From Candidatus Omnitrophota bacterium (lineage in GTDB: Bacteria > Omnitrophota > Gorgyraeia > Duberdicusellales > 4484-171), in NCBI GenBank assembly GCA_021735655.1, contig JAIPGM010000001.1, positions 161,728-225,727 on the forward strand: a stretch of DNA of 64,000 nt. Direction: 5' to 3'. Positions 1 to 64,000 of the stretch are shown in pieces; positions within the stretch are counted from its first letter, which is position 1, and each line of letters opens with the position of its first letter. The notes under the pieces are model-generated. The model saw nothing but the letters and a program-made list of their open reading frames with translations, was not told where the DNA came from and ran no database searches. A program made the translations under genes and the position numbers.

Positions 1-1
1 C

Positions 2-1240
2 CGTCTTGATCCAGTACGGGATAAATTACTCTATGACTATCTTTTAAAGCGTTTAATGAGAGAGGGTATGATTGGAGCAGCAGTTGATTTTGAACAAATG
101 ATGCAGGCTAATTCCCTTTCGGTTAATCTTGCCCAAGTTGCGACTAGAAGATTGTTGGCCGATATAGCTATTTATCACACCGAAGAATTTGCTTTAGGAT
201 TACATCTCCAAACTAAAGGCGTGCCAACCTTTATTATGCCTCCGGCAATTAACCCTTTTAGTTATAAAAATATTCCCCTAGCTGATAATTTTATTCGGGC
301 AACTATGGTTAAATATGGTTTAGATCCCAATAAATTTACGGTTGTTGAAATATCACGTTTCGATCCTTTTAAGGGGCCGCTGGAGGCCATTCAGGCTTTT
401 GTGCGTTTATTTTTGGATAATCCGGGATTGCAGAATGATTTACAATTTGTTTATGCCGGAAATATGGCTGACGATAACCCTAAGGGAAAACGCGATTTTG
501 AAAAGATCGATGCCTATTCTCGCTATCTTAGAAAGAAATTTCCTAAACTTAGGAAAGCCTTGTTTTTGCTCGGTCTTGGGAATAAACCCGGGACAGTAGC
601 CTTAAATTGGGCCCAGAGACGCAGCTTGCGTGTTGGTGGTCAGTTTGCTCGGCCATTTTCTCGGAAAGAGATAGGTCGACTCAACGGTGTTGAGATAAAT
701 GCTCTTGAGGTTAATGCTTTACAGCAACAACTTGAGATGGAAAAAAGAGACGGTAGGTTAGTTATTTCTTTACCGCGTAAAATAGCAATACAGCCTTCAT
801 CAAAAGAAGGTTTTGGCTTAGTGGCGGCTGAGGCTACCGGAAAAGGTACTCTGGTTATCGCTTCTTTGATCGGTGGCCTTAAAGCGCAATTAAAGGATTT
901 GCTTGCGCAAGCTTCTTGGTTGGGCATTAACTATACGCCGGAGGAAATTAGTCAATCTTTAGAGGTGTATGACTCAATGGATTCTGATCAGCATAGAGGT
1001 GTTGTTTTCGATGTGGCTTATTTGGAAAGAATTAATTTATATCAACGGCTTAATCAACGAGAATTCGTTTTGGGTTTAGCTACCTCTCTGCGGGTGGCTT
1101 ACGAACTGGCTCATAAAAATCCAGATGTCTATCGAGAGCTCGGTTTAGCTGCACGTTGCCAGACTTTAGATAAGTTTATTACTCTAGCTAATGTTGAGAA
1201 CCGCTTAGCCGCCGCTTCCTTGATTGTTGATAATCAGCAG
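2..1240 (+). other. Polyprotein unit S0: C-terminal half of a GT4 glycosyltransferase, trehalose synthase (TreT)-like
   Basis: EISRFDPFKGPLEAIQAF, NMADDNPKGKRDFEKI and SSKEGFGLVAAEATGKGTLVIASLIGGLKAQL match the remembered TreT/GT4 C-terminal Rossmann motifs (SRFDPWKG; EGFGLxxxEAxxKGxPVI). The N-terminal GT domain is not in the window. Confidence 0.6.
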
Positions 1241-4200
1241 CCCTTGGATAATGGTAAGCCAGAAGTTCCGATGCCTTCTTCTTATTGGATCGATCATAGC
1301 CTTCTTCATGAAATTGATAATGTTTGGGCTAACTTGGATTGGATTAATCCCGGGCCAAGTTTAAGCATAGCTCGCCAGATTGAGAAAAATTTTAAGCCAG
1401 CACAAGAGCCAGGTTTTTTAAGAGTTAGCATAGATGCCTTTGGTCCGCTTAACGGATTTAAAAATCAAGTATTAGCTGAACATGAGCAGTATTTTGATTC
1501 CGAGGTTTATAAAGATTATCGAGCTGGCATAATTCATGCTATTGATAATCTTTGGCAACACGGCGGAAAGTACGGTGCCTTATTTTTGATGGCTCAGCTT
1601 AGAGGACGAACCGTACGCTTTACTTATTGTTTGCTAGATCGCGGTGATGGTTTTATTAATGACGATTACAACCATGTTCGTTTAGAAGAAGCCGTTCAGG
1701 CACATAGAACATTTAAACGAGCCGGCAAGAATGGTATGGGCCTTTATTATATGGCGATAAAGCCGGATTATTTTTCAATCACCGCGGTTAATTGCTACCG
1801 GGCTGTTGCCACAACTCAAGCTCACTATTGGGAAACTGGCTACACTAAAGAATGGCCGTTTTGCCCGCAACAAACTCCGGTTAACAAGGGGGTGCGGGTG
1901 ATTTCGGTAAAGGATGTAGCTTTAGGCCTTTTGCCATTTTCGAATATGCAGCCGTTAGATAATGGCCGTCGAACTGATGAAGAACGCCTGGATTTTATCG
2001 GATTTTTAGTTGAGTCATATTTAGAGGCTTTATTTACTTTCCGGAGGTTAAGAGCAAATAACAGCGAAGTAGCCGAGATGTATCTGCCAGCAATTTCCGA
2101 AACTGCCGTTAGAAAGAAACGAGCCAAATGGGTAGTTACAGCTGTTGAGGTTGCCCGTGAGGCATTTCAGGTTATGGCTCGAGCTGATTTTCGACATTCA
2201 TCCGGCTTAACCATTCGTTCAATCTTTGATTCAATTTTGGCTTCTGGCGGTCGCAACCAAGCAGCTAATGATCTAGGAGTCGATCGCGCTAGCCTTACTC
2301 GCTGGATGCATAGCTTACCTAATGATTTATTAGGTGGGTTAGATCCAGAATTAGCAGTCTTCAAACAAAGAATCCTTGATTTATTTGATGAAAACAATAC
2401 TCGACCCCTAGACAACGGTAAAGAAAATATAGATTTATTAGCGGTTACAGCAGTTAAAAGAGAGGACACCTCACCGTGGCTGGCGGGCCCTCTCTCTGCT
2501 GTAGCCCCTATATATATAGGTAAACAGCAGGGGCCGCTAGATAACGGCCGAGCGCCTTTGGATAATGGCCAGCCAGCTAACTTTTGGAAAGTTTTGCATT
2601 CTGGTATATACGTACTTCCGATATATTACACTCGACTTTTCGATACAGCTAAAGACGCAGGAATTGGAAAATATACTTATGTAGTGCCGTTTGTTCGTGA
2701 TCATGTATTGTCTTTAGGCCATCAAGCGATACTTTTCTTACCGTTTTCTTTGCAGTTACCTTGGTCGCAATCTCCTTATGATGCGGCTGATTGGCGTTAT
2801 TTTAATACTGATTATATTGATTGGGGGCTTATCCCTGAGGCTCAACCTTTTCTAGGTAAGTTCGATTATTACGGTCATTCACAGCGTAGCGTTGATTTTC
2901 GATCAATCCGGCCACGTGAATTATTAATCGGAAAGGCCGCCTTTCTTAATCTCAGAGACAATCGAGAAAAACAATACCGCCAGCGCTGGGAAGATTTTCA
3001 AAGGTTTGTTAACAATCAGCGAAGTAGAGGGCCGGAGTGGGATTTAACCCATCTTGGTCATTACCGGGCCTTCAATGATGTCTTGGGTAATGATTTTGGT
3101 TTATGGGTTCATGAAGGGATGTATTGCCCTAGGCAGGATACCCATCCAGATGTTATCAAGTACAACGTTGCTGAGCAAAATAAAAATATGCAATATTCAG
3201 ATTTAATTCAGTTCTATCAATACCAGCAATGGATTGCTTTCGGCCAGGCTCGCGATATGCTTGAAGGTTTGCGCAATATTGGTGTCTTTTATCTTTTAGA
3301 TAATCCTTTCTTTCATGCTAAGGGTGGTATTAATTTTTGGACCCAAAACATCATTTCAAGAGATAGGCATTATGAATTTTTTGATCGTTCACCCGGTGTA
3401 CCCGGAATCGGTAGTGACCCTGAACAATTCTGGACATCTTTGGTTCCTTGGAATTGGCCTAGATTAAGAGAGTTGGACTATGAACCTTTCTTAAACCCTT
3501 ATCATTATTATTTAGGTGATTTGGGCGCTCAGGGAGTTCGGGCTGATGCTATTCATTTTCTTTTTCCTTGGATTCATTGGGAACGCGGTCCTTATGCTGC
3601 TAATTTTCAGAGTTGGGAGTCCCCGGGTCATGATTTACTTTGGAGATTAGACAACGTTTTTAATTCTTATGGAGCTTTCAGGCTTGGCGAGTTACTTGGC
3701 CCGGGTTTTGAAAGTATTCAGAGAATGGGCTTTGATAATTATCACTGGCATTTCTATCGGATGTGGAAATGGGGTGGCGGACCTGATTTAAATCCGGGTT
3801 GGAACGCAAAAGCTTTAGAGTTACATGATGGGCCGCGGGTTTGTGTTGACCATGAACACGGGTTCTATCCTTATGCCGGACACGCTTATTTACGGCATCG
3901 TTTGGAGGGCCCGGGCGGTCTAAAAGAATTAAATAGTCGTTTCCTTTTAGGCAGTTCGGATATAGCTATGGTTTATGCCGGAGATGAAGTAGCCGACAAC
4001 TGGTGGATAAATAACCCTAATCTGCCTGAGTGGATGATGGATCGTAATTGGGCCACTCGAATGCCAATGCAGGGCGATCAGGATTTTGATCTTTCAGTAG
4101 CCTTGTCCATGCTTGAGCATCGCCGTTGGATTGGCCAGCGTCTAATTGAGCGGACGCCTTTGGATAATGGTAAGCAAGAGTTTAATCATCTTAGCTTGGT

Positions 4201-7200
4201 TGAATCTAACGGTGAACAAAAGTTATACTCAGCCAGTAGTTTAGTAATATCTCAAAGGGGAGTCTATTTAAGCCCGACATCAACCGGGCCGAAAGAGGTA
4301 ATTTCTCAGATTCAACTTAGCCCAAGCGGAATTAAAGTTTCCGGGGAGTTAACTAGCCAGGAGCCAAAATCCCGGCCAATAGATTATCGTCACTCTTATG
4401 AAATTAACTTTTATTTTGAAAAATTAGCTAAAGCCTATGGCCGCGGTTTGTTTGTCGGTATCAATGACGTACAGCTTTGGATTCGTCTTAGCCAGGCTTT
4501 GGGTGATTTTTTATGGGGCGTTTTGCGTCTTGAAACAGGGATTTTTGATATTCCCGATAGAAAATTACGACGCCTGGTGATTCAGGAAGCGCTTTATCAT
4601 GAGGTGATGACTAGTGCCTTGGGGCTTTCAGTGGCTAATCGCGGCTTGCGTGAGTTTTTTGCAACCATTTTAAGTGTCAGCCATTTTTGCTATCTTAGCG
4701 AGATAGCTAAAGATCAGGATAAGCTTAATTATCGTTTAGGGATTCTGCAAGCTCTTGATCGGGGTTTAATCCAGATGAGTGATTCACTGGCTGGGCTATA
4801 CCGTCAAATTGCCGAGTCTGGCAGTTTACCTGATCCAGCAACCTTGGTAAAAGCAGTTATAACCCATATTAATGAAGAAGAACGATACCATAGTGACCGG
4901 CGTTCATTTAGGGATTATGTTCGAACTAAGTCCGAGAATTTTAGCGGACGCTTTACAGTCGGAAATCTTACCCAGGCGGTATTAAATGATTCAGCTTTAC
5001 AGTTAGAGTTACAGGCAGAGTGGACAAATTTCTTGGGATTTTTAGCTAATTCACAAACCGTAGCCCGTGCCTGGCAGCCGAAAATTAAATTTATAAGAGG
5101 TCCGCGGGGCATAAAGGTTATTAATCCCCAAGGCGTACCGGATCAAGGCGGCTATCAATTCCAGCTGCAAAGTTTCCGGGCAATTTTTGACTGTTTGGGT
5201 TTGCCTAATCCGCTTAGTGAGCCAGCTGCCCTAAATAGATATTTAGGTTTTCTGCCTGAGCCTCCTGAGTATGACTCCCAAGCCGTAAATTTACCGGAGT
5301 TAAACATCAGTCAAATTTTACCCGGAGTAGCTGTTGTTTATCCGGATAGTTTGGAAGCTAATCAATTAGCGGTAAGGCGAGCTTTGTATGAATTGATGAA
5401 TTTTCGGGTTTGGAAGTTAGCCGTTGAAATACGTGGCGCCTTAGGTACAGAAGATGCTTTGTTTTTTGATCAGCATTGTCAGGTACATTCCTTTGTTGAT
5501 GTAGCCCAAGGGTGGATGTTAGATTTAAATCCCCAAAGCCCGATAGTCTATGATGATGTTTTACCCGGCGGCCAAGCTTACGAAGCGCCGGAGCAGCCGG
5601 ATTTAGCCGAACATGAGCGATTGCATCAAAAGGCTCAGGCAGTTTTTTCAAAAGTTTGGGCAATCACTATGAACAGGTTCTTGCGGGATCAGCGGATGTT
5701 TGGCGGTGAAGCCGTGGGTTTAGTTGGCTTTACTACAACCGTACCAATATTATATCGTTACATACAGCAATGTAAGCATTCTGAGCCGGAATACTCACTA
5801 CAGCGACCTTTGAATAATGGCCTAGGCATACTTCAATATTTACAATCTTTACGTCGTAGCCAGGAAACCGAGGCTGCTAGAAGGGTTAGTCTAGACCAAG
5901 GCTTTGGGCAATTAAAAAGTTTATTAGTTGAAAAATTACAGTCGATTGATTCAACCACTTTAAGCATTGCAAATCTTGATCAGGCTTTGAATGAAGATAG
6001 CCAGGCGATATTTTTAACCTTAGAGCAATTAAGAGAGGCACGCTTTCAGGCTGAGAGCTTTCGTAATGGGCAGGTAAGTATGTGTGATCTTGCTAGCCTA
6101 GCTTTGGCCGCTGCCAGCGAAGAAGTTTTTGGCCAGAGACACTTAGTTAAAATAGTTGTTGGCTATTATCGGGTTGATGAGCAGCTATATAAAAAACATT
6201 ATTGGGTTGTGATTGATGAAACATTGTTGATTGATATAACTTATGGTCAGTTTGATCCGGACCATCTCAATCGTATTTTAGTTGCTACAGTAGATGATTA
6301 CTTGAGATTAAAATTAGAATATGGTACAGAGTTAGAGCCGCTTGATAATGGAAAACAAACTCAAGTTCAGCCTACTTGTTTAGAGGCTAGGTGGTGGAAT
6401 AATTATTATCCCGGGGTTATCGAAGGAACTGGAATAAGGCCGACTGCCCGCTCACTTAGCTTTGAGCAGATCGAAGAAGTGGTTTGTCTATTACTTCTCG
6501 ATCAAGCCGGCCAGGAATTGGTAGCTAAAATAATAAATAGAGAACTGCCCGATGTATATCCTTCGGTTCGAAGAACCGCTCTTAAAGCTATGGTCAGGTT
6601 CGATCATTACGAACTTTTTGGCCCGAAGATAATTACTTGTTTGCAGGATGTAGTCAGAGATGGAGCTGAGATGTATCAGCCTTTTGCTCTTTATGCTTTG
6701 GCTCAGACCCCGGCTTTTAATGGCCCGGTTGCCAATAGATTTGCCGAGGAAGCACTTAAGGGGACCCTTAAACCAAGCCCAAGAAAGCCTACCGCAGCCG
6801 AAAAAACTGCCTTACAGGAAGGGTTAGAGCCAAATACTCAAGCGATTAGATTTAAATCCCGGCTTGCTTCAGTTGAATATTTAAAAGGAGTTTTAGCTCA
6901 ACGTCAAGGTTGGGCTCGGGTTTGCCTCGGAACAGTACCACATTTTAGTCGGGTTAGCAATCGCGCTTTAATCAATAAATTTGCTGCTCAGGTATTAGCA
7001 GCTGATAAAAAGCTTTCTTCTAGTTCAGCTCAGCGACGCCAGAAAGATAAGTCAGAATTTTGGGGTCTTGAGCAAGCTGAGTTTATTCATCCAGCTACTG
7101 GCCATGAAGCTTTGGTTGAGCTGGCCAATGATCCGGAGTTATCATCTAGTGATGAAAGTCCTTTGGTTGATCAAATACTACATCAGATGGAGGAATTAGG

Positions 7201-10200
7201 TTATGTGCCGATATTGCGACCCAGTAAATTTCAGCTTACTGAGCCAGCTCAAGGTCAGGAAGCTGAAATTGATCGCGAGGCGCTTTGGACCAAGGATGCT
7301 GTTTTGATGATTTCTACTAAATTCGGAATAGTTCCGGTTTCTTCAGCATTAGCCAATCTTAAGGGCGGTGAGTTCGTCAGTGGCTATGGTAAGCGCGGCA
7401 GCTTTATGATTATTCCGGCAGCCGCTCTAAATTCAAAACAGCAGCTATCTGATATAATTCCCGAGGTTCCGATTCATGTATTTCCTTCGGGATTTTTGGT
7501 GATCAATGATCAGGGCGTAATTCGTTTAAGAGGAACCTCGCATATTGACACTTCTTTAGGAGCAATTCCGATTATGGCCCGGCCAGAATCAGGCCAGTTG
7601 ATGTTAATCGATCCTTTGTTGCATCAGGTTGCCCGTACACACCCTCGCTATCGCGATCACTATCAATCAGTAGTTCAAGAAGATGGAGTGCGTTTTATTG
7701 ATGTGCCCGAGCCTGAACGTCATTTAAATCCTGCTAATTTTGGTATTCTTCCCGGTGGAGAAATATTTATGCCTTATGCGCCGCGGACTAAACAAGTTTT
7801 AATTGAGGCTGGGGTTAATGAGCAGTATATAATAATGTTACCAAGTGAATTTAATAAGTATTTACCAACCCTTCATGTTTTGGCGGGGAGTATTGGCTGT
7901 TTAGTGGCCCAAGCTTTTCATCCGGTTGAGAAGCGAGAGCCGCTCGACAATGGCCATGAAAAAGAAAAACGGCAAACTAGATCCCGAGCAATAGATATAT
8001 CAACCAAAGGTGCTGAAGATTTATTGTTTACTGAGCTTCAAACAGGGAGTTTAGTTAGTTTAGTGGTTGATGGCCTTGAGTATTGGCTTAGCCTTGACCA
8101 GGGCGATGAAGTTTGGTTTGATTTATATCGGCCTAAAGATGATATCATTGGCTATATTTATTTTCGAAATGACGCAATGCCAGCCAGAAAAATAGCCAAT
8201 TTTGGCGGCCCGAGCATTGTTCCGGCTTACCGGGGCAGGCATTTGTCGCGAGTTCTTTATTTTGTTTATTTTCGTTATCTTTGGCGCAATAATTATATCC
8301 CTGAAGAAGACTGTTTGACTATCGATGATCGATTGGCCCTAAAGCTTTATCATGAAGCTAAAAAGTTTTATTACGATCAAGACCATACCTTTACTCCGTT
8401 TCAGATTATTCCCCGAGCCGAAAAGACTAAAGCTGCAAAACCTTTAGATAATGGCCACGATATGGTTCAAAAACAATTATTTGAGTTAATTAAGCGTAAG
8501 TCAGATTCGATTAAAACTTTCTTAGAGCCGTTTGAAGCTTGCCTTGCTTACAATGGAGTGTTAGCTTTGCTGATTCGAGGAAGGCCTGACTTGAGCGTTA
8601 AATTTTTGCTTAAGAAGATTGGCTCGGCTGAGCATTGGTTTTTACTGGCTGAAACTGTTTTAGGAAATCATCAGTTTGTGGTTGATATTTCGCCGCAAGG
8701 AAAGATGTTTACCGATATTGAGGTGCTGGTTGTAGATTGTGCTGAAGCCGGAAAAATAAATTATCTATATGAAGATTATACTGTAGTTAGCGATCAAGAA
8801 ACCGAAAACTTATTGCGAGCCTTAGCAAGACAAAAAGGGATGAATGAGTTCTTGCATTTAGTTCATCAATTACCAGAAGAAAAATGGATAGGTAGGTTAC
8901 CGGATAGTGACCAGTCGATGCCACTTGATAATGGTAAATTAATCAATGAAGGTTCAGAAAGTTCTTTTTCCGATATAACTAATTCGATGCGGGTGACTTT
9001 TGTTATGCCGATGTACAATGAACAGCAACGCTTACTTCCCAAGACTTCTGATAATCCCTATGGTGAAGATGCTTTAAGGGTTAAAGTAAGTCAATTTAGA
9101 GAACTCGAGCAAGAAAATCCTAATTTCCAGTGGCGGCTAATTGCCGTAGATGACGGAACTCCCGGGTTTGCTTCAGCCAAATGCCTTGAGCAGATTTTGG
9201 CTGAGATTGATGCCCAGAATCGGGAATTTAATATCTATTCTAAAGTTTTCGTAGTGGTGATAACTGAACAAGAAAAGAAACTCCTAGGCAGCCGAAAGGG
9301 TGGAGCGGTTTTGCGTGGCTTTCAAGAGGCCCTAAGCCACGGTTGGGCTGATTATATCGGGATTACTGATACTGATATTTCCAGTAATGTTAACCAAACT
9401 AAAGATTTGATTTTGGCTCTTCGCAAAGGTGCTGGAGTAGCCATTGGTTCACGCCGCCAAAGCGGGGCCGAAGCTCGCGGCATACCGCTTTTAGGGAGAG
9501 TTAGCACAGTTATTTATAATTGGTGCATTCGTTTGATTTTGTGGCCGCTTTTTTCAATTCGTGATACCCAGCGCGGTTTTAAACTTTTTCAAAAAGAAGT
9601 AATTGTCAGAATATTACCCTATGCTCGCGATCACCATCTTTCTTTTGATACTGAACTGTTACTTTTGTCGCGTTTAGCCGGATACCAAATAGCTGAGGTG
9701 CCGATTGTCTGGATTGATTCAGCTGAGGCAACTACTTTGGTTATGTCTAAAGATGCTCCAGCGATGCTCTGGCGAGTGATTAAACAAGCCCGCCATATTT
9801 TTAATAATCCTTTTCGCGGCCAAAAGCCGCTCGATAACGGCCGAAAAATAAATCTATCAGTTAGAATGCTCAGAAAAGCTAGATTAATTACTGTTCATGT
9901 TGATGCTGGAGATTGTCCAGCCGCCTTAGCTAGCGCGATTGATAAATTAGTTTCGGGTTTAGGGCAAATCCAAGTAAGCCGTAGTAATATTGTCTTAAAC
10001 ACCGCCCATCAGAATAGCCCTATGGATATTGTTTCGTCGGTAGGCTCTCTCTCAACTGAACAGATAACAACTTTATTTCCTGAAGCTGTTTTTCTGATTG
10101 CTGGCGGCAATGTGTTTAAATGCTTAAGAAATCTAGTTGAGTCATTGGCTGTCGGCTCAGTGAACAAGCGAACTGTTAGGATTTTTGTTCTTTACGATTA

Positions 10201-13200
10201 TACCTATGGCCAAGGCTCTAATTATAGCCCTGAGCAATTAGCCGGTGAATATTATGATTATTTTAGCGATATGCTTTCAGTCTATAGTGATAGGTTTAAT
10301 CTAGCTGTATTTTATCTTGCTCAGAATCAATTCGAGCAGGAAATTTACGGTAAAAATTTATCCGGGCCCAATTTATCTTTAGCAATTATTGAAAAAGAAG
10401 CTTTAGCTAGTCAAGTACCTTTAGATAATGGGCGTAGTCTTGGGGAGTTAACTGCCGAAGGCTACAACTTAAAGTTTCTAGCCCGCAGTTCTGATTTAAG
10501 AATGACTGCCCATTGCCGAAGAGATGTAAGTTTTAATAGTTATCTTTATGATTATCGCCTGGATCCAGAGCATACTTATCGTCAAGCCCAATTAGTTCCT
10601 TTAGTTGCTCGATCGGTTAAGGAAAATGCTTTTAGAAAGTCTTCTGATTGGCAATACTTGCCGCAGCATTTGAAAGATTTATACGATTCCGGTAAAGTTT
10701 TGATGATTGCTTCCCGAGCCCAAGCTAAAGCTAAGCCTAGCCGGTATTCAGCCTTAGTAATTTCTGGCAGGACTGAGGCTTTTAGCGGCCGGATGGGTAT
10801 TTTACTCTATGACAATCGGCCGATCATTGTTTCAATTTTAGATAAGCCTTTTTTCATTGAAGCTAAAGGAATCGGGGTTGCTCAAGGAGGTTTTAGCTCA
10901 GTGCATCGGCGCTCGGGCCATAGATATGAAGTTACCGGGGCTCAGCGTTGGCAAGCTTCCTTAAAAGAATTTACCAGTTTAGAGCTTGAGCGAAAAATCA
11001 GCCGATTTTTTGGAACAGCTGATACCCCACGCGCCTTAGCGGCGATAGTCTATAAATATCCTCAAATGGATCAGTTAATTAGTGATAGCCTAACTAGCCA
11101 GGCTGAGCGAAGAGAAGCTAAAGAGCAGTTAGGCGATAGTTTAGGGATAATGTTGCGGCTTTCGCCTTCGAGCCGCCGCTTTGCTTATAATTTAGAACAG
11201 CGTCACATTAGAATGCTTGGTGAAGCTTCAGCCCGCCTGCTTTGTTCTTATCTTCCCCGAGTGCATACTTCGCCGCATTTTGAAAATCTTCTGGAGTGGG
11301 CCGAAGGCAGTGAATTCTCTTGGTCAGACTATGGAGATATTGAAGTGTTATTTGCTCAAAGTAGTTATCACTGGTCAAGGTCACTGATTAATGCCCGTCG
11401 GATATTAATGTCTTATTTGGAAACTAGTATTAGCTGGAATGTAAATTTATTAAAAAAACTGGGAATAATCGAAACCGAAGCAGAATTTATCAGCGAATAC
11501 CTAGCTGGCTTTGTTGCTTATGCTGAAACTTTAGACTGGATAACTCCTGAGGCAATCGAACGTTTAGCCCGAGTCCGCTCGCCTAAGGAGTTTGTTGACG
11601 TAATGATTTTTGAAGTATTCGCTTTAAATGCTTACAACGTGTTTAAAAAACAAACTTATGAAACTATAGTTGAAGTTAATCAGAATAATTTAGTAGAAGA
11701 ACTTTTAAGCTCGGCTTTAACTATTGCCCAGCGGCAAGAGAAAGCTCAACTTGTTGCTGAGTTAAGTGGACATATTGAAGCAGCTAAACAAGGAGAGGCT
11801 TTTTTAGGTTGTCGAATAAAAAAATCTCAAGCTAATCAAGGGGTGCTTACGCCGGTAGCTCAGCCGGTTAAAAATAGTTCTTGGGCTAATCCCTTTTTTG
11901 ATCAATTCGCTTATGATTTATGGCATGCGCTACTTTTTGATGATCATAACCTTTATGATTATGTTCAGGCTAAATGGGATTATACTGTTGGTGAAGAAGG
12001 GGCTTTTAACGTGGCCGGATTTTATCTGCTTGATGCTCATTATCTTGGGTTGTTGCGTTCGCGCACCAGCATGCATAATATACCGGAAAAATTATATATG
12101 TGTTCAGCTGGATATGAAATGACTGCTAATATCAACAAATTATTGACTGCGATTAATCGAGTTAGTTTGTGCCCTCAGGAAAATACCTTGGTGCGTTCAA
12201 CCGTACGTAACACCTTACAACATGCGATTTCCCAGCGCCTAAGTAAGTGGCGCCTGGCTCGGGCTTTAATATTAGTCGTTGAATCTAACGGCGAAGTTCT
12301 TGCCGGAGACGACAGCACTTATGTTTATATTATGGATTCTGGTCCGGGCATGCCGATTGATGCGGTAATGCAAGGCGATTGGCGAAGACATAGTACGATG
12401 TTTGGTACGGATTTAAAAGGTTTTCGTGAATATAGGGACGTTGAATGGATTCTTGATTCTTGGTCAAGCAAAGCCGGCGGACCGCAACGTTGGGATGGTC
12501 TAAGAGGGGGGCTGGTTGAGGGAGCTTTAGTACCGGACAACATGCCTTTATTTGGTACTTTATTCGGTATGCGGCTTAAGCATGGCTTAGAATCGAGTAG
12601 CAAACCTTTAGACAACGGTAGAGATTCTCGGTCAAAAGGACAAAATCTTGGTAGTTTAGGAACGGCTAATAAGGCCCCTCCGGTAAAAACTTACAATGTC
12701 GAGAGTCCTTTTAATCGGTTTTCGCTGCGCCTTTTAGATTTAATTCTAACCTTATCTTTCTTGCCTCTGATTATTCTAGCTAGCCTACCCATAGCTATAT
12801 TTGTTAAATATCAGATTTTTAAACACAAGACTGGACAGTCAGTTATTTTTAAAGAGCAGAGATTCGGCTATAAGGGTAAACCGTTTATCATGTATAAATT
12901 TCGTACTTATATCGGCGATAAAGATAATCCTAAGGCAGTTTTACTGAGCTTGCGTTGTTTGGGGCTAGATGAGTTACCGCAGTGGTGGAATATCTTAAAG
13001 GGCGATCTTTCAATTTGGGGAGTGCGCCCTAAGTTACAAGATGATCCCAGCTCTGACAGTGATTTCCAAGCACACCTGGATCAGATCAATGATTTACGCA
13101 AGCCGGGAATAATTAGTTTAGCTACGGCTGATGTGCACGCTGAGATGGAGCATGTTTCTTTTTCAGCCGAGCATCGCGATCGTCAGATCGCCTTTGATCT

Positions 13201-16200
13201 TTATGAAGCAGAGTATTGGTCATTCTTTTTAGCTTTTAAAATTGTTGTTTTGAATATCTTTGCTCAATTTAAAGAAGCAGCCAGGATTGTATTCCGAAAT
13301 AAAATTTTAGTTATTGTTGCCGTGCATATTCCGCAAGCCGAGCAGCCAAAAGCCGGCCCAATTTTAAATATTTTAGAATACTTAAGCCAAAGATTCCCTT
13401 CGAAATATTATAGTGTCTTTGTTGGTTTTCCGGATTCAGGAAATCCCAATTTAAATTTAGATTTAGCTATTCCTCAAGGCTTAACCATTGGCTTAGGTGA
13501 AGGCGATGAATACAACATAGTTAATTCTCAAGGCCTTAAACTTAAATTTAGCTGGCAGTTTGAGGGGCCAGACGATTTAAGCCAAAGAACTTTAAAAATT
13601 GGACGCCACAAGTTATTAATGCCATTGTGCGCTGAAAGTTCTCTTCCGGTATTTTCCGGAGCTAAGAAAAAAATTCCCCATAAGGCTATCTTCATTCCCT
13701 TTATTGCTTTTCGTCCATGTATTGTTACCTGTATGAATGATTTAATATTTCTCAATCTTCCGATAATTGGATTAGATACCGCTAATGGCATATTTTTGTT
13801 TGTTCCCGGCTCAACCCAGATTGATATAGTCGGTACAAACAAGCTTCTGGCCGTAGCAATTAATCATTCCGGCAGGGTGATGGGCAGTTCATTTAAAGAT
13901 TTGGACCAAGTCGTTCCTTTAGATAATGGACGTCAAACCATTTCCCACTTCCGAAGTGGGGAAGGTCAGAGCCGGACCGGCCCGACATCCCGTAATTTCC
14001 CCCTGGATAACGGCGGCCGGAATAATGAAGCTATCGAAAACAATCGGTTTTCATTCGCTAATCGTCTAGGAAAAGTTTTAGTTGCTACTGTTATCGGTGG
14101 AATTTCTTTAGGGTTATTGTATTTATTCGGCGGCCTTGATTGGTATACAAATATAAAAAATAGTATTCCTTTAGGGGCAGTGATTTTCTGGCCGGGGGCT
14201 TTCCTGGATATGGTTACCGGTGTTTTGATCTGGTTAATTTCCGATATCGTCGGTCAATATCTTAATCAGGGTAGAAGCATTCGCTATCGGCAAAGTTTTA
14301 AAGTTGGTGCTTGGGGAGTATTTCAAGGGTTGGCTACTCACATTTTGTATAATTTAGTTGAACTGCTTCCGGTTGTGCCTTTACCTTTAGCGCAAGCAAT
14401 GTTTCGAACTATTTTTACTCTTTTTGGCGGACTGACTATTAACATTTTCTATACCGTGGTTGTAGCCCGGGCTCGTAAAGCATCTAAGGCTGAAGGTTAT
14501 AGCGGCCTAAAGGAGCGCCACAAGGCTTATGATGTTATTTTTAGTAAGTTTATCGTCGCCCCAATCAAAACTTATTTTATAGTTAATCTATTACCTCCGG
14601 CAACGCGGGTTATTAGCGAGCAGGCTTGGGAATACTTAATGAAAGTTTTTGATGCTTATTTGATGAACCGTAAAGATTCACTTTTTTCTAGTTATATTCT
14701 AAATTTATTATCTAGAAAAAAACCTTTAGATAACGGCCGCTCCGGGCAGTCGGATGATCAAATAACTTTGGTTTCTGATAATCTGGTTGACTCATTTAGA
14801 AATGTTAGACAAAGGCTGGTAGTAACTGTTAGGCGCGCACAGATGTCTAGATTGGATTTTAAGCCGGGGATAGTGTCACTTCAGAATATGAGCCCAAAGG
14901 TAGATTATTTCTGCCTTTCTTCAATATCTGAACGCCAAGAAGATATCCAAGCCTATAGGCAAGTTCCTTTAGTACAGGATGGTGCTAGTTTTGGAGAAAG
15001 TTACAGTGAAAAATATCTTATTGCTCAGGAACCGGATACCTTAGTTTTAGTTGAGGGTGATGAAGGGTTGATTGCCAGTTTTGATTATTCGCTTTGTGGT
15101 TGTCTAGTCATTCGGGCTAGAAATCTTTTTGGCATGGCCCACTTAAGTCCATTTATAGATTTTTCGGATGAAGAGATGGAAATTGAAAATGATCGGATTT
15201 ATTATAAATATTTATCAGTTTTAGATTATTTCAAATTACAGGGATATAAAGATGTTCAAATTTTTCTCAGTTTGAATGAGCTGCTTCAGGGATTTAAAAC
15301 TTTAAAAGCTAGGCTTTGGTCGGCTGGTGATAGCGATGCGACTAATCGTCAGAGAGTGGTAGATCTTCTTGGGATTGAGGCTAGGCAACGCGGCATAGCT
15401 GTTGTTGATCGCCGCCTTCGACAAAAGTCTGAGGTTCTAGATGTCCTGGGTTTTCCGAGAAAAATGATTAGCCGTCAATGGCTTAATCGCGGCACAAAAC
15501 CCGAAAGTTTTGAAATAATATTTATTGAGACTAGAGATGAGTTGCCAGTAGCCATAAACTCAGAGACTCAACAACCCGAGATTGAATACTTTCAATTCGC
15601 TTGGCCTGTTGTGATACCTCTCGATAATGGCCGCCGGAAACTACCAAATGATGACTGGATTTGGGTTAATGGAGAGAGTTTGCAATTTGTTGGCCGGGAC
15701 GGTTTATTGATAACAGGAATGGAGGGCCGGGGTAAAAGTTTTTTGGCCAGAAAAATATACGATAGCGATGATAGATGGAAAGTCGTATCCTGCGGAGCTA
15801 CTCATGTATGTATAAGGAATGAATTAGCAGAAAGAGCGCTTTTAGGCAGACGTTTATCCGAAAATAATCTTTTATATTCCCGGCTGTCAGGAACAATCCC
15901 GGTAGAACTATCGTTAGATGTAGTTGTTAGGTTGAACTGGGTTATGGCCTTAGACGATCTATACCGAGAAATTTTAGGGGGATTGTTGGCCGATGCCGGG
16001 CAAAGAGAGTCTTTGGGCCTCAAAATTATAGATATGAGCGATCTAGACGTAACTCGGCAATGGCCGAAAGTGTTGAAGTTCATCAATGCGTCTATTGTGA
16101 AACCAGAGACTTACGATAAAGGAAATAGTTTATTTCAAGTCCCTCTTGATAATGGTAGACGAGCTCAAGTTGAACAGGAACGGGAATTTTTGATCCAGAC

Positions 16201-19200
16201 AATCATAAATGTTTTTAGCCAAGGTGAAGGATTATGCCTGGAGCCGGCGCAGATAGAGGCAGCTATTGCTGTAGATACATCATTTGATGAATACAGGATA
16301 GCTAGAAACTTGCCGATAGTTATTGGCCTAAAGGGTAATATTTATGAAAATTGTCCTTTGGCTAGCAAGCCTCTTCTTCTTGTGTTTACCGGCAGAGGAA
16401 GCATAACTAAACCAGAGCTTATCTTCAATGCCTACACCCAGCAAGGTTTAGTCAGAGAAGCAAGCCGTTTAAGTCGTTCGATGGAAACTAAAAATGCAAT
16501 TTGGGAGATACCTTATCATGGCAAGAAGACGGCTTTCATATTGGAAGATAAAAATAACTGGATTGCTTTGGCGGCAGTTTATGGTCCTGAAGATATTTAC
16601 CAACAAGGACTATTGATCTGTAAGGGTGGAGATAGGATAACCAGGTTAGGTACAGAAATTTCTCAAGCCGCTGGTGAGGCAGATGAGGAAGCTATATTTT
16701 CTGATTATTCCCGGGCCTTAGTGGTTGCTCGTCTTTTAGGATTTTCTATCCTTGATGGTCCAGATATGATGCGCCGGGTTAACCGGCGGATGAGCGCTAT
16801 GATCGCGGCAGCAAAAGAGACTGTGGCCGATATCAATGAGTTTGCTAAGGCATACCCTGGTTATGAGGCTGTTGATACACATCACATACTTAAACCTACT
16901 ACCAGTAATCCGGTGGAAGAGGGAGGTTTCCCGCACACTGAATGGATGGTGACTAGTCGAGGGGTTGTTCAGGGGACGGTTACTGCTTTGCGTTGGCTTA
17001 GACAGGTTCTTGACGTTGGAGAGAATAGGTACCCTGAGGAAGTGGTAAGATTTGTTAAAAATTTGAATATATTTGGAAGTCCGATGAGCTATATTGTCCA
17101 AGGCTTTGGTGATGTTGGCAGCGGCATCACTAAGCTTTTTTTGACTATTTTTAAGATTTTTGGGTTTCAGGCCAGGGGTTTTAATAACCGTTACTTTGCA
17201 ATTTATCGCCGCGAAGGATTACCTAAACCATTTTTAGTTGAGGCGCGGGAGATCGTTGAAGTTTCTCCTGATGCTTTAGATCTAGGGAGATTACTGGCAA
17301 TGAAGAGTTTTGATGACCAATTACAGGGGGCGGTGGTTTGGATAGCTAATCCAATTAACCCGAAAACTAAAGAGCCAGTATTTGGTCCTGCTGATGTGGA
17401 CAGAGTAAATCAAGCTCTTGCTGAAAGAGGTGTTACTGCTATTTGGGGTGATCAGACAGTAGTAAATGAACTAATTTATCAAAAGGCAACCGTGCTTTTT
17501 CTGGCTGCAACCGCTAATGTTATTAGTGAACTTTCTCAGGTTGAAAGATTGCAGGTTAAGATTATTTCTGAGGGAGCTAATAATGCAGTTAAACCTGAGT
17601 TAAGAGAGCCTTTAAGAAAAGCTAATGTATTTTATATTCCTGGTGAGCTTCTTAACGGCGGGGGCATATATGCTTCTAAGGAAGATATTCGGCATAACCA
17701 TACCGATGGATCAGAATTAATAAGGCAACATCGGCAATACTATTATATACATGTAACTGATGAGATCGACACATTGGCTCTTCACCGAATGATTTCTTTC
17801 CTTGAGATTTGGGCTGAGTCAGCAGGAAATTTTTCTTTTGATTTAACCGTCCATGTAGAAAAAGTTGCCGGCCGGATTTTTGAAGCAGCTGATAATTTGG
17901 TAAGAACCAATAATACACGTTTGAGAAAATTTACCCAAATTGATCAAAAGAGAACCTTTGATCATCAAGCCGGCCGGCCGACTTTGCCTTGGCGTCATAG
18001 TCTTTATGAAATTGCCATTGAAATGGCACCAATGGGAATACTTTATCATTTGCGGGATGTCGGTAGACACTTATCTTTACTTAATAGATTTAAGGTTGCA
18101 ATAAAGGAAGATGGTCAGATAGATAATTATCATATATGTCGTCTGCGTTTTGCTTTATTTGAGTTGACCAAGCTAGGCTATTATTTAAAAAGTAACCAGC
18201 GCAGAAGGTTAATCGGCCTTCTTCCTGGAATAATTACCGATGAAAAGTGTGATGGCCTATTAAGGAAAGATGCCATGTTTTGTTTGGCAATGGCAATTAG
18301 GTGGCAGGAAGAAGAATCCTGTAAATCTGAGGTAGATCGGGCAAGAAAATTATATTTAGGCATATTACAAAATCCCCTTGAAAGTGCTCAGCTGCATACC
18401 TGGGCTCAGCATTGTCTCTATAGGATTTTCGGAGAAAATTACTTCCGGCGGATAAGCGCTGATTTTGATCGCTTAAACGGAGTTAACTTACCCAAGCCGC
18501 TTGATAACGGTCGGGATAGTTCGGTCGGGATTACCTCAGAACCGTTAAGAATTTTAGCCGAGCTAATTTCGAATAGTTATCGGACTAAGGCTTTAGTAGA
18601 ATTTTTGCAGCCTTTCTTAGATTGTGAATCTGTTAATTATTTACAAGAAGAGATAGCAAAGCATTGCCAGCTACCGGCCTGGGGTGTTGTTTCTTCTAGC
18701 CATTATCTTGATGAAGGGTATTTCTATTATGGTTTAAAATCCGGTATTGATCGCTGTCTCGAAAGAGGAGTTATGGTTGAGAATGACGGTAACAGATTAT
18801 ACGTTACTAAAGATTCAGAGGATACCGTAAAATATAGCGGCCTTGACGAAACTCAAGAAAACCAGTGGGGAATTTTTATTTTTCCAAGCGAGTATTTCAA
18901 TCAGGCTATCAATTGCGGTTATGCCGAGGCCGGCTTAAGGCTTTCACATAACCGCTTAGGCATAACTACTTATCCATACTTCAAAAGTTCTTTATCGCTT
19001 GCGCCGGCACGCTTTCTGATAATTGATAGATCTAAGGCAGATGAACATAGGCACCTGGAAGGCCAGCCGAAGCTAAAAGATAAACTTCAAGCCTTGACCG
19101 AAGCAGGATTGAAGGTTCTATGGTTGCCGGATTCTTCCGGCCCATTCTTTGACCCTGATTTCCAATATGCTTTCGGGGAGTTGTTGTTTAGTAATGATAT

Positions 19201-22200
19201 TCCGGAAACCAATCGCTTTCTTTTTTATCCGTCCGCAGATACTCAAGATCTTACAAAAATCATCTGGTGGGTTTTACAGTCGTTAAGAATGAGTAGTATA
19301 AAAAATCGGCTATTACATAATATGGAGTTAGCTCGGCAATTTAAAAAAATCGGCCCCTTTGATAATGGGCGAGCTGATTTTACAACAGCAGACGAACAGA
19401 TCGGTAATCTTTTTGCTGAGGCAGTTATTACAGGAGATAATGTTTTAATTGAGACTCATTGGGATGCTGTAGCGGCTAAGAGAGGCGGCAGTTTGAATAT
19501 TTTAGAACATGCTGGCTTAAGGATTACAAGAAGTTTAGCTTTAGGAATTGTACCGCGGGCTGGTGAATGGCCGGATAGGGTTGAAACCGATCAAATCATT
19601 CTGAGTTCATCTCGCTATGGTTGGATCGATTCTGAAAGAGATATTGAGCATTTGTTAAGCGGCTTTGATCAAGCCAGATTGCTTAATTCGTTTAATCTTG
19701 GCCATTATTATCAGGGTTGTCACTATCGAAGTTTCCTAAGCTGGCTAGCGGTTTTAAAGAGTAGTCATTTCCCGGCAGTTATTTTTCATTTCATAGGTGA
19801 GCTAATTAATTCTTGGGGTATTAAGCCAGCTGCTAAGAGTGATTTTCCAGTTTTGGCCAGTCGAAGGGATATCTTTTCTTTCGTTAGCGTGCCTTATGTT
19901 TCAGATATAGAAAAATTAGATTTGCCAGTTGCAGTGTTTTTTGATGGTAAGCTTAGTTCGCTTAGGCGTGGCGATAGCCGGAAACAGCCAACTTTAATAT
20001 TAGCTTATTGGCAAGCTTTGAATGGTTTTATTGGTTTTAAAGAACAGATAGCTAGGGAAACAGCAGAATTTCAGAATACCCCTTTAGATAATGGCCGCAA
20101 AGAGCATGACATCTCTGATAGTACGGTAATCCAATGGCCGCTTAATGTAATTGTTAAAGATATGCGCGGTTTATCCAAAGGCGAGATATTAGCTGTTGTT
20201 AAAACCGGTAAAATATTTTGGGGAAGGGAAATAGTAGGAGCTATTTTTTCTGACCGCAATATTGTTTTTGGTAAAGTGGTCGATGATAAGTTTATAGTAT
20301 TTGATGATTGGTTAATTGAAAGAATTCCTGGAGGATTGTTAGAGGGGTTGCGGAGAAGCATTTTATTTTTGCCTTATTTAGGAAGTATTTTAAGAAACAA
20401 GACATCGTCAATAAATAAACCCCTGGATAATGGCAAGAAATATAATTATCGGCAAGTCCTAGAGATGGTTGACTGTTTTGATAGTGCAAGGTTAGAGGCT
20501 CACTTATTTAGAGCTCTTGGCAGAGTTGAGACTGAAGCCGTATCTATAGCTGGTGATATTATTAGGGCGGCTAGAAAATTTGAACGGATAACTAAAGCAG
20601 TAAAATCTCTTTATAGGAAAACTTACGGCAAGCTACCTAATTTTACTCTTGCTTTCGATCCTTCCGGTCAAGGTATGTATGGGGCGTATCAGGAGGATGA
20701 TACAGCCGGATTTTTTGATCATATTGGCGTAGCTCCAGAAGATGTGCTGCTTGAGGTAGGCAGCGGCGATGGAAGCATTTCGGATTTCATGGCCCATATG
20801 TTTGGGATTAAGGCAACTGGGATTGAGGTTTGGGAGCCATATTATCATTACGCAGTTTTCTTAAGAGATGAAGCAGTAAGAAGAAGATTCATTCCAGAAG
20901 GTAAAGTAGATTTTTTAAATAATAATTTAGTAGATGTTGATTTTTCAAAGTATTCTTTAGTGTACTACGCTGCTCTTGGCACAAGAAGAAAAAGTGAGCT
21001 GGCTGCTAGATTGCTTGGGGTAAGAGAAAAATCCAGGATATTAATTCGGGGTTCACCTGATGAGTTAGTGGAAGGGATTATCGCATCACATCCTGATTTT
21101 AGCTTAAGGAAGCTTGAGATAGAAGTTAATGAAAACCTTACTGGAATTAAGGCAAGGGTTTATACTCGAGAGACAATTACCAGTTACCAGCCGGTTCTCG
21201 ACGTTCCTCTAGATAATGGCCGAAAAAATAACCCTCAGATGGTCAGAGCGCGCTTAGCCGCATTTGAAAAATCAATCGAGGGCATCGTGCCTAGGGCAGA
21301 TCCGCTTTATGACCATTTAATTCGTTTTTATCAATATCCTTTGAATAATTTGGGTGAACCTGACGAAGAGACCTATGTAAGGAATAATACCAAGGAGCAG
21401 GAGCGGGAGCTTCTTAGATTCTGGGCCGGCCATTTCGGCCTTCCTAAAAATTACGGCGGTCATGTGACTATCGGAATCGGTCAGGCTGAATATTATGCCA
21501 TGTACGTGGCTAGCAATCGATTTCCCAAGGCTATATTTTATATTTCTAATCAGGTCGATAGCCTTCTTTATGATACTTTACAGGTGTTGGGCATTGATCA
21601 AGGAAGAATAAAGTTAATTAGGTCTTTAGAGAATGGCGAGATCGACTATGGTGATTTAAAGAGAAAGATTAGGGAGAATTCATCATGGCCGGCGGTGGTC
21701 TGCTTGACTGCTGGCAGATTCCTGGGGGCGGTTGATGATTTAGGAAAAGTGGAAGGAATTTTAGGGAGCCTGGGCCTAAAGCATAAACATATTCATTGCA
21801 GCATGTCACCGTTAAGTATAGGCCAGTCGTTTTTGGAAGATGCGGCAAAGATAGATTTTCAACATGGCTTAGATAGCATGAGTCTACCGTTGTATCATTT
21901 TGTAAGGTGTCCGATGCCAGGAGTCATCGTTCTTACCAGAAGGAAATACCTTCAGAACATTGCTTGTAGTCAAAAAGCAGCTGAGTATGTTAACTCTAAC
22001 GACACCACTAATTCTGGATCACGTAGTGGTCATGCTCCGCTTTATCTTTGGTTTGCTACAAAAGTTATTGGGACTAAAGGATTTAAGGCTCAGGCTGAGC
22101 GGGCCAGGGAAGTTTGTGTTTCTATTAAAGCTCTATTTGACCGTTACGGTTATCCTTGCCGGTTCACCGCGCAAAAAAATACAATAATCTTTGAGCCACC

Positions 22201-25200
22201 ATTTTATGAGTTGCGTCAAAAATGGGGCTTATTATCACACGGGCAATGGTCCTGTTTTGAGATTGTACCTTATTTGACCCCGGTTGAGATAGCCGAATTT
22301 GTAAGTGATCTTTTAGGTGATCATTCTCAAGCGGTAGCCGCCCCGGTAGAAACCGTATTTCCGGAACGGATTGTCTATGAACCGTCTCCGGAAGTCTTAG
22401 ATGTTTTGGATCAATTAGAAGCAAGGATCCAAATTTTGATGGAAAGATTTTTAGGATTTCCGGCAAATATCGCCGGCAATGAGACATCTTTTGCTGCCTT
22501 GAGCAGCTTGTTTAAATACACCTTGAGAAAAAAGGATGTGGAAGGTTTTCGACACGAAGCCTTGAAATTTTTTACTGATCTTTACGGTTTAAGGTACGAA
22601 GATTTTTACTGCGGCATAACTGCTGGAGGAACCTGGGGAAATCGGGTTGGCCTATTAGTTGGCCGGGAAAATTTTCCCGGCGGGATACTTTATTACAGTC
22701 AGGATTCGCACTACTCGATTGATAAAGTGGCCAGGAGCCTTAACATGGAAGTAAGAAAGGTCGCCTCTTTGTCTAACGGCCAAATTGATTATGATGAATT
22801 AGCCGAAGCCATAGAGGAAAATCGTGGCCGCCCGGTAATTGTAAATCTTAACATCGGCACAACTATGAAAGGCGCTATCGATAATCCCCAAAGAGTTATT
22901 GAAATATTAAGAGAACAGGATGTTACTGATTACTATATCCATTGTGATGCCGCGCTTTTTGGTATGATTTTACCGTTTCTCGAGGCTGCGCCAAAAATTG
23001 ATCTGGCTAACGGCGTCCATAGTATTGCCATATCCGGACATAAATTTCTCGGCCTACCGATGCCTTCGGGCATATTCATGGTTCGGAAAAATTGTGCTAG
23101 GGATAGATTGATAACTATTTCGGATCGATTATTGACTGCCCAAACTGGCCATGTCATTTTGTATTTTTGGCAGGCTGTTGCTAGCCGAGGGTATGAGGGT
23201 TGCAGAGAAGAAGCTATGGCTTGTGTGGATAATGCCCAATATCTTTATTACAGATTACAGGAAAGGGGATTGCCTTCGGAGGTAAACCCTTTTTCCAATA
23301 TAACAATGTTTTCCCGGCCATCGGGTAGCCTAATTGACACTTGGCAGTTAGCGCCTTGCGGGGACCGCGTCCACGTAGTGGCCATGCAGCATGTTACCAG
23401 AGATAAGATTGATGCTTTTGTCCAAGAGTTAACTAGGGATATGCAGCAAGGGCAGATAGAACTAGCTAGTTCTATGCAGCCTCTTGATAATGGTAGACGG
23501 CGCAAAGCATCGCTAGTGCCAGAGGTAGGCCTTGATGAATTAGTTGAAAAACATTTAGGAAACTTGAAGTTGATATCTTCTGAGTATGGAAAAAGCGTAG
23601 GCATGTTATCTACTATTTTAAGACGACCAGACAATGAGAGCCTTCAACAAAGAGCAGAGGAGTTGAGGAAGATTGGTCCTGGCCGTCTGGCCTTAGCAGC
23701 TGACTTAGGCGAATTCGGAGTAGATAGTTTGAAAATTGGTCAGAAGTATGGCGTTGGCCGAAGAACAGCGGCTAGTTGGCTTGTTAATAATGGATTTGGC
23801 GATAGGGTTAATAGCGCTAGATATAGTCGAAGTAGAACATTAAGACGTCAAAAAATAGCTCAGGAATATGAGCCGATTGCTCGCTTATTAGATGGTGAAG
23901 GCAATCTTTTACAGACATTTTATACCCATATTTCTTGGAAAGAGGTATCTGCTTATCCTTTCGCTGTTTTAGATGAATTAGAAATCCAAGCTACCGAAGT
24001 TTTAAGTTATGGTGGTAAGCAATGGGGTCAGTTTAAGGGGCATGCTGGCCATAGAGCTCGGATAACATTGGAGTGGGGCTATCCAATAGAAGTTGCTATG
24101 TCTAGCAAAAGAGGAGTTGATCAAGGTAGCTATAGAGCCATGCAGCTTAGGACCTATCAGTCAACTCTTTTTGATAGAGAGGGGGAACTCTTAGATACTG
24201 CTTTTTTCGTTTTTGGTTACGATGAAGATTTATGTCGGGGAACAACAAAAGTTGTTAACTATCAATTAACCAAGGCTGGAAGAATTAGTATTTTTGGTGA
24301 TGAACAAATACAGCTAATAAAACATAAACAAGCCTGGGCTAATTTAGTTGCAGTGGATGGAAAGGTGGTCAGGGCTACCATTCTTGATAGAGAGGGCGGG
24401 AATGAGGTTATTACTTATAATTTTTCTCGAGTGTATGATGAAAACAACCGAGTAATTTACACTTTTACTGGAGGTTTAGAGTTTAAGCAAAGCAGTGTGC
24501 CGCCTGCGTTGTTGAAATCTTTAGCTAGAGGAAGAATTGAAGGTATTTACCTAAAAGGTGGTCGTGGCAACTTAACTATTGGCGGCAGAACTTGGGTTGT
24601 TTTAAGTGACTATAAAAATTATCCATGTAGGGCTTATATTGAAGAAGGGCTTGTGGTCAGAGTAGAGGTTTTAGGTGAAGAAGGAGAGGCTGTTTTTACC
24701 AAGCATTCTCACCGCCTTTATGATAGAGAAGATAACTTTGTCGAAGTATTTTATGATTCTATTTCACCAGAGCGACTTAACCAGGTTGGTTTGTGTCGTA
24801 GCAGTCCACTTATTGTGACTCCTTCAGGAGAGTTATGCTTATCTGGAAATCGTTATACTTTTGAAAATGAAGGCGGCTCTAAGGCTATTGTTTGGATTGA
24901 ACCCGGAGTTAAGTTCACCAGAAATAGAAAGCCGGATGGTAAAGCAGTTAGAATTGATTTTTATGATCAATATATGCATTATAAGCATACCCGTTATGCA
25001 GTCAGAATCTATGAAGATGAAGGAGTTTTAATTGATACTTTTTTTGGTCCAGGATATGCTGAGAAGCTAAAGATTTTTGGTGATGTAATTGGCTTTGCTC
25101 AACTCGATACGTTAGGTTCTCTTAATATTGGCTACACAACCCATACCTTTACTAAATATGGTGACCCTCGACATTTTGTTAGATTTAGTCTACACCAGGC

Positions 25201-28200
25201 TCAAGTTCTGGATGTAGATGTTCTTGGCCATGACTATTGTCATATCGATAGAGTTGGCTTTGACGCTTGGCCTGATATGGCTATCGATCACTTTGAAATG
25301 GCCCGAATTGTTGATGAGCAGGATCAGCTATTACACACTTTTTGGTACGGTGTTTATTCAGAACGGATTCCCAATAGAGGTAGAGCTAGAATTTTAGGGG
25401 CGACTTTTACTGCCGGAGGTCACCTGCGACTTGGTAACGAAGATGTTTATCATGATGCGAACTTTCCCGAAGCTAGAGTAAATGTTACTTATATTGACGG
25501 AGAAGTAAGTGAGATATTAATTTATCAGGATGCTCAAGGCAACTCAGTAAATTATCATTATACTAAAAAGCAGATAGATAATTATAAGCGCAGAGTGCAA
25601 TATTATAATCTGCGCGGTCATGTATTCGAGCATGCTTTAAGAGTTGCCTTACCTTTTTTAAGCGACTGCCCTTTTGATTATCAAAAGCGCATTGGTGGTG
25701 AAGTTGATGGGTGGGTTGATGGTGAAGCTGAACCAAAGCCAGCTGATTCCAGATCACTTAAACGTCCAGATTTTACTAGTCCTTTTAGCTGGGCAATGAG
25801 TGAAGGGGTATTGTGCTATATTGATGCTAAATTCAATCTTAGAATTAAGTTTTTAATAGAATATCTAGAGGCAATTAAAGAGACTTTAAGAACTGATTAT
25901 TTTACTGATTGTGATGCCCCAGTTGAAACACATTTTGTAGGAAGAGTTATATTTGAGATAGTTTATTTAGGCAGAGTAAGTGAAGCTAATGTAGAGGCAA
26001 AGTTAGCTGGTCATCAGAGAAATTTTTCAGCTACCAATTCTGAGATGCTCACCTTGAAACCAGTTAGCTTTCTTGATGAGTACGGAGATAGGCTTAAGAC
26101 CGCTGGTCAGGATACTTTAGTAAGGTTTCTGAGACATCTGAGAGTTTTTCATTATAAGCCAGGTCGCAAGAAAGCCTTAGATAGCTATTTAGCCCAATTA
26201 GAACAGGATAAAATTCCCGAGATAGCCGATGAGCAGACTAATCTTTTTTCAAGGCCGCTGGATAATGGCCGAGAAAGATTATTGGTTAGTAGCGGTAATA
26301 GTCATTTAAAAAGTTTTCGTGAGGCGAAAGGTTTATTAGCAAAATTAAAATGTACAGACATTTTTGGGGTTGTCATGGGTTATCGCGCTGCCTTAGCTGA
26401 TAGAGATAATTATCAGAGAGTATTTGCTCGTGATTCTGTTTGGATGGGGTTAGCCGAAATGCTTTCCGGCTGTAAAGGTAGTTTAGCTTTAACATTAAGC
26501 GTATTAAAACATCATCAATGTCGGTACGGACAGAGACGCGGGGCTATTCCGAGTAACATTTCAAGGTATCATCGGGTAAGTTATGGGACAACTAGCCCAA
26601 GAATTGATCCAACCCTTCTTTATATTGTTAGTTCTGGCCAATATTATCGGTCCAGACCAGCCTATTTTCAAAAACAGTTTCTCGTTGAAAATTTATCGCC
26701 GCTACAAAAAGCTATAGCATATTTAGAAAGACAATGGGTTATGGATAACGGTTTATTGTTTATTCCGATTGCCGGAGATTGGGCTGATGAATATTTTCAA
26801 CAAGGCCTTGTTTTGTATGATGAAGTTTTATGGTATATGGCACTTTCAGAGTATGCCTACCTTTTAGCTGAAGATAATAATTCTAATTCAGAAGTTTATC
26901 AAGCTAAGGCTGCTTGGGTAAAGAATATAGTCAGATCCAAATTTTGGATAAATAAAAATCCCGGTCAAGGCAATTTGGGGCATTTCCGTCATTTTTTCAA
27001 TCAATTACAAAGCCCGAATCAGGCAGCGACATTTGGCTGTCCCTATGATAGCTTTGATGCTTTTGGTAATATTTTGGCAATTCTTTCCGGCGTGGCTACA
27101 GAGGAGCAAACTGCTCAGATAATTAAATATATTGATGTAATTTCAGAAAATAATCAGCCATTACTGGTGCCGGCACATTATCCGGCAGAAGAAGTTGAAC
27201 ATTTTGTTCACACAGGTGCTCCGTATCGGTATCAATTTAAGAATAATCCCGGGTGTTATCATAATGCTGGTTTATGGTCATGGTATACAGGTTTATATGT
27301 TGCGGCATTAGTGAAAGCCGGCCGATTAGACCGGGCGGCTAAATTTTTAGAAGGGGTACAGCTAGCCAATGAAGCTAAGGACTCAAATGGCCGGGGGTAT
27401 CATGAGTACCATACTAATATTCCCGGTCAATTGAGTAGGCCGGGTGGAGTTAGCAATTTAGGTGTCAGCGCTGCTGGTTATATAATAGCTCACCAAGCAT
27501 TTTTTAAAAATAAGATTGTTTTTGGTCAGAATCATCCTTTAGACAACGGCCGTCAGATGCCTGATTATTTTTCTCCGGTTGGAGACGTCAATGTAACTCT
27601 TAATAGTTCTTCAGAAAAAGCCCCCCTTGATAACGGAAGAAATTATTCCAGTTCGCCAATATTTCAAGAGACAACCTTTACCTATTGGTTAAGAGTGAGT
27701 TTATATTTATTAAGATTTTTGCTTAGTGCACCTTATTATTTTATTATTACTTTAGTTGTATCAAGAATGATGAAAGGAAAAAACATTTTATTTGTATCTT
27801 ACCGTATTAATGAATTTGCTTTAGATGGAGTATCTTTAGAAATAAAAGAGTGGCGAAATCTTTTATATCGATTGGGCGCACATATTTTTCTATTTTCTGG
27901 TCATAGCAAAATTGTTCAGGATGGAAGTATCACCGGTCAGGCTCCGGATTGCATTGAGAGTGATTTTCTTGCTGAACAGGCAACAAAAATAAGAGAGAAG
28001 ATTGAAAGAGAGGGAAAGCTAGATGCTGAAGATTTTGAATTAATTCATAGAGCAAAAGAGATAATTAAACGCAATCTGCGTAAGTGTATCTTGGAAAATA
28101 ATATTCACTACATTGTTTCGGAAAATGTATTTTGTCTACCGGGAAACCTCGCTCTTGCCGAGGCACTTATAGAACTTGCCGAAGAGTTTCCTCGGTTAGG

Positions 28201-29311
28201 TTTTATTTCTCATAACCATGATTTTTGGTGGGAACGATCCCGCTATTCAAAACATATTCGCACTGATTGTGCTAGTTACTTAGATAACCTTCATAATCGA
28301 ATCCGTCGCCAAACAGTCGTTGTTATAAATCAAGGCCAGTTGAGAAATATTTCAGATCATCTCGATGCTGGTTTGCACAAAGTATTTATTGTTCCGAACG
28401 TAAGAGATTTTTCCCGAAAGCCAAAAGTAGATCATTCGTGCGTAGCTAGGCTTAAGACTTATCTAAGACAGAGGCACGGGATTACTGAAGATTGCCATGT
28501 ATTTTTAGCACCGGTAAGGCCCGTTTATCGAAAGAATTTAGAACATGCTATTGATGGTTTGGCTAAAGTTCAGGAAGAAATGGGGGAACCTTTGCTATTT
28601 GTTGTAAGCCATAGCGCCCAAGATTCTCAACCAGGTTACGTTGACCAACTAAGAGCTCGGGCTGAAAGCCAGGGTCTTAAATTTGTTTATCTGGGTGAAG
28701 AAGTGCTTTCCGGTCAGTTTAGCTTAGAGACGATATATGCTTTTTGTGATATGGTCATTGTTACTTCTACCTGGGAGGGTTGGGGTAATGCCACGCTTGA
28801 AGCATTTTATTACCAGAGACCAGTTATTGTCTGGCCGTACCAGGCTTACCAAACCGAGATAAAGCCTGTAGGGCTAAGTTGCTTAGAGGCGCCTGAATTT
28901 TCTTCTGAGGTCATTACTTCGATAATTACGGTTTTACGATTTACTTGGTTGAGAAAAAGAATTGCTAGAGGGAATTATTGGTTAGCTAAATTACATTTTT
29001 CTTACCGAAGGCTTACAAGAGTATTTTTTAAAGTATTTAATAATTTAGAATCTGCCGAAACCAAAACACAACAATTTCCGCTTGATAATGGTAAAAAGGG
29101 TGAGGGTTCTAAACCAAAACAAAAATTATCTCCTTTCGAGAGATTTAAACAAGACATAGACGAGCTTCTTAGCAATCCCCAAATCAGGCAAGTAAGCGTA
29201 GACAGTATTCTTCAATTTTACGGCCCACGGCTGAAACGCGATGTTGTTGAGGCCCATCTTAAAAGTAAGGGTTTCCAACGCCGGGATAGAGACACCTATT
29301 TAATTCCCTGA
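2..29311 (+). CDS. Giant multi-enzyme polyprotein-like ORF (5' end open at window edge; at least 9,769 codons)
   Basis: Frame 2 has no stop codon from nt 2 to TGA at 29309-29311. The ORF track starts at the first ATG (nt 56), but codons 2-55 (RLDPVRDKLLYDYLLKRL) are also open and read as part of the same GT4-like domain. All overlapping other-frame and antisense ORFs are under 130 aa. It contains at least 15 recognisable, mutually unrelated folds separated by a recurring PLDNG peptide. Confidence 0.9.
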   Translation, partial: RLDPVRDKLLYDYLLKRLMREGMIGAAVDFEQMMQANSLSVNLAQVATRRLLADIAIYHTEEFALGLHLQTKGVPTFIMPPAINPFSYKNIPLADNFIRATMVKYGLDPNKFTVVEISRFDPFKGPLEAIQAFVRLFLDNPGLQNDLQFVYAGNMADDNPKGKRDFEKIDAYSRYLRKKFPKLRKALFLLGLGNKPGTVALNWAQRRSLRVGGQFARPFSRKEIGRLNGVEINALEVNALQQQLEMEKRDGRLVISLPRKIAIQPSSKEGFGLVAAEATGKGTLVIASLIGGLKAQLKDLLAQASWLGINYTPEEISQSLEVYDSMDSDQHRGVVFDVAYLERINLYQRLNQREFVLGLATSLRVAYELAHKNPDVYRELGLAARCQTLDKFITLANVENRLAAASLIVDNQQPLDNGKPEVPMPSSYWIDHSLLHEIDNVWANLDWINPGPSLSIARQIEKNFKPAQEPGFLRVSIDAFGPLNGFKNQVLAEHEQYFDSEVYKDYRAGIIHAIDNLWQHGGKYGALFLMAQLRGRTVRFTYCLLDRGDGFINDDYNHVRLEEAVQAHRTFKRAGKNGMGLYYMAIKPDYFSITAVNCYRAVATTQAHYWETGYTKEWPFCPQQTPVNKGVRVISVKDVALGLLPFSNMQPLDNGRRTDEERLDFIGFLVESYLEALFTFRRLRANNSEVAEMYLPAISETAVRKKRAKWVVTAVEVAREAFQVMARADFRHSSGLTIRSIFDSILASGGRNQAANDLGVDRASLTRWMHSLPNDLLGGLDPELAVFKQRILDLFDENNTRPLDNGKENIDLLAVTAVKREDTSPWLAGPLSAVAPIYIGKQQGPLDNGRAPLDNGQPANFWKVLHSGIYVLPIYYTRLFDTAKDAGIGKYTYVVPFVRDHVLSLGHQAILFLPFSLQLPWSQSPYDAADWRYFNTDYIDWGLIPEAQPFLGKFDYYGHSQRSVDFRSIRPRELLIGKAAFLNLRDNREKQYRQRWEDFQRFVNNQRSRGPEWDLTHLGHYRAFNDVLGNDFGLWVHEGMYCPRQDTHPDVIKYNVAEQNKNMQYSDLIQFYQYQQWIAFGQARDMLEGLRNIGVFYLLDNPFFHAKGGINFWTQNIISRDRHYEFFDRSPGVPGIGSDPEQFWTSLVPWNWPRLRELDYEPFLNPYHYYLGDLGAQGVRADAIHFLFPWIHWERGPYAANFQSWESPGHDLLWRLDNVFNSYGAFRLGELLGPGFESIQRMGFDNYHWHFYRMWKWGGGPDLNPGWNAKALELHDGPRVCVDHEHGFYPYAGHAYLRHRLEGPGGLKELNSRFLLGSSDIAMVYAGDEVADNWWINNPNLPEWMMDRNWATRMPMQGDQDFDLSVALSMLEHRRWIGQRLIERTPLDNGKQEFNHLSLVESNGEQKLYSASSLVISQRGVYLSPTSTGPKEVISQIQLSPSGIKVSGELTSQEPKSRPIDYRHSYEINFYFEKLAKAYGRGLFVGINDVQLWIRLSQALGDFLWGVLRLETGIFDIPDRKLRRLVIQEALYHEVMTSALGLSVANRGLREFFATILSVSHFCYLSEIAKDQDKLNYRLGILQALDRGLIQMSDSLAGLYRQIAESGSLPDPATLVKAVITHINEEERYHSDRRSFRDYVRTKSENFSGRFTVGNLTQAVLNDSALQLELQAEWTNFLGFLANSQTVARAWQPKIKFIRGPRGIKVINPQGVPDQGGYQFQLQSFRAIFDCLGLPNPLSEPAALNRYLGFLPEPPEYDSQAVNLPELNISQILPGVAVVYPDSLEANQLAVRRALYELMNFRVWKLAVEIRGALGTEDALFFDQHCQVHSFVDVAQGWMLDLNPQSPIVYDDVLPGGQAYEAPEQPDLAEHERLHQKAQAVFSKVWAITMNRFLRDQRMFGGEAVGLVGFTTTVPILYRYIQQCKHSEPEYSLQRPLNNGLGILQYLQSLRRSQETEAARRVSLDQGFGQLKSLLVEKLQSIDSTTLSIANLDQALNEDSQAIFLTLEQLREARFQAESFRNGQVSMCDLASLALAAASEEVFGQRHLVKIVVGYYRVDEQLYKKHYWVVIDETLLIDITYGQFDPDHLNRILVATVDDYLRLKLEYGTELEPLDNGKQTQVQPTCLEARWWNNYYPGVIEGTGIRPTARSLSFEQIEEVVCLLLLDQAGQELVAKIINRELPDVYPSVRRTALKAMVRFDHYELFGPKIITCLQDVVRDGAEMYQPFALYALAQTPAFNGPVANRFAEEALKGTLKPSPRKPTAAEKTALQEGLEPNTQAIRFKSRLASVEYLKGVLAQRQGWARVCLGTVPHFSRVSNRALINKFAAQVLAADKKLSSSSAQRRQKDKSEFWGLEQAEFIHPATGHEALVELANDPELSSSDESPLVDQILHQMEELGYVPILRPSKFQLTEPAQGQEAEIDREALWTKDAVLMISTKFGIVPVSSALANLKGGEFVSGYGKRGSFMIIPAAALNSKQQLSDIIPEVPIHVFPSGFLVINDQGVIRLRGTSHIDTSLGAIPIMARPESGQLMLIDPLLHQVARTHPRYRDHYQSVVQEDGVRFIDVPEPERHLNPANFGILPGGEIFMPYAPRTKQVLIEAGVNEQYIIMLPSEFNKYLPTLHVLAGSIGCLVAQAFHPVEKREPLDNGHEKEKRQTRSRAIDISTKGAEDLLFTELQTGSLVSLVVDGLEYWLSLDQGDEVWFDLYRPKDDIIGYIYFRNDAMPARKIANFGGPSIVPAYRGRHLSRVLYFVYFRYLWRNNYIPEEDCLTIDDRLALKLYHEAKKFYYDQDHTFTPFQIIPRAEKTKAAKPLDNGHDMVQKQLFELIKRKSDSIKTFLEPFEACLAYNGVLALLIRGRPDLSVKFLLKKIGSAEHWFLLAETVLGNHQFVVDISPQGKMFTDIEVLVVDCAEAGKINYLYEDYTVVSDQETENLLRALARQKGMNEFLHLVHQLPEEKWIGRLPDSDQSMPLDNGKLINEGSESSFSDITNSMRVTFVMPMYNEQQRLLPKTSDNPYGEDALRVKVSQFRELEQENPNFQWRLIAVDDGTPGFASAKCLEQILAEIDAQNREFNIYSKVFVVVITEQEKKLLGSRKGGAVLRGFQEALSHGWADYIGITDTDISSNVNQTKDLILALRKGAGVAIGSRRQSGAEARGIPLLGRVSTVIYNWCIRLILWPLFSIRDTQRGFKLFQKEVIVRILPYARDHHLSFDTELLLLSRLAGYQIAEVPIVWIDSAEATTLVMSKDAPAMLWRVIKQARHIFNNPFRGQKPLDNGRKINLSVRMLRKARLITVHVDAGDCPAALASAIDKLVSGLGQIQVSRSNIVLNTAHQNSPMDIVSSVGSLSTEQITTLFPEAVFLIAGGNVFKCLRNLVESLAVGSVNKRTVRIFVLYDYTYGQGSNYSPEQLAGEYYDYFSDMLSVYSDRFNLAVFYLAQNQFEQEIYGKNLSGPNLSLAIIEKEALASQVPLDNGRSLGELTAEGYNLKFLARSSDLRMTAHCRRDVSFNSYLYDYRLDPEHTYRQAQLVPLVARSVKENAFRKSSDWQYLPQHLKDLYDSGKVLMIASRAQAKAKPSRYSALVISGRTEAFSGRMGILLYDNRPIIVSILDKPFFIEAKGIGVAQGGFSSVHRRSGHRYEVTGAQRWQASLKEFTSLELERKISRFFGTADTPRALAAIVYKYPQMDQLISDSLTSQAERREAKEQLGDSLGIMLRLSPSSRRFAYNLEQRHIRMLGEASARLLCSYLPRVHTSPHFENLLEWAEGSEFSWSDYGDIEVLFAQSSYHWSRSLINARRILMSYLETSISWNVNLLKKLGIIETEAEFISEYLAGFVAYAETLDWITPEAIERLARVRSPKEFVDVMIFEVFALNAYNVFKKQTYETIVEVNQNNLVEELLSSALTIAQRQEKAQLVAELSGHIEAAKQGEAFLGCRIKKSQANQGVLTPVAQPVKNSSWANPFFDQFAYDLWHALLFDDHNLYDYVQAKWDYTVGEEGAFNVAGFYLLDAHYLGLLRSRTSMHNIPEKLYMCSAGYEMTANINKLLTAINRVSLCPQENTLVRSTVRNTLQHAISQRLSKWRLARALILVVESNGEVLAGDDSTYVYIMDSGPGMPIDAVMQGDWRRHSTMFGTDLKGFREYRDVEWILDSWSSKAGGPQRWDGLRGGLVEGALVPDNMPLFGTLFGMRLKHGLESSSKPLDNGRDSRSKGQNLGSLGTANKAPPVKTYNVESPFNRFSLRLLDLILTLSFLPLIILASLPIAIFVKYQIFKHKTGQSVIFKEQRFGYKGKPFIMYKFRTYIGDKDNPKAVLLSLRCLGLDELPQWWNILKGDLSIWGVRPKLQDDPSSDSDFQAHLDQINDLRKPGIISLATADVHAEMEHVSFSAEHRDRQIAFDLYEAEYWSFFLAFKIVVLNIFAQFKEAARIVFRNKILVIVAVHIPQAEQPKAGPILNILEYLSQRFPSKYYSVFVGFPDSGNPNLNLDLAIPQGLTIGLGEGDEYNIVNSQGLKLKFSWQFEGPDDLSQRTLKIGRHKLLMPLCAESSLPVFSGAKKKIPHKAIFIPFIAFRPCIVTCMNDLIFLNLPIIGLDTANGIFLFVPGSTQIDIVGTNKLLAVAINHSGRVMGSSFKDLDQVVPLDNGRQTISHFRSGEGQSRTGPTSRNFPLDNGGRNNEAIENNRFSFANRLGKVLVATVIGGISLGLLYLFGGLDWYTNIKNSIPLGAVIFWPGAFLDMVTGVLIWLISDIVGQYLNQGRSIRYRQSFKVGAWGVFQGLATHILYNLVELLPVVPLPLAQAMFRTIFTLFGGLTINIFYTVVVARARKASKAEGYSGLKERHKAYDVIFSKFIVAPIKTYFIVNLLPPATRVISEQAWEYLMKVFDAYLMNRKDSLFSSYILNLLSRKKPLDNGRSGQSDDQITLVSDNLVDSFRNVRQRLVVTVRRAQMSRLDFKPGIVSLQNMSPKVDYFCLSSISERQEDIQAYRQVPLVQDGASFGESYSEKYLIAQEPDTLVLVEGDEGLIASFDYSLCGCLVIRARNLFGMAHLSPFIDFSDEEMEIENDRIYYKYLSVLDYFKLQGYKDVQIFLSLNELLQGFKTLKARLWSAGDSDATNRQRVVDLLGIEARQRGIAVVDRRLRQKSEVLDVLGFPRKMISRQWLNRGTKPESFEIIFIETRDELPVAINSETQQPEIEYFQFAWPVVIPLDNGRRKLPNDDWIWVNGESLQFVGRDGLLITGMEGRGKSFLARKIYDSDDRWKVVSCGATHVCIRNELAERALLGRRLSENNLLYSRLSGTIPVELSLDVVVRLNWVMALDDLYREILGGLLADAGQRESLGLKIIDMSDLDVTRQWPKVLKFINASIVKPETYDKGNSLFQVPLDNGRRAQVEQEREFLIQTIINVFSQGEGLCLEPAQIEAAIAVDTSFDEYRIARNLPIVIGLKGNIYENCPLASKPLLLVFTGRGSITKPELIFNAYTQQGLVREASRLSRSMETKNAIWEIPYHGKKTAFILEDKNNWIALAAVYGPEDIYQQGLLICKGGDRITRLGTEISQAAGEADEEAIFSDYSRALVVARLLGFSILDGPDMMRRVNRRMSAMIAAAKETVADINEFAKAYPGYEAVDTHHILKPTTSNPVEEGGFPHTEWMVTSRGVVQGTVTALRWLRQVLDVGENRYPEEVVRFVKNLNIFGSPMSYIVQGFGDVGSGITKLFLTIFKIFGFQARGFNNRYFAIYRREGLPKPFLVEAREIVEVSPDALDLGRLLAMKSFDDQLQGAVVWIANPINPKTKEPVFGPADVDRVNQALAERGVTAIWGDQTVVNELIYQKATVLFLAATANVISELSQVERLQVKIISEGANNAVKPELREPLRKANVFYIPGELLNGGGIYASKEDIRHNHTDGSELIRQHRQYYYIHVTDEIDTLALHRMISFLEIWAESAGNFSFDLTVHVEKVAGRIFEAADNLVRTNNTRLRKFTQIDQKRTFDHQAGRPTLPWRHSLYEIAIEMAPMGILYHLRDVGRHLSLLNRFKVAIKEDGQIDNYHICRLRFALFELTKLGYYLKSNQRRRLIGLLPGIITDEKCDGLLRKDAMFCLAMAIRWQEEESCKSEVDRARKLYLGILQNPLESAQLHTWAQHCLYRIFGENYFRRISADFDRLNGVNLPKPLDNGRDSSVGITSEPLRILAELISNSYRTKALVEFLQPFLDCESVNYLQEEIAKHCQLPAWGVVSSSHYLDEGYFYYGLKSGIDRCLERGVMVENDGNRLYVTKDSEDTVKYSGLDETQENQWGIFIFPSEYFNQAINCGYAEAGLRLSHNRLGITTYPYFKSSLSLAPARFLIIDRSKADEHRHLEGQPKLKDKLQALTEAGLKVLWLPDSSGPFFDPDFQYAFGELLFSNDIPETNRFLFYPSADTQDLTKIIWWVLQSLRMSSIKNRLLHNMELARQFKKIGPFDNGRADFTTADEQIGNLFAEAVITGDNVLIETHWDAVAAKRGGSLNILEHAGLRITRSLALGIVPRAGEWPDRVETDQIILSSSRYGWIDSERDIEHLLSGFDQARLLNSFNLGHYYQGCHYRSFLSWLAVLKSSHFPAVIFHFIGELINSWGIKPAAKSDFPVLASRRDIFSFVSVPYVSDIEKLDLPVAVFFDGKLSSLRRGDSRKQPTLILAYWQALNGFIGFKEQIARETAEFQNTPLDNGRKEHDISDSTVIQWPLNVIVKDMRGLSKGEILAVVKTGKIFWGREIVGAIFSDRNIVFGKVVDDKFIVFDDWLIERIPGGLLEGLRRSILFLPYLGSILRNKTSSINKPLDNGKKYNYRQVLEMVDCFDSARLEAHLFRALGRVETEAVSIAGDIIRAARKFERITKAVKSLYRKTYGKLPNFTLAFDPSGQGMYGAYQEDDTAGFFDHIGVAPEDVLLEVGSGDGSISDFMAHMFGIKATGIEVWEPYYHYAVFLRDEAVRRRFIPEGKVDFLNNNLVDVDFSKYSLVYYAALGTRRKSELAARLLGVREKSRILIRGSPDELVEGIIASHPDFSLRKLEIEVNENLTGIKARVYTRETITSYQPVLDVPLDNGRKNNPQMVRARLAAFEKSIEGIVPRADPLYDHLIRFYQYPLNNLGEPDEETYVRNNTKEQERELLRFWAGHFGLPKNYGGHVTIGIGQAEYYAMYVASNRFPKAIFYISNQVDSLLYDTLQVLGIDQGRIKLIRSLENGEIDYGDLKRKIRENSSWPAVVCLTAGRFLGAVDDLGKVEGILGSLGLKHKHIHCSMSPLSIGQSFLEDAAKIDFQHGLDSMSLPLYHFVRCPMPGVIVLTRRKYLQNIACSQKAAEYVNSNDTTNSGSRSGHAPLYLWFATKVIGTKGFKAQAERAREVCVSIKALFDRYGYPCRFTAQKNTIIFEPPFYELRQKWGLLSHGQWSCFEIVPYLTPVEIAEFVSDLLGDHSQAVAAPVETVFPERIVYEPSPEVLDVLDQLEARIQILMERFLGFPANIAGNETSFAALSSLFKYTLRKKDVEGFRHEALKFFTDLYGLRYEDFYCGITAGGTWGNRVGLLVGRENFPGGILYYSQDSHYSIDKVARSLNMEVRKVASLSNGQIDYDELAEAIEENRGRPVIVNLNIGTTMKGAIDNPQRVIEILREQDVTDYYIHCDAALFGMILPFLEAAPKIDLANGVHSIAISGHKFLGLPMPSGIFMVRKNCARDRLITISDRLLTAQTGHVILYFWQAVASRGYEGCREEAMACVDNAQYLYYRLQERGLPSEVNPFSNITMFSRPSGSLIDTWQLAPCGDRVHVVAMQHVTRDKIDAFVQELTRDMQQGQIELASSMQPLDNGRRRKASLVPEVGLDELVEKHLGNLKLISSEYGKSVGMLSTILRRPDNESLQQRAEELRKIGPGRLALAADLGEFGVDSLKIGQKYGVGRRTAASWLVNNGFGDRVNSARYSRSRTLRRQKIAQEYEPIARLLDGEGNLLQTFYTHISWKEVSAYPFAVLDELEIQATEVLSYGGKQWGQFKGHAGHRARITLEWGYPIEVAMSSKRGVDQGSYRAMQLRTYQSTLFDREGELLDTAFFVFGYDEDLCRGTTKVVNYQLTKAGRISIFGDEQIQLIKHKQAWANLVAVDGKVVRATILDREGGNEVITYNFSRVYDENNRVIYTFTGGLEFKQSSVPPALLKSLARGRIEGIYLKGGRGNLTIGGRTWVVLSDYKNYPCRAYIEEGLVVRVEVLGEEGEAVFTKHSHRLYDREDNFVEVFYDSISPERLNQVGLCRSSPLIVTPSGELCLSGNRYTFENEGGSKAIVWIEPGVKFTRNRKPDGKAVRIDFYDQYMHYKHTRYAVRIYEDEGVLIDTFFGPGYAEKLKIFGDVIGFAQLDTLGSLNIGYTTHTFTKYGDPRHFVRFSLHQAQVLDVDVLGHDYCHIDRVGFDAWPDMAIDHFEMARIVDEQDQLLHTFWYGVYSERIPNRGRARILGATFTAGGHLRLGNEDVYHDANFPEARVNVTYIDGEVSEILIYQDAQGNSVNYHYTKKQIDNYKRRVQYYNLRGHVFEHALRVALPFLSDCPFDYQKRIGGEVDGWVDGEAEPKPADSRSLKRPDFTSPFSWAMSEGVLCYIDAKFNLRIKFLIEYLEAIKETLRTDYFTDCDAPVETHFVGRVIFEIVYLGRVSEANVEAKLAGHQRNFSATNSEMLTLKPVSFLDEYGDRLKTAGQDTLVRFLRHLRVFHYKPGRKKALDSYLAQLEQDKIPEIADEQTNLFSRPLDNGRERLLVSSGNSHLKSFREAKGLLAKLKCTDIFGVVMGYRAALADRDNYQRVFARDSVWMGLAEMLSGCKGSLALTLSVLKHHQCRYGQRRGAIPSNISRYHRVSYGTTSPRIDPTLLYIVSSGQYYRSRPAYFQKQFLVENLSPLQKAIAYLERQWVMDNGLLFIPIAGDWADEYFQQGLVLYDEVLWYMALSEYAYLLAEDNNSNSEVYQAKAAWVKNIVRSKFWINKNPGQGNLGHFRHFFNQLQSPNQAATFGCPYDSFDAFGNILAILSGVATEEQTAQIIKYIDVISENNQPLLVPAHYPAEEVEHFVHTGAPYRYQFKNNPGCYHNAGLWSWYTGLYVAALVKAGRLDRAAKFLEGVQLANEAKDSNGRGYHEYHTNIPGQLSRPGGVSNLGVSAAGYIIAHQAFFKNKIVFGQNHPLDNGRQMPDYFSPVGDVNVTLNSSSEKAPLDNGRNYSSSPIFQETTFTYWLRVSLYLLRFLLSAPYYFIITLVVSRMMKGKNILFVSYRINEFALDGVSLEIKEWRNLLYRLGAHIFLFSGHSKIVQDGSITGQAPDCIESDFLAEQATKIREKIEREGKLDAEDFELIHRAKEIIKRNLRKCILENNIHYIVSENVFCLPGNLALAEALIELAEEFPRLGFISHNHDFWWERSRYSKHIRTDCASYLDNLHNRIRRQTVVVINQGQLRNISDHLDAGLHKVFIVPNVRDFSRKPKVDHSCVARLKTYLRQRHGITEDCHVFLAPVRPVYRKNLEHAIDGLAKVQEEMGEPLLFVVSHSAQDSQPGYVDQLRARAESQGLKFVYLGEEVLSGQFSLETIYAFCDMVIVTSTWEGWGNATLEAFYYQRPVIVWPYQAYQTEIKPVGLSCLEAPEFSSEVITSIITVLRFTWLRKRIARGNYWLAKLHFSYRRLTRVFFKVFNNLESAETKTQQFPLDNGKKGEGSKPKQKLSPFERFKQDIDELLSNPQIRQVSVDSILQFYGPRLKRDVVEAHLKSKGFQRRDRDTYLIP
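1256..1951 (+). other. Polyprotein unit S1 (232 aa): GHKL/Bergerat ATPase-like (anti-sigma-factor kinase-like)
   Basis: IIHAIDNLWQHGGKYG resembles an N-box and LLDRGDGF resembles a DxGxG G1 box. Confidence 0.35.
1967..2404 (+). other. Polyprotein unit S2 (146 aa): small helix-turn-helix protein
   Basis: GGRNQAANDLGVDRASLTRWMHSL resembles the Fis/NtrC-type C-terminal HTH. Confidence 0.4.
2420..2533 (+). other. Polyprotein unit S3: 38-aa inter-junction peptide, followed by a tandem junction (PLDNG-RA-PLDNG, 2534-2569)
   Basis: KENIDLLAVTAVKREDTSPWLAGPLSAVAPIYIGKQQG lies between sites 2405-2419 and 2534-2548. Confidence 0.6.
2570..4156 (+). other. Polyprotein unit S4 (529 aa): GH77 4-alpha-glucanotransferase (amylomaltase)-like
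   Basis: Four stretches follow the remembered MalQ order. GIGKYTYVVPFVRDHVLSLGHQAILFLPF...SQSPYDAADWRYFNTDYI matches GIGdfg...LP...SPY..S.f..Np. YQQWIAFGQARDMLEGLRNIGVFYLLDNPF matches fQW.f..Qw...GI.ligDlp. GVRADAIHFLF matches lRiDH. LGELLGPG and LHDGP follow. Confidence 0.55.
4172..5806 (+). other. Polyprotein unit S5 (545 aa): unknown function
   Basis: Bounded by site 4157-4171 and the degenerate PLNNG site 5807-5821. I recognise no family motif. Confidence 0.3.
5822..6337 (+). other. Polyprotein unit S6 (172 aa): transglutaminase/papain-like Cys-His-Asp module (candidate cysteine peptidase)
   Basis: GQVSMCDLASLALAAA (Cys codon 6083-6085), VVGYY, HYWVVIDE (His 6197-6199) and LLIDIT (Asp 6233-6235). 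This matches the remembered transglutaminase-like core G.C..fA ... GY ... HaW.ev ... W...D.t. Confidence 0.4.
6353..7939 (+). other. Polyprotein unit S7 (529 aa): HEAT-like N-terminal region plus guanidino-modifying-enzyme fold (amidinotransferase/arginine deiminase/DDAH-like)
   Basis: The N-terminal part (PSVRRTALKAMVRF...) is helical-repeat-like. The C-terminal part has GTSHIDT, NPANFGILPGGEIFMP and a terminal HVLAGSIGCLVAQ that resembles the catalytic Cys motif of this superfamily. Confidence 0.4.
7955..8440 (+). other. Polyprotein unit S8 (162 aa): GNAT acetyltransferase-like
   Basis: IGYIYFRND...IVPAYRGRHLSRVLYFVYF resembles GNAT motif A (V.P.yRG.G....L); the size is typical. Confidence 0.35.
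8456..8920 (+). other. Polyprotein unit S9 (155 aa): second Cys-His-Asp papain/transglutaminase-like module
   Basis: FEACLAYNGVLALL (Cys 8540-8542), AEHWFLLAE (His 8633-8635) and FVVDIS (Asp 8684-8686). The order and spacing match S6. Confidence 0.35.
8936..9826 (+). other. Polyprotein unit S10 (297 aa): GT2 polyprenyl-phosphate glycosyltransferase (DPM1/ALG5/GtrB-like)
   Basis: Carries VTFVMPMYNE, LIAVDDGTPG, RKGGAVLRGF, ITDTDIS, RDTQRGFKLF and SFDTELLLL, the classic GT-A GT2 motif series. An internal Met (MRVTFVMP) sits where a free-standing gene would start. Confidence 0.8.
9842..10417 (+). other. Polyprotein unit S11 (192 aa): unknown function
   Basis: Bounded by junction sites 9827-9841 and 10418-10432; no motif recognised. 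Confidence 0.3.
10433..12604 (+). other. Polyprotein unit S12 (724 aa): unknown, C-terminal GHKL-like ATPase motif
   Basis: The C-terminal VVESNGEVLAGDDSTYVYIMDSGPGMP resembles a D.G.G ATP-lid region. The rest is unrecognised. Confidence 0.25.
12620..13915 (+). other. Polyprotein unit S13 (432 aa): bacterial sugar transferase (phosphoglycosyl transferase, WbaP/PglC-type) plus unknown C-terminal domain
   Basis: A hydrophobic re-entrant helix (LLDLILTLSFLPLIILASLPIAIFV) is followed by FKEQRFGYKGKPFIMYKFRT and LRCLGLDELPQWWNILKGDLSIWGVRP. This is the hallmark KFRTM...DELPQ..NVL.G.MS.VGPRP series. Confidence 0.8.
13931..13999 (+). other. Polyprotein unit S14: 23-aa inter-junction peptide
   Basis: RQTISHFRSGEGQSRTGPTSRNF lies between sites 13916-13930 and 14000-14014. 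Confidence 0.6.
14015..14722 (+). other. Polyprotein unit S15 (236 aa): polytopic integral membrane protein (possibly Mpv17/PMP22-like)
   Basis: At least four long hydrophobic stretches: VLVATVIGGISLGLLYLFGGL, GAVIFWPGAFLDMVTGVLIWLI, AWGVFQGLATHILYNLVELL and IFTLFGGLTINIFYTVVVA. Confidence 0.6.
14738..15616 (+). other. Polyprotein unit S16 (293 aa): unknown, with a CheD-like Cys/His motif
   Basis: DYSLCGCLVIRARNLFGMAHLSPF (about 15080-15150) resembles the CheD deamidase motif LGSCV.v...D....gG.aH.mLP. Confidence 0.25.
15632..16141 (+). other. Polyprotein unit S17 (170 aa): P-loop NTPase, HPr kinase C-terminal-like
   Basis: LQFVGRDGLLITGMEGRGKSFLARKI contains a Walker A (GxxGxGKS) in an HprK-like context. 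Confidence 0.4.
16157..18496 (+). other. Polyprotein unit S18 (780 aa): Glu/Leu/Phe/Val dehydrogenase-like core flanked by unknown and helical-repeat regions
   Basis: LLICKGGDRI is a K-G-G catalytic-Lys-like motif and TSRGVVQGT follows it. YIVQGFGDVGSGITKLF matches QGFGNVG, ISEGANNAVKPE matches ANgP.t, and GGGIYASKEDIRHN is also present. Confidence 0.5.
18512..20419 (+). other. Polyprotein units S19 (281 aa, 18512-19354), S20 (237 aa, 19370-20080), S21 (108 aa, 20096-20419): unknown functions
   Basis: Delimited by junction sites 18497-18511, 19355-19369 (PFDNG), 20081-20095 and 20420-20434. No family motif recognised. Confidence 0.3.
20435..21205 (+). other. Polyprotein unit S22 (257 aa): class I SAM-dependent methyltransferase
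   Basis: Motif I VLLEVGSGDGSISDF, then ATGIE, and an acidic post-II region (FLNNNLVDVDFSKYSLVYY). Confidence 0.65.
21221..23479 (+). other. Polyprotein unit S23 (753 aa): tandem group II PLP decarboxylase (histidine decarboxylase-like); N-terminal copy lacks the PLP lysine
   Basis: Copy B (about 22330-23479) has YYSQDSHYSIDK, NIGTTMKGAIDN, HCDAALFG and HSIAISGHKFLGLPMPSGIFMVRK (Lys codon 23042-23044). Copy A (21221 to about 22320) aligns, but has DSMSLPLYHFVRCPMPGVIVLTRR at the equivalent place. Confidence 0.75.
23495..26254 (+). other. Polyprotein unit S24 (920 aa): HTH-like N-terminus, six ~95-100-aa internal repeats, C-terminal PD-(D/E)xK nuclease-like motif
   Basis: The repeats occupy about 23880-25600 and open with RLLDGEGNLLQTFY, TLFDREGELLDTAFF, RVYDENNRVIYTF, RLYDREDNFVEVFY, RIYEDEGVLIDTFF and RIVDEQDQLLHTFW. 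The C-terminal motif is LKRPDF...17 aa...YIDAKF. The N-terminal YGVGRRTAASWLVNNG is HTH-like. Confidence 0.4.
26270..27535 (+). other. Polyprotein unit S25 (422 aa): (alpha/alpha)6-barrel glycoside hydrolase, GH100 neutral invertase / glycogen-debranching GDE_C-like
   Basis: NYQRVFARDSVWMGLA, RGAIPSNIS, LYDEVLWYMAL and YHNAGLWSWYTGLYVAALVKAGRLDRAAKFLE match remembered neutral invertase/GDE_C motifs (dY.qvFiRD; YHNGG.WP...W....A.iK.gR). Confidence 0.6.
27551..27622 (+). other. Polyprotein unit S26: 24-aa inter-junction peptide
   Basis: RQMPDYFSPVGDVNVTLNSSSEKA lies between sites 27536-27550 and 27623-27637. Confidence 0.6.
27638..29077 (+). other. Polyprotein unit S27 (480 aa): membrane-anchored GT4 glycosyltransferase
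   Basis: An N-terminal hydrophobic helix (WLRVSLYLLRFLLSAPYYFIITLVV) is followed by ILFVSYRINEFALDGVSLE and the E-x7-E region TSTWEGWGNATLEAFYYQRPVIV. Confidence 0.7.
29093..29311 (+). other. Polyprotein unit S28: 72-aa C-terminal tail unit and TGA stop
   Basis: KKGEGSKPKQKLSPFERFKQDIDELL...RDTYLIP follows the last junction (29078-29092). Function unknown. Confidence 0.4.
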
Positions 29312-29314
29312 AGG

Positions 29315-29343
29315 TTGCTTTAAGACAAGCCTTAAGGTATAAT
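29315..29343 (+). promoter_or_regulatory. Candidate sigma70-type promoter for the ABC importer operon (TTGCTT-17 nt-TATAAT), implying a near-leaderless transcript
   Basis: TTGCTT at 29315-29320, a 17-nt spacer, and a perfect TATAAT at 29338-29343, 8 nt before the ATG at 29352. Pattern match only. Confidence 0.3.
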
Positions 29344-29351
29344 TACTTTCA

Positions 29352-31070
29352 ATGAAGGCAATTAATGGTTTTTTTCTTGTGCTTTTATTACTTTTTCAAC
29401 CTTTCCTGACTTATGCCGAATGTCCCTGTGCAAAGAATAAGCCTAAGCATGGCGGAGATTTGGTGTTGTCTACGATAACTGACCCTAAATCATTTAATCC
29501 GATAGTTTCTAAAGAGGCTAATGTTGGGGCGGTTATGGGGTTAGTTTTTGAAGGGCTAACCCGTACTAATGGTGTGACAACTGAAGTTGAACCTAATCTT
29601 GCTTTGAACTGGGAAGTAGATGAAACCGGCAAAGTTTGGACCTTTAAGTTACGTGAAGATGTAAGCTGGGTAGATGGAGAACTATTTACTGCTGACGATG
29701 TTGTGTTTACCTTTAACCAGCTTATCTATAATCCGGATATCGATACCAGCGCTCGAGATATCTTTACTATTGAAGGGAAAATTTTTAAGGTTGAAAAAAT
29801 CGATAAATTTACCGTAAGATTTACTTTGCCGGTTAAGTTTGCTCCCTTTTTGCGTTCAATGGGCCATGAGATTATGCCAAAGCATCTCTTAGAAGATGTG
29901 GTTAAACAAGGAAAATTTAACTCTCATTGGGGCTTGGACGCTAAACTTGAAACTATTGTTGGGACCGGTCCCTATATGCTTTCAAAGTACTTACCTAGTG
30001 AGCGGATAATTTTAATTAGGAATCCCAACTACTGGCGAAAGGATAAACAGAAAAAAAGATTGCCCTATATTGAAAAAATAACTTACTTAATCGTTCAAAA
30101 TCAAGATGTAGCTCTCCTAAAGTTTCAGCAGGCTGAGATTGACTACTATGGCCTTCGTGGTCCTGATTATCCAATTTTAAAGCCTCAGGAGAAGGAAGGT
30201 AATTTTACGGTTTATAATACTGGACTGGGCTTTAGTACTAATTTTTTAGTTTTTAATCAAAATCCTGGAAAAAATCCAAAAACTAAACAGCCTTATCTTG
30301 CCCCGGATAAATTAAAATGGTTTAGTGATGTAAAGTTTAGAAGAGCGGTTGCACACGCTATTGATAAAGAGTCGATAGTTAATATTGTAATGAATGGCCT
30401 AGGCGCTCCTCAATATTCGGCGATGAGCCCATCAAGTGGATTTTTCCATAATCCTAATGTAGAAAAGTACGATTATAGCTTGGCGAAAGCCAAAGAGTTA
30501 CTTAAAGAAATCGGCATAGTAGACCGCGACGATGATGGTAAAGTTGAAGATTCAAAAGGTAATAAAATCCAGTTCAACCTCTTTACTAATGCCGAGAATA
30601 CTCAAAGGATAACAATAGCTAATATTATCAAAAAAGATCTTGAGCAGCTTGGCTTTATAATAAATTTTGTACCGCTTAGTTTCAATCAGCTAGCTAGTAA
30701 ATTTGATTCTACTTACGACTGGGATGCAATAATTTTAGGGTTTACCGGCGGAATCGAACCGCATTTTGGAAGTAATGTTTGGCAGTCAAGTGGGCATCTC
30801 CATGCTTGGTATCCAAAACAGAAAAAACCAGCTACAAAGTGGGAAGCTGAAATTGATGATATTTTTAATCAAGGGGTTCAGGAATTAGATCGGGAGAAAC
30901 GAAAAGTTTTTTATGATCGCTGGCAGGAAATAGTTGCCGAGGAGTTACCGTTGATCTATACAGTACTACCTTCAAGCATATTTGCCGTAAGAAATAAGTT
31001 TGGCAATTTAAATCCTACTCCTTATGGAGGAGCTTTTCATAACTTAGAAGAAATCTATATAAAAAAATAA
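29352..31070 (+). CDS. ABC transporter substrate-binding protein, family 5 (Opp/Dpp peptide/nickel type)
   Basis: 572 aa with the N-terminal signal peptide MKAINGFFLVLLLLFQPFLTYA. The length and sequence character are those of family-5 SBPs. It is followed by two permeases and two ATPases. Confidence 0.85.
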   Translation: MKAINGFFLVLLLLFQPFLTYAECPCAKNKPKHGGDLVLSTITDPKSFNPIVSKEANVGAVMGLVFEGLTRTNGVTTEVEPNLALNWEVDETGKVWTFKLREDVSWVDGELFTADDVVFTFNQLIYNPDIDTSARDIFTIEGKIFKVEKIDKFTVRFTLPVKFAPFLRSMGHEIMPKHLLEDVVKQGKFNSHWGLDAKLETIVGTGPYMLSKYLPSERIILIRNPNYWRKDKQKKRLPYIEKITYLIVQNQDVALLKFQQAEIDYYGLRGPDYPILKPQEKEGNFTVYNTGLGFSTNFLVFNQNPGKNPKTKQPYLAPDKLKWFSDVKFRRAVAHAIDKESIVNIVMNGLGAPQYSAMSPSSGFFHNPNVEKYDYSLAKAKELLKEIGIVDRDDDGKVEDSKGNKIQFNLFTNAENTQRITIANIIKKDLEQLGFIINFVPLSFNQLASKFDSTYDWDAIILGFTGGIEPHFGSNVWQSSGHLHAWYPKQKKPATKWEAEIDDIFNQGVQELDREKRKVFYDRWQEIVAEELPLIYTVLPSSIFAVRNKFGNLNPTPYGGAFHNLEEIYIKK

Positions 31071-32036
31071 ATGACTGCTTATATTATCCGTCGCCTGCTT
31101 CTATTTATCCCATTACTTTTAATAATTACCTTTATCGGCTTTGCTTGTATTAATCTTGCTCCCGGTAATTACTTTGATAGCTTAAAGCAAAATCCCCAAG
31201 TATCCGAAGATACAATTAAGCAGTATGAAGCTAAATATCATTTAGACAAGAATGTTTTTATTCAGTATTATTATTGGTTAGCTAATGTAGCTCGGCTTGA
31301 CTTTGGATACTCTTTTACTTATAAGATACCGGTTTTTAAGCTCTTGAAGCTACGGATGTTTAATACAATCATTTTGTCGCTCTCGGTGCTTATTTTCAGT
31401 TGGTTAATTGCTATACCTTTGGGAATTTATTGTGCGGTTAATCAATATAAGTTTAGCGATAAGTTTTTTTCTTTTCTTTCATTCATCGGTCTTTCAATTC
31501 CTAATTTTTTCTTTGCTCTCTTACTTTTATATCTAGCTTCGGTAACTGGAATATTACCTTCAGGCGGAATGCATTCCTTGGGTTATGAAAATCTAAGTCG
31601 CCTCGGAAAGATTTTTGATGTACTTAAACATTTAATTATTCCAACCTTAGTTATTGGTACGTCAAGTATTGCCGGACTGCAGCGTCTTATGCGGGGAAAT
31701 ATGCTCGAAGTCCTTAGAGCTCAGTATATTACAACAGCCAGAGCTAAAGGCTTGCCAGAGCGCAGAGTCATCTATGTCCATGCAGTAAGAAATGCTATTA
31801 ATCCGATGGTTACTATGTTTGGCGGAACTTTAGCCGGGCTTTTAAGCGGTGCAGCCTTAACCGAGATAATCTGCAGCTGGCCGGGGTTGGGTCAGTTGAT
31901 GCTTGAAGCAGTAAGGAGCCAGGATTTATTTTTATTCGTTGGGGATCTGTTGATGATTAGTTTTCTTTTGATTACTGGATATTTAATTGCCGATATATTA
32001 TTAGCCTGGGTAGATCCGCGAATTCAGTATCAATAG
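31071..32036 (+). CDS. ABC transporter permease (OppB/DppB-like)
   Basis: 321 aa and polytopic. The BPD-transporter EAA-like loop is ITTARAKGLPERRVIYVHAVRNA. The ATG directly abuts the upstream TAA. Confidence 0.85.
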   Translation: MTAYIIRRLLLFIPLLLIITFIGFACINLAPGNYFDSLKQNPQVSEDTIKQYEAKYHLDKNVFIQYYYWLANVARLDFGYSFTYKIPVFKLLKLRMFNTIILSLSVLIFSWLIAIPLGIYCAVNQYKFSDKFFSFLSFIGLSIPNFFFALLLLYLASVTGILPSGGMHSLGYENLSRLGKIFDVLKHLIIPTLVIGTSSIAGLQRLMRGNMLEVLRAQYITTARAKGLPERRVIYVHAVRNAINPMVTMFGGTLAGLLSGAALTEIICSWPGLGQLMLEAVRSQDLFLFVGDLLMISFLLITGYLIADILLAWVDPRIQYQ

Positions 32037-32064
32037 AACGATAAGTTAAGATTGAACAATAAAG

Positions 32065-33159
32065 ATGAAAAAAGAAAATTCCAGCAATTTAACTAAAGGA
32101 ATTCGCAAATTAAAAAGACACGGCTTGGCCATGGTTGCCTTTTGGACCATAGTGGCTTTATATCTATCGGCTGTCTTTGCCGGGTTTATTGCTCCTTATC
32201 ATTATGATAATGAGGAAAGAACTTTAAGCTATGCTCCGCCGGTAAAAATTCACATTATTGATCAAAGCGGTCGCTTGCAGAGACCGTTTGTCTATAAAAG
32301 AACTTTTGAGTTTGACGAGTTTTATAATCGTGTATATAAGGAAGATAGAGCTAAAATGTATCCGATTAAATTTTTTACCAAAGGAGATAAATATAGCATT
32401 CTTTGGTTAGTTAAGAGCAACCGGCATCTTTTTGGCGTTGAAAATGAGGCGAGAATTTATCTTTGGGGTGCTGATTCACGCGGTCGGGATATTTTTTCAC
32501 GCATATTCTACGGTGGACAAATCTCTCTTTCGATTGGTTTTGTCGGAGTGATCATCGCTTTATTATTGGGTTTGTTTTTTGGCGGAATTTCCGGTTACTT
32601 TAGGGGAAAGACCGATACGATTATCATGCGGGTCTGTGAAGTTATTATGATGATTCCGGGATTTTATTTGATGCTGTCTTTGCGGAGTATATTTTCCTAT
32701 TCTTTGACTTCTCTACAGATTTACTTTGCTTTGGTTTGCATAATGTCCTTTATCGGCTGGCCGGGCTTAGCCCGGGTTATCCGGGGGATGAGTCTTTCTC
32801 TGCGTGAGCGGGAGTTTGTTTTGGCGGCTAGGGCTTTGGGAGTTTCTGACTTGAAAATTATTTGGCGCCATATTATCCCGCATACCTTTTCTTATTTAGT
32901 AGTTGCAGTATCACTCTCAATACCAGGATATATTTTAGGTGAATCAGCGATAAGTTTATTAGGTTTGGGTATTCAAGATCCTTACGCCAGCTGGGGAAAT
33001 ATGTTAAGTGAGTCAATGGCTATTGCTCAGATTAAATTTCACCCTTGGATATTAATACCGGGTGTATTTATTTTTATTACCGTAATGGCCTTTAATCTTT
33101 TGGGTGATGGTTTGCGTGATGTTTTTGATCCGAAGATGACTATTGGTCGGAAATTTTAG
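32065..33159 (+). CDS. ABC transporter permease (OppC/DppC-like)
   Basis: 364 aa and polytopic, with GADSRGRDIFSRIFYG and VLAARALGVSDLKIIWRHIIPH, typical of OppC/DppC. Confidence 0.85.
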   Translation: MKKENSSNLTKGIRKLKRHGLAMVAFWTIVALYLSAVFAGFIAPYHYDNEERTLSYAPPVKIHIIDQSGRLQRPFVYKRTFEFDEFYNRVYKEDRAKMYPIKFFTKGDKYSILWLVKSNRHLFGVENEARIYLWGADSRGRDIFSRIFYGGQISLSIGFVGVIIALLLGLFFGGISGYFRGKTDTIIMRVCEVIMMIPGFYLMLSLRSIFSYSLTSLQIYFALVCIMSFIGWPGLARVIRGMSLSLREREFVLAARALGVSDLKIIWRHIIPHTFSYLVVAVSLSIPGYILGESAISLLGLGIQDPYASWGNMLSESMAIAQIKFHPWILIPGVFIFITVMAFNLLGDGLRDVFDPKMTIGRKF

Positions 33160-33174
33160 CTTTTTAATTTTAAT

Positions 33175-34140
33175 ATGGAAAATATATTAGAGATCAAGAA
33201 TCTGCACACTTATTTTTACACTGAAGACTCAGTCGTTAAGGCGGTAGAGGGGTTGAACCTTTCGGTGAAGAGGAACGAGGCTTTGGGCTTGGTCGGTGAA
33301 TCAGCCTGCGGAAAAAGTGTTACCGCTAGTTCAGTGATGCGCTTGATTCAGCCACCGGGTAAGAGTGTTAACGGCGAAATTATTTTTGAAGGGAACGATA
33401 TTCTAAAGCTATTTCAAAATCAGATGCAAAAAATTAGAGGTAAGGATATCGCGATTATCTTTCAAGAGCCGTTTATGGCATTGAATCCGGTATATCGAAT
33501 TGGTTTTCAAATTGGCGAGGCTATTGGCTTTCATCAAAAAGGGGTATCAAAGGAGACCAAAGAGAAAAAAGTTATTGATCTTTTGAACAAAGTTGGAATT
33601 CCTGATCCAAAGTCAAGGCTAAATGATTACCCGCATAATTTAAGTGGCGGCCAAGCTCAAAGAGTAGTAATCGCAATGAGCCTATCTTGTGAGCCTAAGT
33701 TAATTATTGCCGATGAACCAACTACCAGCCTAGATGTAACCATCCAGGCTCAAATAATGGAGCTTTTGCTTAAGTTAAAAAAAGAGAGTAATTTTACTTT
33801 TATTTTAATAACCCACAATCTAGCTCTTTGTTCAGAGGTAGTTGACCGGATAGCAATAATGTATGCTGGCCGGATAGTTGAATTGGCTAAAACAGAAGAA
33901 ATATTTAAAAATCCCTTACATCCTTACACTCAGGCTTTGTTTTCATCTATCCCCAGGGGTGATTGTATTAAAAAGAAACTAAAAGTTATTGAAGGTTCAG
34001 TGGCAGATCCGGCTAGTAAACCTTTAGGCTGTCATTTCAATCCGCGTTGTCCAAAGAAAAAAGATAATTGTCTAAGCCAGTATCCGGAATATAAAGAGAT
34101 TAGTCCAGGGCATTGGGTGAGTTGTCACTATGTGAAGTAG
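33175..34140 (+). CDS. ABC transporter ATP-binding protein (OppD/DppD-like)
   Basis: Walker A GESACGKS, signature LSGGQAQRVVIA, Walker B IIADEPTTSLD, and the C-terminal oligopeptide-type extension (HPYTQAL...C..C). Confidence 0.9.
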   Translation: MENILEIKNLHTYFYTEDSVVKAVEGLNLSVKRNEALGLVGESACGKSVTASSVMRLIQPPGKSVNGEIIFEGNDILKLFQNQMQKIRGKDIAIIFQEPFMALNPVYRIGFQIGEAIGFHQKGVSKETKEKKVIDLLNKVGIPDPKSRLNDYPHNLSGGQAQRVVIAMSLSCEPKLIIADEPTTSLDVTIQAQIMELLLKLKKESNFTFILITHNLALCSEVVDRIAIMYAGRIVELAKTEEIFKNPLHPYTQALFSSIPRGDCIKKKLKVIEGSVADPASKPLGCHFNPRCPKKKDNCLSQYPEYKEISPGHWVSCHYVK

Positions 34141-34146
34141 TAGACT

Positions 34147-35115
34147 ATGAGTGCAATATTAGAAGTTAAAAATTTAAAGAAATATTATCCGATCAAAAGA
34201 GGTTTGTTTTATAAGACGGTTGGTTGGCTGAAAGCAGTTGATCGGGTGAGTTTTTCTCTTGAGCGGGGGAAAACTTTAGCTTTAGTCGGTGAGTCTGGTT
34301 GTGGAAAAACCACTCTGGCTAGATCAATAGCTAAGCTAATTGAGCTGGACTCAGGCGAGATTAACTTTCTCGGTCATCAAATAACTAATATGACCGCAAG
34401 CCAGATGAGGCCGTTGCGTCGAGATTTGCAGATTATTTTTCAAGATCCGTTTAACTCTTTAGATCCCCGTTTTACGGTAGCTAAAATTATTCAGGAAGGG
34501 CTAGCTGCTTTACATAGCGTAAAATCAAAACAGGAGATACTTGATTTATCAAAGAAGATGCTTGATCGGGTGGGTTTACCAGAGAATTGTTTAACTCTTT
34601 ATCCGCATGAGTTTAGTGGCGGACAGCGCCAAAGAATTAGTATTGCCCGTTCATTAATTCTTAATCCGCAACTACTTATTCTTGATGAACCAGTTTCAAG
34701 TTTGGATGTTTCTATCCAGGCCCAGATCATTAATTTATTGCTAGAGTTACAGGAAAGGTTTAAACTTACTTATTTATTTATTGCCCATGATTTAAATGTA
34801 GTTAGGTGCGTCAGCGATGAGGTATGTGTGATGTATTTAGGAAAAATAGTTGAGCGAGCTCAGTCAAAAGAGTTGTTTGGGAATCCACTACATCCCTACA
34901 CTGAGACTTTGCTTGCGGCATCACCGCAGCTAGAGGTTAAGAAAATAAAAAGAGTTCATATTGCTAGTGACACTAAGGATCAGCCAAGGTCAAAAGGGTG
35001 CTCATTTTATTCTCGTTGCAGTTTTCGTTCTGATGGCTGTCGCAAAAAGCCACCGGAGTTAAGAGAGGTAAGTAGCGGCCATTGGCTTAGTTGTTTTAGG
35101 TCAAGCTTGCCATAA
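34147..35115 (+). CDS. ABC transporter ATP-binding protein (OppF/DppF-like)
   Basis: Walker A GESGCGKTT, signature FSGGQRQRISIA, Walker B LILDEPVSSLD, and C-terminal HPYTETL. Confidence 0.9.
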   Translation: MSAILEVKNLKKYYPIKRGLFYKTVGWLKAVDRVSFSLERGKTLALVGESGCGKTTLARSIAKLIELDSGEINFLGHQITNMTASQMRPLRRDLQIIFQDPFNSLDPRFTVAKIIQEGLAALHSVKSKQEILDLSKKMLDRVGLPENCLTLYPHEFSGGQRQRISIARSLILNPQLLILDEPVSSLDVSIQAQIINLLLELQERFKLTYLFIAHDLNVVRCVSDEVCVMYLGKIVERAQSKELFGNPLHPYTETLLAASPQLEVKKIKRVHIASDTKDQPRSKGCSFYSRCSFRSDGCRKKPPELREVSSGHWLSCFRSSLP

Positions 35116-35187
35116 AACCGCGCCTTTTTCAGGACTTTTCTTTTTATTCTATTGATTTTTTTCCTTCGCTATTGATTTGTAATTTGG

Positions 35188-35215
35188 TTGGAATTCATTG
35201 AATTTAATGTATAAT
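35188..35215 (+). promoter_or_regulatory. Candidate sigma70-type promoter (TTGGAA-16 nt-TATAAT) in the only sizeable intergenic gap
   Basis: TTGGAA at 35188-35193 and TATAAT at 35210-35215, inside the 143-nt AT-rich gap 35116-35258 upstream of the glycan/rSAM cluster. Pattern match only. Confidence 0.3.
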
Positions 35216-35258
35216 AATTAAGATAATATCAATAAGGCTTTCTAAAGGGGCCTTTGTC

Positions 35259-36566
35259 TTGAAATTACCAATGAAAAGAAAGAGAATCCTGATTGTCGGA
35301 GGCGGGTTAGCCGGCTTAAGTGCTGCCTATTTTTTGGGTAAGCAGGGCCAAGCGGTATCTGTCTTTGAAAGAGAGAAAGAATGTGGAGGATTGTGCCGTT
35401 CAATAAAAAAGAATGGCTTTACCTTTGATTTTGGAGGTCATCTTCTGCACTTCCGAAGAAAGGATATTTTTCTGCTGGTCAAGAGACTTCTTAAGGGCAA
35501 TTTGCTAAAACATAAAAGAAGTGCCTGGGTTGATACTCATCAACGTTTATTGCCTTATCCGTTTCAGGCTAATCTTTTCGGTCTGCCTAAAAATATAGCT
35601 GCAGAATGCCTTCAAAACTTTATTGAGGTTAATACTAATGGACAAAAAACTGCTAAAACCAATAATTTTCGGGATTGGATAGATAGCAATTTTGGTAAAG
35701 GGATTGCCAGGCATTTTATGGTTCCTTATAACCTTAAATTTTGGAAAATGCCCTTAGAAAACCTTTCTTATGAATGGGCAGAGCGATTCGTAGTTCTTCC
35801 TTCGCGTAAAGATGTTGTTGAGGGGGCCATTGGAAGCCGAAGTAATAATTTAGGGTATAATTCCTTTTTTTGGTACCCTAAGCAAGGCGGAATAGAAGAG
35901 TTGATAAAGTCTTTTTCCGGTAGGGTGGATGATATTTTTTTAAATTCCGAAGCAGCAGAAATCGACCTAAAGAATAAAGCAGTAAGGTTTAAGAATGGTT
36001 CCAAAGAGAAATTTGACATTTTAGTTTCTACCATACCTTTACCCGAGCTTGGCAAAATTATTAAAGGATTGCCAAAAGATATTTTATCTGAATTTAGAAG
36101 ATTAAACTGGCTATCTATTTATAATATAAATCTAGGGGTAAAAGGAAATATTAGGCCAGGACAACACTGGATTTACTTTCCGAGAAAAGATAGTTCCTTT
36201 TTTAGAGTCGGATTTTTTAATAACTTTTCATCGCAGCTTGCGCCACGAGGCATGAGCTCTTTATATGCCGAAGCTTCATATCTCGGTGGTTCTGCGATAA
36301 GTAAGTCAAGGCTTGCCACGGCGATAAAAAAAGATTTAGCCAGAGCCGGAATTCTCGGAAAGGATAATTCTACTTGTTGCGAATACACGAATGATATAGA
36401 TTACGCTTATCCGATTTATGATAAGAATTATAGGACAGCCAGGCATAGAATTTTTAAGTTTTTGTCGAAAAACAAGGTTGTTTCGGTCGGCCGTTATGGC
36501 GGTTGGCAATACCTATCTATGGAGGATGTTATTTTGGAGGCCCAAGCTACGGCTAGGAGTATATAA
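35259..36566 (+). CDS. FAD-dependent oxidoreductase (amine oxidase / UDP-galactopyranose mutase-like)
   Basis: Has the N-terminal dinucleotide fold ILIVGGGLAGLSAAYFL...FERE..CGG and a C-terminal VGRYGGWQYLSMEDVI. The track uses a TTG start at 35259; an ATG at 35271 is an alternative. Confidence 0.6.
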   Translation: MKLPMKRKRILIVGGGLAGLSAAYFLGKQGQAVSVFEREKECGGLCRSIKKNGFTFDFGGHLLHFRRKDIFLLVKRLLKGNLLKHKRSAWVDTHQRLLPYPFQANLFGLPKNIAAECLQNFIEVNTNGQKTAKTNNFRDWIDSNFGKGIARHFMVPYNLKFWKMPLENLSYEWAERFVVLPSRKDVVEGAIGSRSNNLGYNSFFWYPKQGGIEELIKSFSGRVDDIFLNSEAAEIDLKNKAVRFKNGSKEKFDILVSTIPLPELGKIIKGLPKDILSEFRRLNWLSIYNINLGVKGNIRPGQHWIYFPRKDSSFFRVGFFNNFSSQLAPRGMSSLYAEASYLGGSAISKSRLATAIKKDLARAGILGKDNSTCCEYTNDIDYAYPIYDKNYRTARHRIFKFLSKNKVVSVGRYGGWQYLSMEDVILEAQATARSI

Positions 36567-37349
36567 ATGAAGTTTAGAAAAAGAATAAAAAATGTATTTT
36601 TCCATAAATCCATTTTGTGGGAGATGTCGATTAAGCAGCTTAAGGCAAAGTATTCTGGTTCTATGTTGGGTATTTGGTGGGCAGTGGCGACCCCTCTTAT
36701 TCTGGCTGTAAGTATTAATTTTATTTTTACTAATGTATTTAAGGTGGGTATTGAAAATTTTACCTTTTTTGTTTTATCAGGGATAGTCCCTTGGCTATTG
36801 TTCTCTAATGCTATAAACGAAGCCGCCGGGTCTTTTATTGCCAATTTTTCGGTATTAAGGCAGGCCATTTTTCCTCGAGAGTTTGTTCCAATGACTTCGA
36901 TTATCTCTAATTTTTTAATTTTTCTGATCGGTTTATTGATTCTGCTTCCTTTTTTTATTGTTTCTAATCCGAGGGTAATTACGGTTTTGCCGTTTCTGTT
37001 GGTAGTTTTATTTTTTTATTTATTTTTTCTTGTCGGGCTTGCTATGATTTTTTCATCTTTAAATGTTTTCTTTCGTGATGTATCCCATCTTTTAGCTATC
37101 GGGTTAATGGTTTGGTTTTGGGTTACGCCTATTTTTTACTCTTTGGATATGTTACCGGCTTCATTTCGCTGGATCTGCTTAAGTAATCCAGTTACTTACT
37201 ATGTAGTTTCTTATAGATTAATTTTGTTTGAAGCGAAGCCGTTATCCCTTCCAATTTTGTTAACTTTATTTTTTATTTCCTTTACGTCATTCATCGTTGG
37301 TTATGCCTTTTTCCTTAAAAATGAAAATAGTTTATTAAAACGAGTATGA
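36567..37349 (+). CDS. ABC-2 type polysaccharide exporter permease (Wzm/TagG-like)
   Basis: 260 aa with six hydrophobic segments and an N-terminal LKAKYSGSMLGIWWAVATPL typical of ABC-2 permeases. It overlaps the next gene by ATGA. Confidence 0.75.
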   Translation: MKFRKRIKNVFFHKSILWEMSIKQLKAKYSGSMLGIWWAVATPLILAVSINFIFTNVFKVGIENFTFFVLSGIVPWLLFSNAINEAAGSFIANFSVLRQAIFPREFVPMTSIISNFLIFLIGLLILLPFFIVSNPRVITVLPFLLVVLFFYLFFLVGLAMIFSSLNVFFRDVSHLLAIGLMVWFWVTPIFYSLDMLPASFRWICLSNPVTYYVVSYRLILFEAKPLSLPILLTLFFISFTSFIVGYAFFLKNENSLLKRV

Positions 37350-40300
37350 GGATAATAGAATTTAATAATGTTTGGGAGAAGTACCGGATTAAATTTGTAA
37401 GGGACAGGAAAGTTTCTTGGGAAGAAATTTGGGCTTTAAGCAATATAGACTTTACAGTTAATAAGGGTGAAGTTATAGGAATAATTGGTGAAAATGGTGC
37501 CGGAAAAACTACTTTATTAAAATTAATCGCTGGCATGTTTGCTCCGGATAGAGGAGATATATCTGTTCGAGGAAAGGTATCGGTATTGATGGAGCTAGGG
37601 GCTGGTTTTAATCCTGAGTTTACCGGGAGGGAAAATGTTATTCTTAATGCCCGTATCTACGGGTTAGATACAGACATAGTTGAACAGCAAATGGAGAAAA
37701 TCGTCGAATTTGCTGATATTGGTAAATTTATCGATGCCCCGGTTAAATATTATTCACAGGGCATGTATACCCGTTTAGCATTTGCTTTGGCTATATTTGT
37801 AGAGCCGGATATTCTTTTAATTGATGATATTCTATCGGTAGGCGATGCTGACGCACAAAAGAAATGTATTGATAAAGTATTCAAGTTAAAGGAATCGGGA
37901 AAGACTATTATTTTAGTAAGTCATGACATGCATATGATAAGTAGGCTGTGCGATCGAGTTATCCTTTTGGATAAAGGTAAACTTATCGACAGAGGTAATC
38001 CCGCTGAGATTATCTATCATTACCTAGAGACTGTTGGGGATAAAAGTGGTATTGCAGTTTTAGAAAAGGATAAATTAAGATTAGTATTTAATAATGGGAG
38101 AATTACTTTTAGCTACGCAGGAGTGCCCCTTACTAAAGAATTTGGTGGTTATGTGGCTTATTTTGTTTCTTCCCTTGGTAGTTGGCTTTCTTCTTTTGAT
38201 TTATTCTGGAAGATAAGCCATTTTTCAGCTAATAAAATTGTTGCTGAGGGAGAATATAAAGGTAGAGGGCCTTCTCAGGTTTGGGTTTTGGAATTTTCTG
38301 AAAGCAGATTATGTTGGCAGGTGAAGATAAAAGACAAAGATGTAAGAGATCCGCATATAGATTTATTGCTTAACCCTCAATATAAAAAATGGTTAAATTT
38401 AGACCAAGGCGGGGGTTTTCCTTCCTTTATTTCTAAATCTACTTGGCAGAATTTGGGTTTAGCTAATTTTCCCCAAGCTATGGTCGGTTTAACCGCAGAC
38501 TTGGAAGTTAAGAGTTGTCCTTCTTTTGTTTTGACCGCAGAGGATAAGGATACTCAGATTAGACTTTTCAATACAGGTTATGACCAGGAAGGACGCATTA
38601 TTCAGTTGGATTTAAAGTTAGCCGGAGACAATCTATTTTTTCTTAAAATATTTCCTGAGAAAAATATATTTGAAGAGTATATTAAAAAAGAGAAAGATAT
38701 ATTTGAAGAGAGCATTAAAAAAGTAAACCAGCAACTAGCTTTAGAGAAAGAAGCGCAACAGGTCAGATTGCGGGATTTATCAACTTTTGCTTGGGGCAAT
38801 TTTAGTCTTTTTGCTGATAAGGAGGAAAAGTCTTTAAAGCTATACTTTAAGAATAAAGAAGTCACCAAAAAAGAAGGATTCCATATATCTTTTTTGATCA
38901 ATAATATCTGGTACGATACTACTTCTGCGGATTGGCAGATAACTAAAGAAAAGGAAGTTTTCATAATTAAACTATTTTGGAAAGTGTTTGATTTTAAACA
39001 AACTTGGAAATTTTCAGTTAAGAATGGGGGGCTTCTTTGGAATTTAAATTCCATCGTAAAGAAAACCTTCAATCCAGAGATTATGAAAATCGGTTTACTA
39101 TTAATAAGTGAGTACAAAACTTTCTTTTGCGGTTATCAGCAGGAAGATTTTCCAGATAAATTCAGCTCTTGGCAGGATATGTCTCTCAAAGACCCGAAAG
39201 CAAGATGTTTTGGTTTAAGAAAACAAACATCGTTACCGGCGATTGCTTTAGATAACAATGAAAGTTTTGATTGTATTGTACAGAACAGCGATGAAGAAAA
39301 TTCCTGTCGGGTACTACAGCTAAGCCTTCCCAGGCAAAGTTTTATTCAAAAAAATACATCTTTTGGTGTTCAACTTAGCCTGCTTGAAGAGGAAAGTCCC
39401 ATTGATCATTACCTTAAACAAGAAAGACAGGACCATTTACTTAGGCAACAAGAAGCAAAAAGATTGCTTAGCGCTAAAAGTACTATATCAAAAGATAATT
39501 TTCGTTTTTTTGTTGATAAGGAAGAAAAATCTTTAAGGATATACTTTAAGGACAAAGAGATTACTAAAGGGGCCGGTCTACATAGTTCATTATGCGTTTT
39601 CGGGAAGTGGTTTCATAGGGAGGAAACTAGGTGGCAGACAAAAAAGATTTCCGATGAAGAAGTAGTTTTAATTTTAAGTTATGACTCACTACCGCTTTTA
39701 CAAATTTTTTCTCTTAGTTTCAAAAGAAAGGGTATTCTAAGAGTTAAAGTCGAAATGGAAATAAGCGAGCAGATTCATTTGTCTGATCATCATCTGAAGC
39801 TTGAGCTTCAAGATGACTATAATAATTGGGATACTGGCTATGAGCAAGGCAATTTTTTTATTGATCGATATGTGGATGAGATCGGTCCGATTAGACTAAA
39901 AGATAATAGAATTTCGAATATACTATTGAGATCAAACAATGAAAGTAAAATTCCAAAAATGCTTTTGAAAATTATTTCCCAAATTGATAGACGAATTATA
40001 AACCTTTATAAGCGAAGAAGTGAAGATGGAGAATGCGTTGGCCTTTGCTCTCCTTTGATTGTATCTAAAAAAGAAGAACTGGTTAAACCTGGAAAGTATA
40101 CTTATTTCGAAGGAGAAATCATATTTGGAAAAGAAGCTAAATTAGAAAGAGAAGCTTCTAGGGTAGATATTGTCGAGCTTAAAAAAGATGATATAAGATT
40201 TGTTTTTGATCGTGGCAGAGTTAAAATTTTCTGGAAGGAAGAAGAGTTAACTTCGGAATTAGGAATTTATACCTCATTGCGTTCAAAAGGAATCTGGCAG

Positions 40301-40813
40301 GATTCTTACCAGGCAGCTTGGGAAATAGAGCATAAAGCTAAGGAAAAAATTGTGGCAACTGGAGGTTGGCCTTACCTTCCCATTTCTCAAACATGGAAAT
40401 TAGAGTTGCTCGGCAAGAATTCAATATCTTGGCAAGTTGACATGGAGATTTACGGTGAAGTTAATTTAGAGATAGAACAGGCTAGTGTAATGATTTCTTC
40501 TAAATACAGGAATTGGGAAATTCCCAGTTTTAACAGCGGTAAATTTCTTGATGTCTATGTTAAGAATCACGATATTCTACCTTTTAGATTTTGGTCTGGG
40601 GATGCAAACAAGATAGCTGCTGTTTCAGAATGTTTTCCCTCGATAATTTTTAAAAGCGAAAGACAAGATAAAGAAATGCAGGCGGTTATAGAAAATACAG
40701 GTATTTTATATAGGGCAAGGTTGTTGCAGTATCAAAGTACAAGTAATAATGCAATTTTGCCAGGTAAATATCCATACTTTAGGGGGATGATAGAAATTGA
40801 GACTAGGAAGTAA
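37346..40813 (+). CDS. ABC exporter ATP-binding protein (Wzt/TagH-like) with ~900-aa C-terminal extension of four repeated uncharacterised domains
   Basis: The N-terminal ~235 aa have Walker A GENGAGKTT, the Wzt-type signature YSQGMYTRLAFA and Walker B LLIDDILSVGD. The tail holds four paralogous ~200-235-aa modules. Confidence 0.8.
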   Translation: MRIIEFNNVWEKYRIKFVRDRKVSWEEIWALSNIDFTVNKGEVIGIIGENGAGKTTLLKLIAGMFAPDRGDISVRGKVSVLMELGAGFNPEFTGRENVILNARIYGLDTDIVEQQMEKIVEFADIGKFIDAPVKYYSQGMYTRLAFALAIFVEPDILLIDDILSVGDADAQKKCIDKVFKLKESGKTIILVSHDMHMISRLCDRVILLDKGKLIDRGNPAEIIYHYLETVGDKSGIAVLEKDKLRLVFNNGRITFSYAGVPLTKEFGGYVAYFVSSLGSWLSSFDLFWKISHFSANKIVAEGEYKGRGPSQVWVLEFSESRLCWQVKIKDKDVRDPHIDLLLNPQYKKWLNLDQGGGFPSFISKSTWQNLGLANFPQAMVGLTADLEVKSCPSFVLTAEDKDTQIRLFNTGYDQEGRIIQLDLKLAGDNLFFLKIFPEKNIFEEYIKKEKDIFEESIKKVNQQLALEKEAQQVRLRDLSTFAWGNFSLFADKEEKSLKLYFKNKEVTKKEGFHISFLINNIWYDTTSADWQITKEKEVFIIKLFWKVFDFKQTWKFSVKNGGLLWNLNSIVKKTFNPEIMKIGLLLISEYKTFFCGYQQEDFPDKFSSWQDMSLKDPKARCFGLRKQTSLPAIALDNNESFDCIVQNSDEENSCRVLQLSLPRQSFIQKNTSFGVQLSLLEEESPIDHYLKQERQDHLLRQQEAKRLLSAKSTISKDNFRFFVDKEEKSLRIYFKDKEITKGAGLHSSLCVFGKWFHREETRWQTKKISDEEVVLILSYDSLPLLQIFSLSFKRKGILRVKVEMEISEQIHLSDHHLKLELQDDYNNWDTGYEQGNFFIDRYVDEIGPIRLKDNRISNILLRSNNESKIPKMLLKIISQIDRRIINLYKRRSEDGECVGLCSPLIVSKKEELVKPGKYTYFEGEIIFGKEAKLEREASRVDIVELKKDDIRFVFDRGRVKIFWKEEELTSELGIYTSLRSKGIWQDSYQAAWEIEHKAKEKIVATGGWPYLPISQTWKLELLGKNSISWQVDMEIYGEVNLEIEQASVMISSKYRNWEIPSFNSGKFLDVYVKNHDILPFRFWSGDANKIAAVSECFPSIIFKSERQDKEMQAVIENTGILYRARLLQYQSTSNNAILPGKYPYFRGMIEIETRK
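38060..40810 (+). repeat. Four tandem copies of an uncharacterised ~200-aa protein domain (also at about 40935-41600 and 50265-50906 in two radical SAM genes)
   Basis: Copies start at about 38060, 38786, 39491 and 40178. The alignable cores are LRLVFNNGRITFSYAGVPLTKEFG..., LKLYFKNKEVTKKEGFHISF..W.DT..ADWQI...QTWKFSV..GGLLWNL, LRIYFKDKEITKGAGLHSSL and VKIFWKEEELTSELGIYTSL..W.DS..AAWEI...QTWKLEL...SISWQV. Confidence 0.75.
38657..38722 (+). repeat. In-frame tandem duplication of a 33-nt unit (EKNIFEEYIKK / EKDIFEESIKK)
   Basis: Unit 1 (38657-38689) and unit 2 (38690-38722) differ at 2 of 11 residues. They sit in the linker between domain copies 1 and 2. Confidence 0.8.
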
Positions 40814-43163
40814 TTATCAAAAGTTTCGAAATCATCTAAGCGCGGGGGGTTTGATTTATGCTGTCTATAGAGGTATAAAATATTTTATTTATTTGCCGCA
40901 GAGGAGAAATTGTAAGCGTAAACAAAAACAAATAATGCTTATTAACGGCAAGCTAAGAATAGATTATTTGGATAAAGGGATTGGCATGTCTTGGAATAAT
41001 TCCCCAATTACCGAAAATGTACACTTTAATGTCGGGCTTAATACTTTAGGATTATGGACAGATTCTTCAAAGGCTCATTGGCAAATTATGGATCAAGGAG
41101 AAGATTATCTCAAGGTCAAGGTAATTTTCCAGGAGTTACCTTTGAGCCAGAATTGGCTAATAAAGTTAGAGGGCGACCACCAAATATACTGGAAGATAGA
41201 TTTAGAAATAGAAGAGCATCTTCATATTGATGAATTCCGGATGGTTTGCGGAGTTAACCGTAAGTATAAAACTTGGATTAATAGCTTTCAGGAGAAAGTT
41301 TTTCCCCGGCTTAATCAATATTGGCAAGATTTATGTCTAGATAATGTTTTTACTTCTTTTGTGGGAGTAAGGTTTCCTACTGGAAACACTCTCTTGCCTT
41401 CATTGGTATTTGAATCTTGCGATGATAGCAGAGTTTTTTCCCCCCTTGTTCAAAATACCCCTTTAGATATTAATACCCATATTATAGGATTTAGAAAGAT
41501 TAATCACGAAGATGAAAGGGATTATCCGCCGGGTTGTTATCAGCTTTTTGCTGGCAGAATAAAATTATACGAAGACAATTATCTGTTAGATAAGAAAATA
41601 GAAGATGTGCGTCAAGATTACTTTAAGTCTACAATGAAACGAGTAAGTGCTATTTCCGAAGCCAAAGAATTAAAAGTTATGCTAGTAAATCTACCTTGGC
41701 AGAATAACGGGGTAGGGGGAGTAAGGGCTGGCTCTCGTTGGCCGCACATGAAAGATTTAAGCGAAGGAAATTACTTACCATTTCCTTTTTTTCTTGCTTA
41801 CGCCACCTCTCTTTTAGAAAAAAACGGTATCAAGGCTGACTTAGTTGATGCTATCGCAGAATGTTTATCCGAAGATAAGTTTATCGAGCGGCTTTTAGGA
41901 GCTAATTGTAATGTTTTAGTTGTTGAGACCTCTGTGCCTTCATTTTACCATGATCTGCAGCTATTAAGGAAGTTATCAAATTTTGGTTTTACAATAATTT
42001 TATGCGGTCCAAATTCTGAAATTTATAAATTTGAATTTTTAAAAGAAAATAGATTCATTAATTATGTTTTATTCGGAGAATATGAATTTACGCTTTTGGA
42101 ATTGACGAAGATTATTTCTAAGGGCAAAAAAGATCTTACTTTTGTAAAAGGCCTTATTTGGAGAGATGAAAAAGGTAATATTATTAAGAATCATCCTCGG
42201 GAGCCTTTTGATATAAATTGTTTACCTTGGCCTCACAGGGATAAGCTTCCGATGGAAAAATATTGGGATTTACCTGGTGATATTCCTCATCCTTCGGTTC
42301 AAATAGTTGCCTCGCGGGGTTGTCCTTTTGGTTGCAGTTTTTGCCTTTGGCCTCAGATTCTTTTTGGCGGAAAGACCTATAGAGTGAGGGACGTAACTGA
42401 TTGCATTGATGAAATGGAGTACTTAGTAAGAGAAAAAGGCTTTAAATCAGTCTATTTCGATGATGATACTTTTAATGTCGGAAAAGCTAGGATGCTTGAT
42501 TTTTGCAATGAGATTATAAAGAGAAAGCTAGATAATGTCCCCTGGGCAATTATGGCTAAAGCCGACCTTATGGATGAGGAGATTTTAGATAAGATGAAGG
42601 AGGCTGGGTTACATGCGGTAAAGTATGGAGTAGAGAGTGCTTCGCAAGAGTTAGTGGATAGGTGTGGAAAATGTCTAGACCTTAAAAAAGCAGAGCAGAT
42701 GATTAAATATAGCCAACATTTAGGCATAAAGGTTCATTTGACTTTTTCCTTTGGTCTTCCTGGAGAAACTAAGGAGACAATTAAAAAAACAGTTGATTAT
42801 GCTTTAAAATTAGATCCACAGTCAGTTCAATTTTCAATTATTACACCTTTTCCAGGCACAACTCTTTTTGAAGAGCTAGATAAAAAGGAAAAAATTCTTA
42901 CTAAGAATTGGTCTTTGTATGATGGTCATTATAGTTGTGTTTTCCAGCCGGATAACCTTTCTTTGGGAGATTTAGAAGAATCAAAACAACATGCTTACAG
43001 GTTGTGGCTAGATTATCAAAGGAAAAAAAGAGGATTGCTGGGTGATCTAAAAAGGTTCTATAATTATGCACAAAAAGATGGTTTAGGCAATGCAGTTAAG
43101 AAGACTAAAGATTACTTGAATTATTCTATTTTTCATAGAAAGAAGTTTATCGGTAAGATATGA
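40797..43163 (+). CDS. B12-binding-domain radical SAM enzyme (class B) with N-terminal copy of the Wzt-tail domain
   Basis: The radical SAM triad CPFGCSFC is at 42321-42344, preceded by a B12-binding-type Rossmann region (KVMLVNLPW...). The N-terminal domain (about 40935-41600) is LRIDYLDKGIGMSWNNSPITENVHFNVGL..W.DS..AHWQI...QNWLIKL...QIYWKI. The track start is a TTG at 40797; an ATG at 40935 is an alternative. Confidence 0.8.
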   Translation: MRLGSNYQKFRNHLSAGGLIYAVYRGIKYFIYLPQRRNCKRKQKQIMLINGKLRIDYLDKGIGMSWNNSPITENVHFNVGLNTLGLWTDSSKAHWQIMDQGEDYLKVKVIFQELPLSQNWLIKLEGDHQIYWKIDLEIEEHLHIDEFRMVCGVNRKYKTWINSFQEKVFPRLNQYWQDLCLDNVFTSFVGVRFPTGNTLLPSLVFESCDDSRVFSPLVQNTPLDINTHIIGFRKINHEDERDYPPGCYQLFAGRIKLYEDNYLLDKKIEDVRQDYFKSTMKRVSAISEAKELKVMLVNLPWQNNGVGGVRAGSRWPHMKDLSEGNYLPFPFFLAYATSLLEKNGIKADLVDAIAECLSEDKFIERLLGANCNVLVVETSVPSFYHDLQLLRKLSNFGFTIILCGPNSEIYKFEFLKENRFINYVLFGEYEFTLLELTKIISKGKKDLTFVKGLIWRDEKGNIIKNHPREPFDINCLPWPHRDKLPMEKYWDLPGDIPHPSVQIVASRGCPFGCSFCLWPQILFGGKTYRVRDVTDCIDEMEYLVREKGFKSVYFDDDTFNVGKARMLDFCNEIIKRKLDNVPWAIMAKADLMDEEILDKMKEAGLHAVKYGVESASQELVDRCGKCLDLKKAEQMIKYSQHLGIKVHLTFSFGLPGETKETIKKTVDYALKLDPQSVQFSIITPFPGTTLFEELDKKEKILTKNWSLYDGHYSCVFQPDNLSLGDLEESKQHAYRLWLDYQRKKRGLLGDLKRFYNYAQKDGLGNAVKKTKDYLNYSIFHRKKFIGKI

Positions 43164-46100
43164 AGAATTATCTAGTCACCTGGGATAAAATATGTAAGGG
43201 TATAACTAAGCAAAAGAAGATATTTTGTGGCCCACACACTGTCCAAATAGATTTAACCGACAAATGCAATAGTAGCTGCGTTGCTTGTTGGATTCACTCA
43301 CCTTTAGTTGAGGAAAAAAAATCATTTCCAGAAGGCAAAAAACAACTTTCTTTCGAATTAGTTAAAAGTTTGATTAATGATTTGTCTGATTTAGGAACTC
43401 AGGAGGTAATTTTATCCGGATCAGGGGAGCCATTTTTATATCCAGAAATAAAAGAGGTTATAAAAAATATAAAGTCAAAAAATATGTATCTAAATATAAT
43501 TACCAATGCTTCTCTTATCGATGAGGAAATGGCAGAGCTGTTAGTAAAATGCAAAGTCGATTTAATTACTGCCAGCATATGGGCCGGTGATGCTGAAACT
43601 TACAGCTTAACTCATCCAGGAAAAAGCGAAGCTGATTTCGAAAAAATAAAGAGTAACTTAAAGAAATTGGCTTTTTATAAGAAGCGGTATGGTTCATTGG
43701 AGCCGCATTTAAAATTATATAATGTAATTTGCAGTAAAAATTATAGAAATATTGAGGAAATGGTTGATTTTGCTAAATCAATGGATGCCGATTCTTTAGA
43801 GTTTCAGGTTGTTGATATAATTTCTGGGAAAACAGATCATTTGGCCCTGAAAGATGCCTATAAGAGCGAGATAGTAAATCAATTGGACAATATAAGAAAG
43901 CGAAAAGATTTAATATCTTTTAATACGCCTAAAGAAATGCCGATAGATAGTTTTATTGATGAGGAATTTTTTGATTTTGGAAAGATTTGGAAAAATTACA
44001 AAAACGGCTTTTGCGTTTCTCAGTGTAGCAGTTCTTTGGTTTGCAAAAAAGATCACGAGATAAAAGATAAGAGAATTATTGTTTCAGAGTCGACATCAAC
44101 CAGAGGGACTCGTCCGGTTGCATTTTGGTATAAATTTGAAAATAATATATGTAAAACTTGCGAGGAAAATATTGAGTGCGTTGACGATGAAAATGCAGTG
44201 AGCATAAAATTGTTGAATATGTTGGGTATTGGTTCATTTTTGAGGAGATTATTGCGCTCTGATTTAGAGAGAGGGATATATGAAAAGCAAATAAATAGCA
44301 TCCCATGTTATATAGGGTGGTATTATTCTCGTATTTTAGCTAATGGTGATGTTATCCCTTGTTGCAAGGCAGGTAAGTTATCTTTAGGTAATATTAAGAA
44401 AAGAACTTTTTCTAAAATTTGGCATTCCTATCGATATAAAAAGTTTCGGCTTAACGCTAAGAATTTAACTAAGCATCATAAGTATTTTTCTAACATCAAT
44501 TGCATCAAGAGTTGCGATAATTGGGGAGTAAATTTAGAAATCGACGGGAGATTGAAGGAATTTGAAAATAAAGAGAAAAAAAAGGAGCCTTACCTTTTAA
44601 CTATCAAGAATAGCATTATAAAGGGTAGGGTTGAGGATACGCTTGCAAAAATTACTCGTAATATTAAACCGAATAATTTAAAAAAGAGATATTCAGAAAT
44701 TTTAGGTGTATTTGATGGTGAACATGGTTATAAAGGTCCATTCCACGTTCAGATAGACTTGACTAATGATTGCAATAACACTTGCATTGCTTGTTGGTGC
44801 AATTCACCTCTTTTGAAAGAGAAACGATTATCGGCTGATAAAAAAAATCAATATTTACCTTTAGGAATGGTAAAGGAATTATTGGATGAGATTACTAATA
44901 TGGGTGCTACTGAGGTCTATTATTCAGGAAGTGGTGAACCATTTATGCATCCAGCGATTATGGAGATTCTCGATTATTCAAAAAAGAAAGGTTTAATCTG
45001 TCACGTAAATACTAATTTTACTCTTCTTAATCAAGAAAAGATAGATTGCTTAATCGATATGGAGGTTGACCATCTTACGGTGAGTGTTTGGGCGGCTACG
45101 GCCGAAACTTATGCAAAAACTCATCCTAATAAAACCGAGGCTGACTTTCAACGGATAAAAGAGAATTTACTATATCTGAACTTACGAAAGAAAAGTAAGC
45201 CCTGTATAAAAATTTATAACGTTATTTTTAACATGAATTACCTTGAAGTTGAGAAGATGCTTGATTTTGCCGTTGAGACTAAATCTGAATCTTTAGAATT
45301 TACCCTTGTAGATACTATGCCTGGGGCTACTGATATGCTTGCTTTAAATCAAGGACAGTTGGATGAGCTTAATGATTTATGCAGGAAAATAAAATTAAAA
45401 TTAGATAAAAATTACATAATTAGGAGTAAAAAGGTATTGCTTTTTCAGTTTGAGCAGTTTTTGAGAAGGATTTCTGTTTCTCAAGATGTCCAGGAGGCAA
45501 AATACGATAGAGGTGTTATTGATAGTATGCCTTGTTATATTGGTTGGCTTTTTGCACGAATAATTCCTAACGGGGAAGTTCATTCTTGTCTTAAGGCGCA
45601 TAGAATTCCGACCGGTTCTTTGTATAAAGATAGATTTTTCGAAATTTGGAATAGTGCTAAACAGGCACATTTTCGTAAAAAGACTTTAGTTTGCAGAAAA
45701 GATGATCCTTTCTTTAGGTTGATTGGCAACGATCCCAATACAAAGGAGGCCGGTTGTTACAAGAGTTGCGATGATATCGGGAGGAACACTTGGATGCATA
45801 ACAAGATGAATATGTTGACGCCACTGGGAAGGCTGACACTTAAGTACGTAGCTAAAGCCATGAAGCCTCTAAGGAGGCTTAGGTCCAAAAACGATAATTT
45901 TAAGAATTACCACAGTGACCCTTTAATTGCCGGGGTCATCCATGGCCGGAAGGCTTTTTTGGGACCCGAACAAGTAGTAATTGATCCGACCAATAAGTGT
46001 AATTTGCAATGCATTTCTTGTTGGATGTATTCGCCATTATTGAAAAAAAATAAACCAGCTTTGGATTTATTGAAACAAGAATTATCTAAAGAGGTACTTA

Positions 46101-47014
46101 TTAAATTAATCGATGATTTAGCTGATTTAGGAACAAAGCGTATTAGGTTCACTGGTGGCGGAGAGCCTTTTATGCATAAAGATTTGATGACAGTAATAGA
46201 GCATGCCCGAAAAAAGAATATTTTAGTTGCGGTAACTACGAACTTTGGTTTGGTCTCTAGACAGGATATTCTTAGATTGTGTGATTTGGGATTGGAGGAG
46301 TTATGCATAAGCATTTGGGGTTCTTCATCGAGAGTCTACAATTTGGTTCATCCTGGTACCGGTGAGGATTATTTTAAGAAATTAAAAGAAAATCTTTCTT
46401 ATTTGAAAGGGCTAAATAAGTATAAACCGCGGACTACCTTTGCTAATGTAATCATGAATAATAATTTCACTGATTTTGAAGCAATGTATGATTTTGCTTT
46501 AGATCATGGAGCTGATGCAGCCTATTTTACCTTGGTTGATATTATTTCCGGTCAAACCGATAAGTTCTTGTTGAATAAAGATGAACGAAGCGAATTGCTA
46601 AAGAGAGCTCTTATGGTTCAGCAACGAAATAAAGATAACAAGCTGCAGCTTGAATTTTTTGAGAATTTTCTAAAAAGAGTATCTAGTTTCCAAGGAGACT
46701 TTGAAAAAGGAGAATATGATAAATCGAGCATTGATCAATTGCCTTGTTATGCCGGCTGGATTTTTTCAAGAGTTTTGGCAGACGGAAGCGTTGCGCCCTG
46801 CTGCCGGGGGGTTAAAAAAATAATCGGCAACATCAAGACTAAATCTTTTAAAGATATTTGGTTTTCGCCCGAATACAATGAGTTTAGAGTTAAAGCAAAG
46901 TATTTATCGAAAAGCAACGCTTACTTTAAGGATATAGGCTGTATAAAAGAATGTGATAATTTGATGCATAATCAGGAGTTTCATAAAAGAATAAATCTAA
47001 AAGAAGGAGGTTGA
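43160..47014 (+). CDS. Triple-module radical SAM/SPASM-like fusion protein (1,284 aa)
   Basis: Three paralogous modules carry CNSSCVAC (43265-43288), CNNTCIAC (44771-44794) and CNLQCISC (45998-46021). Each is followed by SGSGEPF/TGGGEPF and a Cys-rich auxiliary-cluster region (PCYIGW...PCC...C.K.CDN). The start overlaps the upstream stop by ATGA. Confidence 0.8.
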   Translation: MKNYLVTWDKICKGITKQKKIFCGPHTVQIDLTDKCNSSCVACWIHSPLVEEKKSFPEGKKQLSFELVKSLINDLSDLGTQEVILSGSGEPFLYPEIKEVIKNIKSKNMYLNIITNASLIDEEMAELLVKCKVDLITASIWAGDAETYSLTHPGKSEADFEKIKSNLKKLAFYKKRYGSLEPHLKLYNVICSKNYRNIEEMVDFAKSMDADSLEFQVVDIISGKTDHLALKDAYKSEIVNQLDNIRKRKDLISFNTPKEMPIDSFIDEEFFDFGKIWKNYKNGFCVSQCSSSLVCKKDHEIKDKRIIVSESTSTRGTRPVAFWYKFENNICKTCEENIECVDDENAVSIKLLNMLGIGSFLRRLLRSDLERGIYEKQINSIPCYIGWYYSRILANGDVIPCCKAGKLSLGNIKKRTFSKIWHSYRYKKFRLNAKNLTKHHKYFSNINCIKSCDNWGVNLEIDGRLKEFENKEKKKEPYLLTIKNSIIKGRVEDTLAKITRNIKPNNLKKRYSEILGVFDGEHGYKGPFHVQIDLTNDCNNTCIACWCNSPLLKEKRLSADKKNQYLPLGMVKELLDEITNMGATEVYYSGSGEPFMHPAIMEILDYSKKKGLICHVNTNFTLLNQEKIDCLIDMEVDHLTVSVWAATAETYAKTHPNKTEADFQRIKENLLYLNLRKKSKPCIKIYNVIFNMNYLEVEKMLDFAVETKSESLEFTLVDTMPGATDMLALNQGQLDELNDLCRKIKLKLDKNYIIRSKKVLLFQFEQFLRRISVSQDVQEAKYDRGVIDSMPCYIGWLFARIIPNGEVHSCLKAHRIPTGSLYKDRFFEIWNSAKQAHFRKKTLVCRKDDPFFRLIGNDPNTKEAGCYKSCDDIGRNTWMHNKMNMLTPLGRLTLKYVAKAMKPLRRLRSKNDNFKNYHSDPLIAGVIHGRKAFLGPEQVVIDPTNKCNLQCISCWMYSPLLKKNKPALDLLKQELSKEVLIKLIDDLADLGTKRIRFTGGGEPFMHKDLMTVIEHARKKNILVAVTTNFGLVSRQDILRLCDLGLEELCISIWGSSSRVYNLVHPGTGEDYFKKLKENLSYLKGLNKYKPRTTFANVIMNNNFTDFEAMYDFALDHGADAAYFTLVDIISGQTDKFLLNKDERSELLKRALMVQQRNKDNKLQLEFFENFLKRVSSFQGDFEKGEYDKSSIDQLPCYAGWIFSRVLADGSVAPCCRGVKKIIGNIKTKSFKDIWFSPEYNEFRVKAKYLSKSNAYFKDIGCIKECDNLMHNQEFHKRINLKEGG

Positions 47015-47020
47015 AGTTAA

Positions 47021-47839
47021 TTGAATATGGCGGGTAAAGTGGGTGCTATCGATTTTCAATTATTTTTAAGAAAAATCAGCCTTGAGCGTTTTTTTCAAAG
47101 TTTTTATTATTTTAAATGGTTGGAATACCCTTTAGTCTACAATAACCTTGAACTAAAAGCAGGTGAACAGTATCTCGATATCGGTAGTGGAAAGTCCATT
47201 TTTCCTCTATTTGTCGTAGCGAAAAATAACTGTAACGTGCACGTATTTGATGATCAGTCCATTATAAAAGACAGTATTACTTATTATCAGAGCAATATTA
47301 GAAAGATGGGGTTATGCAATATTTCTGGAAAAAATTTCTTGATTCACGAAGCTACAGAGAAAGGACAGCTCGATTTTCCTGATAATTACTTTGATAGAGT
47401 TTCTTGTATTTCGGTATTAGAGCATATTAAGGGCAATGGTGATAGTGTAATGATGCAGGAAATATCAAGAATTTTAAAAAAAGGCGGGAGGGCTGTGATA
47501 ACTTTTCCGTTTAATGGCAAGGATTATATAGAAGAAGATAACCCAGAAGGGGTAGGATATTTCCAGCGGAAGTATAGTGTAGCGGCGATTAAAGAGCGGA
47601 TAATTGATCCAGCCAATTTAAAGGTTAAGAAGGTTATATATTTTGGAGAACGTTATATAAGTTTTGGGGAACAATACTTGCAGAATAAATTTAGAAAAAT
47701 AAATTGGCTCATACCTTTATTCGCGCCTATTTTATGGAGGGTGTGCCATTATTATGAAGGTGAATATCGCAATTTTTATGAGCGAGCAATAGATAAAAAA
47801 GGTACTGGCGTAGCGTGTATTGTTTTTGATAAGATTTGA
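47021..47839 (+). CDS. Class I SAM-dependent methyltransferase
   Basis: Motif I YLDIGSGKS, then ISVLEHI and LKKGGRAVITFP. The track start is a TTG at 47021; an ATG at 47027 is an alternative. Confidence 0.7.
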   Translation: MNMAGKVGAIDFQLFLRKISLERFFQSFYYFKWLEYPLVYNNLELKAGEQYLDIGSGKSIFPLFVVAKNNCNVHVFDDQSIIKDSITYYQSNIRKMGLCNISGKNFLIHEATEKGQLDFPDNYFDRVSCISVLEHIKGNGDSVMMQEISRILKKGGRAVITFPFNGKDYIEEDNPEGVGYFQRKYSVAAIKERIIDPANLKVKKVIYFGERYISFGEQYLQNKFRKINWLIPLFAPILWRVCHYYEGEYRNFYERAIDKKGTGVACIVFDKI

Positions 47840-47864
47840 ATAAGCAAAATTGTGAAAATTTAAG

Positions 47865-48737
47865 ATGCTGACTTTTCCTAAATATCTTTCAATCCAAACT
47901 ACTTCTCTATGCAATGCTTCTTGTGTATTTTGTCCCTATAAAGATATAAAAGATGTAAGGTTCAAGACAATAATGGATAGAGGCCTTTATGAAAAAGTTA
48001 TTAATGAATGCAGTAACCATAAAGATATTGAATGCATTATAGTTTACATGAATAACGAGCCCTTAACTGATCCTTGCATAGTTGAGAGAATAAATTATGC
48101 CAAAGATAAAGTTCCTTGGGCTAGTGTGCATATCTTGACCAATGGAGCCTTACTTAGCGATGACCTGGCTGATAAACTTATTGATTCTCGTCTAGACTGG
48201 ATCGGGGTAAGCTTTCATGGGATCAGAAAAGAAACTATAGAGCGGGCAATGGGCATTCCTTATGAGATCAGCTTGAAGAGAATAACCAATTTTATCGAAA
48301 AAGCAAAAGCGAAGAAAAATATAAAGAACTATTTTATGCTAACTTTTTTGCGCCATGTATATTTGACTCCTCAAGAGCGGGAAGAGGCTATTAGTTTTTG
48401 GAGAAAACTGGGGATAGAAAGAATAAGCTATTTTGACGGGCCCATATCTCGGGCCAGCAATGTAACTAATTTACCAAAAGTCTACCATCAAGGCAAGATC
48501 AGTGGATGTAATTCTATCTGGGCTGATGAGATGCTTCATGTGGTAGAGGATGGTAAGGTTATTTTGTGCTGCATGGATTGGCGAAGAGAAGTAATTTTAG
48601 GCGACCTAAACAAACAAAGCATCCATGAAATATGGAATGGCAAAAGAAGAAAGATTTGGGATATGATTCGTGGAACAGGAGAGGTTCCTGAAGGATTTTT
48701 GTGCCGCAGGTGCGAAGAGGCTAAGCAAGAGATTTAA
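47865..48737 (+). CDS. Radical SAM protein with C-terminal SPASM/twitch-like Cys cluster
   Basis: CNASCVFC at 47910-47933, and C-terminal CNSIW...LCCMDW...FLCRRCEEA. Confidence 0.75.
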   Translation: MLTFPKYLSIQTTSLCNASCVFCPYKDIKDVRFKTIMDRGLYEKVINECSNHKDIECIIVYMNNEPLTDPCIVERINYAKDKVPWASVHILTNGALLSDDLADKLIDSRLDWIGVSFHGIRKETIERAMGIPYEISLKRITNFIEKAKAKKNIKNYFMLTFLRHVYLTPQEREEAISFWRKLGIERISYFDGPISRASNVTNLPKVYHQGKISGCNSIWADEMLHVVEDGKVILCCMDWRREVILGDLNKQSIHEIWNGKRRKIWDMIRGTGEVPEGFLCRRCEEAKQEI

Positions 48738-48740
48738 AGG

Positions 48741-50909
48741 ATGCTCATGAAAAATGAAAATTGCGAATTAATTTTTGTAATGACTCCGCCTTGGCAGACA
48801 AAGATGCCGCCTTTAGGCTTGGCCTATTTAGCCAGTTTTTTGAAGTCAAACAATATTAACGTAGATGTCATAGATTTGAATGTGGATCTTTTTAATAATG
48901 CTCAAGAATGCCATAAATATTTTTGGGATATAGAAACAATAAGTAATTTTGGTTCGCTTCGGATTGCCCAAGATTTTATTAAGGCATTCAATAAAGAACT
49001 TGAAAATTTTGTTGATCGAATCTGTAGTCATCCTGCAAAGTTGGTCGGTTTTTCTACTACGGTAGCTAGTATAAATATCGCCACCTACCTTACTCATCGG
49101 ATAAAATCAAAAGATCCTTCGAAAATAATTATTTTAGGCGGGCCAGGATGTTTTTTGGATACTTGCAATATAGATCCTGAAAGGGTGGTAGATATTTTTG
49201 TCATTGGCGACGGAGAGCTGCCTTTATTGGATATAGTTAAAAGATTTAAAGATAAACAGTCTTTGTCTGATTTGTTGGAGGTTCCTGGGACAATAATTTG
49301 TCTAGATAAGAAATATCATGACTTTTCACCGGCGAATCCTGTTAAGCAGATAAACGATATTCCTTTTCCTACTTTTTCGGAGTTCGAGCTGGATGAATAC
49401 CATAAAGAACATGTTTACAAACCAATTCCAATTATTACCAGCAGAGGCTGTATAAATAAATGCAGTTTTTGCGTAGACCATAAGCTCAGTAATCCTTTTA
49501 GATTTCGAAATCCGCACAAAATATTTGAAGAGATAAAATACCATGTAGAAAATAATTGTAAAAAAGAGTTTGAGTATAACGATCTACTATGTAATGGAAA
49601 TTTAAAGCAATTGGAGCAGCTTTGCGACCTGATCATTGAAAGCGGCCTGTCTATAAAATGGACAAGCTATGCGGCCATAAGGAAAGGTATGAGTTTAGAG
49701 TTATTTCAGAAGATGCAGAAGGCGGGATGCAGATTTTTATGTTATGGTATGGAGTCAGCTTCAGATTTAGTTTTAGATAAGATGAATAAAAGATATAATT
49801 CTCATACGGCAGAGGATGTTATTAGAAAAACCCATTCCTCAGGTATCGAGACAGGAATCAACATTATAGTTGGCCACCCCGGTGAGTCGAATAAAGAATT
49901 TAACCAAACTTATAGATTTATCAAAAGAAACAAAGACTACATTGATCAAATCACAAACCTGTCTACTTGTTTTTTAATACCGACTTCGGATTTAGCTGAG
50001 AATATGAGCAATTTCGGTATTTATTTTTATTCTCCTTTGAAAAGGATGCCAAAATTCTTATTTCGAAATAAAGAGCTTGAGCCTAATTATGAAAATTTCT
50101 GCGCCTATCCTCATAATACTCCTGCGATTAGAGCAAAACGAGCCAGAAAAATTATAACTCTTGCTTCAAAGATAGCTATACCGATTACTATTTTGAACTA
50201 TCAAAAGCAGCACGATATGGGTATGGGGGATTTTCTAGTCCAAACTCAAGAAGCGGAAAAAGTTTTTCGTTGTAAGAAGTTAAAGATAGACTTTAGTCAA
50301 AAAGGAAGCGGTAGGTTATATTATGACAATAAGGCCTTAACTAAAGACGTAGGCCTAAATGCTTCCTTTCATGCCAATGGGCGATGGTTTGATTCTTCTT
50401 CGGCAAAGTGTCGGGTAGCCAGATCCAACAGAGGCTTGGAAATAAGAATGAGTTGGCCGGAGATTTCTTTGTTTCAATGCTGGACGATAAAAACAGAAGG
50501 TGATTCTTCTGTCGAATGGCGGGTAAAAACAGAGTTTAAAAGGTCTTTGGAGCTATCTCAATATAAGATCGGCATTATCTTGTCACAGGAATACGATAGT
50601 TGCCAAGTTAATGGTGAAGAACACCGATTCTCCGATAATTTTACCGAGAACTGGGAGGAAGCATTGTTTTTGAAGCTTGATTCGATAAGCATCGGCTCTA
50701 AGGGATTTTTACCGATGATGACCCTGAAGGAAGAATCCAAGGGTGGTGTGTTCGTGCAGGTCCATAATACCCCGCTTCACTTGCATACTCGAATGATTAA
50801 TTTTTGCCGTTTTGGCGAGAACCTTAAAGATGACCACAGCACTGAATCTTTATTGATCAAAAAAGGTGATGTTTGGAAAAATAAGCTAAAAATAAAATTA
50901 AAGGTTTAA
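48741..50909 (+). CDS. B12-binding-domain radical SAM enzyme (class B) with C-terminal copy of the Wzt-tail domain
   Basis: The N-terminal LIFVMTPPWQTKMPPLGLAYLASFL is B12-domain type. CINKCSFC is at 49449-49472. The C-terminal domain (about 50265-50906) is LKIDFSQKGSGRLYYDNKALTKDVGLNASF..W.DS...FQCWTIK...SVEWRV. Confidence 0.8.
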   Translation: MLMKNENCELIFVMTPPWQTKMPPLGLAYLASFLKSNNINVDVIDLNVDLFNNAQECHKYFWDIETISNFGSLRIAQDFIKAFNKELENFVDRICSHPAKLVGFSTTVASINIATYLTHRIKSKDPSKIIILGGPGCFLDTCNIDPERVVDIFVIGDGELPLLDIVKRFKDKQSLSDLLEVPGTIICLDKKYHDFSPANPVKQINDIPFPTFSEFELDEYHKEHVYKPIPIITSRGCINKCSFCVDHKLSNPFRFRNPHKIFEEIKYHVENNCKKEFEYNDLLCNGNLKQLEQLCDLIIESGLSIKWTSYAAIRKGMSLELFQKMQKAGCRFLCYGMESASDLVLDKMNKRYNSHTAEDVIRKTHSSGIETGINIIVGHPGESNKEFNQTYRFIKRNKDYIDQITNLSTCFLIPTSDLAENMSNFGIYFYSPLKRMPKFLFRNKELEPNYENFCAYPHNTPAIRAKRARKIITLASKIAIPITILNYQKQHDMGMGDFLVQTQEAEKVFRCKKLKIDFSQKGSGRLYYDNKALTKDVGLNASFHANGRWFDSSSAKCRVARSNRGLEIRMSWPEISLFQCWTIKTEGDSSVEWRVKTEFKRSLELSQYKIGIILSQEYDSCQVNGEEHRFSDNFTENWEEALFLKLDSISIGSKGFLPMMTLKEESKGGVFVQVHNTPLHLHTRMINFCRFGENLKDDHSTESLLIKKGDVWKNKLKIKLKV

Positions 50910-50919
50910 AAATTTACAT

Positions 50920-53900
50920 ATGAATCTAACAGATAAAATTTTATTAGTGGGTCTTGCTCCTTGGGGAGTAGATACGCCACCCCTAGCCTTAGCTTGTTTA
51001 AGTACCTCTTTGAGGAATGCAAATATTAGCACTGAAGTATTTGATATGAATATTGAGCTTTACAATGCCGTTAATGAGCAAAGTAAATATTTGTGGAGTA
51101 TGAATTATTCTCATTGGTGGCGAGAGCCAGAAAGATATTCTGATATTAGAAAGGAATTAGATGTTTACATAGAACCTTTAATAAAGAAAATTTTAAGTTT
51201 TAAGCATAAGATAGTTGGCTTTTCACTTTCTACTAATTGCTCTGACCTTTTGTTGGAGGAGATAGTAAAAAGAATAAAAACTAGCGATCCCGATAAGGTA
51301 ATAATTCTAGGTGGTGTTTCAATTTCAATAAATGAGCAGAGAAATGATTTAATTAGGAAGTTAAGGACGCAGATAGATTACTGTGTGATTGGAGAAGGAG
51401 AAGAGGTACTTGTCGAATTGGTAAAGAAAATAGCTAGCAATAAGCTAGAAGATATAGGTCGATTGCCAGGCATAATTAAGAAGGGTGAGTTTGAAGGAGT
51501 TAAACAGAGGGCAGAGATCAAAGATTTTAATTCGCTGCCATTTCCTACATTTGAAGAATTCAATTTAAAAAAATATAAAGCACCCGTGAGCTTACCTATG
51601 GAATTTTCTCGTGGCTGCGTAGGTAGTTGTCCTTTCTGCGATTTTAAAAGCGTTTCTTCTGCCTTTAAGTCAAAAGCACCTTATTATATTATAAGCCAGA
51701 TAAAATTCTATAAAGAAAAATACAATATTATTCATATGAGCCTATCTGACCCAGCAGTAAATGGAGATATTAGGGTTCTTGAGCAAATATGTGATTTATT
51801 AATCGAAGCTAACCTTTCTGTAAATATAAATTCTCTGGCAATTCCCCGCAAGGAAATGACCTTAGAACTATTAGAGAGAATGAAGAAAGCAGGTTTTTAT
51901 CGTTTGGAGTATGGTCTAGAGAGCGGTTCGAATAAGATTCTCAAAGCAATGAGGAAAATATTTACTGTCGAAATTGCCGAGAAAGTTATCCGAGATACTT
52001 ATCAAGCAGGGATAAAAACATATCTCTATTTAATTGTGGGTTATCCACAGGAGACAGAGGATGATCTCAATCAGACCAAAGATTTTTTGAATAGAAACCG
52101 TCAGTATATTTCCATGATAAAGTCTATCAACCCTCTTTATGTAATGGCCGGTTCAGAGATATTTTGCAATCCCGATAAATATCAAGTCACATTACCGGCT
52201 AAAGATAGTGACAAGAGATGGTTTATTGGTGATAAGAATACATATTCTTTGCGAAAAGCCCGGATATTTGAACTTAAAAAAGTAGTTGCTAGTTTAAATA
52301 TTCCCTTTACCGAAGAGGCGGAATCTTTAGAGTTTACTGGAAACTCTTTAAATAAACAACAAGGAATCGTTGTAGGTGGAGGCAATCCATACGATAAAGA
52401 TGAGTCAACTACAGAAAATAAAATTATGTCTAGAGGATATGCAGAACAAAAAACAGATAAATATAGAGATAGTTTTTTATTAATTAATTTGCCCCCTTGG
52501 GGTCAAGAAAATCCTCATATCGGAGTAGGCTATGTGTGTAGCTATCTTCGTCATAAAGGCTTTAAGCCATCGGTCTTAGACTTGAATAAGAAATTTTATT
52601 TGAGTCAGCCAAATTTTCAAATGCTCTGGCATGTAGAAAATAAAAACTTTTGGTCAAATCAAGATTCTTTTCCTTTGATTTTAAAATTATTTAAGAAGGA
52701 AATAGATAAGGCAATAAATGATATTTTGTCTTCAGGTTGCAGCCTATTAGGTTTCTCGGTAGTTGACCCTAAAGAAAAAATAACTATAGAGTTCATTAGG
52801 AGAATAAAACGTAGGGATAAAAGTAAAAAGATAATTTTAGGTGGTCCGGCAACTTCTACTTATGAGCAGAGAAAGATATTTTTGGATAATGTTGAGGAAG
52901 AGATAGATACTTTTGTGATCGGCGAAGGCGAGCAAACTTTGTTTAAGGTAGTAGACCGAATTTTAAAGAAAAAAGAGCTTAAAGGTATCGAGGGTTGTTG
53001 CAGCCGGGATAATGGTAAGTGGGTTTGTCGAGAAAGCGGTGAGATTGTTTCTTTAGATAAGATTCCTTTCCCGACCTATGAGGAATTTGATTTGAGTCTA
53101 TACGGTAAATCTTTCCTTGTTGAATGGTCAAGAGGCTGTAGGAGTAAATGCGCTTTTTGCAAAAATTATCGGCTTTTTTCTTCTTATCGGTCAAAGTCAG
53201 CTGAATCGGTTATGAAGGAATTGAGATATCATAAGCAAAAGTATAATGTAGATGAATTCACTGTAGTCGATAATATTTTGAATGGTGATCTAAATACCTT
53301 GAATGATATTTGCGACAGGATAATAAAGGAAAATCTTCAAATTAGATGGACTGGGCAAATTGCCCCCCGCAAAGATATGAATTTTGAATATTTCCAAAAA
53401 ATGAAGCAGGCCGGATGTTTTAAACTTCAAATTGGCCTTGAGTCTGGTTCGAACAAGGTGTTAAAGTTAATGCATAAGAGCTTTACGGCAGAGATTTCTG
53501 AAAAAAATATAATTTTTGCTAAGAAAGCAGGCATTGAGACAGAAATTTTTACAATGATTGGTTTTCCCGGGGAGGCTGAGAAAGATTTTCAAGAAACTTA
53601 CGATTTTATAAAAAGAAATGCAAAATATCTGGATACCATAAAATCGATAAACACCTTACATCTAATAGCCGGAACTGAAATCTATGAGCAGAGAGAGCGT
53701 TTTAAAATAAAGCCTTTACCTCAAGAAAACTGGCATTATTTATGGGAAACTTATGAGGGAAATACATACAAGGTACGGGAAGAAAGAGCTAAGCGTATTC
53801 TAGGGTTAGCTTGCGATCTTAAGATTAAAGTTATGGAGACTAATATTATAGAGGGAAAAGAGCAAAAAGTTTTGCTTGAAAATCTCGGCTTATTGGAAAA

Positions 53901-54078
53901 ATCCCTGAATTCTTTGCAAGAGTTACCAGAAAAAGAAGAATTTAAGCTAAAAAGAAGAAATATTAATAAATGGTTAATCCTGATTTTTGTTTCTTTTTAC
54001 ACATTTTTTTATATTATTTATTTTTGGGTATTTATGATTTTTAGAAATAAAGTTCTCTTGGGGGGAAGAAAAAAGTGA
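50920..54078 (+). CDS. Double-module B12-binding radical SAM fusion protein with C-terminal transmembrane helix
   Basis: Module 1 (50920 to about 52360) has CVGSCPFC at 51616-51639. Module 2 (about 52473-53900) has CRSKCAFC at 53137-53160. Both open with a B12-domain-like LxxPPWG...P.lG motif. The C-terminal WLILIFVSFYTFFYIIYFWVFMIF is a TM helix. Confidence 0.8.
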   Translation: MNLTDKILLVGLAPWGVDTPPLALACLSTSLRNANISTEVFDMNIELYNAVNEQSKYLWSMNYSHWWREPERYSDIRKELDVYIEPLIKKILSFKHKIVGFSLSTNCSDLLLEEIVKRIKTSDPDKVIILGGVSISINEQRNDLIRKLRTQIDYCVIGEGEEVLVELVKKIASNKLEDIGRLPGIIKKGEFEGVKQRAEIKDFNSLPFPTFEEFNLKKYKAPVSLPMEFSRGCVGSCPFCDFKSVSSAFKSKAPYYIISQIKFYKEKYNIIHMSLSDPAVNGDIRVLEQICDLLIEANLSVNINSLAIPRKEMTLELLERMKKAGFYRLEYGLESGSNKILKAMRKIFTVEIAEKVIRDTYQAGIKTYLYLIVGYPQETEDDLNQTKDFLNRNRQYISMIKSINPLYVMAGSEIFCNPDKYQVTLPAKDSDKRWFIGDKNTYSLRKARIFELKKVVASLNIPFTEEAESLEFTGNSLNKQQGIVVGGGNPYDKDESTTENKIMSRGYAEQKTDKYRDSFLLINLPPWGQENPHIGVGYVCSYLRHKGFKPSVLDLNKKFYLSQPNFQMLWHVENKNFWSNQDSFPLILKLFKKEIDKAINDILSSGCSLLGFSVVDPKEKITIEFIRRIKRRDKSKKIILGGPATSTYEQRKIFLDNVEEEIDTFVIGEGEQTLFKVVDRILKKKELKGIEGCCSRDNGKWVCRESGEIVSLDKIPFPTYEEFDLSLYGKSFLVEWSRGCRSKCAFCKNYRLFSSYRSKSAESVMKELRYHKQKYNVDEFTVVDNILNGDLNTLNDICDRIIKENLQIRWTGQIAPRKDMNFEYFQKMKQAGCFKLQIGLESGSNKVLKLMHKSFTAEISEKNIIFAKKAGIETEIFTMIGFPGEAEKDFQETYDFIKRNAKYLDTIKSINTLHLIAGTEIYEQRERFKIKPLPQENWHYLWETYEGNTYKVREERAKRILGLACDLKIKVMETNIIEGKEQKVLLENLGLLEKSLNSLQELPEKEEFKLKRRNINKWLILIFVSFYTFFYIIYFWVFMIFRNKVLLGGRKK

Positions 54079-55235
54079 AAATACTAATGGTGCACCCCCA
54101 TGATTTATTTGATCGGTCTGAACCTTGGACGATAAGAATTAAGAGTATAGCCAGAGAATTTGAGAAAAAGGATCACAAGGTTAAATTGTGTTATTTCCCT
54201 TTAACTATAAATGAAAAACATTATCCTAAAAATATGGGATCTATAGAACTGATCCCCTTAGATCGAACACCTTCTCCGAAAGCTTTTATTATAAATATAA
54301 TTAAACTTATAAAATTGTGTAAATGGGCGAATATCGTCCACTTGCAGAAATGTCATCATTACTCTTCAATCCCTACGGTAATTGCTGCCTATATTGCCGC
54401 TAAGCCTCTTCATTATGACTGGGATGATTGGGAGGAGAAAATTTGGTATGAATCCTGCGGTAGAGGTTTACATTCCCGTTTCATCGGTTTTTCATTTAAA
54501 GTATTAGAGAGATGGCTTCCGGTTTTAGCTGATTCAACTTCTTGTGCTAGCAAGTGTTTGAGAAACTTAACTTATAAGTTTGGAGTAAAAAAAGAATACA
54601 TATTTGATACTCCGGTAGGAGCTGATCTAGATAAATTTAAGCCTAGCCTAAATGGTCAATGGGTTAAGAAAAAATTCAATATTAGTTCAGATTTAGTTTT
54701 ATATATTGGTCAGTTACACGGAGCCCAATACGTAGATATATTTATAAAAGCGGCCAATATCCTTTCTTCTGAGCGGCCGGATGTCAAATTTATGATTGTT
54801 GGTGAAGGTTTTTCGGAACATTCATTGAAACAGCTTACTTATGATTTAGGCTTAAAAGATAAAGTTATTTTTACCGGGAGCATACCTTATGGTGATATTC
54901 CCGATTATGTTAATGCTGCATCAGTATGCGTGGCACCCTTTAAAGATACTGAGGTAACTCGTTGCAAGAGTCCTTTAAAAATTGCAGAGTATTTAGCCAG
55001 CGGTAAACCAATAGTGGCAAGTTTAGTAGGTGAAGTAAGAAATATGATCGGCGGCTGTGGAGTTTTAGTCAAGCCGGGGGATCATCATTCTTTAGCTGAA
55101 GGAATTCTGCGCCTAGTTGAAGATAAAGAATTAAGAGGTAAATTATCTAAGCATGCACGTAAGCGGGCTGAGAGAAAGTATAACTGGACCAACACGGCAG
55201 ATTCCTTAATTTGCGCCTACAAAAAGATACTGTAA
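54075..55235 (+). CDS. GT4 family glycosyltransferase
   Basis: 386 aa with a GT-B type C-terminal domain (YIGQLHG...VGEG...SPLKIAEYLASGKPIVAS). The GTG start overlaps the upstream TGA. Confidence 0.8.
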   Translation: MKILMVHPHDLFDRSEPWTIRIKSIAREFEKKDHKVKLCYFPLTINEKHYPKNMGSIELIPLDRTPSPKAFIINIIKLIKLCKWANIVHLQKCHHYSSIPTVIAAYIAAKPLHYDWDDWEEKIWYESCGRGLHSRFIGFSFKVLERWLPVLADSTSCASKCLRNLTYKFGVKKEYIFDTPVGADLDKFKPSLNGQWVKKKFNISSDLVLYIGQLHGAQYVDIFIKAANILSSERPDVKFMIVGEGFSEHSLKQLTYDLGLKDKVIFTGSIPYGDIPDYVNAASVCVAPFKDTEVTRCKSPLKIAEYLASGKPIVASLVGEVRNMIGGCGVLVKPGDHHSLAEGILRLVEDKELRGKLSKHARKRAERKYNWTNTADSLICAYKKIL

Positions 55236-56335
55236 TGAAGTTTGTATTTATAACTCGAGAAGGCCTTGAGAATCCGGGAGCCAGAACCCGTTGTTATAGT
55301 TTATCGGCTAAACTAAGGCAAAAAGGACTAAGGGCTGATGTTTTTTCTTTTTCCGATAGGTTGGGTGCTAAATCAGGAAAAGATGAAATTGATTTTACTT
55401 TTTTTGAGAAGTTTAAGCATATTTATAAGGGATTTAAGTTACTCTCAAAAGAAAAAGATAAGCCGATCTTTATCGTAAATCGCTTTAATTATCATACAAT
55501 TCCGGCATGGCTAGTTTCTAAGCTTAAAAAGATACCTTTGGTGTTTGATATGGATGATTGGGAGGCAAGAGAAGATATAGGGTATTATTTTGGACTATTC
55601 CCTAAGTCAAAAGCCGAATACCTTGCTGGTTTATTTGCAAAGAACAGCATGTTTTGTATTGCGGCTAGTAATTATTTAAGAGATTATCTTTTGCAGTTTA
55701 ACAAGAAGGTTTATTATCTGCCCACCGGAGTAGATACTGATAAATTTAAGTCCCTTGGTCGTAAAGACAAGAAAGATTTTATTTTTTCATGGCATGGTTC
55801 GGTGAATAGGATAGAGGTTTTAAAATATATAAAATTTATCATTGATTGCTTTTTGGCTATTCGTAAAAAATATCCTTTTATTAAGCTGGTTATTGCCGGA
55901 GACGGTATTTTCGGAAATGAATTGCGAAAATTAGTCAAAGCTTCGAGTTCTAACAGTATAATATATGCTGGGTGGATTAATTATCGGAGTATTCCCAGTC
56001 ATCTAGATAGTATTGATGTTGGATTGGTACCGCTTTTGGATAAGACCCGGTTTAATTTATCAAAAAGCCCGGTTAAATTATTTGAATATATGGCTATGGC
56101 CAAGCCAACCATCTCTAGTAATATCGGAGAAGCAGCCAGTATTATTGATAATGGCGAGAATGGATTTTTAGCTGGAACCGAGGAAGAATTTTTAGAAAGG
56201 ATGGAAGCTCTGATTAAAGATAAAGATTTGGGTAAAAAGATAGGGGATAATGCTCGTAAAACAGTAGAGAAGCAATACTCTTTAGATGTCGTTAGTGAAT
56301 CAGCCTATGAAATATTGGCTGGTATCAATGCTTAG
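55235..56335 (+). CDS. GT4 family glycosyltransferase
   Basis: MKFVFITREG...SWHGSVN...IAGDG...SPVKLFEYMAMAKPTISS. The track begins at a TTG (55211). The ATG at 55235 forms a TAATG overlap with the upstream stop and is the more likely start. Confidence 0.8.
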   Translation: MKFVFITREGLENPGARTRCYSLSAKLRQKGLRADVFSFSDRLGAKSGKDEIDFTFFEKFKHIYKGFKLLSKEKDKPIFIVNRFNYHTIPAWLVSKLKKIPLVFDMDDWEAREDIGYYFGLFPKSKAEYLAGLFAKNSMFCIAASNYLRDYLLQFNKKVYYLPTGVDTDKFKSLGRKDKKDFIFSWHGSVNRIEVLKYIKFIIDCFLAIRKKYPFIKLVIAGDGIFGNELRKLVKASSSNSIIYAGWINYRSIPSHLDSIDVGLVPLLDKTRFNLSKSPVKLFEYMAMAKPTISSNIGEAASIIDNGENGFLAGTEEEFLERMEALIKDKDLGKKIGDNARKTVEKQYSLDVVSESAYEILAGINA

Positions 56336-56380
56336 AATTTTCACAGTTGCTATAACTTAAGGAATAAAGGAGAATTTGAT

Positions 56381-57058
56381 TTGGGTTATCTTGTTGAGAC
56401 GCATCAACTAACTAAAATATTTAAGCCACACAAAGGCATTGGTGAGAAGCTTAGAGGCTCAGCAGCTCGAACCGAGGTAAAGGCTGTAGATAGAGTTAGT
56501 TTTTCTTTAGAAGCAGGTTCCACCATGGCTATTATGGGTCCTAATGCTGCCGGAAAAACAACTCTTTTAAAACTAATCGCTTCTTTAATTATTCCAACCA
56601 GTGGTCGGATTTCGGTTAAAGGTACAATTGGTTTGGTTACCGGGGAAGAGAGGAGTTTTTACTGGCGCTTGAGCGGTCAGCAGAATTTAGAGTTTTTTGC
56701 TGCTTTGTACGGTTTGGGAAAATCCGAAGCCAAGAGGCGAATCCAGCAGTTGGTTGAATTGCTGGGCATCGAGGATATGAGTGATGTTCTGGTTCAAGAG
56801 TATTCCTCGGGATACAAACAGAGGCTGGCTATTGCTAGAGGATTATTGCATGATCCGGATATCTTGCTTTTAGATGAACCCACTAAAAATTTGGATTCTT
56901 CTCACGCTGAACATTTAAGAATTTTTATAAGAGAAAACTTAGGTAAAGAAAGCAAAAAGACAGTTATTTTTACTAGTCATAACTTAGAGGAAGCTTCGTT
57001 TTTAGCGAATAAATTAGCAGTAATGGATAAGGGTTGCCTAAGGCAACAGGATAGTTGA
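56381..57058 (+). CDS. ABC transporter ATP-binding protein (ABC-2 subfamily)
   Basis: Walker A GPNAAGKTT, signature YSSGYKQRLAIA, Walker B LLLDEPTKNLD. The TTG start is preceded by AAAGGAG at 56366-56372. Confidence 0.85.
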   Translation: MGYLVETHQLTKIFKPHKGIGEKLRGSAARTEVKAVDRVSFSLEAGSTMAIMGPNAAGKTTLLKLIASLIIPTSGRISVKGTIGLVTGEERSFYWRLSGQQNLEFFAALYGLGKSEAKRRIQQLVELLGIEDMSDVLVQEYSSGYKQRLAIARGLLHDPDILLLDEPTKNLDSSHAEHLRIFIRENLGKESKKTVIFTSHNLEEASFLANKLAVMDKGCLRQQDS

Positions 57059-57059
57059 T

Positions 57060-57863
57060 ATGGGAAAAATTATAGCATTTATTAAGAAAGATTTTCAAAT
57101 TTTTTTAAGTTATAAGCTATTTTTCATGTTGCGTTGGGCGGGTATTGTTATACCGGTTGTTACTTTTTATTTTATATCTAAGTTTATCGACCAGCAGGGG
57201 AATATTGCCTTCAGCGAATATCGAGGAGGGTACTTCCCTTTTGTGGTTATAGGCTTGTCAGTATACGGCTATCTTCTTGTCTTGTTGCGTTCAGCTTCTG
57301 AAGGTATGCGGCAGGAGCAGATGTACGGAACTTTAGAGGTTATTTTTGCTACCCCGGTAAAAAGTAGTATCGTAGCAATTTCGGCAGGTTTGTGGAATAG
57401 TCTTATTGCTTTAGTTGCTATGGTGGTATGTTTGGTAACCGGAATTTTATTGTTTAAGGAGGGCATTGTTGCTTTGGATTGGTTTGCCTTATTTTTAACT
57501 TTAATTATGATTGTCGTTAATTTTTTAAGCATAGGTATATTGGCTGCTGCAGTAATAGTGGTTTGTAAAAGAGGTGATCCGATTGCTTGGTTTGCTAGTA
57601 CATTCTTTGCTTTTTTTGGCGGAGTTTATTATCCAGTGAGTGTTTTGCCTAAAGGGTTTCAGAAAATATCTCAGTTTTTACCGATCACTTATGCTGTCAG
57701 GGCTTTGCGTAAAGTTATACTTGCCGGGGCAACATCTGTCGAGATAACTAACGAGTTAGTTGTGTTGTTTATTTGTGCAGTATGTTTGTTGCCTTTATCT
57801 TTAATTATTTTTAGTTATGCTGTGCGGCGAGCTAAGATGAGCGGTAGCTTATCTTATTATTAG
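57060..57863 (+). CDS. ABC-2 type transporter permease
   Basis: 267 aa with six hydrophobic segments, immediately downstream of its ATPase. Confidence 0.75.
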   Translation: MGKIIAFIKKDFQIFLSYKLFFMLRWAGIVIPVVTFYFISKFIDQQGNIAFSEYRGGYFPFVVIGLSVYGYLLVLLRSASEGMRQEQMYGTLEVIFATPVKSSIVAISAGLWNSLIALVAMVVCLVTGILLFKEGIVALDWFALFLTLIMIVVNFLSIGILAAAVIVVCKRGDPIAWFASTFFAFFGGVYYPVSVLPKGFQKISQFLPITYAVRALRKVILAGATSVEITNELVVLFICAVCLLPLSLIIFSYAVRRAKMSGSLSYY

Positions 57864-57870
57864 GTAATGA

Positions 57871-59217
57871 TTATTCACTTAAATTGTTGGTAATATTTTG
57901 CTGGGCATAAACTTCATTAACATAAATTCCTAGCCCTTCTGGGGAGAATCGCTTTTTTGGAACAATGCGTATACACCCTTTATATTTTTCAATTACATCT
58001 TTTCGAATCATTTTTTTAAATGTTTTTAAACTTTTGTTGTAGTCGTGGCTCGGCCAGAAATTGTATTTTTTATTTAGGCGGGAGTAATTTAAAAAACGAT
58101 CCGGGTTAGATATTATTTTTTCCAGATCGCAGTTAAACCGGTCATTGAAATAATCTATATTTATTCCCTCGGGTAATAGAAGCTGTAGGTAGATAGCACG
58201 TAGAAGGCTCCAGTAAAATGGTTTGTCGTTAGAGAGAAGCGCTTTGGTTTGGCTGAGAGGATTTTTGATGTACTCTTTGATATTTATTGAATTCATGCCG
58301 TCCCAGCCTATGGCTCCGGCGCCAAGGCCCATAAAGGGAACGCAGAAAACAAAGATTAGTTCTGATAGAAACTCTTTTCCTTTTTTGGCAAAATAAGTAT
58401 GAAAATAATTAGGATATCCATTGTTAGATAAATAGTCGTAGGCATGGAGGATTAAATCTAAATTGCCCGCTATCAAGTTCATTCGGTATGGGTTGAATAT
58501 TTTTTTTTCGATTATGTTCGTTGATTTATCAAATAAGGGGCCAGGCACCGGGAGTAAGGTGGCATAAGACATGTGGTCTGGTTCCATGCTAACAGCAATT
58601 TTTAAGTCATCTTTGCATTCGGAAAACGTCTGGCCTGGAAAGTTGCATAGCAAGTCAAGGTTTACGTTTTTAAAACCAACCTTACGTATGCGATCGTAAC
58701 TAGAATAAATATCCTTTGCTCGGTGGTCGCGGTTTAAGCCTGAGAGGATTTTGTTATTAAAAGTTTGCACCCCGATACTTATTCGGTTAAACCCTATAGA
58801 TTTTAAGCCGCGGACTTTTTGGTCAGTTAAAGAATCAGGAGTTGCTTCTATGCTTATTTCTACGATGTCGCTTCTATTTTGTCCGGAGCAGGAAAGTATT
58901 GAAGAAATTATCTTATCCAGTTCTTTTACCGAGAGTAAAGACGGAGTTCCTCCGCCAAAATAAATTGCTTTTAGCTTTGTTTTTCGGTTTTTTTCGGAAC
59001 AAAAGCTTTTTACCGCGAGCTCTTTTAAGAGAGCTTTGATGTAAGGGGTTTTTAGTTCTTTTAAGGCTAGAAAATCATTATTATACCTGCGGCAGAAACA
59101 ACAGAAGTGACATTTGTATTTACAAAAAGGGATGTGGACATATACTAGTGATAAGTCATTGGATTGTCGTAACTGCGGTATGGTAAGAGTTGCTTTGGAT
59201 TTTTGTAGATTGCCCAT
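57871..59217 (-). CDS. Radical SAM protein, HemN/HemW (oxygen-independent coproporphyrinogen oxidase-like) family
   Basis: YVHIPFCKYKCHFCCF (CxxxCxxC), YFGGGTPS, and a HemN-like C-terminal domain. This is the only minus-strand gene, convergent with 57060-57863 across a 7-nt gap. Confidence 0.75.
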   Translation of the reverse strand: MGNLQKSKATLTIPQLRQSNDLSLVYVHIPFCKYKCHFCCFCRRYNNDFLALKELKTPYIKALLKELAVKSFCSEKNRKTKLKAIYFGGGTPSLLSVKELDKIISSILSCSGQNRSDIVEISIEATPDSLTDQKVRGLKSIGFNRISIGVQTFNNKILSGLNRDHRAKDIYSSYDRIRKVGFKNVNLDLLCNFPGQTFSECKDDLKIAVSMEPDHMSYATLLPVPGPLFDKSTNIIEKKIFNPYRMNLIAGNLDLILHAYDYLSNNGYPNYFHTYFAKKGKEFLSELIFVFCVPFMGLGAGAIGWDGMNSINIKEYIKNPLSQTKALLSNDKPFYWSLLRAIYLQLLLPEGINIDYFNDRFNCDLEKIISNPDRFLNYSRLNKKYNFWPSHDYNKSLKTFKKMIRKDVIEKYKGCIRIVPKKRFSPEGLGIYVNEVYAQQNITNNLSE

Positions 59218-59337
59218 GATTGGAAGTTATTATATCTCTTGTAACTAAACCGGGCAATGCTTTTCTTGGTGGTGTTTTACTGATTGGAAGCAAATTCGTG
59301 CGATAATTCATGATTTTAGATAATAAACAGCGTATAT

Positions 59338-60477
59338 ATGAGTTGGAAAAAGCTAAATCATAAGACGGTTCCCGGCAACAAAGACTTAAACCTGACAACA
59401 TGGAAATTTAGTCCGGTTTCGGGAGACAAACATGGGGTTATTTCTTTGGAGCGAATCAGAGATAAAGCAAGCACAAAGGCAAAATCTACTCTTCTTTATT
59501 TACCGGGAACCTGGGGAAATTCTACTTTAATTGATTATCGGGAGAACTACGAGTTTCGTATTTATCTTGCTCGGAACCAGGTAGACATTTTTAGCTTAGA
59601 TTATCGGACCCACAGTGCTGATATCCAAGACCAAGATAATTTATCGTTTATGGCCGATTGGACTTATGGGGTATTTTTGGAAGATATTAAAAAAAGCGTC
59701 GATTTTATCAAGAAAATTACCAAAACAGATAAAATATTTATTGCTGGGATGAGCAGAGGTGGGACTCTGGCTTATTATTATGCTTGTCGTAATTGGTTTA
59801 GCGATCTTGCCGGTTTGATTATCCTCGACGGCTCTCTTTGGTGGGATTATTTTTCCTTTGATCACAAAATTACCTTAAAAGAGGCCTTAGATTCTTTTCG
59901 TATTCAGGCAGCTTTTCAAGAAGAGACAGCTTCCCGAGAACAATTAATGAATGTTGGACGGTACTCTATTAATCTTAATTTTACTAAGCAGCTAATACAG
60001 CAAGCGATTGATAACCCCAATGCTCCTAGTCCAGTTGAGGGGCCTAAGAATTTAGCGGAATATATGGCCGAAAGGATACATAACAGTCGAGGGCCTTGCT
60101 GGGGGTCTAAAGGTATAGCTAATCTATTTGAAGGGTATAATAATATTGAAATTTTGCTAGCTTGGCTGCTGTCTAAGGATCCTTACTGGCCTATTGTTCA
60201 GATTGCTGAATCAATATCTTTGCACAGCCAAGGTATAGGGTCTTCTGAGATAACTTATGCAAATCAAATAAATGAGGTAGATGTGCCAGTAATTGCTTTT
60301 TTCTCTCAATGGTACTATTCTTTAGATGAAAAACTAAAGGCAACAAAATATATAGGCAGTCGCGATGTTACAACGCAGATATTAAATAACTGGGGGCATG
60401 CTGATATTCTTTTTGGTGAATATGCACATAAAAAAGTCTTTAAGCCAATGTGTAGATGGTTAAAAGAAAAGGTATAG
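59338..60477 (+). CDS. Alpha/beta hydrolase fold protein
   Basis: Nucleophile elbow IAGMSRGG (GxSxG) and C-terminal NWGHADILFG (His of the triad). Substrate unknown. Confidence 0.55.
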   Translation: MSWKKLNHKTVPGNKDLNLTTWKFSPVSGDKHGVISLERIRDKASTKAKSTLLYLPGTWGNSTLIDYRENYEFRIYLARNQVDIFSLDYRTHSADIQDQDNLSFMADWTYGVFLEDIKKSVDFIKKITKTDKIFIAGMSRGGTLAYYYACRNWFSDLAGLIILDGSLWWDYFSFDHKITLKEALDSFRIQAAFQEETASREQLMNVGRYSINLNFTKQLIQQAIDNPNAPSPVEGPKNLAEYMAERIHNSRGPCWGSKGIANLFEGYNNIEILLAWLLSKDPYWPIVQIAESISLHSQGIGSSEITYANQINEVDVPVIAFFSQWYYSLDEKLKATKYIGSRDVTTQILNNWGHADILFGEYAHKKVFKPMCRWLKEKV

Positions 60478-60544
60478 ATGTTAAACTGTATTCATGATAA
60501 AATAGTTTTCATTTTACTGGAAAGGAAGGGATTAAGGGCAAACA

Positions 60545-61783
60545 ATGAATATATGTATATTAGGTAAATATCCTCCGATACAAGGAGGGGTTTCAACTTG
60601 CAATTATTGGTTGAGCAAGGCTTTAGGGCAACGTGGACATAAGGTTTTTGTTGTAACCAATGCTGAAGAAGCTGGTTTTGAATATAGAGAGCAGATTTAT
60701 CCTTCTGATGCCCGTCAGCTTGAGCCAAAAAATGTAAGAGTATTCAGTACGCAGCCTTTGAGTAGGCGTTTTATCCCTCAGTATCAGCCGTTTATTGCTA
60801 AGCTTGCCAGCATGGCAATAGAAATTGTGAAAAAGAATAAAATAGATGTGCTTTACTCAAATTATCTGCTTCCTTATGGGGTTGCTGGTCTTTTGGTTAA
60901 GCAAGCTACGGGTGTGCCTTGGTTTTTAGATCATGCTGGCAGTGACATTACTAATTTATTTGATGAGCCAGAGCTTAGGCCTATTTTTCTTGAGCTGTTT
61001 AAAAATGCAGATTTGGTAGTTAATTCGCCCCAGGTCAAAAGCCGGTTGGTAGATTCAGGGGTTATCCCTGAAGATAAACTATCACCTTCTATTGGAAAGA
61101 TGTCTTACACTAGGGCTCTAGACGATAGTTTTCACCCTCAAGCAAAACCTTTTGATTTAAGTGATTATTTTGATCGGTTTAACAGACGCTTACCAGTTTT
61201 TACTTTTCTAGGAAAGATTTCTCCCCTCAAAAAAACTTTTGCCTTTGTTGAAGCTGCAGCTAAATTGCCTAAAGGTAAGTTTTATCTTTTGTTTGTTACC
61301 GAAAAAGGGCGGATGCGGATTCATTTGAGGAATTTAATAAGAGAAAAGGGTTTGTTGCCTTACACTTGCCTGTTGGATTTTAAGCCGCCTTGGCTGGTAC
61401 CTTCTATCATTACCGCTTCTACGGCAGTGGTTGCCCCAGAAAGCGAAGAGACTCCTTATTTGCCTGAAGGCACTCACGGATCCAAAATAGGTTTAGAGGC
61501 AATGCTTTGTGGGCGTTGTGCGGTAATCGGAAAAGGAATGAGTAAGAAAGCTTTTTATTATGGTTGTAAAGATAAAGAACACTTTTTGGTGGTTGATCCT
61601 CATAATATTAATACTTTTGCTAAAAAACTTAAGCTTATTGTAGATGATCCTGGTTTAGCTTATAAAATTGGAAAAAAAGCCAGGGCTGTTTGGACTGCCA
61701 GACGGAATTTTTTTGAGGCTTCCCTAGACTTGTTTGTTAAAAATTTCAAAATAGCTATCCTAAAGAATTCATGCCTAAGGTAA
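60545..61783 (+). CDS. GT4-like glycosyltransferase
   Basis: The N-terminal MNICILGKYPPIQGGVSTCNYWLSKALGQRGHKVFVVTN is typical of the GT-B GT4 N-domain. The C-terminal domain is divergent. Confidence 0.6.
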   Translation: MNICILGKYPPIQGGVSTCNYWLSKALGQRGHKVFVVTNAEEAGFEYREQIYPSDARQLEPKNVRVFSTQPLSRRFIPQYQPFIAKLASMAIEIVKKNKIDVLYSNYLLPYGVAGLLVKQATGVPWFLDHAGSDITNLFDEPELRPIFLELFKNADLVVNSPQVKSRLVDSGVIPEDKLSPSIGKMSYTRALDDSFHPQAKPFDLSDYFDRFNRRLPVFTFLGKISPLKKTFAFVEAAAKLPKGKFYLLFVTEKGRMRIHLRNLIREKGLLPYTCLLDFKPPWLVPSIITASTAVVAPESEETPYLPEGTHGSKIGLEAMLCGRCAVIGKGMSKKAFYYGCKDKEHFLVVDPHNINTFAKKLKLIVDDPGLAYKIGKKARAVWTARRNFFEASLDLFVKNFKIAILKNSCLR

Positions 61784-63264
61784 TACTTATAAGTATTGAT
61801 GGGGCTTGTTGGCCGGCAATGAATCACTTGTTTAAGAAAGGTGATTTACCGGTTTTAAGCCGCTTAGTAGACCAAGGGGTCAGCGGGACTCTTAATAATA
61901 TTAATATGCTTGAGGCTGATCTTTGGGAGATTTTTGATATATACCGAGAGTATATCAAGAAGATCCCTCGTTTAGGGAGCCATTCGGATTTATCGGATTG
62001 GTTGACTTCAATGACTGGTTTTTTACCTAAGGTTCATGGAGTTATTTCCTCAACCGAAAAAGATTCACGTGGCAGAGAAATACCAGCTTCTCGAAGGACC
62101 AGGAAACGTCCGGTAGCATGGGAGATCTTGGCAAATAAAGGCAAAACAATAGGGGTAATTGGCTGTATGGGTGATTGGCCCCCGATAGCTTTGCCTCATT
62201 ATAATGTATCTAGATTTTACAATGTTGATGATATTTATTTTCGCAAAGCTAATAAGGATGCTGACAGTGGCTGGAAGCTAAACTTAGATAATCTGCATTC
62301 CCGGTTAACTTACCCGGCTAACTTAGCAAAAGAGCTGCTTAAGTTTAAGCCGGATAGTCAAATAGAGTCATTCATTCAGAGAGGTAAGCCTTATATTAGA
62401 GGGGCTTTGTCTTATAAATTACGCTACGATAGTTTGTATTGCCAATGGGCTAAATATCTTCTTAAACGTTTTCCTCAGCCTGATTTTTTTGCCCTTTCTT
62501 TGCATGAAATACATTCCTTGTCACATCTTTTCTGGGATTGCCTGCCTCTGGCCAAGAAAAGATTTAAGGGCGCGGTTCATCGGCGTCGACAAAAAAAGTA
62601 TGGCGGGATAATTGAGGATTATTATCGTTACATTGATAAAAATATTGGCGAAGTATTGAAACTGAGCGATAGTGATTCTACGGTTATGATTCTTTCTCAC
62701 TACGGCATGGTCGATTCACGAATATTTAAGAAGTACATATTTATGGATAAAATTTATCATAAATTAAATTTTTTCTTTTATGATGACGGTATTGATTGGG
62801 ATCGAACCAGCGTGTATGATAATGTTAATCCTTGGGGTATATACGCTGTACGAAAGGGTTTTATCCGCGGACGCAACCCCCAAAAAATATTTTTATCTTT
62901 AAGCAGGAAAATGAAAAAGATAATCACCAATAAAGGTGAGCCTTTGTTTTTGGATATATCATTTGAAAAACAAGATAATTCATTTAAAGTAGTGCCGAAT
63001 TACAAGGCCATAAACTATTCGACAAAGATATTAATCAAGGGCGAGGAGATACCAGTAAAGGAGTTAGTAGATTTTAAACCGCATTATTCTATACATAATC
63101 CTGAAGGGGTTTTCATTGTCTCAAGTCGCAAGAGACAATCTTTAAAGGTTATCAAGGATAAAGTTGATTTTTTGGACATTTTGCCTACGATTTTTTCCTT
63201 TTATGGGATAAAAAAAGATCCTAAAATGTCCGGTGAGGTATTTGTAGACAGAAAAAGGAGGTAA
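61771..63264 (+). CDS. Alkaline phosphatase superfamily protein (type I phosphodiesterase/nucleotide pyrophosphatase-like)
   Basis: The N-terminal VILISIDGACWPAM resembles the metal-ligand/nucleophile region, and MILSHYGM resembles the SDHG region. Weak, motif-level only. Confidence 0.45.
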   Translation: MPKVILISIDGACWPAMNHLFKKGDLPVLSRLVDQGVSGTLNNINMLEADLWEIFDIYREYIKKIPRLGSHSDLSDWLTSMTGFLPKVHGVISSTEKDSRGREIPASRRTRKRPVAWEILANKGKTIGVIGCMGDWPPIALPHYNVSRFYNVDDIYFRKANKDADSGWKLNLDNLHSRLTYPANLAKELLKFKPDSQIESFIQRGKPYIRGALSYKLRYDSLYCQWAKYLLKRFPQPDFFALSLHEIHSLSHLFWDCLPLAKKRFKGAVHRRRQKKYGGIIEDYYRYIDKNIGEVLKLSDSDSTVMILSHYGMVDSRIFKKYIFMDKIYHKLNFFFYDDGIDWDRTSVYDNVNPWGIYAVRKGFIRGRNPQKIFLSLSRKMKKIITNKGEPLFLDISFEKQDNSFKVVPNYKAINYSTKILIKGEEIPVKELVDFKPHYSIHNPEGVFIVSSRKRQSLKVIKDKVDFLDILPTIFSFYGIKKDPKMSGEVFVDRKRR

Positions 63265-63267
63265 GTT

Positions 63268-63561
63268 ATGAAAGCCGACCAGTTAAAGGGCAAGTGCATG
63301 ACTATTAACGAAGAAATTATTTCTTGGCGAGAGATCGACAAAGAGGTAGTATTTCTTAATAAACAGGAAAAAAGTTTTTACGAATTAAACAAAACAGCTG
63401 AGATCATTTGGCGCCAGTTAGCCAAAGGCGGTAAACTGACTCAGGTAATTTCTCAGGTTCAAAAGAAATATAAGAAAGTAGGTAAGCAAGACATAGAAAG
63501 AGATGTAATTGCTTTTATTGCAGATGGAATTAAGAAAAAAATATTTATTGTTAATAAATAA
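63268..63561 (+). CDS. PqqD-family protein (RRE-type peptide-binding chaperone-like)
   Basis: 97 aa. VVFLNKQEKSFYELNKTAEIIWRQL...QDIERDVIAFIADGIKKKIF follows the PqqD pattern. It is TAATG-coupled to the downstream radical SAM gene. Confidence 0.6.
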   Translation: MKADQLKGKCMTINEEIISWREIDKEVVFLNKQEKSFYELNKTAEIIWRQLAKGGKLTQVISQVQKKYKKVGKQDIERDVIAFIADGIKKKIFIVNK

Positions 63562-64000
63562 TGGCTAAGAAAAAACATTTTCTTCAAAATCCATTTTTTA
63601 TTATCCAATGGCATATAACTGAACGCTGTAATTGGCAGTGTAAGCATTGCTATCAGGACAAGGCGCCGGTGCCTGAACTGCCTTTTGGCAAGCTAGAAGG
63701 GGTTCTTGGCCAATGTATGGAACTGTTTAAGACTCTAAACGTTCCCGCTAAGCAAGCTTACATGCATATAGGGGGAGGAGAGCCTTTCTTGCGGAAGGAT
63801 TTTTTTAAATTCTTAAAGTTGCTGAGCGTGCATAATGATTATTTAAGAATTCAGATAATGACTAACGGCTCATTACTTACGCAGTCGGTAGTTAAAGAAT
63901 TAAAAAGAATGAAGGTGAACGCAGTGCAGGTTAGCTTAGAAGGATTTGAGCAAACTAATGATCAAATAAGAGGTCCGGGAAGTTTTAATAAGGCTTTGCG
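63561..64000 (+). CDS. Radical SAM protein (PqqE/SPASM-maturase-like), 3'-truncated by window end
   Basis: An ATG at 63561 opens MAKKKHFLQNPFFIIQWHITERCNWQCKHCYQ (CxxxCxxC at 63627-63650), then GGGEPFL and MTNGSLL. The frame is open to nt 64000. It is not in the ORF track because no stop is reached. Confidence 0.8.
   Translation, partial: MAKKKHFLQNPFFIIQWHITERCNWQCKHCYQDKAPVPELPFGKLEGVLGQCMELFKTLNVPAKQAYMHIGGGEPFLRKDFFKFLKLLSVHNDYLRIQIMTNGSLLTQSVVKELKRMKVNAVQVSLEGFEQTNDQIRGPGSFNKAL

What the first reader, a model, noticed from the sequence alone, without database searches (positions are those of the whole stretch)
12620..14722. Integral membrane units embedded between soluble enzymes create a topology problem that favours physical separation of units
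Seen in sequence: unit S13 starts with the re-entrant helix of a PglC/WbaP-type phosphoglycosyl transferase. Unit S15 (14015-14722) has at least four transmembrane-length hydrophobic helices. Unit S27 (27638-29077) has an N-terminal TM helix. All three are flanked on both sides by cytoplasmic-type enzymes (GHKL-like, P-loop, dehydrogenase-like, GH100-like). Inference: an uncleaved chain would need to thread about 1 MDa of soluble domains around several membrane insertions. Co- or post-translational release at the PLDNG sites removes that constraint.
Basis: partly seen in the sequence, partly recalled or inferred. Interest (0 to 1): 0.6.

Follow-up and report, generated by a model that had tools for sequence, protein, structure and literature searches.

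The report
Membrane modules inside a PLDNG-punctuated giant protein
A giant Omnitrophota gene strings about 28 enzyme-sized units together with an invariant five-residue PLDNG junction; the membrane units in it are real but enter and leave the membrane on the cytoplasmic side, so they do not force cleavage, while the junction motif is the first concrete candidate for where such giant proteins are cut.

Summary
In the 9,751-codon ORF (56..29311, still open at the window's 5' edge), TM-length hydrophobic segments occur only in three PLDNG-delimited units. S13 is a PglC-type monotopic phosphoglycosyl transferase. S15 is a confidently folded helical membrane module. S26 is an MggS-like GT4 with a marginal 26-residue hydrophobic N-terminal extension.

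S13 has the re-entrant-helix determinants, which place both termini in the cytoplasm. S15 has an even number of membrane passes and a family-wide positive-inside pattern giving N-in/C-in. In relatives the S15 module sits directly after a cytoplasmic GT2 domain, inside continuous giants with no junction motif. Only S26 could pose a threading problem.

Separation at PLDNG gains independent support:
- 27 invariant sites against 0.008 expected, with synonymous codon variation.
- Hydrophilic flanks.
- Unit ends that match stand-alone homologs.
- A 63%-identical ortholog that keeps PLDNG at the S12/S13 junction, where homology stops.
- A second Omnitrophota lineage that brackets the same S15 module with a different motif, RSExR (22 copies).

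No protease was found, and cleavage is inferred, not shown. Membrane segments in Omnitrophota giants are already described. The junction motifs are not.

The parts
56..29311 (+). Giant multi-enzyme ORF (9,751 codons from the first ATG). The frame is open from window nt 2, so it probably continues upstream of the window.
   Evidence: S0 aligns to TreT only from TreT residue ~195.
12605..12619 (+). PLDNG junction between S12 and S13. It is conserved in ortholog P0170/L008 with 3 synonymous differences, and homology ends here.
12620..13930 (+). Unit S13 (437 aa): PglC-type monotopic phosphoglycosyl transferase plus a C-terminal domain of unknown function. It ends in PLDNG (13916-13930).
12728..12811 (+). 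S13 residues 37-64: putative re-entrant membrane helix (R38-x-x-D41 ... S56-L-P58 ... K64).
   Evidence: Determinants as described in PMC6133551.
12713..13273 (+). S13 residues 32-218: PGT catalytic fold with the LDELPQ Asp-Glu dyad.
13931..14014 (+). Unit S14: 28-aa mini-spacer bounded by PLDNG on both sides.
14015..14737 (+). Unit S15 (241 aa): member of a helical membrane-module family found so far only in Omnitrophota or unnamed metagenome sequences. It ends in PLDNG (14723-14737).
14075..14131 (+). S15 TM1 (residues 21-39)
14183..14245 (+). S15 TM2 (residues 57-77)
14306..14362 (+). S15 TM3 (residues 98-116; weaker hydrophobicity)
14402..14467 (+). S15 TM4 (residues 130-151)
14531..14665 (+). 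S15 helices 6-7 (residues 173-217): a conserved polar-faced helical hairpin (RVxxEQxWDY...YLMNR). Whether it spans or only dips into the membrane, the pass count stays even.
8936..9841 (+). Unit S10: DPMS/GtrB-like GT2. In relatives it is fused directly upstream of the S15-like module. A relic start is visible at unit residue 18 (MRVTFVMPMYNE).
27551..27637 (+). Unit S25: 29-aa mini-spacer preceding S26.
27638..29092 (+).
27686..27763 (+). S26 residues 17-42: marginal hydrophobic helix (two Arg, central SAP) inside a T-rich, 27% GC extension. The relic start Met45 is at nt 27770.

Best explanation
The window comes from a Candidatus Omnitrophota MAG. It carries a giant ORF of the 'multi-enzyme' kind, built from gene-like cassettes joined by an invariant PLDNG pentapeptide that is usually followed by Arg or Lys.

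The stretch 12620-14737 encodes two genuine membrane modules:
- S13 is a PglC-type monotopic phosphoglycosyl transferase. Its N-terminal helix dips into the inner leaflet and re-emerges.
- S15 is a helical module from a family seen so far only in Omnitrophota or unnamed metagenome sequences: four hydrophobic TM helices plus a conserved helical hairpin. In relatives it is the C-terminal membrane domain of a DPMS/GtrB-like GT2, which here is unit S10.

Both modules start and end on the cytoplasmic side. Inferred: they tether the lipid-linked-sugar steps of the pathway to the inner face of the membrane. An intact chain would not need to thread anything across it.

Separately from topology, PLDNG is a selected peptide signal marking cassette boundaries. 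The most likely reading (inferred, not shown) is that it is the recognition site of an unidentified sequence-specific endopeptidase. On that reading the giant is a bacterial polyprotein, the 28-29-aa units S14 and S25 are discarded spacer peptides, and cleavage would also free the N-terminus of S26.
For: Membrane modules:
- establish them.
- Both-termini-cytoplasmic for S13 rests on homology to PglC plus the conserved R-x-x-D and S-L-P determinants, on published topology mapping (PMC6133551), and on natural N- or C-terminal fusions (PMC11626204).
- N-in/C-in for S15 rests on the alternating K+R pattern across 19 family members and on direct fusion behind a cytoplasmic GT2 in P0121, P0127 and P0130.

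PLDNG as a selected junction signal:
- 27 sites against 0.008 expected; every position invariant; the flanks are not conserved except +1, which is R/K in 23 of 27.
- Codons vary synonymously.
- The flanks are hydrophilic (KD -1.26 at +5..+14 against -0.24 overall). They have low pLDDT in both AF2 models.
- No PDB-sequence hit spans a site.
- Unit ends match stand-alone homologs. P0134 (248 aa) matches S15. The MggS-like GT4s start at S26 Met45 and end within about 15 residues of the next PLDNG.
- Ortholog P0170/L008 (63% identical over S12) keeps PLDNG at the same junction with 3 synonymous changes, and homology stops exactly there.
- An independent lineage (L002, NCBI GCA_964460795.1; also P0126) has 22 and 6 copies of RSE[VIMAL]R, also with synonymous codon variation. 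They cut its giants into units of 35-1026 aa and bracket the S15-like module exactly, at 626 and 884.

Lineage: window proteins are NCBI MCF7907298.1 and neighbours, annotated Candidatus Omnitrophota.
Against: - No protease domain was found in any unit or neighbouring gene: Pfam to E 5, NCBIfam, and PDB sequences.
- Most giants carrying the S15 module have no recurring motif. Junction motifs are therefore not a general requirement, and uncleaved operation is evidently possible.
- No proteomic or biochemical evidence of cleavage exists.
- TM calls come from hydropathy scales, charge counts and AF2, not from a trained topology predictor.
- The kink of the S13 helix is not resolved in the model: DSSP calls one helix, 30-68.
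- S13 has a 4-residue insertion in the first helix arm and lacks the Lys of the Lys-Arg dyad.
- The N-terminus of the ORF lies outside the window, so upstream signal peptides, TM segments or a protease cannot be excluded.
Confidence: 0.55

Rival explanations
1. The membrane units make an intact chain topologically impossible or costly, because soluble megadalton flanks would have to be threaded across the membrane. That constraint is why the PLDNG release sites exist.
For: S26 has a hydrophobic N-terminal helix with more positive charge on its C-terminal side (SRMMKGK). If it spans the membrane, the N-terminus is outside, which is feasible only with a short free N-terminus. Both S15 and S26 are immediately preceded by mini-spacers bounded by two PLDNG sites.
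Against: - S13 is monotopic with both ends cytoplasmic.
- S15 is N-in/C-in. It is tolerated inside continuous motif-free giants and sits directly behind a cytoplasmic GT2.
- 24 of the 27 junctions join units with no membrane segment at all, so topology cannot be the general reason for the motif.
- The S26 helix is marginal, sits in a T-rich extension absent from homologs, and has a central Pro like a re-entrant helix.
- TM-rich giants are the norm in this phylum.
Confidence: 0.12
2. The chain is not cut. It works as an intact, membrane-tethered mega-enzyme. PLDNG is a non-cleaved short linear motif: a docking site for a partner such as a scaffold, chaperone or modifying enzyme, or a defined Asn-Gly turn that insulates neighbouring folds.
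For: No protease was found. Related giants function without any junction motif. Asn-Gly is a strong turn former (general knowledge). The 2026 survey reads TM-only giants as membrane-anchored cytoplasmic assemblies.
Against: - A structural hinge would not need five invariant residues across 27 unrelated contexts and between orthologs.
- A different lineage uses a chemically unrelated motif (RSExR) at the same boundaries. That fits a co-evolving reader protein, but does not by itself separate binding from cutting.
- Tiny units of 7-43 aa bounded by two motifs have no obvious role in an intact scaffold.
Confidence: 0.25
3. Co-translational peptide-bond skipping: a 2A-like 'StopGo' mechanism acting on bacterial ribosomes at PLDNG-R/K.
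For: The motif is short, acts at the peptide level, and ends in N-G followed by one preferred residue. This is superficially like the viral NPG|P (general knowledge of 2A peptides).
Against: - The 2A consensus D(V/I)ExNPGP is not present.
- 2A function needs about 18 conserved upstream residues, whereas positions upstream of PLDNG are not conserved.
- 2A is not known to work on bacterial ribosomes (general knowledge).
- The RSExR lineage has no Gly or Pro at all.
Confidence: 0.04
4. Spontaneous or small-molecule-assisted chemistry at the labile Asn-Gly bond (succinimide formation) splits or isomerises the chain without an enzyme.
For: Asn-Gly is the most deamidation-prone dipeptide and the classical hydroxylamine cleavage site (general knowledge).
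Against: Succinimide chemistry mainly deamidates rather than cleaves (general knowledge). It would not require invariant P-L-D upstream. The parallel RSExR motif has no Asn-Gly.
Confidence: 0.03

Closest known systems
Omnitrophota giant proteins, 'multi-enzyme metabolic cluster' / TM-only class (bioRxiv 10.64898/2026.06.07.730766; West-Roberts et al. 2023, bioRxiv 10.1101/2023.11.21.568195)
   Same: - Same phylum.
- Many unrelated enzyme Pfams tile one polypeptide.
- Sugar-metabolism content (GT1, GT2, GH77-like).
- Sparse TM helices embedded among cytoplasmic-type domains.
- Whether such proteins are cleaved is explicitly left open.
   Different: Those papers report no cleavage points or junction motifs. 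A term search of the 2026 preprint found zero occurrences of motif, cleavage, linker and polyprotein. [quoted passage not shown] Here an invariant pentapeptide recurs 27 times at cassette boundaries. The visible ORF (9,751 aa) is just under their 10-kaa catalogue threshold but is truncated by the window edge.
Small and bifunctional monotopic phosphoglycosyl transferases (PglC; BiPGT class)
   Same: S13 has the PF02397 fold, the Asp-Glu dyad, and an N-terminal hydrophobic helix with a basic/acidic cap and a Pro break. It carries extra domains on both sides, as BiPGTs do.
   Different: It is embedded about 4,200 residues into a giant chain. The first helix arm is 4 residues longer. The dyad is Leu-Arg instead of Lys-Arg. 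GPRP is changed to GVRP, and an ~11-residue loop is deleted. Activity and re-entrant geometry were not tested.
Polyprenyl-phosphate glycosyltransferases with a C-terminal TM domain (DPMS 5mlz, GtrB, ArnC)
   Same: S10 is a GT2 with a weak match to DPMS 5mlz. In relatives it is followed directly by the S15-like helical membrane module, which is the same domain order as in DPMS.
Viral polyproteins (picornavirus/potyvirus type) and multi-core RiPP precursors (e.g. cyanobactin PatE)
   Same: Short, strictly conserved, lineage-specific recognition motifs flank each product. Small spacer peptides lie between some sites.
   Different: This is a cellular bacterial chromosome. The products are metabolic enzymes and membrane modules. 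No embedded or adjacent protease was recognised, and cleavage is not demonstrated.

Membership tests
Monotopic phosphoglycosyl transferase (PF02397, PglC/WbaP superfamily), for S13 | Profile match above the curated threshold | tested here: met
   PF02397 E 1.6e-27, 96.6 bits against a cut-off of 27
Monotopic phosphoglycosyl transferase (PF02397, PglC/WbaP superfamily), for S13 | Catalytic Asp-Glu dyad in the LDELPQ motif | tested here: met
   L116-D117-E118-L119-P120-Q121 are invariant in the alignment with 19 PGTs and aligned to PglC
Monotopic phosphoglycosyl transferase (PF02397, PglC/WbaP superfamily), for S13 | Re-entrant membrane helix determinants: an N-terminal basic dyad and a Ser-Pro or branched-chain-Pro break | tested here: inconclusive
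   R38 and D41 align to the K-R-x-x-D positions, but Lys is replaced by Leu. S56-L57-P58 aligns to S-P with a one-residue insertion, and the first arm carries a 4-residue insertion. The AF2 DSSP string shows one helix, 30-68, so the kink is not resolved.
Monotopic phosphoglycosyl transferase (PF02397, PglC/WbaP superfamily), for S13 | PglC-like three-dimensional fold | tested here: met
   The only significant Foldseek PDB hits are 8g1n, 8e37 and 8t53: E about 1e-10, prob 1.0, TM (target-normalised) 0.61-0.64 for PglC
Monotopic phosphoglycosyl transferase (PF02397, PglC/WbaP superfamily), for S13 | Both termini cytoplasmic (experimental topology) | not testable with these tools
   Inferred from family behaviour (PMC6133551). 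Needs SCAM or reporter fusions.
Omnitrophota multi-enzyme giant protein (class 1 / TM-only architecture) | Encoded in an Omnitrophota genome | tested here: met
   Neighbouring proteins are NCBI MCF7907298.1 and others, annotated Candidatus Omnitrophota. Named S15 and S12 relatives come only from Omnitrophota MAGs.
Omnitrophota multi-enzyme giant protein (class 1 / TM-only architecture) | Many distinct enzyme families tiling one polypeptide, with none dominating | tested here: met
   GT1, GH77-like, GT2, PGT, GDH-like, methyltransferase-like, PLP decarboxylase, GH100-like and GT4 in one ORF
Omnitrophota multi-enzyme giant protein (class 1 / TM-only architecture) | Length of at least 10,000 aa (the catalogue threshold of the 2026 preprint) | tested here: inconclusive
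   9,751 aa are visible, but the frame is open to the window edge and S0 is N-terminally incomplete relative to TreT
Proteolytically processed polyprotein | Recurrent conserved site motif at product boundaries | tested here: met
   27 PLDNG sites under peptide-level selection, conserved in an ortholog, with boundaries matching stand-alone homologs
Proteolytically processed polyprotein | A cognate protease, embedded or encoded nearby | tested here: not met
   No peptidase family in any unit or in the 23 downstream ORFs screened, apart from a weak alpha/beta-hydrolase (S33-like) hit at 59338-60477. The upstream part of the ORF was not visible.
Proteolytically processed polyprotein | Demonstrated cleavage products | not testable with these tools
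   Needs proteomics or expression experiments
2A-like ribosome-skipping peptide | D(V/I)ExNPGP consensus with a conserved upstream tract | tested here: not met
   The motif is PLDNG[RK], and the upstream positions are not conserved

The most novel reading that the evidence does not exclude
Some Omnitrophota lineages have converted operons into true cellular polyproteins. Gene-like cassettes, including membrane modules, are joined by a lineage-specific 5-residue signal: PLDNG in this lineage, RSExR in another, possibly EGRSLPN in a third. A dedicated, co-evolving and still unknown endopeptidase reads the signal. This would be a bacterial counterpart of viral polyprotein expression, and it would give exact cleavage points for giant proteins.
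Probability: 0.45. Interest if true: 0.9.

Novelty: new variant of a known kind. Interest (0 to 1): 0.62.

Why it matters
Whether the giant proteins of Omnitrophota act as single chains or are cut into many products is an explicitly open question. West-Roberts et al. [quoted passage not shown]

The PLDNG and RSExR junction motifs give exact, testable candidate cleavage points and unit boundaries:
- Proteomics can search for termini at them.
- Each unit can be folded or expressed on its own.
- A cognate protease can be sought by co-occurrence.

For the narrower topology question, the result is a correction. The membrane units inside such chains are built to start and end in the cytoplasm, so membrane insertion does not by itself argue for cleavage.

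Tried and rejected
1. Protease hunt. Pfam at E<=0.01 on all units and at E<=5 on the unannotated ones, NCBIfam, and phmmer against PDB sequences on both halves of the ORF found no peptidase.
2. By eye, S16 seemed to carry a CheD-like C-x-C...GMAH Cys/His signature. A permissive PDB search gave only noise (E about 1, homing endonuclease), and S16 has no homologs among 1.84e9 representatives. The idea was dropped.
4. DNA-level signal. Synonymous variation at both PLDNG and RSExR excludes a nucleotide repeat, and no consistent in-frame start follows the sites.
5. A universal junction motif in relatives. Most S15-bearing giants show nothing above shuffled expectation. The L006 repeat LLPQWAAHQPILYGW lies inside hydrophobic segments and is not a junction.
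6. Units shared between the PLDNG and RSExR systems, which might have included a common protease. Only the S15 module is shared.
7. Literature. 'PLDNG' gives no relevant paper, and polyprotein/giant/bacteria searches found nothing relevant.
8. Fetching DNA downstream of the window via the last ORF failed because there was no exact record. The genome and metagenome scans found only 2+2 S15 loci.
9. Assembly artefact is unlikely. The same sequence occurs in an NCBI MAG contig (341 kb) and a Logan assembly contig, and a 29-kb stop-free frame with GC3 like its neighbours is not chance.

Full report
**What is in the window.** A single reading frame runs from the first ATG at 56 to a stop at 29311, 9,751 codons. 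Ordinary bacterial operons follow on the same strand: an Opp-type ABC transporter, ABC-2 exporters, many radical-SAM/SPASM/B12 enzymes and GT4 glycosyltransferases. The neighbouring proteins are exact matches to NCBI entries MCF7907298.1, MCF7907301.1 and others, annotated 'Candidatus Omnitrophota bacterium' on a 341-kb MAG contig. The same DNA also occurs in an independent Logan assembly contig that breaks off inside the giant ORF. The frame is open all the way to window position 2. The first unit aligns to trehalose synthase TreT only from TreT residue ~195. The ORF therefore almost certainly continues upstream of the window.

**The junction motif.**
- The ORF contains 27 exact PLDNG pentapeptides against 0.008 expected from composition. 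None occurs in any other frame or ORF of the window.
- All five positions are invariant. The next residue is Arg or Lys in 23 of 27 sites. Other flanking positions are not conserved.
- Codons vary synonymously (CCN YTN GAY AAY GGN), so selection acts on the peptide and not on the DNA.
- The ten residues after each site are strongly hydrophilic: mean KD -1.26 against -0.24 overall.
- Junction-proximal residues have low pLDDT in both AF2 models.
- The motifs cut the ORF into 28 units of 7 to 925 residues.

**Checking the observation.**
- S13 matches Pfam Bac_transf (E 1.6e-27). It aligns to PglC crystal structures over residues 32-218. Its AF2 model finds only PglC and WbaP as significant structural neighbours.
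- S15 has four clearly hydrophobic helices plus a conserved, more polar helical hairpin. It is modelled at pLDDT 91.6 and pTM 0.86.
- S26 is a GT4 related to mannosylglucosylglycerate synthase. Its hydrophobic stretch (residues 17-42) is marginal: KD 1.73, crude deltaG about +2.9, two Arg and a central S-A-P. It lies in a 44-residue, T-rich (27% GC) extension. Stand-alone homologs lack the extension and start at MKGKNIGFVS, which aligns to S26 Met45.
- Flanking units have no hydrophobic segments. Where identifiable they are cytoplasmic-type enzymes. No profile supports 'GHKL-like' for S12.

**Topology of S13.**
- The alignment to PglC puts S13 R38-x-x-D41 on the family's K-R-x-x-D cap. It puts S56-L57-P58 on the Ser-Pro helix break, with a one-residue insertion, and there is a four-residue insertion in the first arm.
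- Entova et al. showed experimentally that this helix is re-entrant and places both termini in the cytoplasm. They also showed that branched-chain-Pro can replace Ser-Pro (PMC6133551).
- The superfamily includes a 'bifunctional' class with soluble catalytic domains fused to either end of the monotopic core (PMC11626204).
- A monotopic PGT sandwiched between cytoplasmic domains is therefore a known, working architecture.
- Caveat: the AF2 secondary-structure string shows one continuous helix (30-68), so I could not verify the kink.

**Topology and identity of S15.**
- An exhaustive HMMER search found 38 relatives of the S15-S17 region. S15-like modules (29-54% identity) occur as stand-alone proteins of ~250-340 aa (P0134, P0132, P0125). 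They also occur inside other giants of up to 6,938 aa.
- Named relatives come only from Omnitrophota MAGs.
- Across 19 family members, mean K+R counts per segment alternate 4.0 / 1.5 / 3.3 / 0.5 / 6.0 / 0.1 / 4.5 from N-terminus to C-terminus. This is the positive-inside signature of an even-pass protein with both ends in the cytoplasm, whether or not the terminal hairpin fully spans the bilayer.
- Independent support comes from P0121, P0127 and P0130. There the module directly follows a GT2 domain homologous to unit S10 (46-58% identity), and that domain must face the cytoplasmic nucleotide-sugar pool.
- This GT2-plus-membrane-domain order resembles DPMS/GtrB-type polyprenyl-phosphate glycosyltransferases. 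S10 weakly matches DPMS 5mlz. The S15 fold, however, has no specific neighbour in the PDB.
- In this ORF, S10 and S15 are separated by S11-S14.

- For both units inside the finding's coordinates, an intact chain would not have to thread anything across the membrane. The units would simply tether it to the inner face.
- Giants such as P0127, P0146, P0155, P0158 and L006 carry the same module inside continuous chains with no recurring junction motif above shuffled expectation.
[quoted passage not shown] It reads the TM-only class as membrane-anchored cytoplasmic assemblies.
- 24 of the 27 PLDNG junctions join units with no membrane segment at all.
- Topology therefore cannot be the general reason for the motif. 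Only S26 would need a short free N-terminus, and only if its marginal helix spans N-out. It is suggestive, but unexplained, that both S15 and S26 are preceded by 28-29-aa mini-units bounded by two PLDNG sites.

**Independent evidence that PLDNG marks separable units.**
1. Unit ends coincide with the ends of stand-alone homologs. P0134 ends within a few residues of the S15 C-terminal PLDNG. The GT4 homologs start at S26 Met45 and end about 10-15 residues before the next PLDNG. S10 carries a typical GT2 start, MRVTFVMPMYNE, 18 residues after its junction. These look like relic gene starts, as expected if an operon was fused.
2. P0170/L008 is a fragment of a giant from another Omnitrophota MAG (GCA_043809945.1), open at both contig ends. 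It is 63% identical to S12 over 720 residues and keeps PLDNG at the S12/S13 junction with three synonymous differences, while the adjacent residues diverge. Homology stops exactly at the junction. The next 233 residues match neither S13 nor any other unit of the window ORF. Units are therefore exchanged as cassettes at PLDNG.
3. A different lineage uses a different motif at the same places.
   - Locus L002 (GCA_964460795.1) has three back-to-back giants of 2,911, 2,552 and 2,131 aa, with 9+8+5 copies of RSE[VIMAL]R. Codons again vary synonymously, and the adjacent normal gene has none.
   - These motifs cut the giants into units of 35-1,001 aa. The S15-like module is exactly one unit, bracketed at residues 626 and 884 of P0147.
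   - P0126 has six RSExR copies, one directly after its S15-like module.
   - P0133 has five copies of EGRSLPN in Pro/Glu-rich linkers.

**Mechanism.** Five invariant residues in unrelated contexts, lineage-specific motif identity and exposed flanks are what a co-evolving sequence-specific reader would produce. A site-specific endopeptidase is the most economical candidate, and tiny double-bounded spacers are typical of polyproteins. This step is inferred. No peptidase domain was detected in any unit or neighbouring gene. The unseen upstream part of the ORF could hold one: West-Roberts et al. report C39 and S8 domains near the N-termini of Omnitrophota giants. Alternatives are a non-cleaved docking or hinge motif, 2A-like skipping, and Asn-Gly chemistry. 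They are weighed in the rivals section. The last two fit poorly because upstream context is not conserved and RSExR shares no chemistry with PLDNG.

**Novelty.** Giant multi-enzyme, TM-containing proteins in Omnitrophota are published. Both papers leave cleavage open. A term search of the 2026 preprint found no occurrence of motif, cleavage, linker or polyprotein, and 'PLDNG' has no relevant literature hit. The membrane-unit observation is therefore ordinary for this class, and the topology argument is mostly wrong. The junction-motif system around these units appears undescribed, and it makes the cleavage question directly testable.

**Limits.**
- No trained topology predictor was available.
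- Hessa-scale values are simple sums.
- The AF2 models carry no membrane information.
- The comparative set is small: two PLDNG-lineage members and two or three RSExR members.

Noticed in passing
window 1-1255: The giant ORF's frame is open from nt 2, with no stop before the ATG at 56. Unit S0 aligns to TreT only from TreT residue ~195. The ORF therefore probably extends upstream of the window, and the true N-terminus (signal peptide, TM segments, protease?) is unseen.
   Followed up: partly
window 2420-2569, 13931-14014, 27551-27637: Mini-units bounded by PLDNG on both sides: S3 (43 aa), S4 (7 aa, tandem PLDNGRAPLDNG), S14 (28 aa) and S25 (29 aa). S14 and S25 immediately precede the membrane units S15 and S26. 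The RSExR system also has 35-45-aa mini-units.
   Followed up: partly
window 5807-5821 and 19355-19369: Two one-mismatch variants of the motif: PLNNG (inside S6) and PFDNG-R (inside S19, which it would split into 286 + 242 aa). They may be decayed or alternative sites.
   Followed up: no
window 8936-9841 vs 14015-14737: S10 (GT2) and S15 (membrane module) are contiguous in relatives P0121, P0127 and P0130. Here S11-S14 separate them, including the PGT unit. The junction system apparently allows cassettes to be inserted inside what was one two-domain enzyme.
   Followed up: partly
window 21221-23494 (S22): The C-terminal half of S22 is strongly similar to serine/histidine decarboxylases (PDB 8jg7, E 1.9e-70). 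This is by far the best-conserved enzyme in the ORF. Its ~400-aa N-terminal half is unannotated.
   Followed up: no
window 43160-47014 and 50920-54078: Downstream ORFs are themselves multi-module fusions without any PLDNG: a 1,284-aa protein with three radical-SAM/SPASM modules and a 1,052-aa protein with two B12-binding radical-SAM modules. The window holds seven ORFs with radical-SAM domains in total.
   Followed up: no
L002 9986-10003 and 17657-17671 (NCBI GCA_964460795.1, CAYWRU010000025.1): The three RSExR-bearing giant ORFs lie in one reading frame. They are separated only by single in-frame TAG codons, each followed within about 12 nt by a plausible start (e.g. a NUDIX-like MTAHIYFVDSKGRF). 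Classical stop-start junctions and peptide-motif junctions coexist. Read-through was not examined. A 10-N scaffold gap lies just upstream, at 1232-1241.
   Followed up: partly
L006 (JGI Ga0315279_10000025, 335-kb contig), whole 20.6-kb locus: A stop-free stretch of at least 6,885 codons carries an S15-like module and eight copies of a hydrophobic repeat, LLPQWAAHQPILYGW(V/L)LP, some in tandem. This looks like a repeated membrane element rather than a junction motif.
   Followed up: partly
P0133 (6,932 aa) and P0150 (6,938 aa), relatives: P0133 has five copies of (P)EGRSLPN(P) inside Pro/Glu-rich linkers. P0150 has three copies of LTE(L/I)AKEVHPGQG. These may be further lineage-specific junction signals or domain-end repeats.
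   Followed up: no
window 13277-13915 and 14738-15631: The S13 C-terminal domain (~215 aa) and S16 (298 aa) have no detectable homolog in 1.84 billion representative proteins. S12 has a single homolog (P0170). Much of the ORF is lineage-restricted 'dark' sequence.
   Followed up: partly

What the first reader, a model, noticed from the sequence alone, without database searches (positions are those of the whole stretch)
21221..23479. Tandem histidine-decarboxylase-like PLP enzyme in which the first copy has lost the PLP lysine
Seen in sequence: the second copy keeps HSIAISGHKFLGLPMPSGIFMVRK (Lys codon 23042-23044), HCDAALFG and NIGTTMKGAIDN. The paralogous first copy has DSMSLPLYHFVRCPMPGVIVLTRR at the same place (about 21871-21920), so no Schiff-base lysine. 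Established knowledge: group II decarboxylases are obligate dimers with active sites at the interface. Inference: this is a fused pseudo-dimer with one dead and one live subunit. No PLDNG separates the copies, which shows that the junction motif marks protein units and not every domain boundary.
Basis: partly seen in the sequence, partly recalled or inferred. Interest (0 to 1): 0.5.

Follow-up and report, generated by a model that had tools for sequence, protein, structure and literature searches.

The report
Fused one-site PLP decarboxylase pseudo-dimer
Two diverged copies of a histidine/serine-decarboxylase-type enzyme are fused in one chain: the second copy keeps every cofactor-binding residue, and the first keeps only the parts a partner subunit normally lends, so one shared active site is likely.

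Summary
Nt 21221-23479 is one unit of 753 aa, bounded by PLDNG motifs, inside a 9751-aa ORF of an Omnitrophota-like genome. It holds two full-length HDC/SerDC-type group II PLP decarboxylase copies. They are 25% identical (E 4e-29).

Copy 2 keeps the Schiff-base Lys (codon 23042-23044), the Asp that pairs with the pyridine N, the stacking His and the phosphate loop. Copy 1 has lost all of these; His sits at the Lys position.

Copy 1 keeps the catalytic-loop Tyr and the GSR Ser. In solved SerDC/AlaDC structures these act in the neighbouring subunit's site. Copy 1 also keeps the NNxGDP segment. Copy 2 has lost all three.

The same pattern holds in all seven tandem relatives found, down to about 30% identity. 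Copy 1 is as conserved as copy 2. AlphaFold models (pTM 0.85 and 0.77) superpose as whole chains on single-chain glycine decarboxylase P-protein, which has the same dead-N, live-C layout.

Verdict: an intramolecular pseudo-heterodimer with one composite active site. It is a new variant of a known kind. The substrate is unknown.

The parts
56..29311 (+). Context: one 9751-aa ORF made of about 28 enzyme-sized units separated by PLDNG motifs. The decarboxylase is one of these units.
21206..21220 (+). Upstream PLDNG junction motif.
21221..22315 (+). Copy 1 (unit residues 1-365). It is a full-length HDC/SerDC-like fold that has lost every cis PLP-binding residue.
   Evidence: NF002748 193 bits, E 5e-57. 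PDB 8jij E 7e-40. Motif table.
21341..21361 (+). Copy 1 LNNLGEP, the family's NNxGDP segment. It is retained here and deleted in copy 2.
21791..21817 (+). Copy 1 IHCSMSPLS, in place of IHCDAALFG. The Asp that pairs with the PLP pyridine N is replaced by Ser.
   Evidence: Residue role from PMC11407765.
21881..21901 (+). Copy 1 SLPLYHF, in place of SGHKF. His226 (unit numbering) sits at the Schiff-base Lys position.
21977..22039 (+). Copy 1 catalytic loop AAEYVNSNDTTNSGSRSGHAP, with Tyr256 and Ser267. These are the equivalents of CsAlaDC Tyr336* and Ser347*, which act in the adjacent subunit's site.
   Evidence: Low pLDDT at 249-267 in the model, as expected of a mobile loop.
22316..22387 (+). 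Inter-copy linker (unit residues 366-389). It has no PLDNG and carries a conserved Y-x-P-S.
22388..23479 (+). Copy 2 (unit residues 390-753). It has a complete PLP-binding set but lacks the trans-acting elements.
   Evidence: PF00282 E 6e-23. NF002748 315 bits, cutoff 305. PDB 8jg7 E 2.5e-72.
22451..22468 (+). Copy 2 LGFPAN, the YPX substrate-pocket motif. X is Ala here.
   Evidence: Motif role from PMC11407765.
22619..22642 (+). Copy 2 TAGGTWGN, the phosphate-binding loop. Trp472 replaces the usually invariant Glu.
22697..22717 (+). Copy 2 SQDSHYS. His497 stacks on the PLP ring.
22844..22885 (+). Copy 2 NLNIGTTMKGAIDN. The Thr contacts PLP O3.
22937..22963 (+). Copy 2 IHCDAALFG. Asp576 pairs with the pyridine N1.
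23027..23047 (+). Copy 2 AISGHKF. Lys608 is the Schiff-base lysine (codon 23042-23044).
23090..23155 (+). Copy 2 degenerate loop NCARDRLITISDRLLTAQTGHV. It has no Tyr and no GSR.
23480..23494 (+). Downstream PLDNG junction motif.

Best explanation
The unit is a single-chain pseudo-heterodimer of a group II (HDC/SerDC-type) PLP-dependent amino-acid decarboxylase.

The two copies most likely pack against each other within one chain, as the two subunits of an ordinary homodimer do. An ordinary dimer has two active sites at the interface; here only one survives.

- Copy 2 binds PLP through Lys608, Asp576, His497, the GGT loop and the GTT motif. It also provides the YPX substrate-pocket motif.
- Copy 1 cannot bind PLP. 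It reaches across the interface with its mobile catalytic loop. Tyr256 would be the proton donor to the quinonoid carbanion, and Ser267 would bind the PLP phosphate.
- By inference, copy 1 also contributes its NNLGEP segment.
- The reciprocal site would need copy 1's PLP pocket and copy 2's loop. Both sides of it have degenerated.

**Shown:** homology of both halves, the residue pattern, its conservation across a deep family, and equal constraint on both halves.

**Inferred:** intramolecular packing (AlphaFold only), catalytic activity, and one PLP per chain.

**Unknown:** the substrate. The nearest relatives decarboxylate Ser, Ala or His.
For: 1. Both halves are full-length HDC/SerDC homologues. 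They match each other at E 4e-29.

2. Residue roles come from the CsAlaDC/AtSerDC structures (PMC11407765). The cis residues are His196, Thr247, Asp277, His308, Lys309 and Gly169/Thr170. Ser347* and Tyr336* come from the adjacent subunit, and Y336F is inactive.

3. In 7 tandem proteins every cis motif is kept in copy 2 (7/7) and lost in copy 1 (7/7). For the trans elements:
   - GSR is kept in copy 1 in 7/7.
   - The loop Tyr is kept in copy 1 in 6/7.
   - NNxGDP is kept in copy 1 in 6/6.
   - All three are lost in copy 2 in 7/7.

4. Copy 1 is as conserved as copy 2 among the Omnitrophota relatives: 57-61% against 61-63% identity.

5. The copy 1 sequences form one clade in 200/200 bootstraps. 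The copy 2 sequences form one clade in the best tree, with parallel branching. This points to one old fusion kept under selection.

6. The AlphaFold model has pTM 0.85 and pLDDT 80.8. Its only long low-confidence stretch inside a domain is copy 1's catalytic loop.

7. The whole chain superposes on single-chain P-proteins 4lhc/9uz6/6i35 with TMq 0.69-0.71, against 0.42-0.45 for single-domain hits. The 34%-identical relative P0014 repeats this: pTM 0.77, TMq 0.60-0.67.

8. In human GLDC the N-half has the same fold as the C-half but carries Gln at the Lys position. PLP sits on Lys754 in the C-half (PMC7259800).
Against: - No experimental data exist.
- The tools return no model coordinates, so the Tyr256-to-Lys608 distance could not be measured.
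- AlphaFold may pack any two linked homologous fold-type I domains as the dimer it has learned. The two models also share one 7-sequence alignment, so the geometry evidence is weaker than the pTM suggests.
- One family member (P0016) lacks the loop Tyr in copy 1.
- All copy 2 sequences replace the otherwise invariant Glu of GGTEGN with Trp or Phe, so altered chemistry cannot be excluded.
- The trans role of NNxGDP rests on my recollection of the equivalent Ile101'/Phe103' segment of DOPA decarboxylase and on the retention pattern. No cited structure supports it.
Confidence: 0.8

Rival explanations
1. Copy 1 is only a structural scaffold or a decaying relic. It stabilises copy 2 but contributes nothing to catalysis. 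Copy 2 either works with an incomplete site or pairs with copy 2 of another chain.
For: Copy 1 gets no Pfam hit. It has lost all PLP-binding residues.
Against: Copy 1 is as conserved as copy 2. Its best-kept family motifs are exactly the trans-acting Tyr loop, GSR and NNxGDP, in relatives down to about 30% identity. Copy 2 lacks the catalytic Tyr that SerDC/AlaDC need (Y336F is inactive; PMC11407765). A copy 2 homodimer would therefore have no proton donor.
Confidence: 0.07
2. The composite site is the same, but pairing is intermolecular. Copy 1 of one chain pairs with copy 2 of another in a domain-swapped dimer or chain. An alternative route is an unrecognised cleavage in the linker followed by heterodimer assembly.
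For: Group II decarboxylases are obligate dimers. P-proteins form dimers of pseudo-dimers (PMC7259800). The linker of about 24 residues is flexible in the model.
Against: AlphaFold places the halves together within one chain, with pTM 0.85 and 0.77. Linker length is conserved and carries a Y-x-P-S motif. No PLDNG-like motif occurs between the copies in any of the 7 proteins. Stand-alone ORFs of 759 and 762 aa encode exactly the tandem.
Confidence: 0.1
3. Copy 1's former PLP pocket has become a regulatory or second catalytic ligand site. A similar idea was proposed for the N-terminal half of GLDC.
For: The pocket-lining segments are conserved among the four Omnitrophota sequences, for example DSM(S/T/A)LP and IH(C/Y)(S/N)MSP. 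PMC7259800 speculates about PLP binding in the GLDC N-half.
Against: Across the whole tandem family the residues at the Lys, Asp, His and GGT positions are not conserved. The Lys position carries H, R, R, S, A, E and E.
Confidence: 0.08
4. The tandem is an assembly or duplication artefact.
For: One database protein, P0017, carries an exact internal repeat with Lys in both copies.
Against: The two copies here are only 25% identical. The same dead-live layout recurs in independent assemblies. These are three GTDB Omnitrophota MAGs, a JGI metagenome, a TARA scaffold, a Logan assembly and a Caligus transcriptome.
Confidence: 0.01

Closest known systems
Bacterial PLP-dependent histidine decarboxylase and plant serine/alanine decarboxylases (PDB 7eru/7erv, 8jg7, 8jij; NCBIfam NF002748; Pfam PF00282)
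   Different: Those enzymes are homodimers of one chain of about 370-420 aa with two equivalent sites. Here two diverged copies are fused and each keeps only half of the functional residues. Glu of GGTEGN is Trp. The YPX position is Ala. The plant zinc finger was not examined. The substrate is unknown.
Single-chain glycine decarboxylase P-protein (GcvP/GLDC; PDB 4lhc, 9uz6, 6i35)
   Same: The architecture matches. The N-terminal fold-type I half lacks the PLP lysine and the C-terminal half carries it. The two halves form an intramolecular pseudo-dimer with one site. Whole-chain superposition gives TMq 0.69-0.71 (PMC7259800).
   Different: There is no detectable sequence relationship: 11-13% identity in the structural alignment and no GDC-P Pfam hit. 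P-protein is about 950 aa and works with lipoyl-H-protein. This looks like an independent, convergent origin from an HDC/SerDC ancestor.
Serine palmitoyltransferase LCB1/LCB2 and the natural single-chain SPT of coccolithoviruses
   Same: A fold-type I PLP enzyme in which a lysine-less paralogue partners a lysine-bearing one. The viral form is a natural fusion of the two (PMC5371807). That LCB1 lacks the lysine is from my own knowledge.
   Different: It belongs to a different PLP subfamily, the alpha-oxoamine synthases, with different chemistry. No comparison was run here.

Membership tests
[quoted passage not shown] | Significant full-length sequence and fold homology | tested here: met
   Copy 2: PF00282 E 6e-23, NF002748 315 bits (cutoff 305). 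Copy 1: NF002748 193 bits, E 5e-57, below the cutoff, and no Pfam hit. Both match PDB 8jg7/8jij/7eru.
[quoted passage not shown] | Schiff-base Lys in the S-x-H-K motif | tested here: met
   Copy 2 has Lys608 in AISGHKF. Copy 1 does not meet this feature (PLYHF, with His at the position).
[quoted passage not shown] | Asp to the pyridine N1, stacking His, Gly-Thr phosphate loop, Thr to O3 | tested here: met
   All are present in copy 2 (D576, H497, GGT 469-471, GTT). All are absent in copy 1 (roles from PMC11407765).
[quoted passage not shown] | Catalytic-loop Tyr and phosphate-binding Ser supplied by the partner subunit | tested here: met
   Present only in copy 1 (Y256, S267). Absent in copy 2.
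[quoted passage not shown] | Dimer with active sites at the interface | tested here: inconclusive
   Models with pTM 0.85 and 0.77 match the P-protein pseudo-dimer as whole chains. No coordinates or experiment were available.
[quoted passage not shown] | Decarboxylase activity and substrate (His, Ser or Ala) | not testable with these tools
   The YPX specificity position is Ala (FPA). It is Tyr in AtSerDC and Phe in CsAlaDC.
Glycine decarboxylase P-protein (GcvP/GLDC) | Sequence membership (GDC-P Pfam family) | tested here: not met
   No GDC-P hit in the Pfam scan. Identity is 11-13% in the structural alignments.
Glycine decarboxylase P-protein (GcvP/GLDC) | Lys-less N-half plus Lys-bearing C-half forming an intrachain pseudo-dimer | tested here: met
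   Motif table. Whole-chain TMq 0.69-0.71 and 0.60-0.67. GLDC description in PMC7259800. This is a resemblance in how it works, not family membership.

The most novel reading that the evidence does not exclude
This may be the first natural single-chain, single-active-site member of the group II amino-acid decarboxylases. It would have arisen independently of glycine decarboxylase P-protein, yet converged on the same dead-N/live-C layout by reciprocal loss of cis and trans active-site elements.

The family is small, old and mostly Omnitrophota. In at least three species it sits inside giant ORFs: the 9751-aa ORF here and frames open across the whole of two 22-kb loci in relatives. There, fusion would guarantee 1:1 stoichiometry of the two halves after any processing.
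Probability: 0.6. Interest if true: 0.55.

Novelty: new variant of a known kind. Interest (0 to 1): 0.45.

Why it matters
It is a clean natural example of subfunctionalisation inside an obligate homodimer. After duplication and fusion, each copy kept only the residues it contributes to one of the two interface sites.

This gives a ready-made single-site group II decarboxylase. Such an enzyme could be used to study the trans-acting catalytic loop and half-of-sites behaviour without making mixed heterodimers. The layout also recurs independently of the one seen in glycine decarboxylase P-protein.

For annotation, databases label these proteins simply 'histidine decarboxylase'. That label hides both the architecture and the unknown substrate.

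The finding also helps in reading the surrounding giant ORF. The PLDNG motif delimits whole proteins, including multi-domain ones.

Tried and rejected
- **AFDB search.** Foldseek against afdb50, meant to find other fused decarboxylases, was not available on the machine.
- **Model coordinates.** They are not exposed, so loop-to-PLP distances could not be measured.
- **Literature.** Searches for PLDNG and for tandem or pseudo-dimer PLP decarboxylases found nothing relevant. A P-protein paper searched for 'pseudo' was uninformative.
- **Shared methyltransferase neighbour.** I tested whether the methyltransferase-like unit upstream (20435-21205) is homologous to the one following the decarboxylase in P0003. 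Only the SAM motif I matches, E 0.08, which is not significant.
- **P0017.** This 615-aa protein has 4 matched stretches, but it carries an exact internal repeat with Lys in both copies. It is probably a misassembly and not a family member.
- **Origin of copy 1.** Whether it arose by duplication of copy 2's ancestor or from a separate paralogue could not be resolved. The two copies together form a clade in 1/200 bootstraps, which may be long-branch noise.
- **First tree script.** It timed out and was redone with a faster distance calculation.
Full report
**What is there.** The window holds one open reading frame from nt 56 to 29311, 9751 aa long. It is divided by 27 exact PLDNG motifs and 2 near copies. 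The codons at the motif vary synonymously, so selection acts on the peptide rather than on a DNA repeat. The finding covers one inter-motif unit, nt 21221-23479 (753 aa). PLDNG flanks it at 21206 and 23480, and none lies inside it.

**Both halves are decarboxylase homologues.** Copy 2 (nt 22331-23479) matches Pfam Pyridoxal_deC at E 6e-23. It also matches the NCBIfam histidine decarboxylase model NF002748 at 315 bits, just above the cutoff of 305. Copy 1 (nt 21221-22330) gets no Pfam hit, but it matches NF002748 end to end at 193 bits, E 5e-57. The two halves align with each other over 350 residues at 25% identity, E 4e-29. The best solved relatives of both are plant serine and alanine decarboxylases (8jg7, 8jij) and Photobacterium histidine decarboxylase (7eru, 7erv). 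Copy 2 matches these at E 2.5e-72 and copy 1 at E 7e-40. Neither is met. The lysine position is His in copy 1 (SGHKF against PLYHF), and the nearest lysine is 17 residues away.

**The losses are complementary.** Residue roles come from the CsAlaDC and AtSerDC crystal structures (PMC11407765).
- Within one subunit, PLP is held by a stacking His, an Asp on N1, a Thr on O3, the His-Lys pair and a Gly-Thr phosphate loop.
- The adjacent subunit supplies Ser347* to the phosphate.
- The adjacent subunit also supplies the mobile catalytic loop carrying Tyr336*. The Y336F mutant is inactive.

Mapping these onto the unit gives the following pattern.
- Copy 2 has all the same-subunit residues: GGTWGN, SHYS with H497, GTT, D576 and K608. 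It also has the YPX pocket motif, here FPA.
- Copy 1 has none of them. Its equivalents are GIGQAE, VDSL, GRF, Ser for the Asp, and His for the Lys.
- Copy 1 keeps the loop AAEYVNSNDTTNSGSRSGH, with Tyr256 and Ser267. It also keeps NNLGEP, the family's NNxGDP segment.
- Copy 2 has DRLITISDRLLTAQTGH, with no Tyr and no GSR. It has also deleted the NNxGDP segment.

Each copy has therefore kept exactly what it would give to one and the same interface site. The trans role of NNxGDP is my inference. It rests on the retention pattern and on my recollection of the equivalent Ile101'/Phe103' segment of DOPA decarboxylase.

**The architecture is a conserved family, not an accident.**
- A word-indexed search found three tandem relatives at 59-62% identity, labelled Omnitrophota or 'histidine decarboxylase'.
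- An exhaustive HMMER scan of 1.84 billion cluster representatives added three distant ones. These are P0014 (759 aa, TARA metagenome), P0015 (1028 aa) and P0016 (762 aa, from a Caligus rogercresseyi transcriptome). Apart from these and the probable artefact P0017, the rest of the best 150 hits match only the copy 2 half of the query.
- A scan of 185,579 GTDB species genomes found 24 loci. Only three have a tandem-length match, and all three are Omnitrophota MAGs.
- In all 7 tandem proteins the cis motifs are kept in copy 2 and lost in copy 1. In copy 1, GSR is kept in 7/7, the loop Tyr in 6/7 and NNxGDP in 6/6. All three are lost in copy 2 in 7/7.
- Among the Omnitrophota sequences copy 1 is as conserved as copy 2: 57-61% against 61-63% identity.
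- In a neighbour-joining tree the copy 1 sequences form a clade in 200/200 bootstraps. The copy 2 sequences form a clade in the best tree (90/200), with parallel branching order.

Together this points to one old fusion maintained by selection.

**Geometry.** AlphaFold2 was run without templates on a 7-sequence alignment. It gave mean pLDDT 80.8 and pTM 0.85 for the 753-aa unit. The only long low-confidence stretch inside a domain is residues 249-267, which is copy 1's catalytic loop. The same loop is disordered in the CsAlaDC crystal.

Foldseek against the PDB gave single-domain SerDC and HDC hits with TM-score per query length of 0.42-0.45, which means half the chain. Single-chain glycine decarboxylase P-proteins (4lhc, 9uz6, 6i35) gave 0.69-0.71 over about 880 columns. 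That value requires both halves to superpose at once and in the same order. A model of the 34%-identical relative P0014 repeated this, with pTM 0.77, P-protein TMq 0.60-0.67 and single-domain TMq 0.37-0.43.

In human GLDC the N-terminal half has the same fold as the C-terminal half but carries Gln where the lysine should be. PLP sits on Lys754 in the C-half (PMC7259800). The predicted arrangement here is therefore the known P-protein pseudo-dimer, reached from an unrelated sequence family (11-13% identity, no GDC-P Pfam hit).

**Most likely mechanism.** The unit is a single chain folding as a pseudo-heterodimer with one composite active site. PLP sits on Lys608 of copy 2, and copy 1's loop closes over it. 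Tyr256 protonates the carbanion after decarboxylation, and Ser267 binds the phosphate. I put this at about 0.8.

The rivals are less likely.
- A purely structural or decaying copy 1 is contradicted by its conservation and by copy 2's lack of the essential Tyr.
- Intermolecular domain swapping or a hidden cleavage in the linker cannot be excluded, but nothing favours either.
- A new ligand site in copy 1's old pocket is unlikely, because the pocket residues vary across the family.
- An assembly artefact is excluded by the independent occurrences.

The substrate is unknown. The NF002748 score is borderline and the nearest structures are Ser/Ala decarboxylases. The specificity position of the YPX motif is Ala here. 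The normally invariant Glu of GGTEGN is Trp or Phe in every copy 2 of the family.

**The PLDNG remark.** This fits the data.
- The same tandem exists as stand-alone ORFs of 759 and 762 aa, and as a stand-alone 1213-aa gene in one Omnitrophota MAG.
- No xLDNG motif lies between the copies in any relative.
- In the related polyprotein L006 a junction-like SADNG sits at the same distance upstream of NNLGEP as PLDNG does here.
- Other units of this ORF are also multi-domain.

**Novelty and score.** Fused or paired dead-live PLP enzymes are known. Examples are the P-protein and serine palmitoyltransferase LCB1/LCB2, including a natural viral fusion. I found no report of one in the group II amino-acid decarboxylases, and databases label these proteins plain histidine decarboxylase. 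I rate it a new variant of a known kind, with interest 0.45. It is a tidy and testable case of reciprocal degeneration, but it does not surprise in principle. The surrounding PLDNG-punctuated giant ORF is the more unusual object, and it is recorded under things noticed in passing.

Noticed in passing
window 56-29311 (+): One 9751-aa ORF strings together about 28 enzyme-sized units separated by PLDNG followed by R/K/H/Q/G. There are 27 exact copies, plus PLNNG at nt 5807 and PFDNG at nt 19355. Codons at the motif vary synonymously, so the peptide is under selection. Units hit ordinary single-enzyme Pfam families (GT4, GH77, GT2, Bac_transf, ELFV_dehydrog, a methyltransferase, GH100), but most have no Pfam hit. 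It looks like a bacterial polyprotein with a repeated processing site. Asn-Gly is a classic succinimide-prone dipeptide. The giant-gene preprint 10.1101/2023.11.21.568195 says cleavage points in Omnitrophota giant proteins are unknown.
   Followed up: partly
L006 (JBDRAN010000035.1) and L007 (JBAYES010000009.1), whole loci: In two other Omnitrophota MAGs the same tandem decarboxylase lies in a frame that stays open across the entire 22-kb locus (more than 7400 aa). L006 junctions read SSP..S(L/A)DNG..SSP, at L006 nt 7589, 8492, 9968 and 13661. L007 shows no obvious xLDNG motif, so the junction sequence differs between species.
   Followed up: partly
window 2534-2569, 13916-14014, 27536-27637: Some PLDNG motifs are nearly back to back. 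One pair is 2 residues apart, and others enclose units of only 23-24 aa. If PLDNG is a cleavage site, these would release very short peptides.
   Followed up: no
window 22628-22630 (Trp472 of the unit): The Glu of the GGTEGN loop is listed among 13 residues invariant across the group II decarboxylases compared in PMC11407765. It is Trp or Phe in copy 2 of all 7 tandem proteins (GGTWGN, GGSWGN, SGSFSN). The role of this change is unknown.
   Followed up: no
window 22373-22387 (linker VYEPS): A Y-x-P-S motif in the inter-copy linker is shared by 5 of the 7 tandem proteins; P0016 has IYLLS at the same place and P0015 has the region deleted.
   Followed up: no
L002 1231-5664 and L003 1386-5819: In the JGI metagenome contigs the tandem decarboxylase gene (P0001) overlaps the end of a 1477-aa ORF by 23 nt, in another frame. 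That ORF carries a Pfam Intein_splicing hit and has no xDNG motifs.
   Followed up: partly
P0016 / P0162 / P0163: A 762-aa tandem family member comes from the sea louse Caligus rogercresseyi transcriptome. A 197-aa fragment is annotated on a 35.8-Mb genome contig of the same animal. It could be a symbiont, contamination or horizontal transfer. This copy 1 lacks the loop Tyr.
   Followed up: no
P0017: A 615-aa HDC-like protein has an exact internal repeat: the same 60-mer occurs at residues 101 and 407. Both copies keep the Lys. It is probably a misassembly and not part of the dead-live family.
   Followed up: yes
window 29352-36566 and 40797-47014: Directly downstream of the giant ORF lie an Opp/Dpp-type peptide ABC transporter (29352-35115) and a flavin amine oxidase (35259-36566). 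Two large radical SAM/SPASM proteins follow at 40797-47014. An amine oxidase near an amino-acid decarboxylase might hint at amine metabolism, but no link was tested.
   Followed up: no
window 20435-21205; P0003 residues ~740-840: A Rossmann methyltransferase-like unit lies next to the tandem decarboxylase in both this window (upstream) and L006/P0003 (downstream). The two share only SAM motif I (E 0.08), so conserved linkage is not established.
   Followed up: partly

What the first reader, a model, noticed from the sequence alone, without database searches (positions are those of the whole stretch)
23495..26254. 920-aa unit with six novel ~95-100-aa repeats and a PD-(D/E)xK-like tail in the middle of a metabolic polyprotein
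Seen in sequence: six consecutive repeats (about 23880-25600) each open with R-[LIV]-[YFL]-D-[DER]-[EDQ]-x-x-[LFV]-[LIV]-x-[TV]-F. Examples are RLYDREDNFVEVFY and RIYEDEGVLIDTFF. They are preceded by an HTH-like segment (YGVGRRTAASWLVNNG) and followed by KRPDF-17 aa-YIDAKF, the spacing of a PD-(D/E)xK nuclease core. I cannot place the repeat in any family I know. Inference: this may be a nucleic-acid- or ligand-binding scaffold. Its presence alongside sugar and amino-acid enzymes is unexplained.
Basis: seen in the sequence. Interest (0 to 1): 0.5.

Follow-up and report, generated by a model that had tools for sequence, protein, structure and literature searches.

The report
Novel beta-repeat unit inside bacterial polyprotein
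The 920-residue stretch is a real, self-contained protein module (two DNA-binding helix-turn-helix motifs, six copies of a previously undescribed ~90-residue beta domain, and a tail with a nuclease-like signature) that sits between two copies of a six-residue "separator" peptide in a giant (>9,700 aa) bacterial polyprotein, and the same module recurs in other giant bacterial proteins that use entirely different separator peptides.

Summary
Window 23495-26254 is unit 25 of one ORF of at least 9,751 aa, which 28 copies of P-L-D-N-G-[RK] cut into enzyme-sized units. The unit holds two HTH modules, six repeats with a period of 88-100 aa, and a 220-aa tail.

The repeat is a real domain family: 103 copies in 14 proteins out of 1.8 billion. 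It has no Pfam, NCBIfam, PHROG or PDB assignment. AlphaFold models it confidently (pLDDT 80-98) as a hairpin, a short helix and 5-6 strands. It is not WD40, MORN or RHS.

The only full-length homologue (E 1.5e-81) is a 901-aa unit in a 6,247-aa ORF of another MAG, bounded there by a different separator, RSELR (16 copies). Two other relatives use GAR[ML]A and AG[LQ]EE and fuse the array to a Mokosh MkoA-like helicase.

The tail keeps E...PD...DxK in its longest conserved blocks. No profile or fold search confirmed a PD-(D/E)xK nuclease, and the core is modelled at pLDDT ~30, so the nuclease call remains open.

Best reading: a nucleic-acid-directed module released from a separator-delimited polyprotein. 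The separators are the most novel aspect.

The parts
56..29311 (+). Giant ORF (9,751 aa within the window, probably continuing upstream) that contains the unit. 28 P-[LF]-D-N-G separators cut it into 29 units.
   Evidence: No in-frame stop in nt 2-55, and the first GT domain starts at model position 175. All 9 Pfam/NCBIfam domain hits fall inside single units.
23480..23497 (+). Upstream separator P-L-D-N-G-R. The unit as given starts at its R.
   Evidence: The 28 copies use 26 different 15-nt encodings. Expected by chance 0.008, observed 27 exact PLDNG.
23552..23626 (+). HTH module 1 (unit aa 20-44, HLGNLKLISSEYGKSVGMLSTILRR)
   Evidence: BLASTP to the repeated HTH module of P0014. P0014 is called HTH_23/17/28 by Pfam. 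Low pLDDT in the model.
23660..23797 (+). HTH module 2 (unit aa 56-101, ...SLKIGQKYGVGRRTAASWLVNNGF)
   Evidence: phmmer hit to P0014, E 2.4e-4 library-wide. Pairwise E 3e-8. Helices at 78-84 and 90-98 in the model.
23882..24163 (+). Repeat 1 (aa 130-223)
   Evidence: pLDDT 85-91.
24164..24427 (+). Repeat 2 (aa 224-311)
24428..24712 (+). Repeat 3 (aa 312-406)
   Evidence: pLDDT 89-96.
24713..25003 (+). Repeat 4 (aa 407-503), with an insertion at aa 472-479
25004..25303 (+). Repeat 5 (aa 504-603)
25304..25594 (+). Repeat 6 (aa 604-700). It ends with the family's array-terminating motif (YQDAQGNSVNY).
   Evidence: pLDDT 91-98.
25565..25660 (+). Long helix (aa 691-722) joining the array to the tail. 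It carries the conserved E712 (nt 25628-25630).
   Evidence: AF2 helix, pLDDT 83-94. Conserved 'RG.VFE.AL'.
25661..25765 (+). Acidic, poorly conserved loop (aa 723-757)
   Evidence: pLDDT ~30. Indel relative to P0001.
25766..25834 (+). Putative catalytic core of the tail: P758-D759-F ... Y775-I-D777-A-K779-F
   Evidence: Longest identical blocks between the two known tails. Fold not resolved.
25835..26209 (+). Rest of the tail (aa 781-905), alternating helix/strand alpha/beta domain with conserved VIFE.VYLG, EAN and FHYK.GR
   Evidence: AF2 pLDDT 64-90: H784-805, E819-824, H830-847, E853-858. 42% identity to the P0001 tail.
26255..26272 (+). Downstream separator P-L-D-N-G-R
   Evidence: The last 9 residues of the unit have pLDDT < 50.

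Best explanation
Unit 25 is one protein-sized module of a separator-delimited polyprotein. Its HTH modules, six-domain array and tail have no separator between them, so they are meant to stay together.

Anatomy (shown): two HTH modules; a linker helix; six tandem copies of an undescribed ~90-aa beta domain (hairpin, short helix, 5-6 strands); a long helix; and an alpha/beta tail with a conserved E...PD...DxK signature.

Mechanism (inferred):
- The unit is freed from the giant precursor by cleavage at or next to the flanking PLDNG|R motifs, by an organism-specific protease that has not been identified.
- The HTH modules bind DNA.
- The beta-domain array is a rigid recognition or scaffold platform. 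In relatives it carries an MkoA-type SF1 helicase instead of the tail.
- The tail is a Mg2+-dependent PD-(D/E)xK-type nuclease, or a catalytically dead derivative.

Overall it would be a nucleic-acid-directed (regulatory or conflict-type) protein riding in a polyprotein that otherwise holds sugar and amino-acid enzymes.
For: - Unit boundaries coincide with separators.
- The whole unit, and only this unit, is conserved (E 1.5e-81 library-wide; 3e-96 unit-to-unit) as a 901-aa unit bounded by a different separator (RSELR) in the 6,247-aa ORF of L002.
- The repeat family has 103 copies in 14 proteins and confident AF2 models.
- HTH homology.
- In P0002 and P0003 the array and an MkoA-like helicase (PADLOC E 1e-73 to 1e-78) lie together between two separators.
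- E712, D759, D777 and K779 are all conserved and lie in the longest identical blocks of the tail.
- The confidently modelled elements fit the canonical order alpha1...beta3-alpha2-beta4-alpha3-beta5.
- The unit termini are disordered, with pLDDT < 50 at aa 1-13 and 912-920, as expected for accessible cleavage sites.
- Separators are selected at the peptide level (26 encodings of 28 copies; observed 27 exact PLDNG against 0.008 expected) and never interrupt a recognised domain.
Against: - No sequence-profile or structural match to any nuclease.
- The segment holding PD...DxK is modelled at pLDDT ~30, and as helix in one run.
- Only two tail sequences exist, so the conservation argument is weak: about 3% by chance for four residues at 42% identity.
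- Cleavage at separators is not shown, and no protease domain was found in the giant ORF.
- No helicase partner is found in this polyprotein.
- PADLOC finds nothing for the unit itself.
- Nothing ties the unit functionally to the neighbouring sugar and amino-acid enzymes.
Confidence: 0.45

Rival explanations
1. Non-catalytic scaffold or adaptor. The beta-domain array is a protein-protein or protein-ligand platform, the tail is a structural alpha/beta domain, and the E/PD/DxK pattern is fortuitous. The unit organises or regulates other products of the polyprotein.
For: - No nuclease family or fold was recovered.
- Tandem beta-domain arrays commonly act as scaffolds (general knowledge).
- The array occurs with very different partners: helicase, methyltransferase, HTH_8.
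Against: - The PDF and YIDAKFN blocks are the most conserved parts of the whole unit.
- HTH modules and helicase partners point to nucleic acids.
Confidence: 0.3
2. Carbohydrate-binding array. The six beta domains are CBM-like modules that serve the glycosyltransferases and glycoside hydrolases of the same polyprotein.
For: - Neighbouring units are GT4, GH77, GT2, Bac_transf, GH100-like and a mannosylglucosylglycerate-synthase-like enzyme.
- The domains are beta-rich.
Against: - No CBM, Pfam or PDB similarity.
- The conserved homologue sits in a polyprotein of methyltransferases and GNAT with no sugar enzymes.
- Other partners are helicases and HTH domains.
- The unit has no signal peptide.
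Confidence: 0.1
3. Polyprotein-processing factor. The array recognises separators and the tail is a novel protease. This would explain why it is the only unit shared by polyproteins with different separators.
For: - It is the only unit shared by sequence between the window ORF and P0001.
- Array-bearing units occur in four separator-type polyproteins.
- No known protease domain is found in these ORFs.
Against: - Ascertainment bias: every hit was retrieved with this unit as the query.
- P0002 and P0003 carry a helicase, not the tail.
- A neighbouring gene in L004 has the same AGLEE separator but no array.
- Most array proteins show no separators.
- The tail has no protease-like catalytic motif.
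Confidence: 0.07
4. Not a functional feature: a decaying or chimeric ORF, or an assembly artefact.
For: Sequences are very divergent, and most units lack annotation.
Against: - 29 kb without a stop.
- The same sequence occurs in an independent Logan assembly.
- In-frame strong family hits, such as histidine decarboxylase at 505 bits.
- A conserved homologue exists in another MAG.
- AF2 models are confident.
Confidence: 0.03

Closest known systems
PD-(D/E)xK (restriction-endonuclease-like) nucleases fused to HTH or helicase modules (e.g. NERD- or RecB-type domains; from general knowledge)
   Same: A conserved Glu on a preceding helix, then 'PD', then 17 residues, then 'DxK'. This is followed by alternating alpha-beta-alpha-beta. 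The unit also has an N-terminal HTH, and relatives of the array carry SF1 helicases.
   Different: No detectable sequence or fold similarity to any member. The beta1-beta3 core is not modelled. There is an unusually long acidic loop before 'PD'. Additional conserved motifs (EAN, FHYK.GR) are unknown in that superfamily.
Mokosh MkoA (Upf1-like SF1 helicase of an anti-phage system; PADLOC models PDLC03920/03921)
   Same: Relatives P0002, P0003 and P0005 have an MkoA-like helicase (E 1e-72 to 1e-78) C-terminal to the same beta-domain array. They show the same general layout of a large N-terminal region plus a nucleic-acid enzyme.
   Different: Unit 25 has no helicase and no PADLOC hit. Only the helicase half of the MkoA models is matched in the relatives. 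No PLD nuclease partner is seen.
WD40 beta-propellers (2ymu, WRAP-T designs)
   Same: The first 18 residues of each repeat (R-L-Y-D-x-E-G-x-L-L-x-T-F) resemble the 'vkLWd..GqLLqTL' hairpin.
   Different: The period is 88-100 aa, not ~40. Each repeat has 7-8 strands plus a helix. There is no Pfam WD40 hit, and no single matched stretch is significant.
Polyvalent proteins of phages and conjugative elements (Iyer et al. 2017, PMC5512222)
   Same: Giant ORFs that string together many unrelated enzymatic domains and are proposed to be processed into functional units. P0002 lies next to a large serine recombinase.
   Different: Polyvalent proteins are proposed to rely on embedded zincin-like (MPTase) peptidases, and the passages read in that paper mention no separator motif. 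Here no peptidase domain is found, a short identical peptide marks each junction, and the cargo in the window is largely metabolic.
Viral polyproteins (picorna-, poty-, flavivirus type; general knowledge)
   Same: One ORF with mature-protein-sized units. A short conserved motif sits at each junction and differs between lineages, implying a co-evolving protease.
   Different: The host is a cellular bacterial chromosome or MAG. There are up to 28 junctions with an almost invariant 5-6-mer. No protease has been identified and no cleavage shown.
Giant Omnitrophota proteins (West-Roberts et al. 2023, bioRxiv 10.1101/2023.11.21.568195)
   Same: Giant bacterial ORFs suspected to be cleaved into several products.
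   Different: [quoted passage not shown] Here candidate cleavage points are explicit. No C39 or S8 peptidase domain is detected.

Membership tests
PD-(D/E)xK nuclease superfamily | Signature D ...(10-30 aa)... (D/E)-x-K on adjacent strands | tested here: met
   D759 and D777-A-K779 with 17 residues between. Both are identical in the P0001 tail.
PD-(D/E)xK nuclease superfamily | Conserved acidic residue on the helix preceding the sheet | tested here: met
   E712 in 'RG.VFE.AL', inside a helix with pLDDT 83-94.
PD-(D/E)xK nuclease superfamily | alpha-beta-beta-beta-alpha-beta core fold | tested here: inconclusive
PD-(D/E)xK nuclease superfamily | Profile similarity to any member family | tested here: not met
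   Pfam at E <= 10, PHROGs at E <= 1 and a PDB profile search all return no nuclease.
PD-(D/E)xK nuclease superfamily | Metal-dependent nuclease activity | not testable with these tools
   Needs biochemistry.
WD40 / beta-propeller blade | ~40-aa four-stranded blades recognised by WD40 profiles | tested here: not met
   Period 88-100 aa, 7-8 strands plus a helix per repeat. No Pfam WD40 hit. Only an 18-aa hairpin matches.
MORN / YwqK-like repeats | Match to MORN profiles; ~23-aa hairpin units | tested here: not met
   MORN_2 matched 1 of 77 single repeats at E 0.026.
RHS / YD repeats | RHS_repeat profile match; shell-like beta-solenoid | tested here: not met
   No Pfam hit. Foldseek hits to Rhs and teneurin have TM 0.06.
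Mokosh MkoA | Upf1-like SF1 helicase core | tested here: not met
   PADLOC finds nothing for unit 25. Relatives P0002, P0003 and P0005 do match.
HTH DNA-binding domains (HTH_23/28-like) | Helix-turn-helix recognised by profile or homology | tested here: inconclusive
   No direct Pfam hit. There is significant similarity to P0014, whose identical module is HTH_23/17/28. Helices are modelled at low pLDDT.
Polyvalent proteins (PMC5512222) | Giant multidomain protein on a phage or conjugative element with an embedded processing peptidase | tested here: not met
   No peptidase domain and no shared HExxH. No phage or plasmid homologue. Only P0002 shows a recombinase neighbour.
Proteolytically processed polyprotein (viral type) | Conserved short motif at each junction of mature-protein-sized units | tested here: met
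   28 P[LF]DNG motifs. All 9 recognised domains lie within units.
Proteolytically processed polyprotein (viral type) | Actual cleavage, and a cognate protease | not testable with these tools
   No protease identified. Proteomics is needed.

The most novel reading that the evidence does not exclude
Unit 25 is a recurrent cargo of a previously unrecognised class of cellular (bacterial) polyproteins. These are operon-sized ORFs whose enzyme-sized units are separated by an organism-specific 5-6-residue peptide: PLDNG[RK] x28 here, RSELR x16, GAR[ML]A x6 and AG[LQ]EE x5 elsewhere. The same peptide is reused in other genes of the same genome. The units would be released by a co-evolving, still unidentified protease. 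This would be a bacterial counterpart of viral polyprotein expression. It would supply the cleavage points that studies of giant bacterial genes say are missing.
Probability: 0.5. Interest if true: 0.9.

Novelty: new variant of a known kind. Interest (0 to 1): 0.66.

Why it matters
1. It defines a new protein domain family: a ~90-aa beta domain in arrays of 3-19 copies, absent from Pfam, NCBIfam and the PDB. The family is attached to nucleic-acid enzymes, including Mokosh-type helicases, and is so far seen only in giant proteins of uncultured bacteria.

2. The unit is the sequence link that exposed four independent giant ORFs with different, peptide-level-selected junction motifs. If these motifs are cleavage sites, bacteria can express operon-like gene sets as polyproteins. 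Whether giant bacterial ORFs act whole or are cut (raised in bioRxiv 10.1101/2023.11.21.568195) then becomes directly testable. The predicted termini are known to the residue.

3. The motifs could be useful as orthogonal protease/site pairs.

Tried and rejected
- Self-BLASTP and ungapped autocorrelation were too weak to show the repeat. Gapped comparison and profiles were needed.
- The word-index homologue search failed three times, with the unit, the two-sequence alignment and the tail. Only the exhaustive phmmer run found relatives.
- Metagenome, viral, plasmid and phage collections gave nothing. The A5 alignment was too diverse for a pattern scan.
- afdb50 was unavailable.
- Whole-unit Foldseek gave only generic beta-repeat noise.
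- Considered and rejected:
  - WD40, MORN and RHS membership.
  - A DNA- or RNA-level origin of the separators, because of synonymous encodings including both Ser and Arg codon families.
  - A hidden stop or recoded codon, because no codon is constant.
  - Asn-Gly self-cleavage chemistry or a ribosome 'skip', because the other lineages use chemically unrelated motifs.
  - A zincin HExxH protease shared by the polyproteins.
  - Homology between the tail and the array-helicase connector of relatives (hhalign probability 0.2%).
- Attempts to extend the genomic context beyond the window failed, because the products are not on record.
- Literature searches for PLDNG, RSELR, bacterial polyproteins and the sample accessions found nothing relevant.

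Full report
**Check of the observation**

Window 56..29311 (+) is a single ORF of 9,751 codons. It contains 28 copies of P-[LF]-D-N-G, followed by R (17), K (7), H (2), Q or G. The finding's coordinates, 23495-26254, are exactly the 920 codons between the 24th and 25th copies, which I call unit 25.

The six repeats start at unit residues 130, 224, 312, 407, 504 and 604, spaced 88-100 aa apart.
- Self-BLASTP sees nothing.
- Ungapped autocorrelation is only suggestive: lag 94, z = 3.1, within the range of shuffle maxima.
- Gapped pairwise comparison of the six segments gives z up to 8.5.
- A profile seeded with the six repeats converges on 103 domain copies in 14 proteins.

The quoted strings (RLYDREDNFVEVFY, RIYEDEGVLIDTFF, YGVGRRTAASWLVNNG, KRPDF...YIDAKF) are all present.

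**The repeat**

The family consensus is DAEGKLVDSFYGRLSPKKLKKLDDVTIKGLRLDKSGALSIGGRSWARFSDYPGAEVEVDVEDGVVTEVRILDD, with a median period of 87 aa.

AlphaFold2 was run with alignments built from the relatives.
- In the whole unit, the six repeats are modelled at pLDDT 80-95.
- In a shorter construct, repeat 6 reaches pLDDT 91-98.
- Each repeat is a beta hairpin (the R-L-Y-D...T-F motif), a short helix and five to six further strands.

No described family matches.
- Pfam finds nothing for the unit, its pieces or 77 single repeats. The best recurrent family covers 3 of 77 repeats, and MORN_2 covers 1 of 77.
- NCBIfam, PADLOC and PHROGs find nothing.
- PDB sequences give nothing.
- A profile of the six repeats hits WD40 proteins such as 2ymu only through its first 18 positions, summed over many blades, with no single significant stretch.

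It is therefore not a WD40 blade, a MORN repeat or an RHS/YD repeat. Its fold class remains unassigned. afdb50 could not be searched.

**Relatives**

The word-index search found nothing. An exhaustive phmmer search of 1.84 billion representatives found 14 proteins.

Thirteen of them carry arrays of 3-19 repeats.
- In P0002, P0003 and P0005 the array is followed by a conserved connector and an AAA_11/AAA_12 SF1 helicase. PADLOC assigns that helicase to Mokosh MkoA at E 1e-72 to 1e-78.
- P0004 ends in a methyltransferase, and P0013 contains an HTH_8 domain.
- P0014 matches only the N-terminal region. It is four copies of a module that Pfam calls HTH_23/17/28. Unit 25 has two such modules, at aa 20-44 and 56-101.

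**The full-length homologue and the separators**

P0001 (E 1.5e-81) is the complete 6,247-aa ORF 2894..21637 of L002. L002 comes from a 180-kb contig of an uncultured-bacterium MAG with GC 52%.
- It has no PLDNG. Instead it has 16 copies of R-S-E-L-R, encoded with both Ser codon families and both Arg codon families.
- The homologue of unit 25 is the 901-aa unit between the 8th and 9th RSELR: seven repeats plus the same tail, but no HTH.
- No other unit of the two giants is detectably similar.
- Their domain content differs: sugar and amino-acid enzymes here, methyltransferases and GNAT there.

P0002 is a complete 3,777-aa gene in L003, next to a large serine recombinase.
- It has six G-A-R-[ML]-A motifs.
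- The array and helicase form one unit, aa 473-1716.
- An epimerase domain begins 8 residues after another motif.

P0003 is a complete 1,402-aa gene in L004.
- It has five A-G-[LQ]-E-E motifs, one of them 4 residues before the array.
- The neighbouring gene on the other strand has the same AGLEE but no array.

Chance expectation for each motif is 0.001-0.025 copies, against 27, 16, 6 and 4 observed. In the window, PLDNG occurs only in the giant ORF.
- The 28 copies use 26 different nucleotide encodings.
- All nine Pfam/NCBIfam domain hits lie inside single units, often reaching within about 10 residues of a motif.
- The termini of unit 25 are disordered in the model.

These facts show peptide-level selection of an organism-specific junction signal. 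Cleavage by a co-evolving protease is the simplest reading, but it is inferred, not shown. No peptidase domain was found.
- A nucleotide-level signal or a recoded stop is excluded by the synonymous variation.
- Asn-Gly chemistry or a ribosomal skip is unlikely, because the other lineages use unrelated motifs.

**The tail**

Residues 700-920 are 42% identical to the P0001 tail.
- The longest identical blocks are PDFT and Y-I-D-A-K-F-N.
- E712 lies in a confidently modelled helix (pLDDT 83-94).
- aa 784-858 are modelled at pLDDT 64-90 as helix-strand-helix-strand.
- This order (alpha1 with Glu, ..., 'PD', 17 residues, 'DxK', alpha, beta, alpha, beta) is that of a PD-(D/E)xK nuclease.

The evidence against is substantial.
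- The segment that would form beta1-beta3 (aa 728-783) has pLDDT ~30 and was modelled as helix in the first run.
- No profile search supports it.
- The tail is unrelated to the connector found in the helicase-bearing relatives.

I put the nuclease assignment at about one in two.

**How it most likely works**

Shown:
- a discrete, conserved three-part module;
- a new repeat family;
- HTH homology;
- helicase partners in relatives;
- a conserved nuclease-like signature;
- junction motifs on both sides.

Inferred:
- release by cleavage at the PLDNG motifs;
- DNA binding through the HTH modules;
- the array acting as a recognition or scaffold platform for a nucleic-acid enzyme;
- nuclease activity of the tail.

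Why such a module sits among sugar and amino-acid enzymes is still unexplained. One relevant point is that roughly half of the 29 units have no annotation, so the polyprotein is not purely metabolic. The main rival is a non-catalytic scaffold. Carbohydrate binding, a role in polyprotein processing, and artefact are less likely for the reasons listed under the rivals.

**Comparison with what is known**

The closest concepts for the context are the following.
- Polyvalent proteins of mobile elements (PMC5512222). They are proposed to be processed by embedded zincin-like peptidases, and the passages I read there mention no junction motif.
- Viral polyproteins.
- The giant Omnitrophota proteins. 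[quoted passage not shown]

Literature searches for the motifs or for bacterial polyproteins of this kind found nothing.

**Verdict**

The finding is real. The unit itself is a new variant of a known kind: a repeat scaffold plus nucleic-acid modules, built on a new domain family. Its context, separator-delimited bacterial polyproteins with lineage-specific motifs, may be categorically new and deserves its own follow-up.

Noticed in passing
window 1-120 and 56-1240: There is no in-frame stop in nt 2-55, and the upstream reading (RLDPVRDKLLYDYLLKRL-M...) looks coding. The first GT domain begins at model position 175 of a TreT-like family. The giant ORF therefore probably continues beyond the left edge of the window and is longer than 9,751 aa.
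   Followed up: partly
window 2534-2569: Two separators lie only two residues apart (PLDNG-RA-PLDNG-Q). Other 'units' are very short: 38 aa (2420-2533), 23 aa (13931-13999) and 24 aa (27551-27622). Any processing would therefore also release small peptides.
   Followed up: no
window 19355-19372: This is the single variant separator, P-F-D-N-G-R (Phe for Leu). The residue after Gly is not basic in two copies: Q at 2555-2572 and G at 14000-14017.
   Followed up: no
window 21221-23479 (unit 24): The C-terminal half is a strong histidine decarboxylase (NCBIfam NF002748, 505 bits, E 1e-151), ending about 9 residues before the separator. The N-terminal ~440 aa of the same unit have no annotation.
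   Followed up: partly
window 40797-54078: Downstream genes are themselves fusions of whole enzymes but without PLDNG. One 1,284-aa ORF has three radical-SAM/SPASM modules (43160-47014). One 1,052-aa ORF has two B12-radical-SAM modules (50920-54078). There are further radical SAM genes, a methyltransferase, GT1s and ABC-2 exporters. The region looks like a peptide- or natural-product-modifying cluster.
   Followed up: partly
window 29352-35115: A complete Opp-type oligopeptide ABC importer (SBP_bac_5, two permeases, two ATPases) starts 41 nt after the polyprotein stop. It is on the same strand.
   Followed up: no
window 1-30000 vs 30000-64000: GC content is 0.39-0.43 across the polyprotein and 0.34-0.39 downstream. 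GC skew is positive throughout.
   Followed up: no
L003 1465-3394 and 24142-24797: The GAR[ML]A polyprotein (P0002) is flanked by a large serine recombinase and an ORF6N protein, which suggests a mobile element. A second giant gene (4,015 aa called) starts 9 kb downstream.
   Followed up: no
L004 3-4424 (minus strand): A gene of more than 1,474 aa, with a signal/TM-like N-terminus and no beta-array, carries the same AGLEE motif as its neighbour P0003. This suggests separators are organism-wide rather than gene-specific.
   Followed up: partly
P0010 aa 1623-1641 and 3567-3585: An exact 19-residue duplicate (EPMVGPGGGTILEQPNRLL) occurs 1,944 residues apart in a 3,951-aa array protein. It may be a longer type of junction element.
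   Followed up: no
Last repeat of each array (window 25520-25594; P0002 aa ~985-1003, etc.): Arrays end with a conserved terminator variant, 'V(R/K)D..G.P(I/V).' (here YQDAQGNSVNY). It differs from the internal repeat ends.
   Followed up: no
P0002 996-1275, P0003 423-792, P0005 874-1171: A well-conserved ~280-aa helical connector (e.g. 'IERLQRTYRLG.D..LI..AL.HP.VEAWI.R') links the array to the MkoA-like helicase. It has no Pfam hit and is unrelated to the unit-25 tail.
   Followed up: partly
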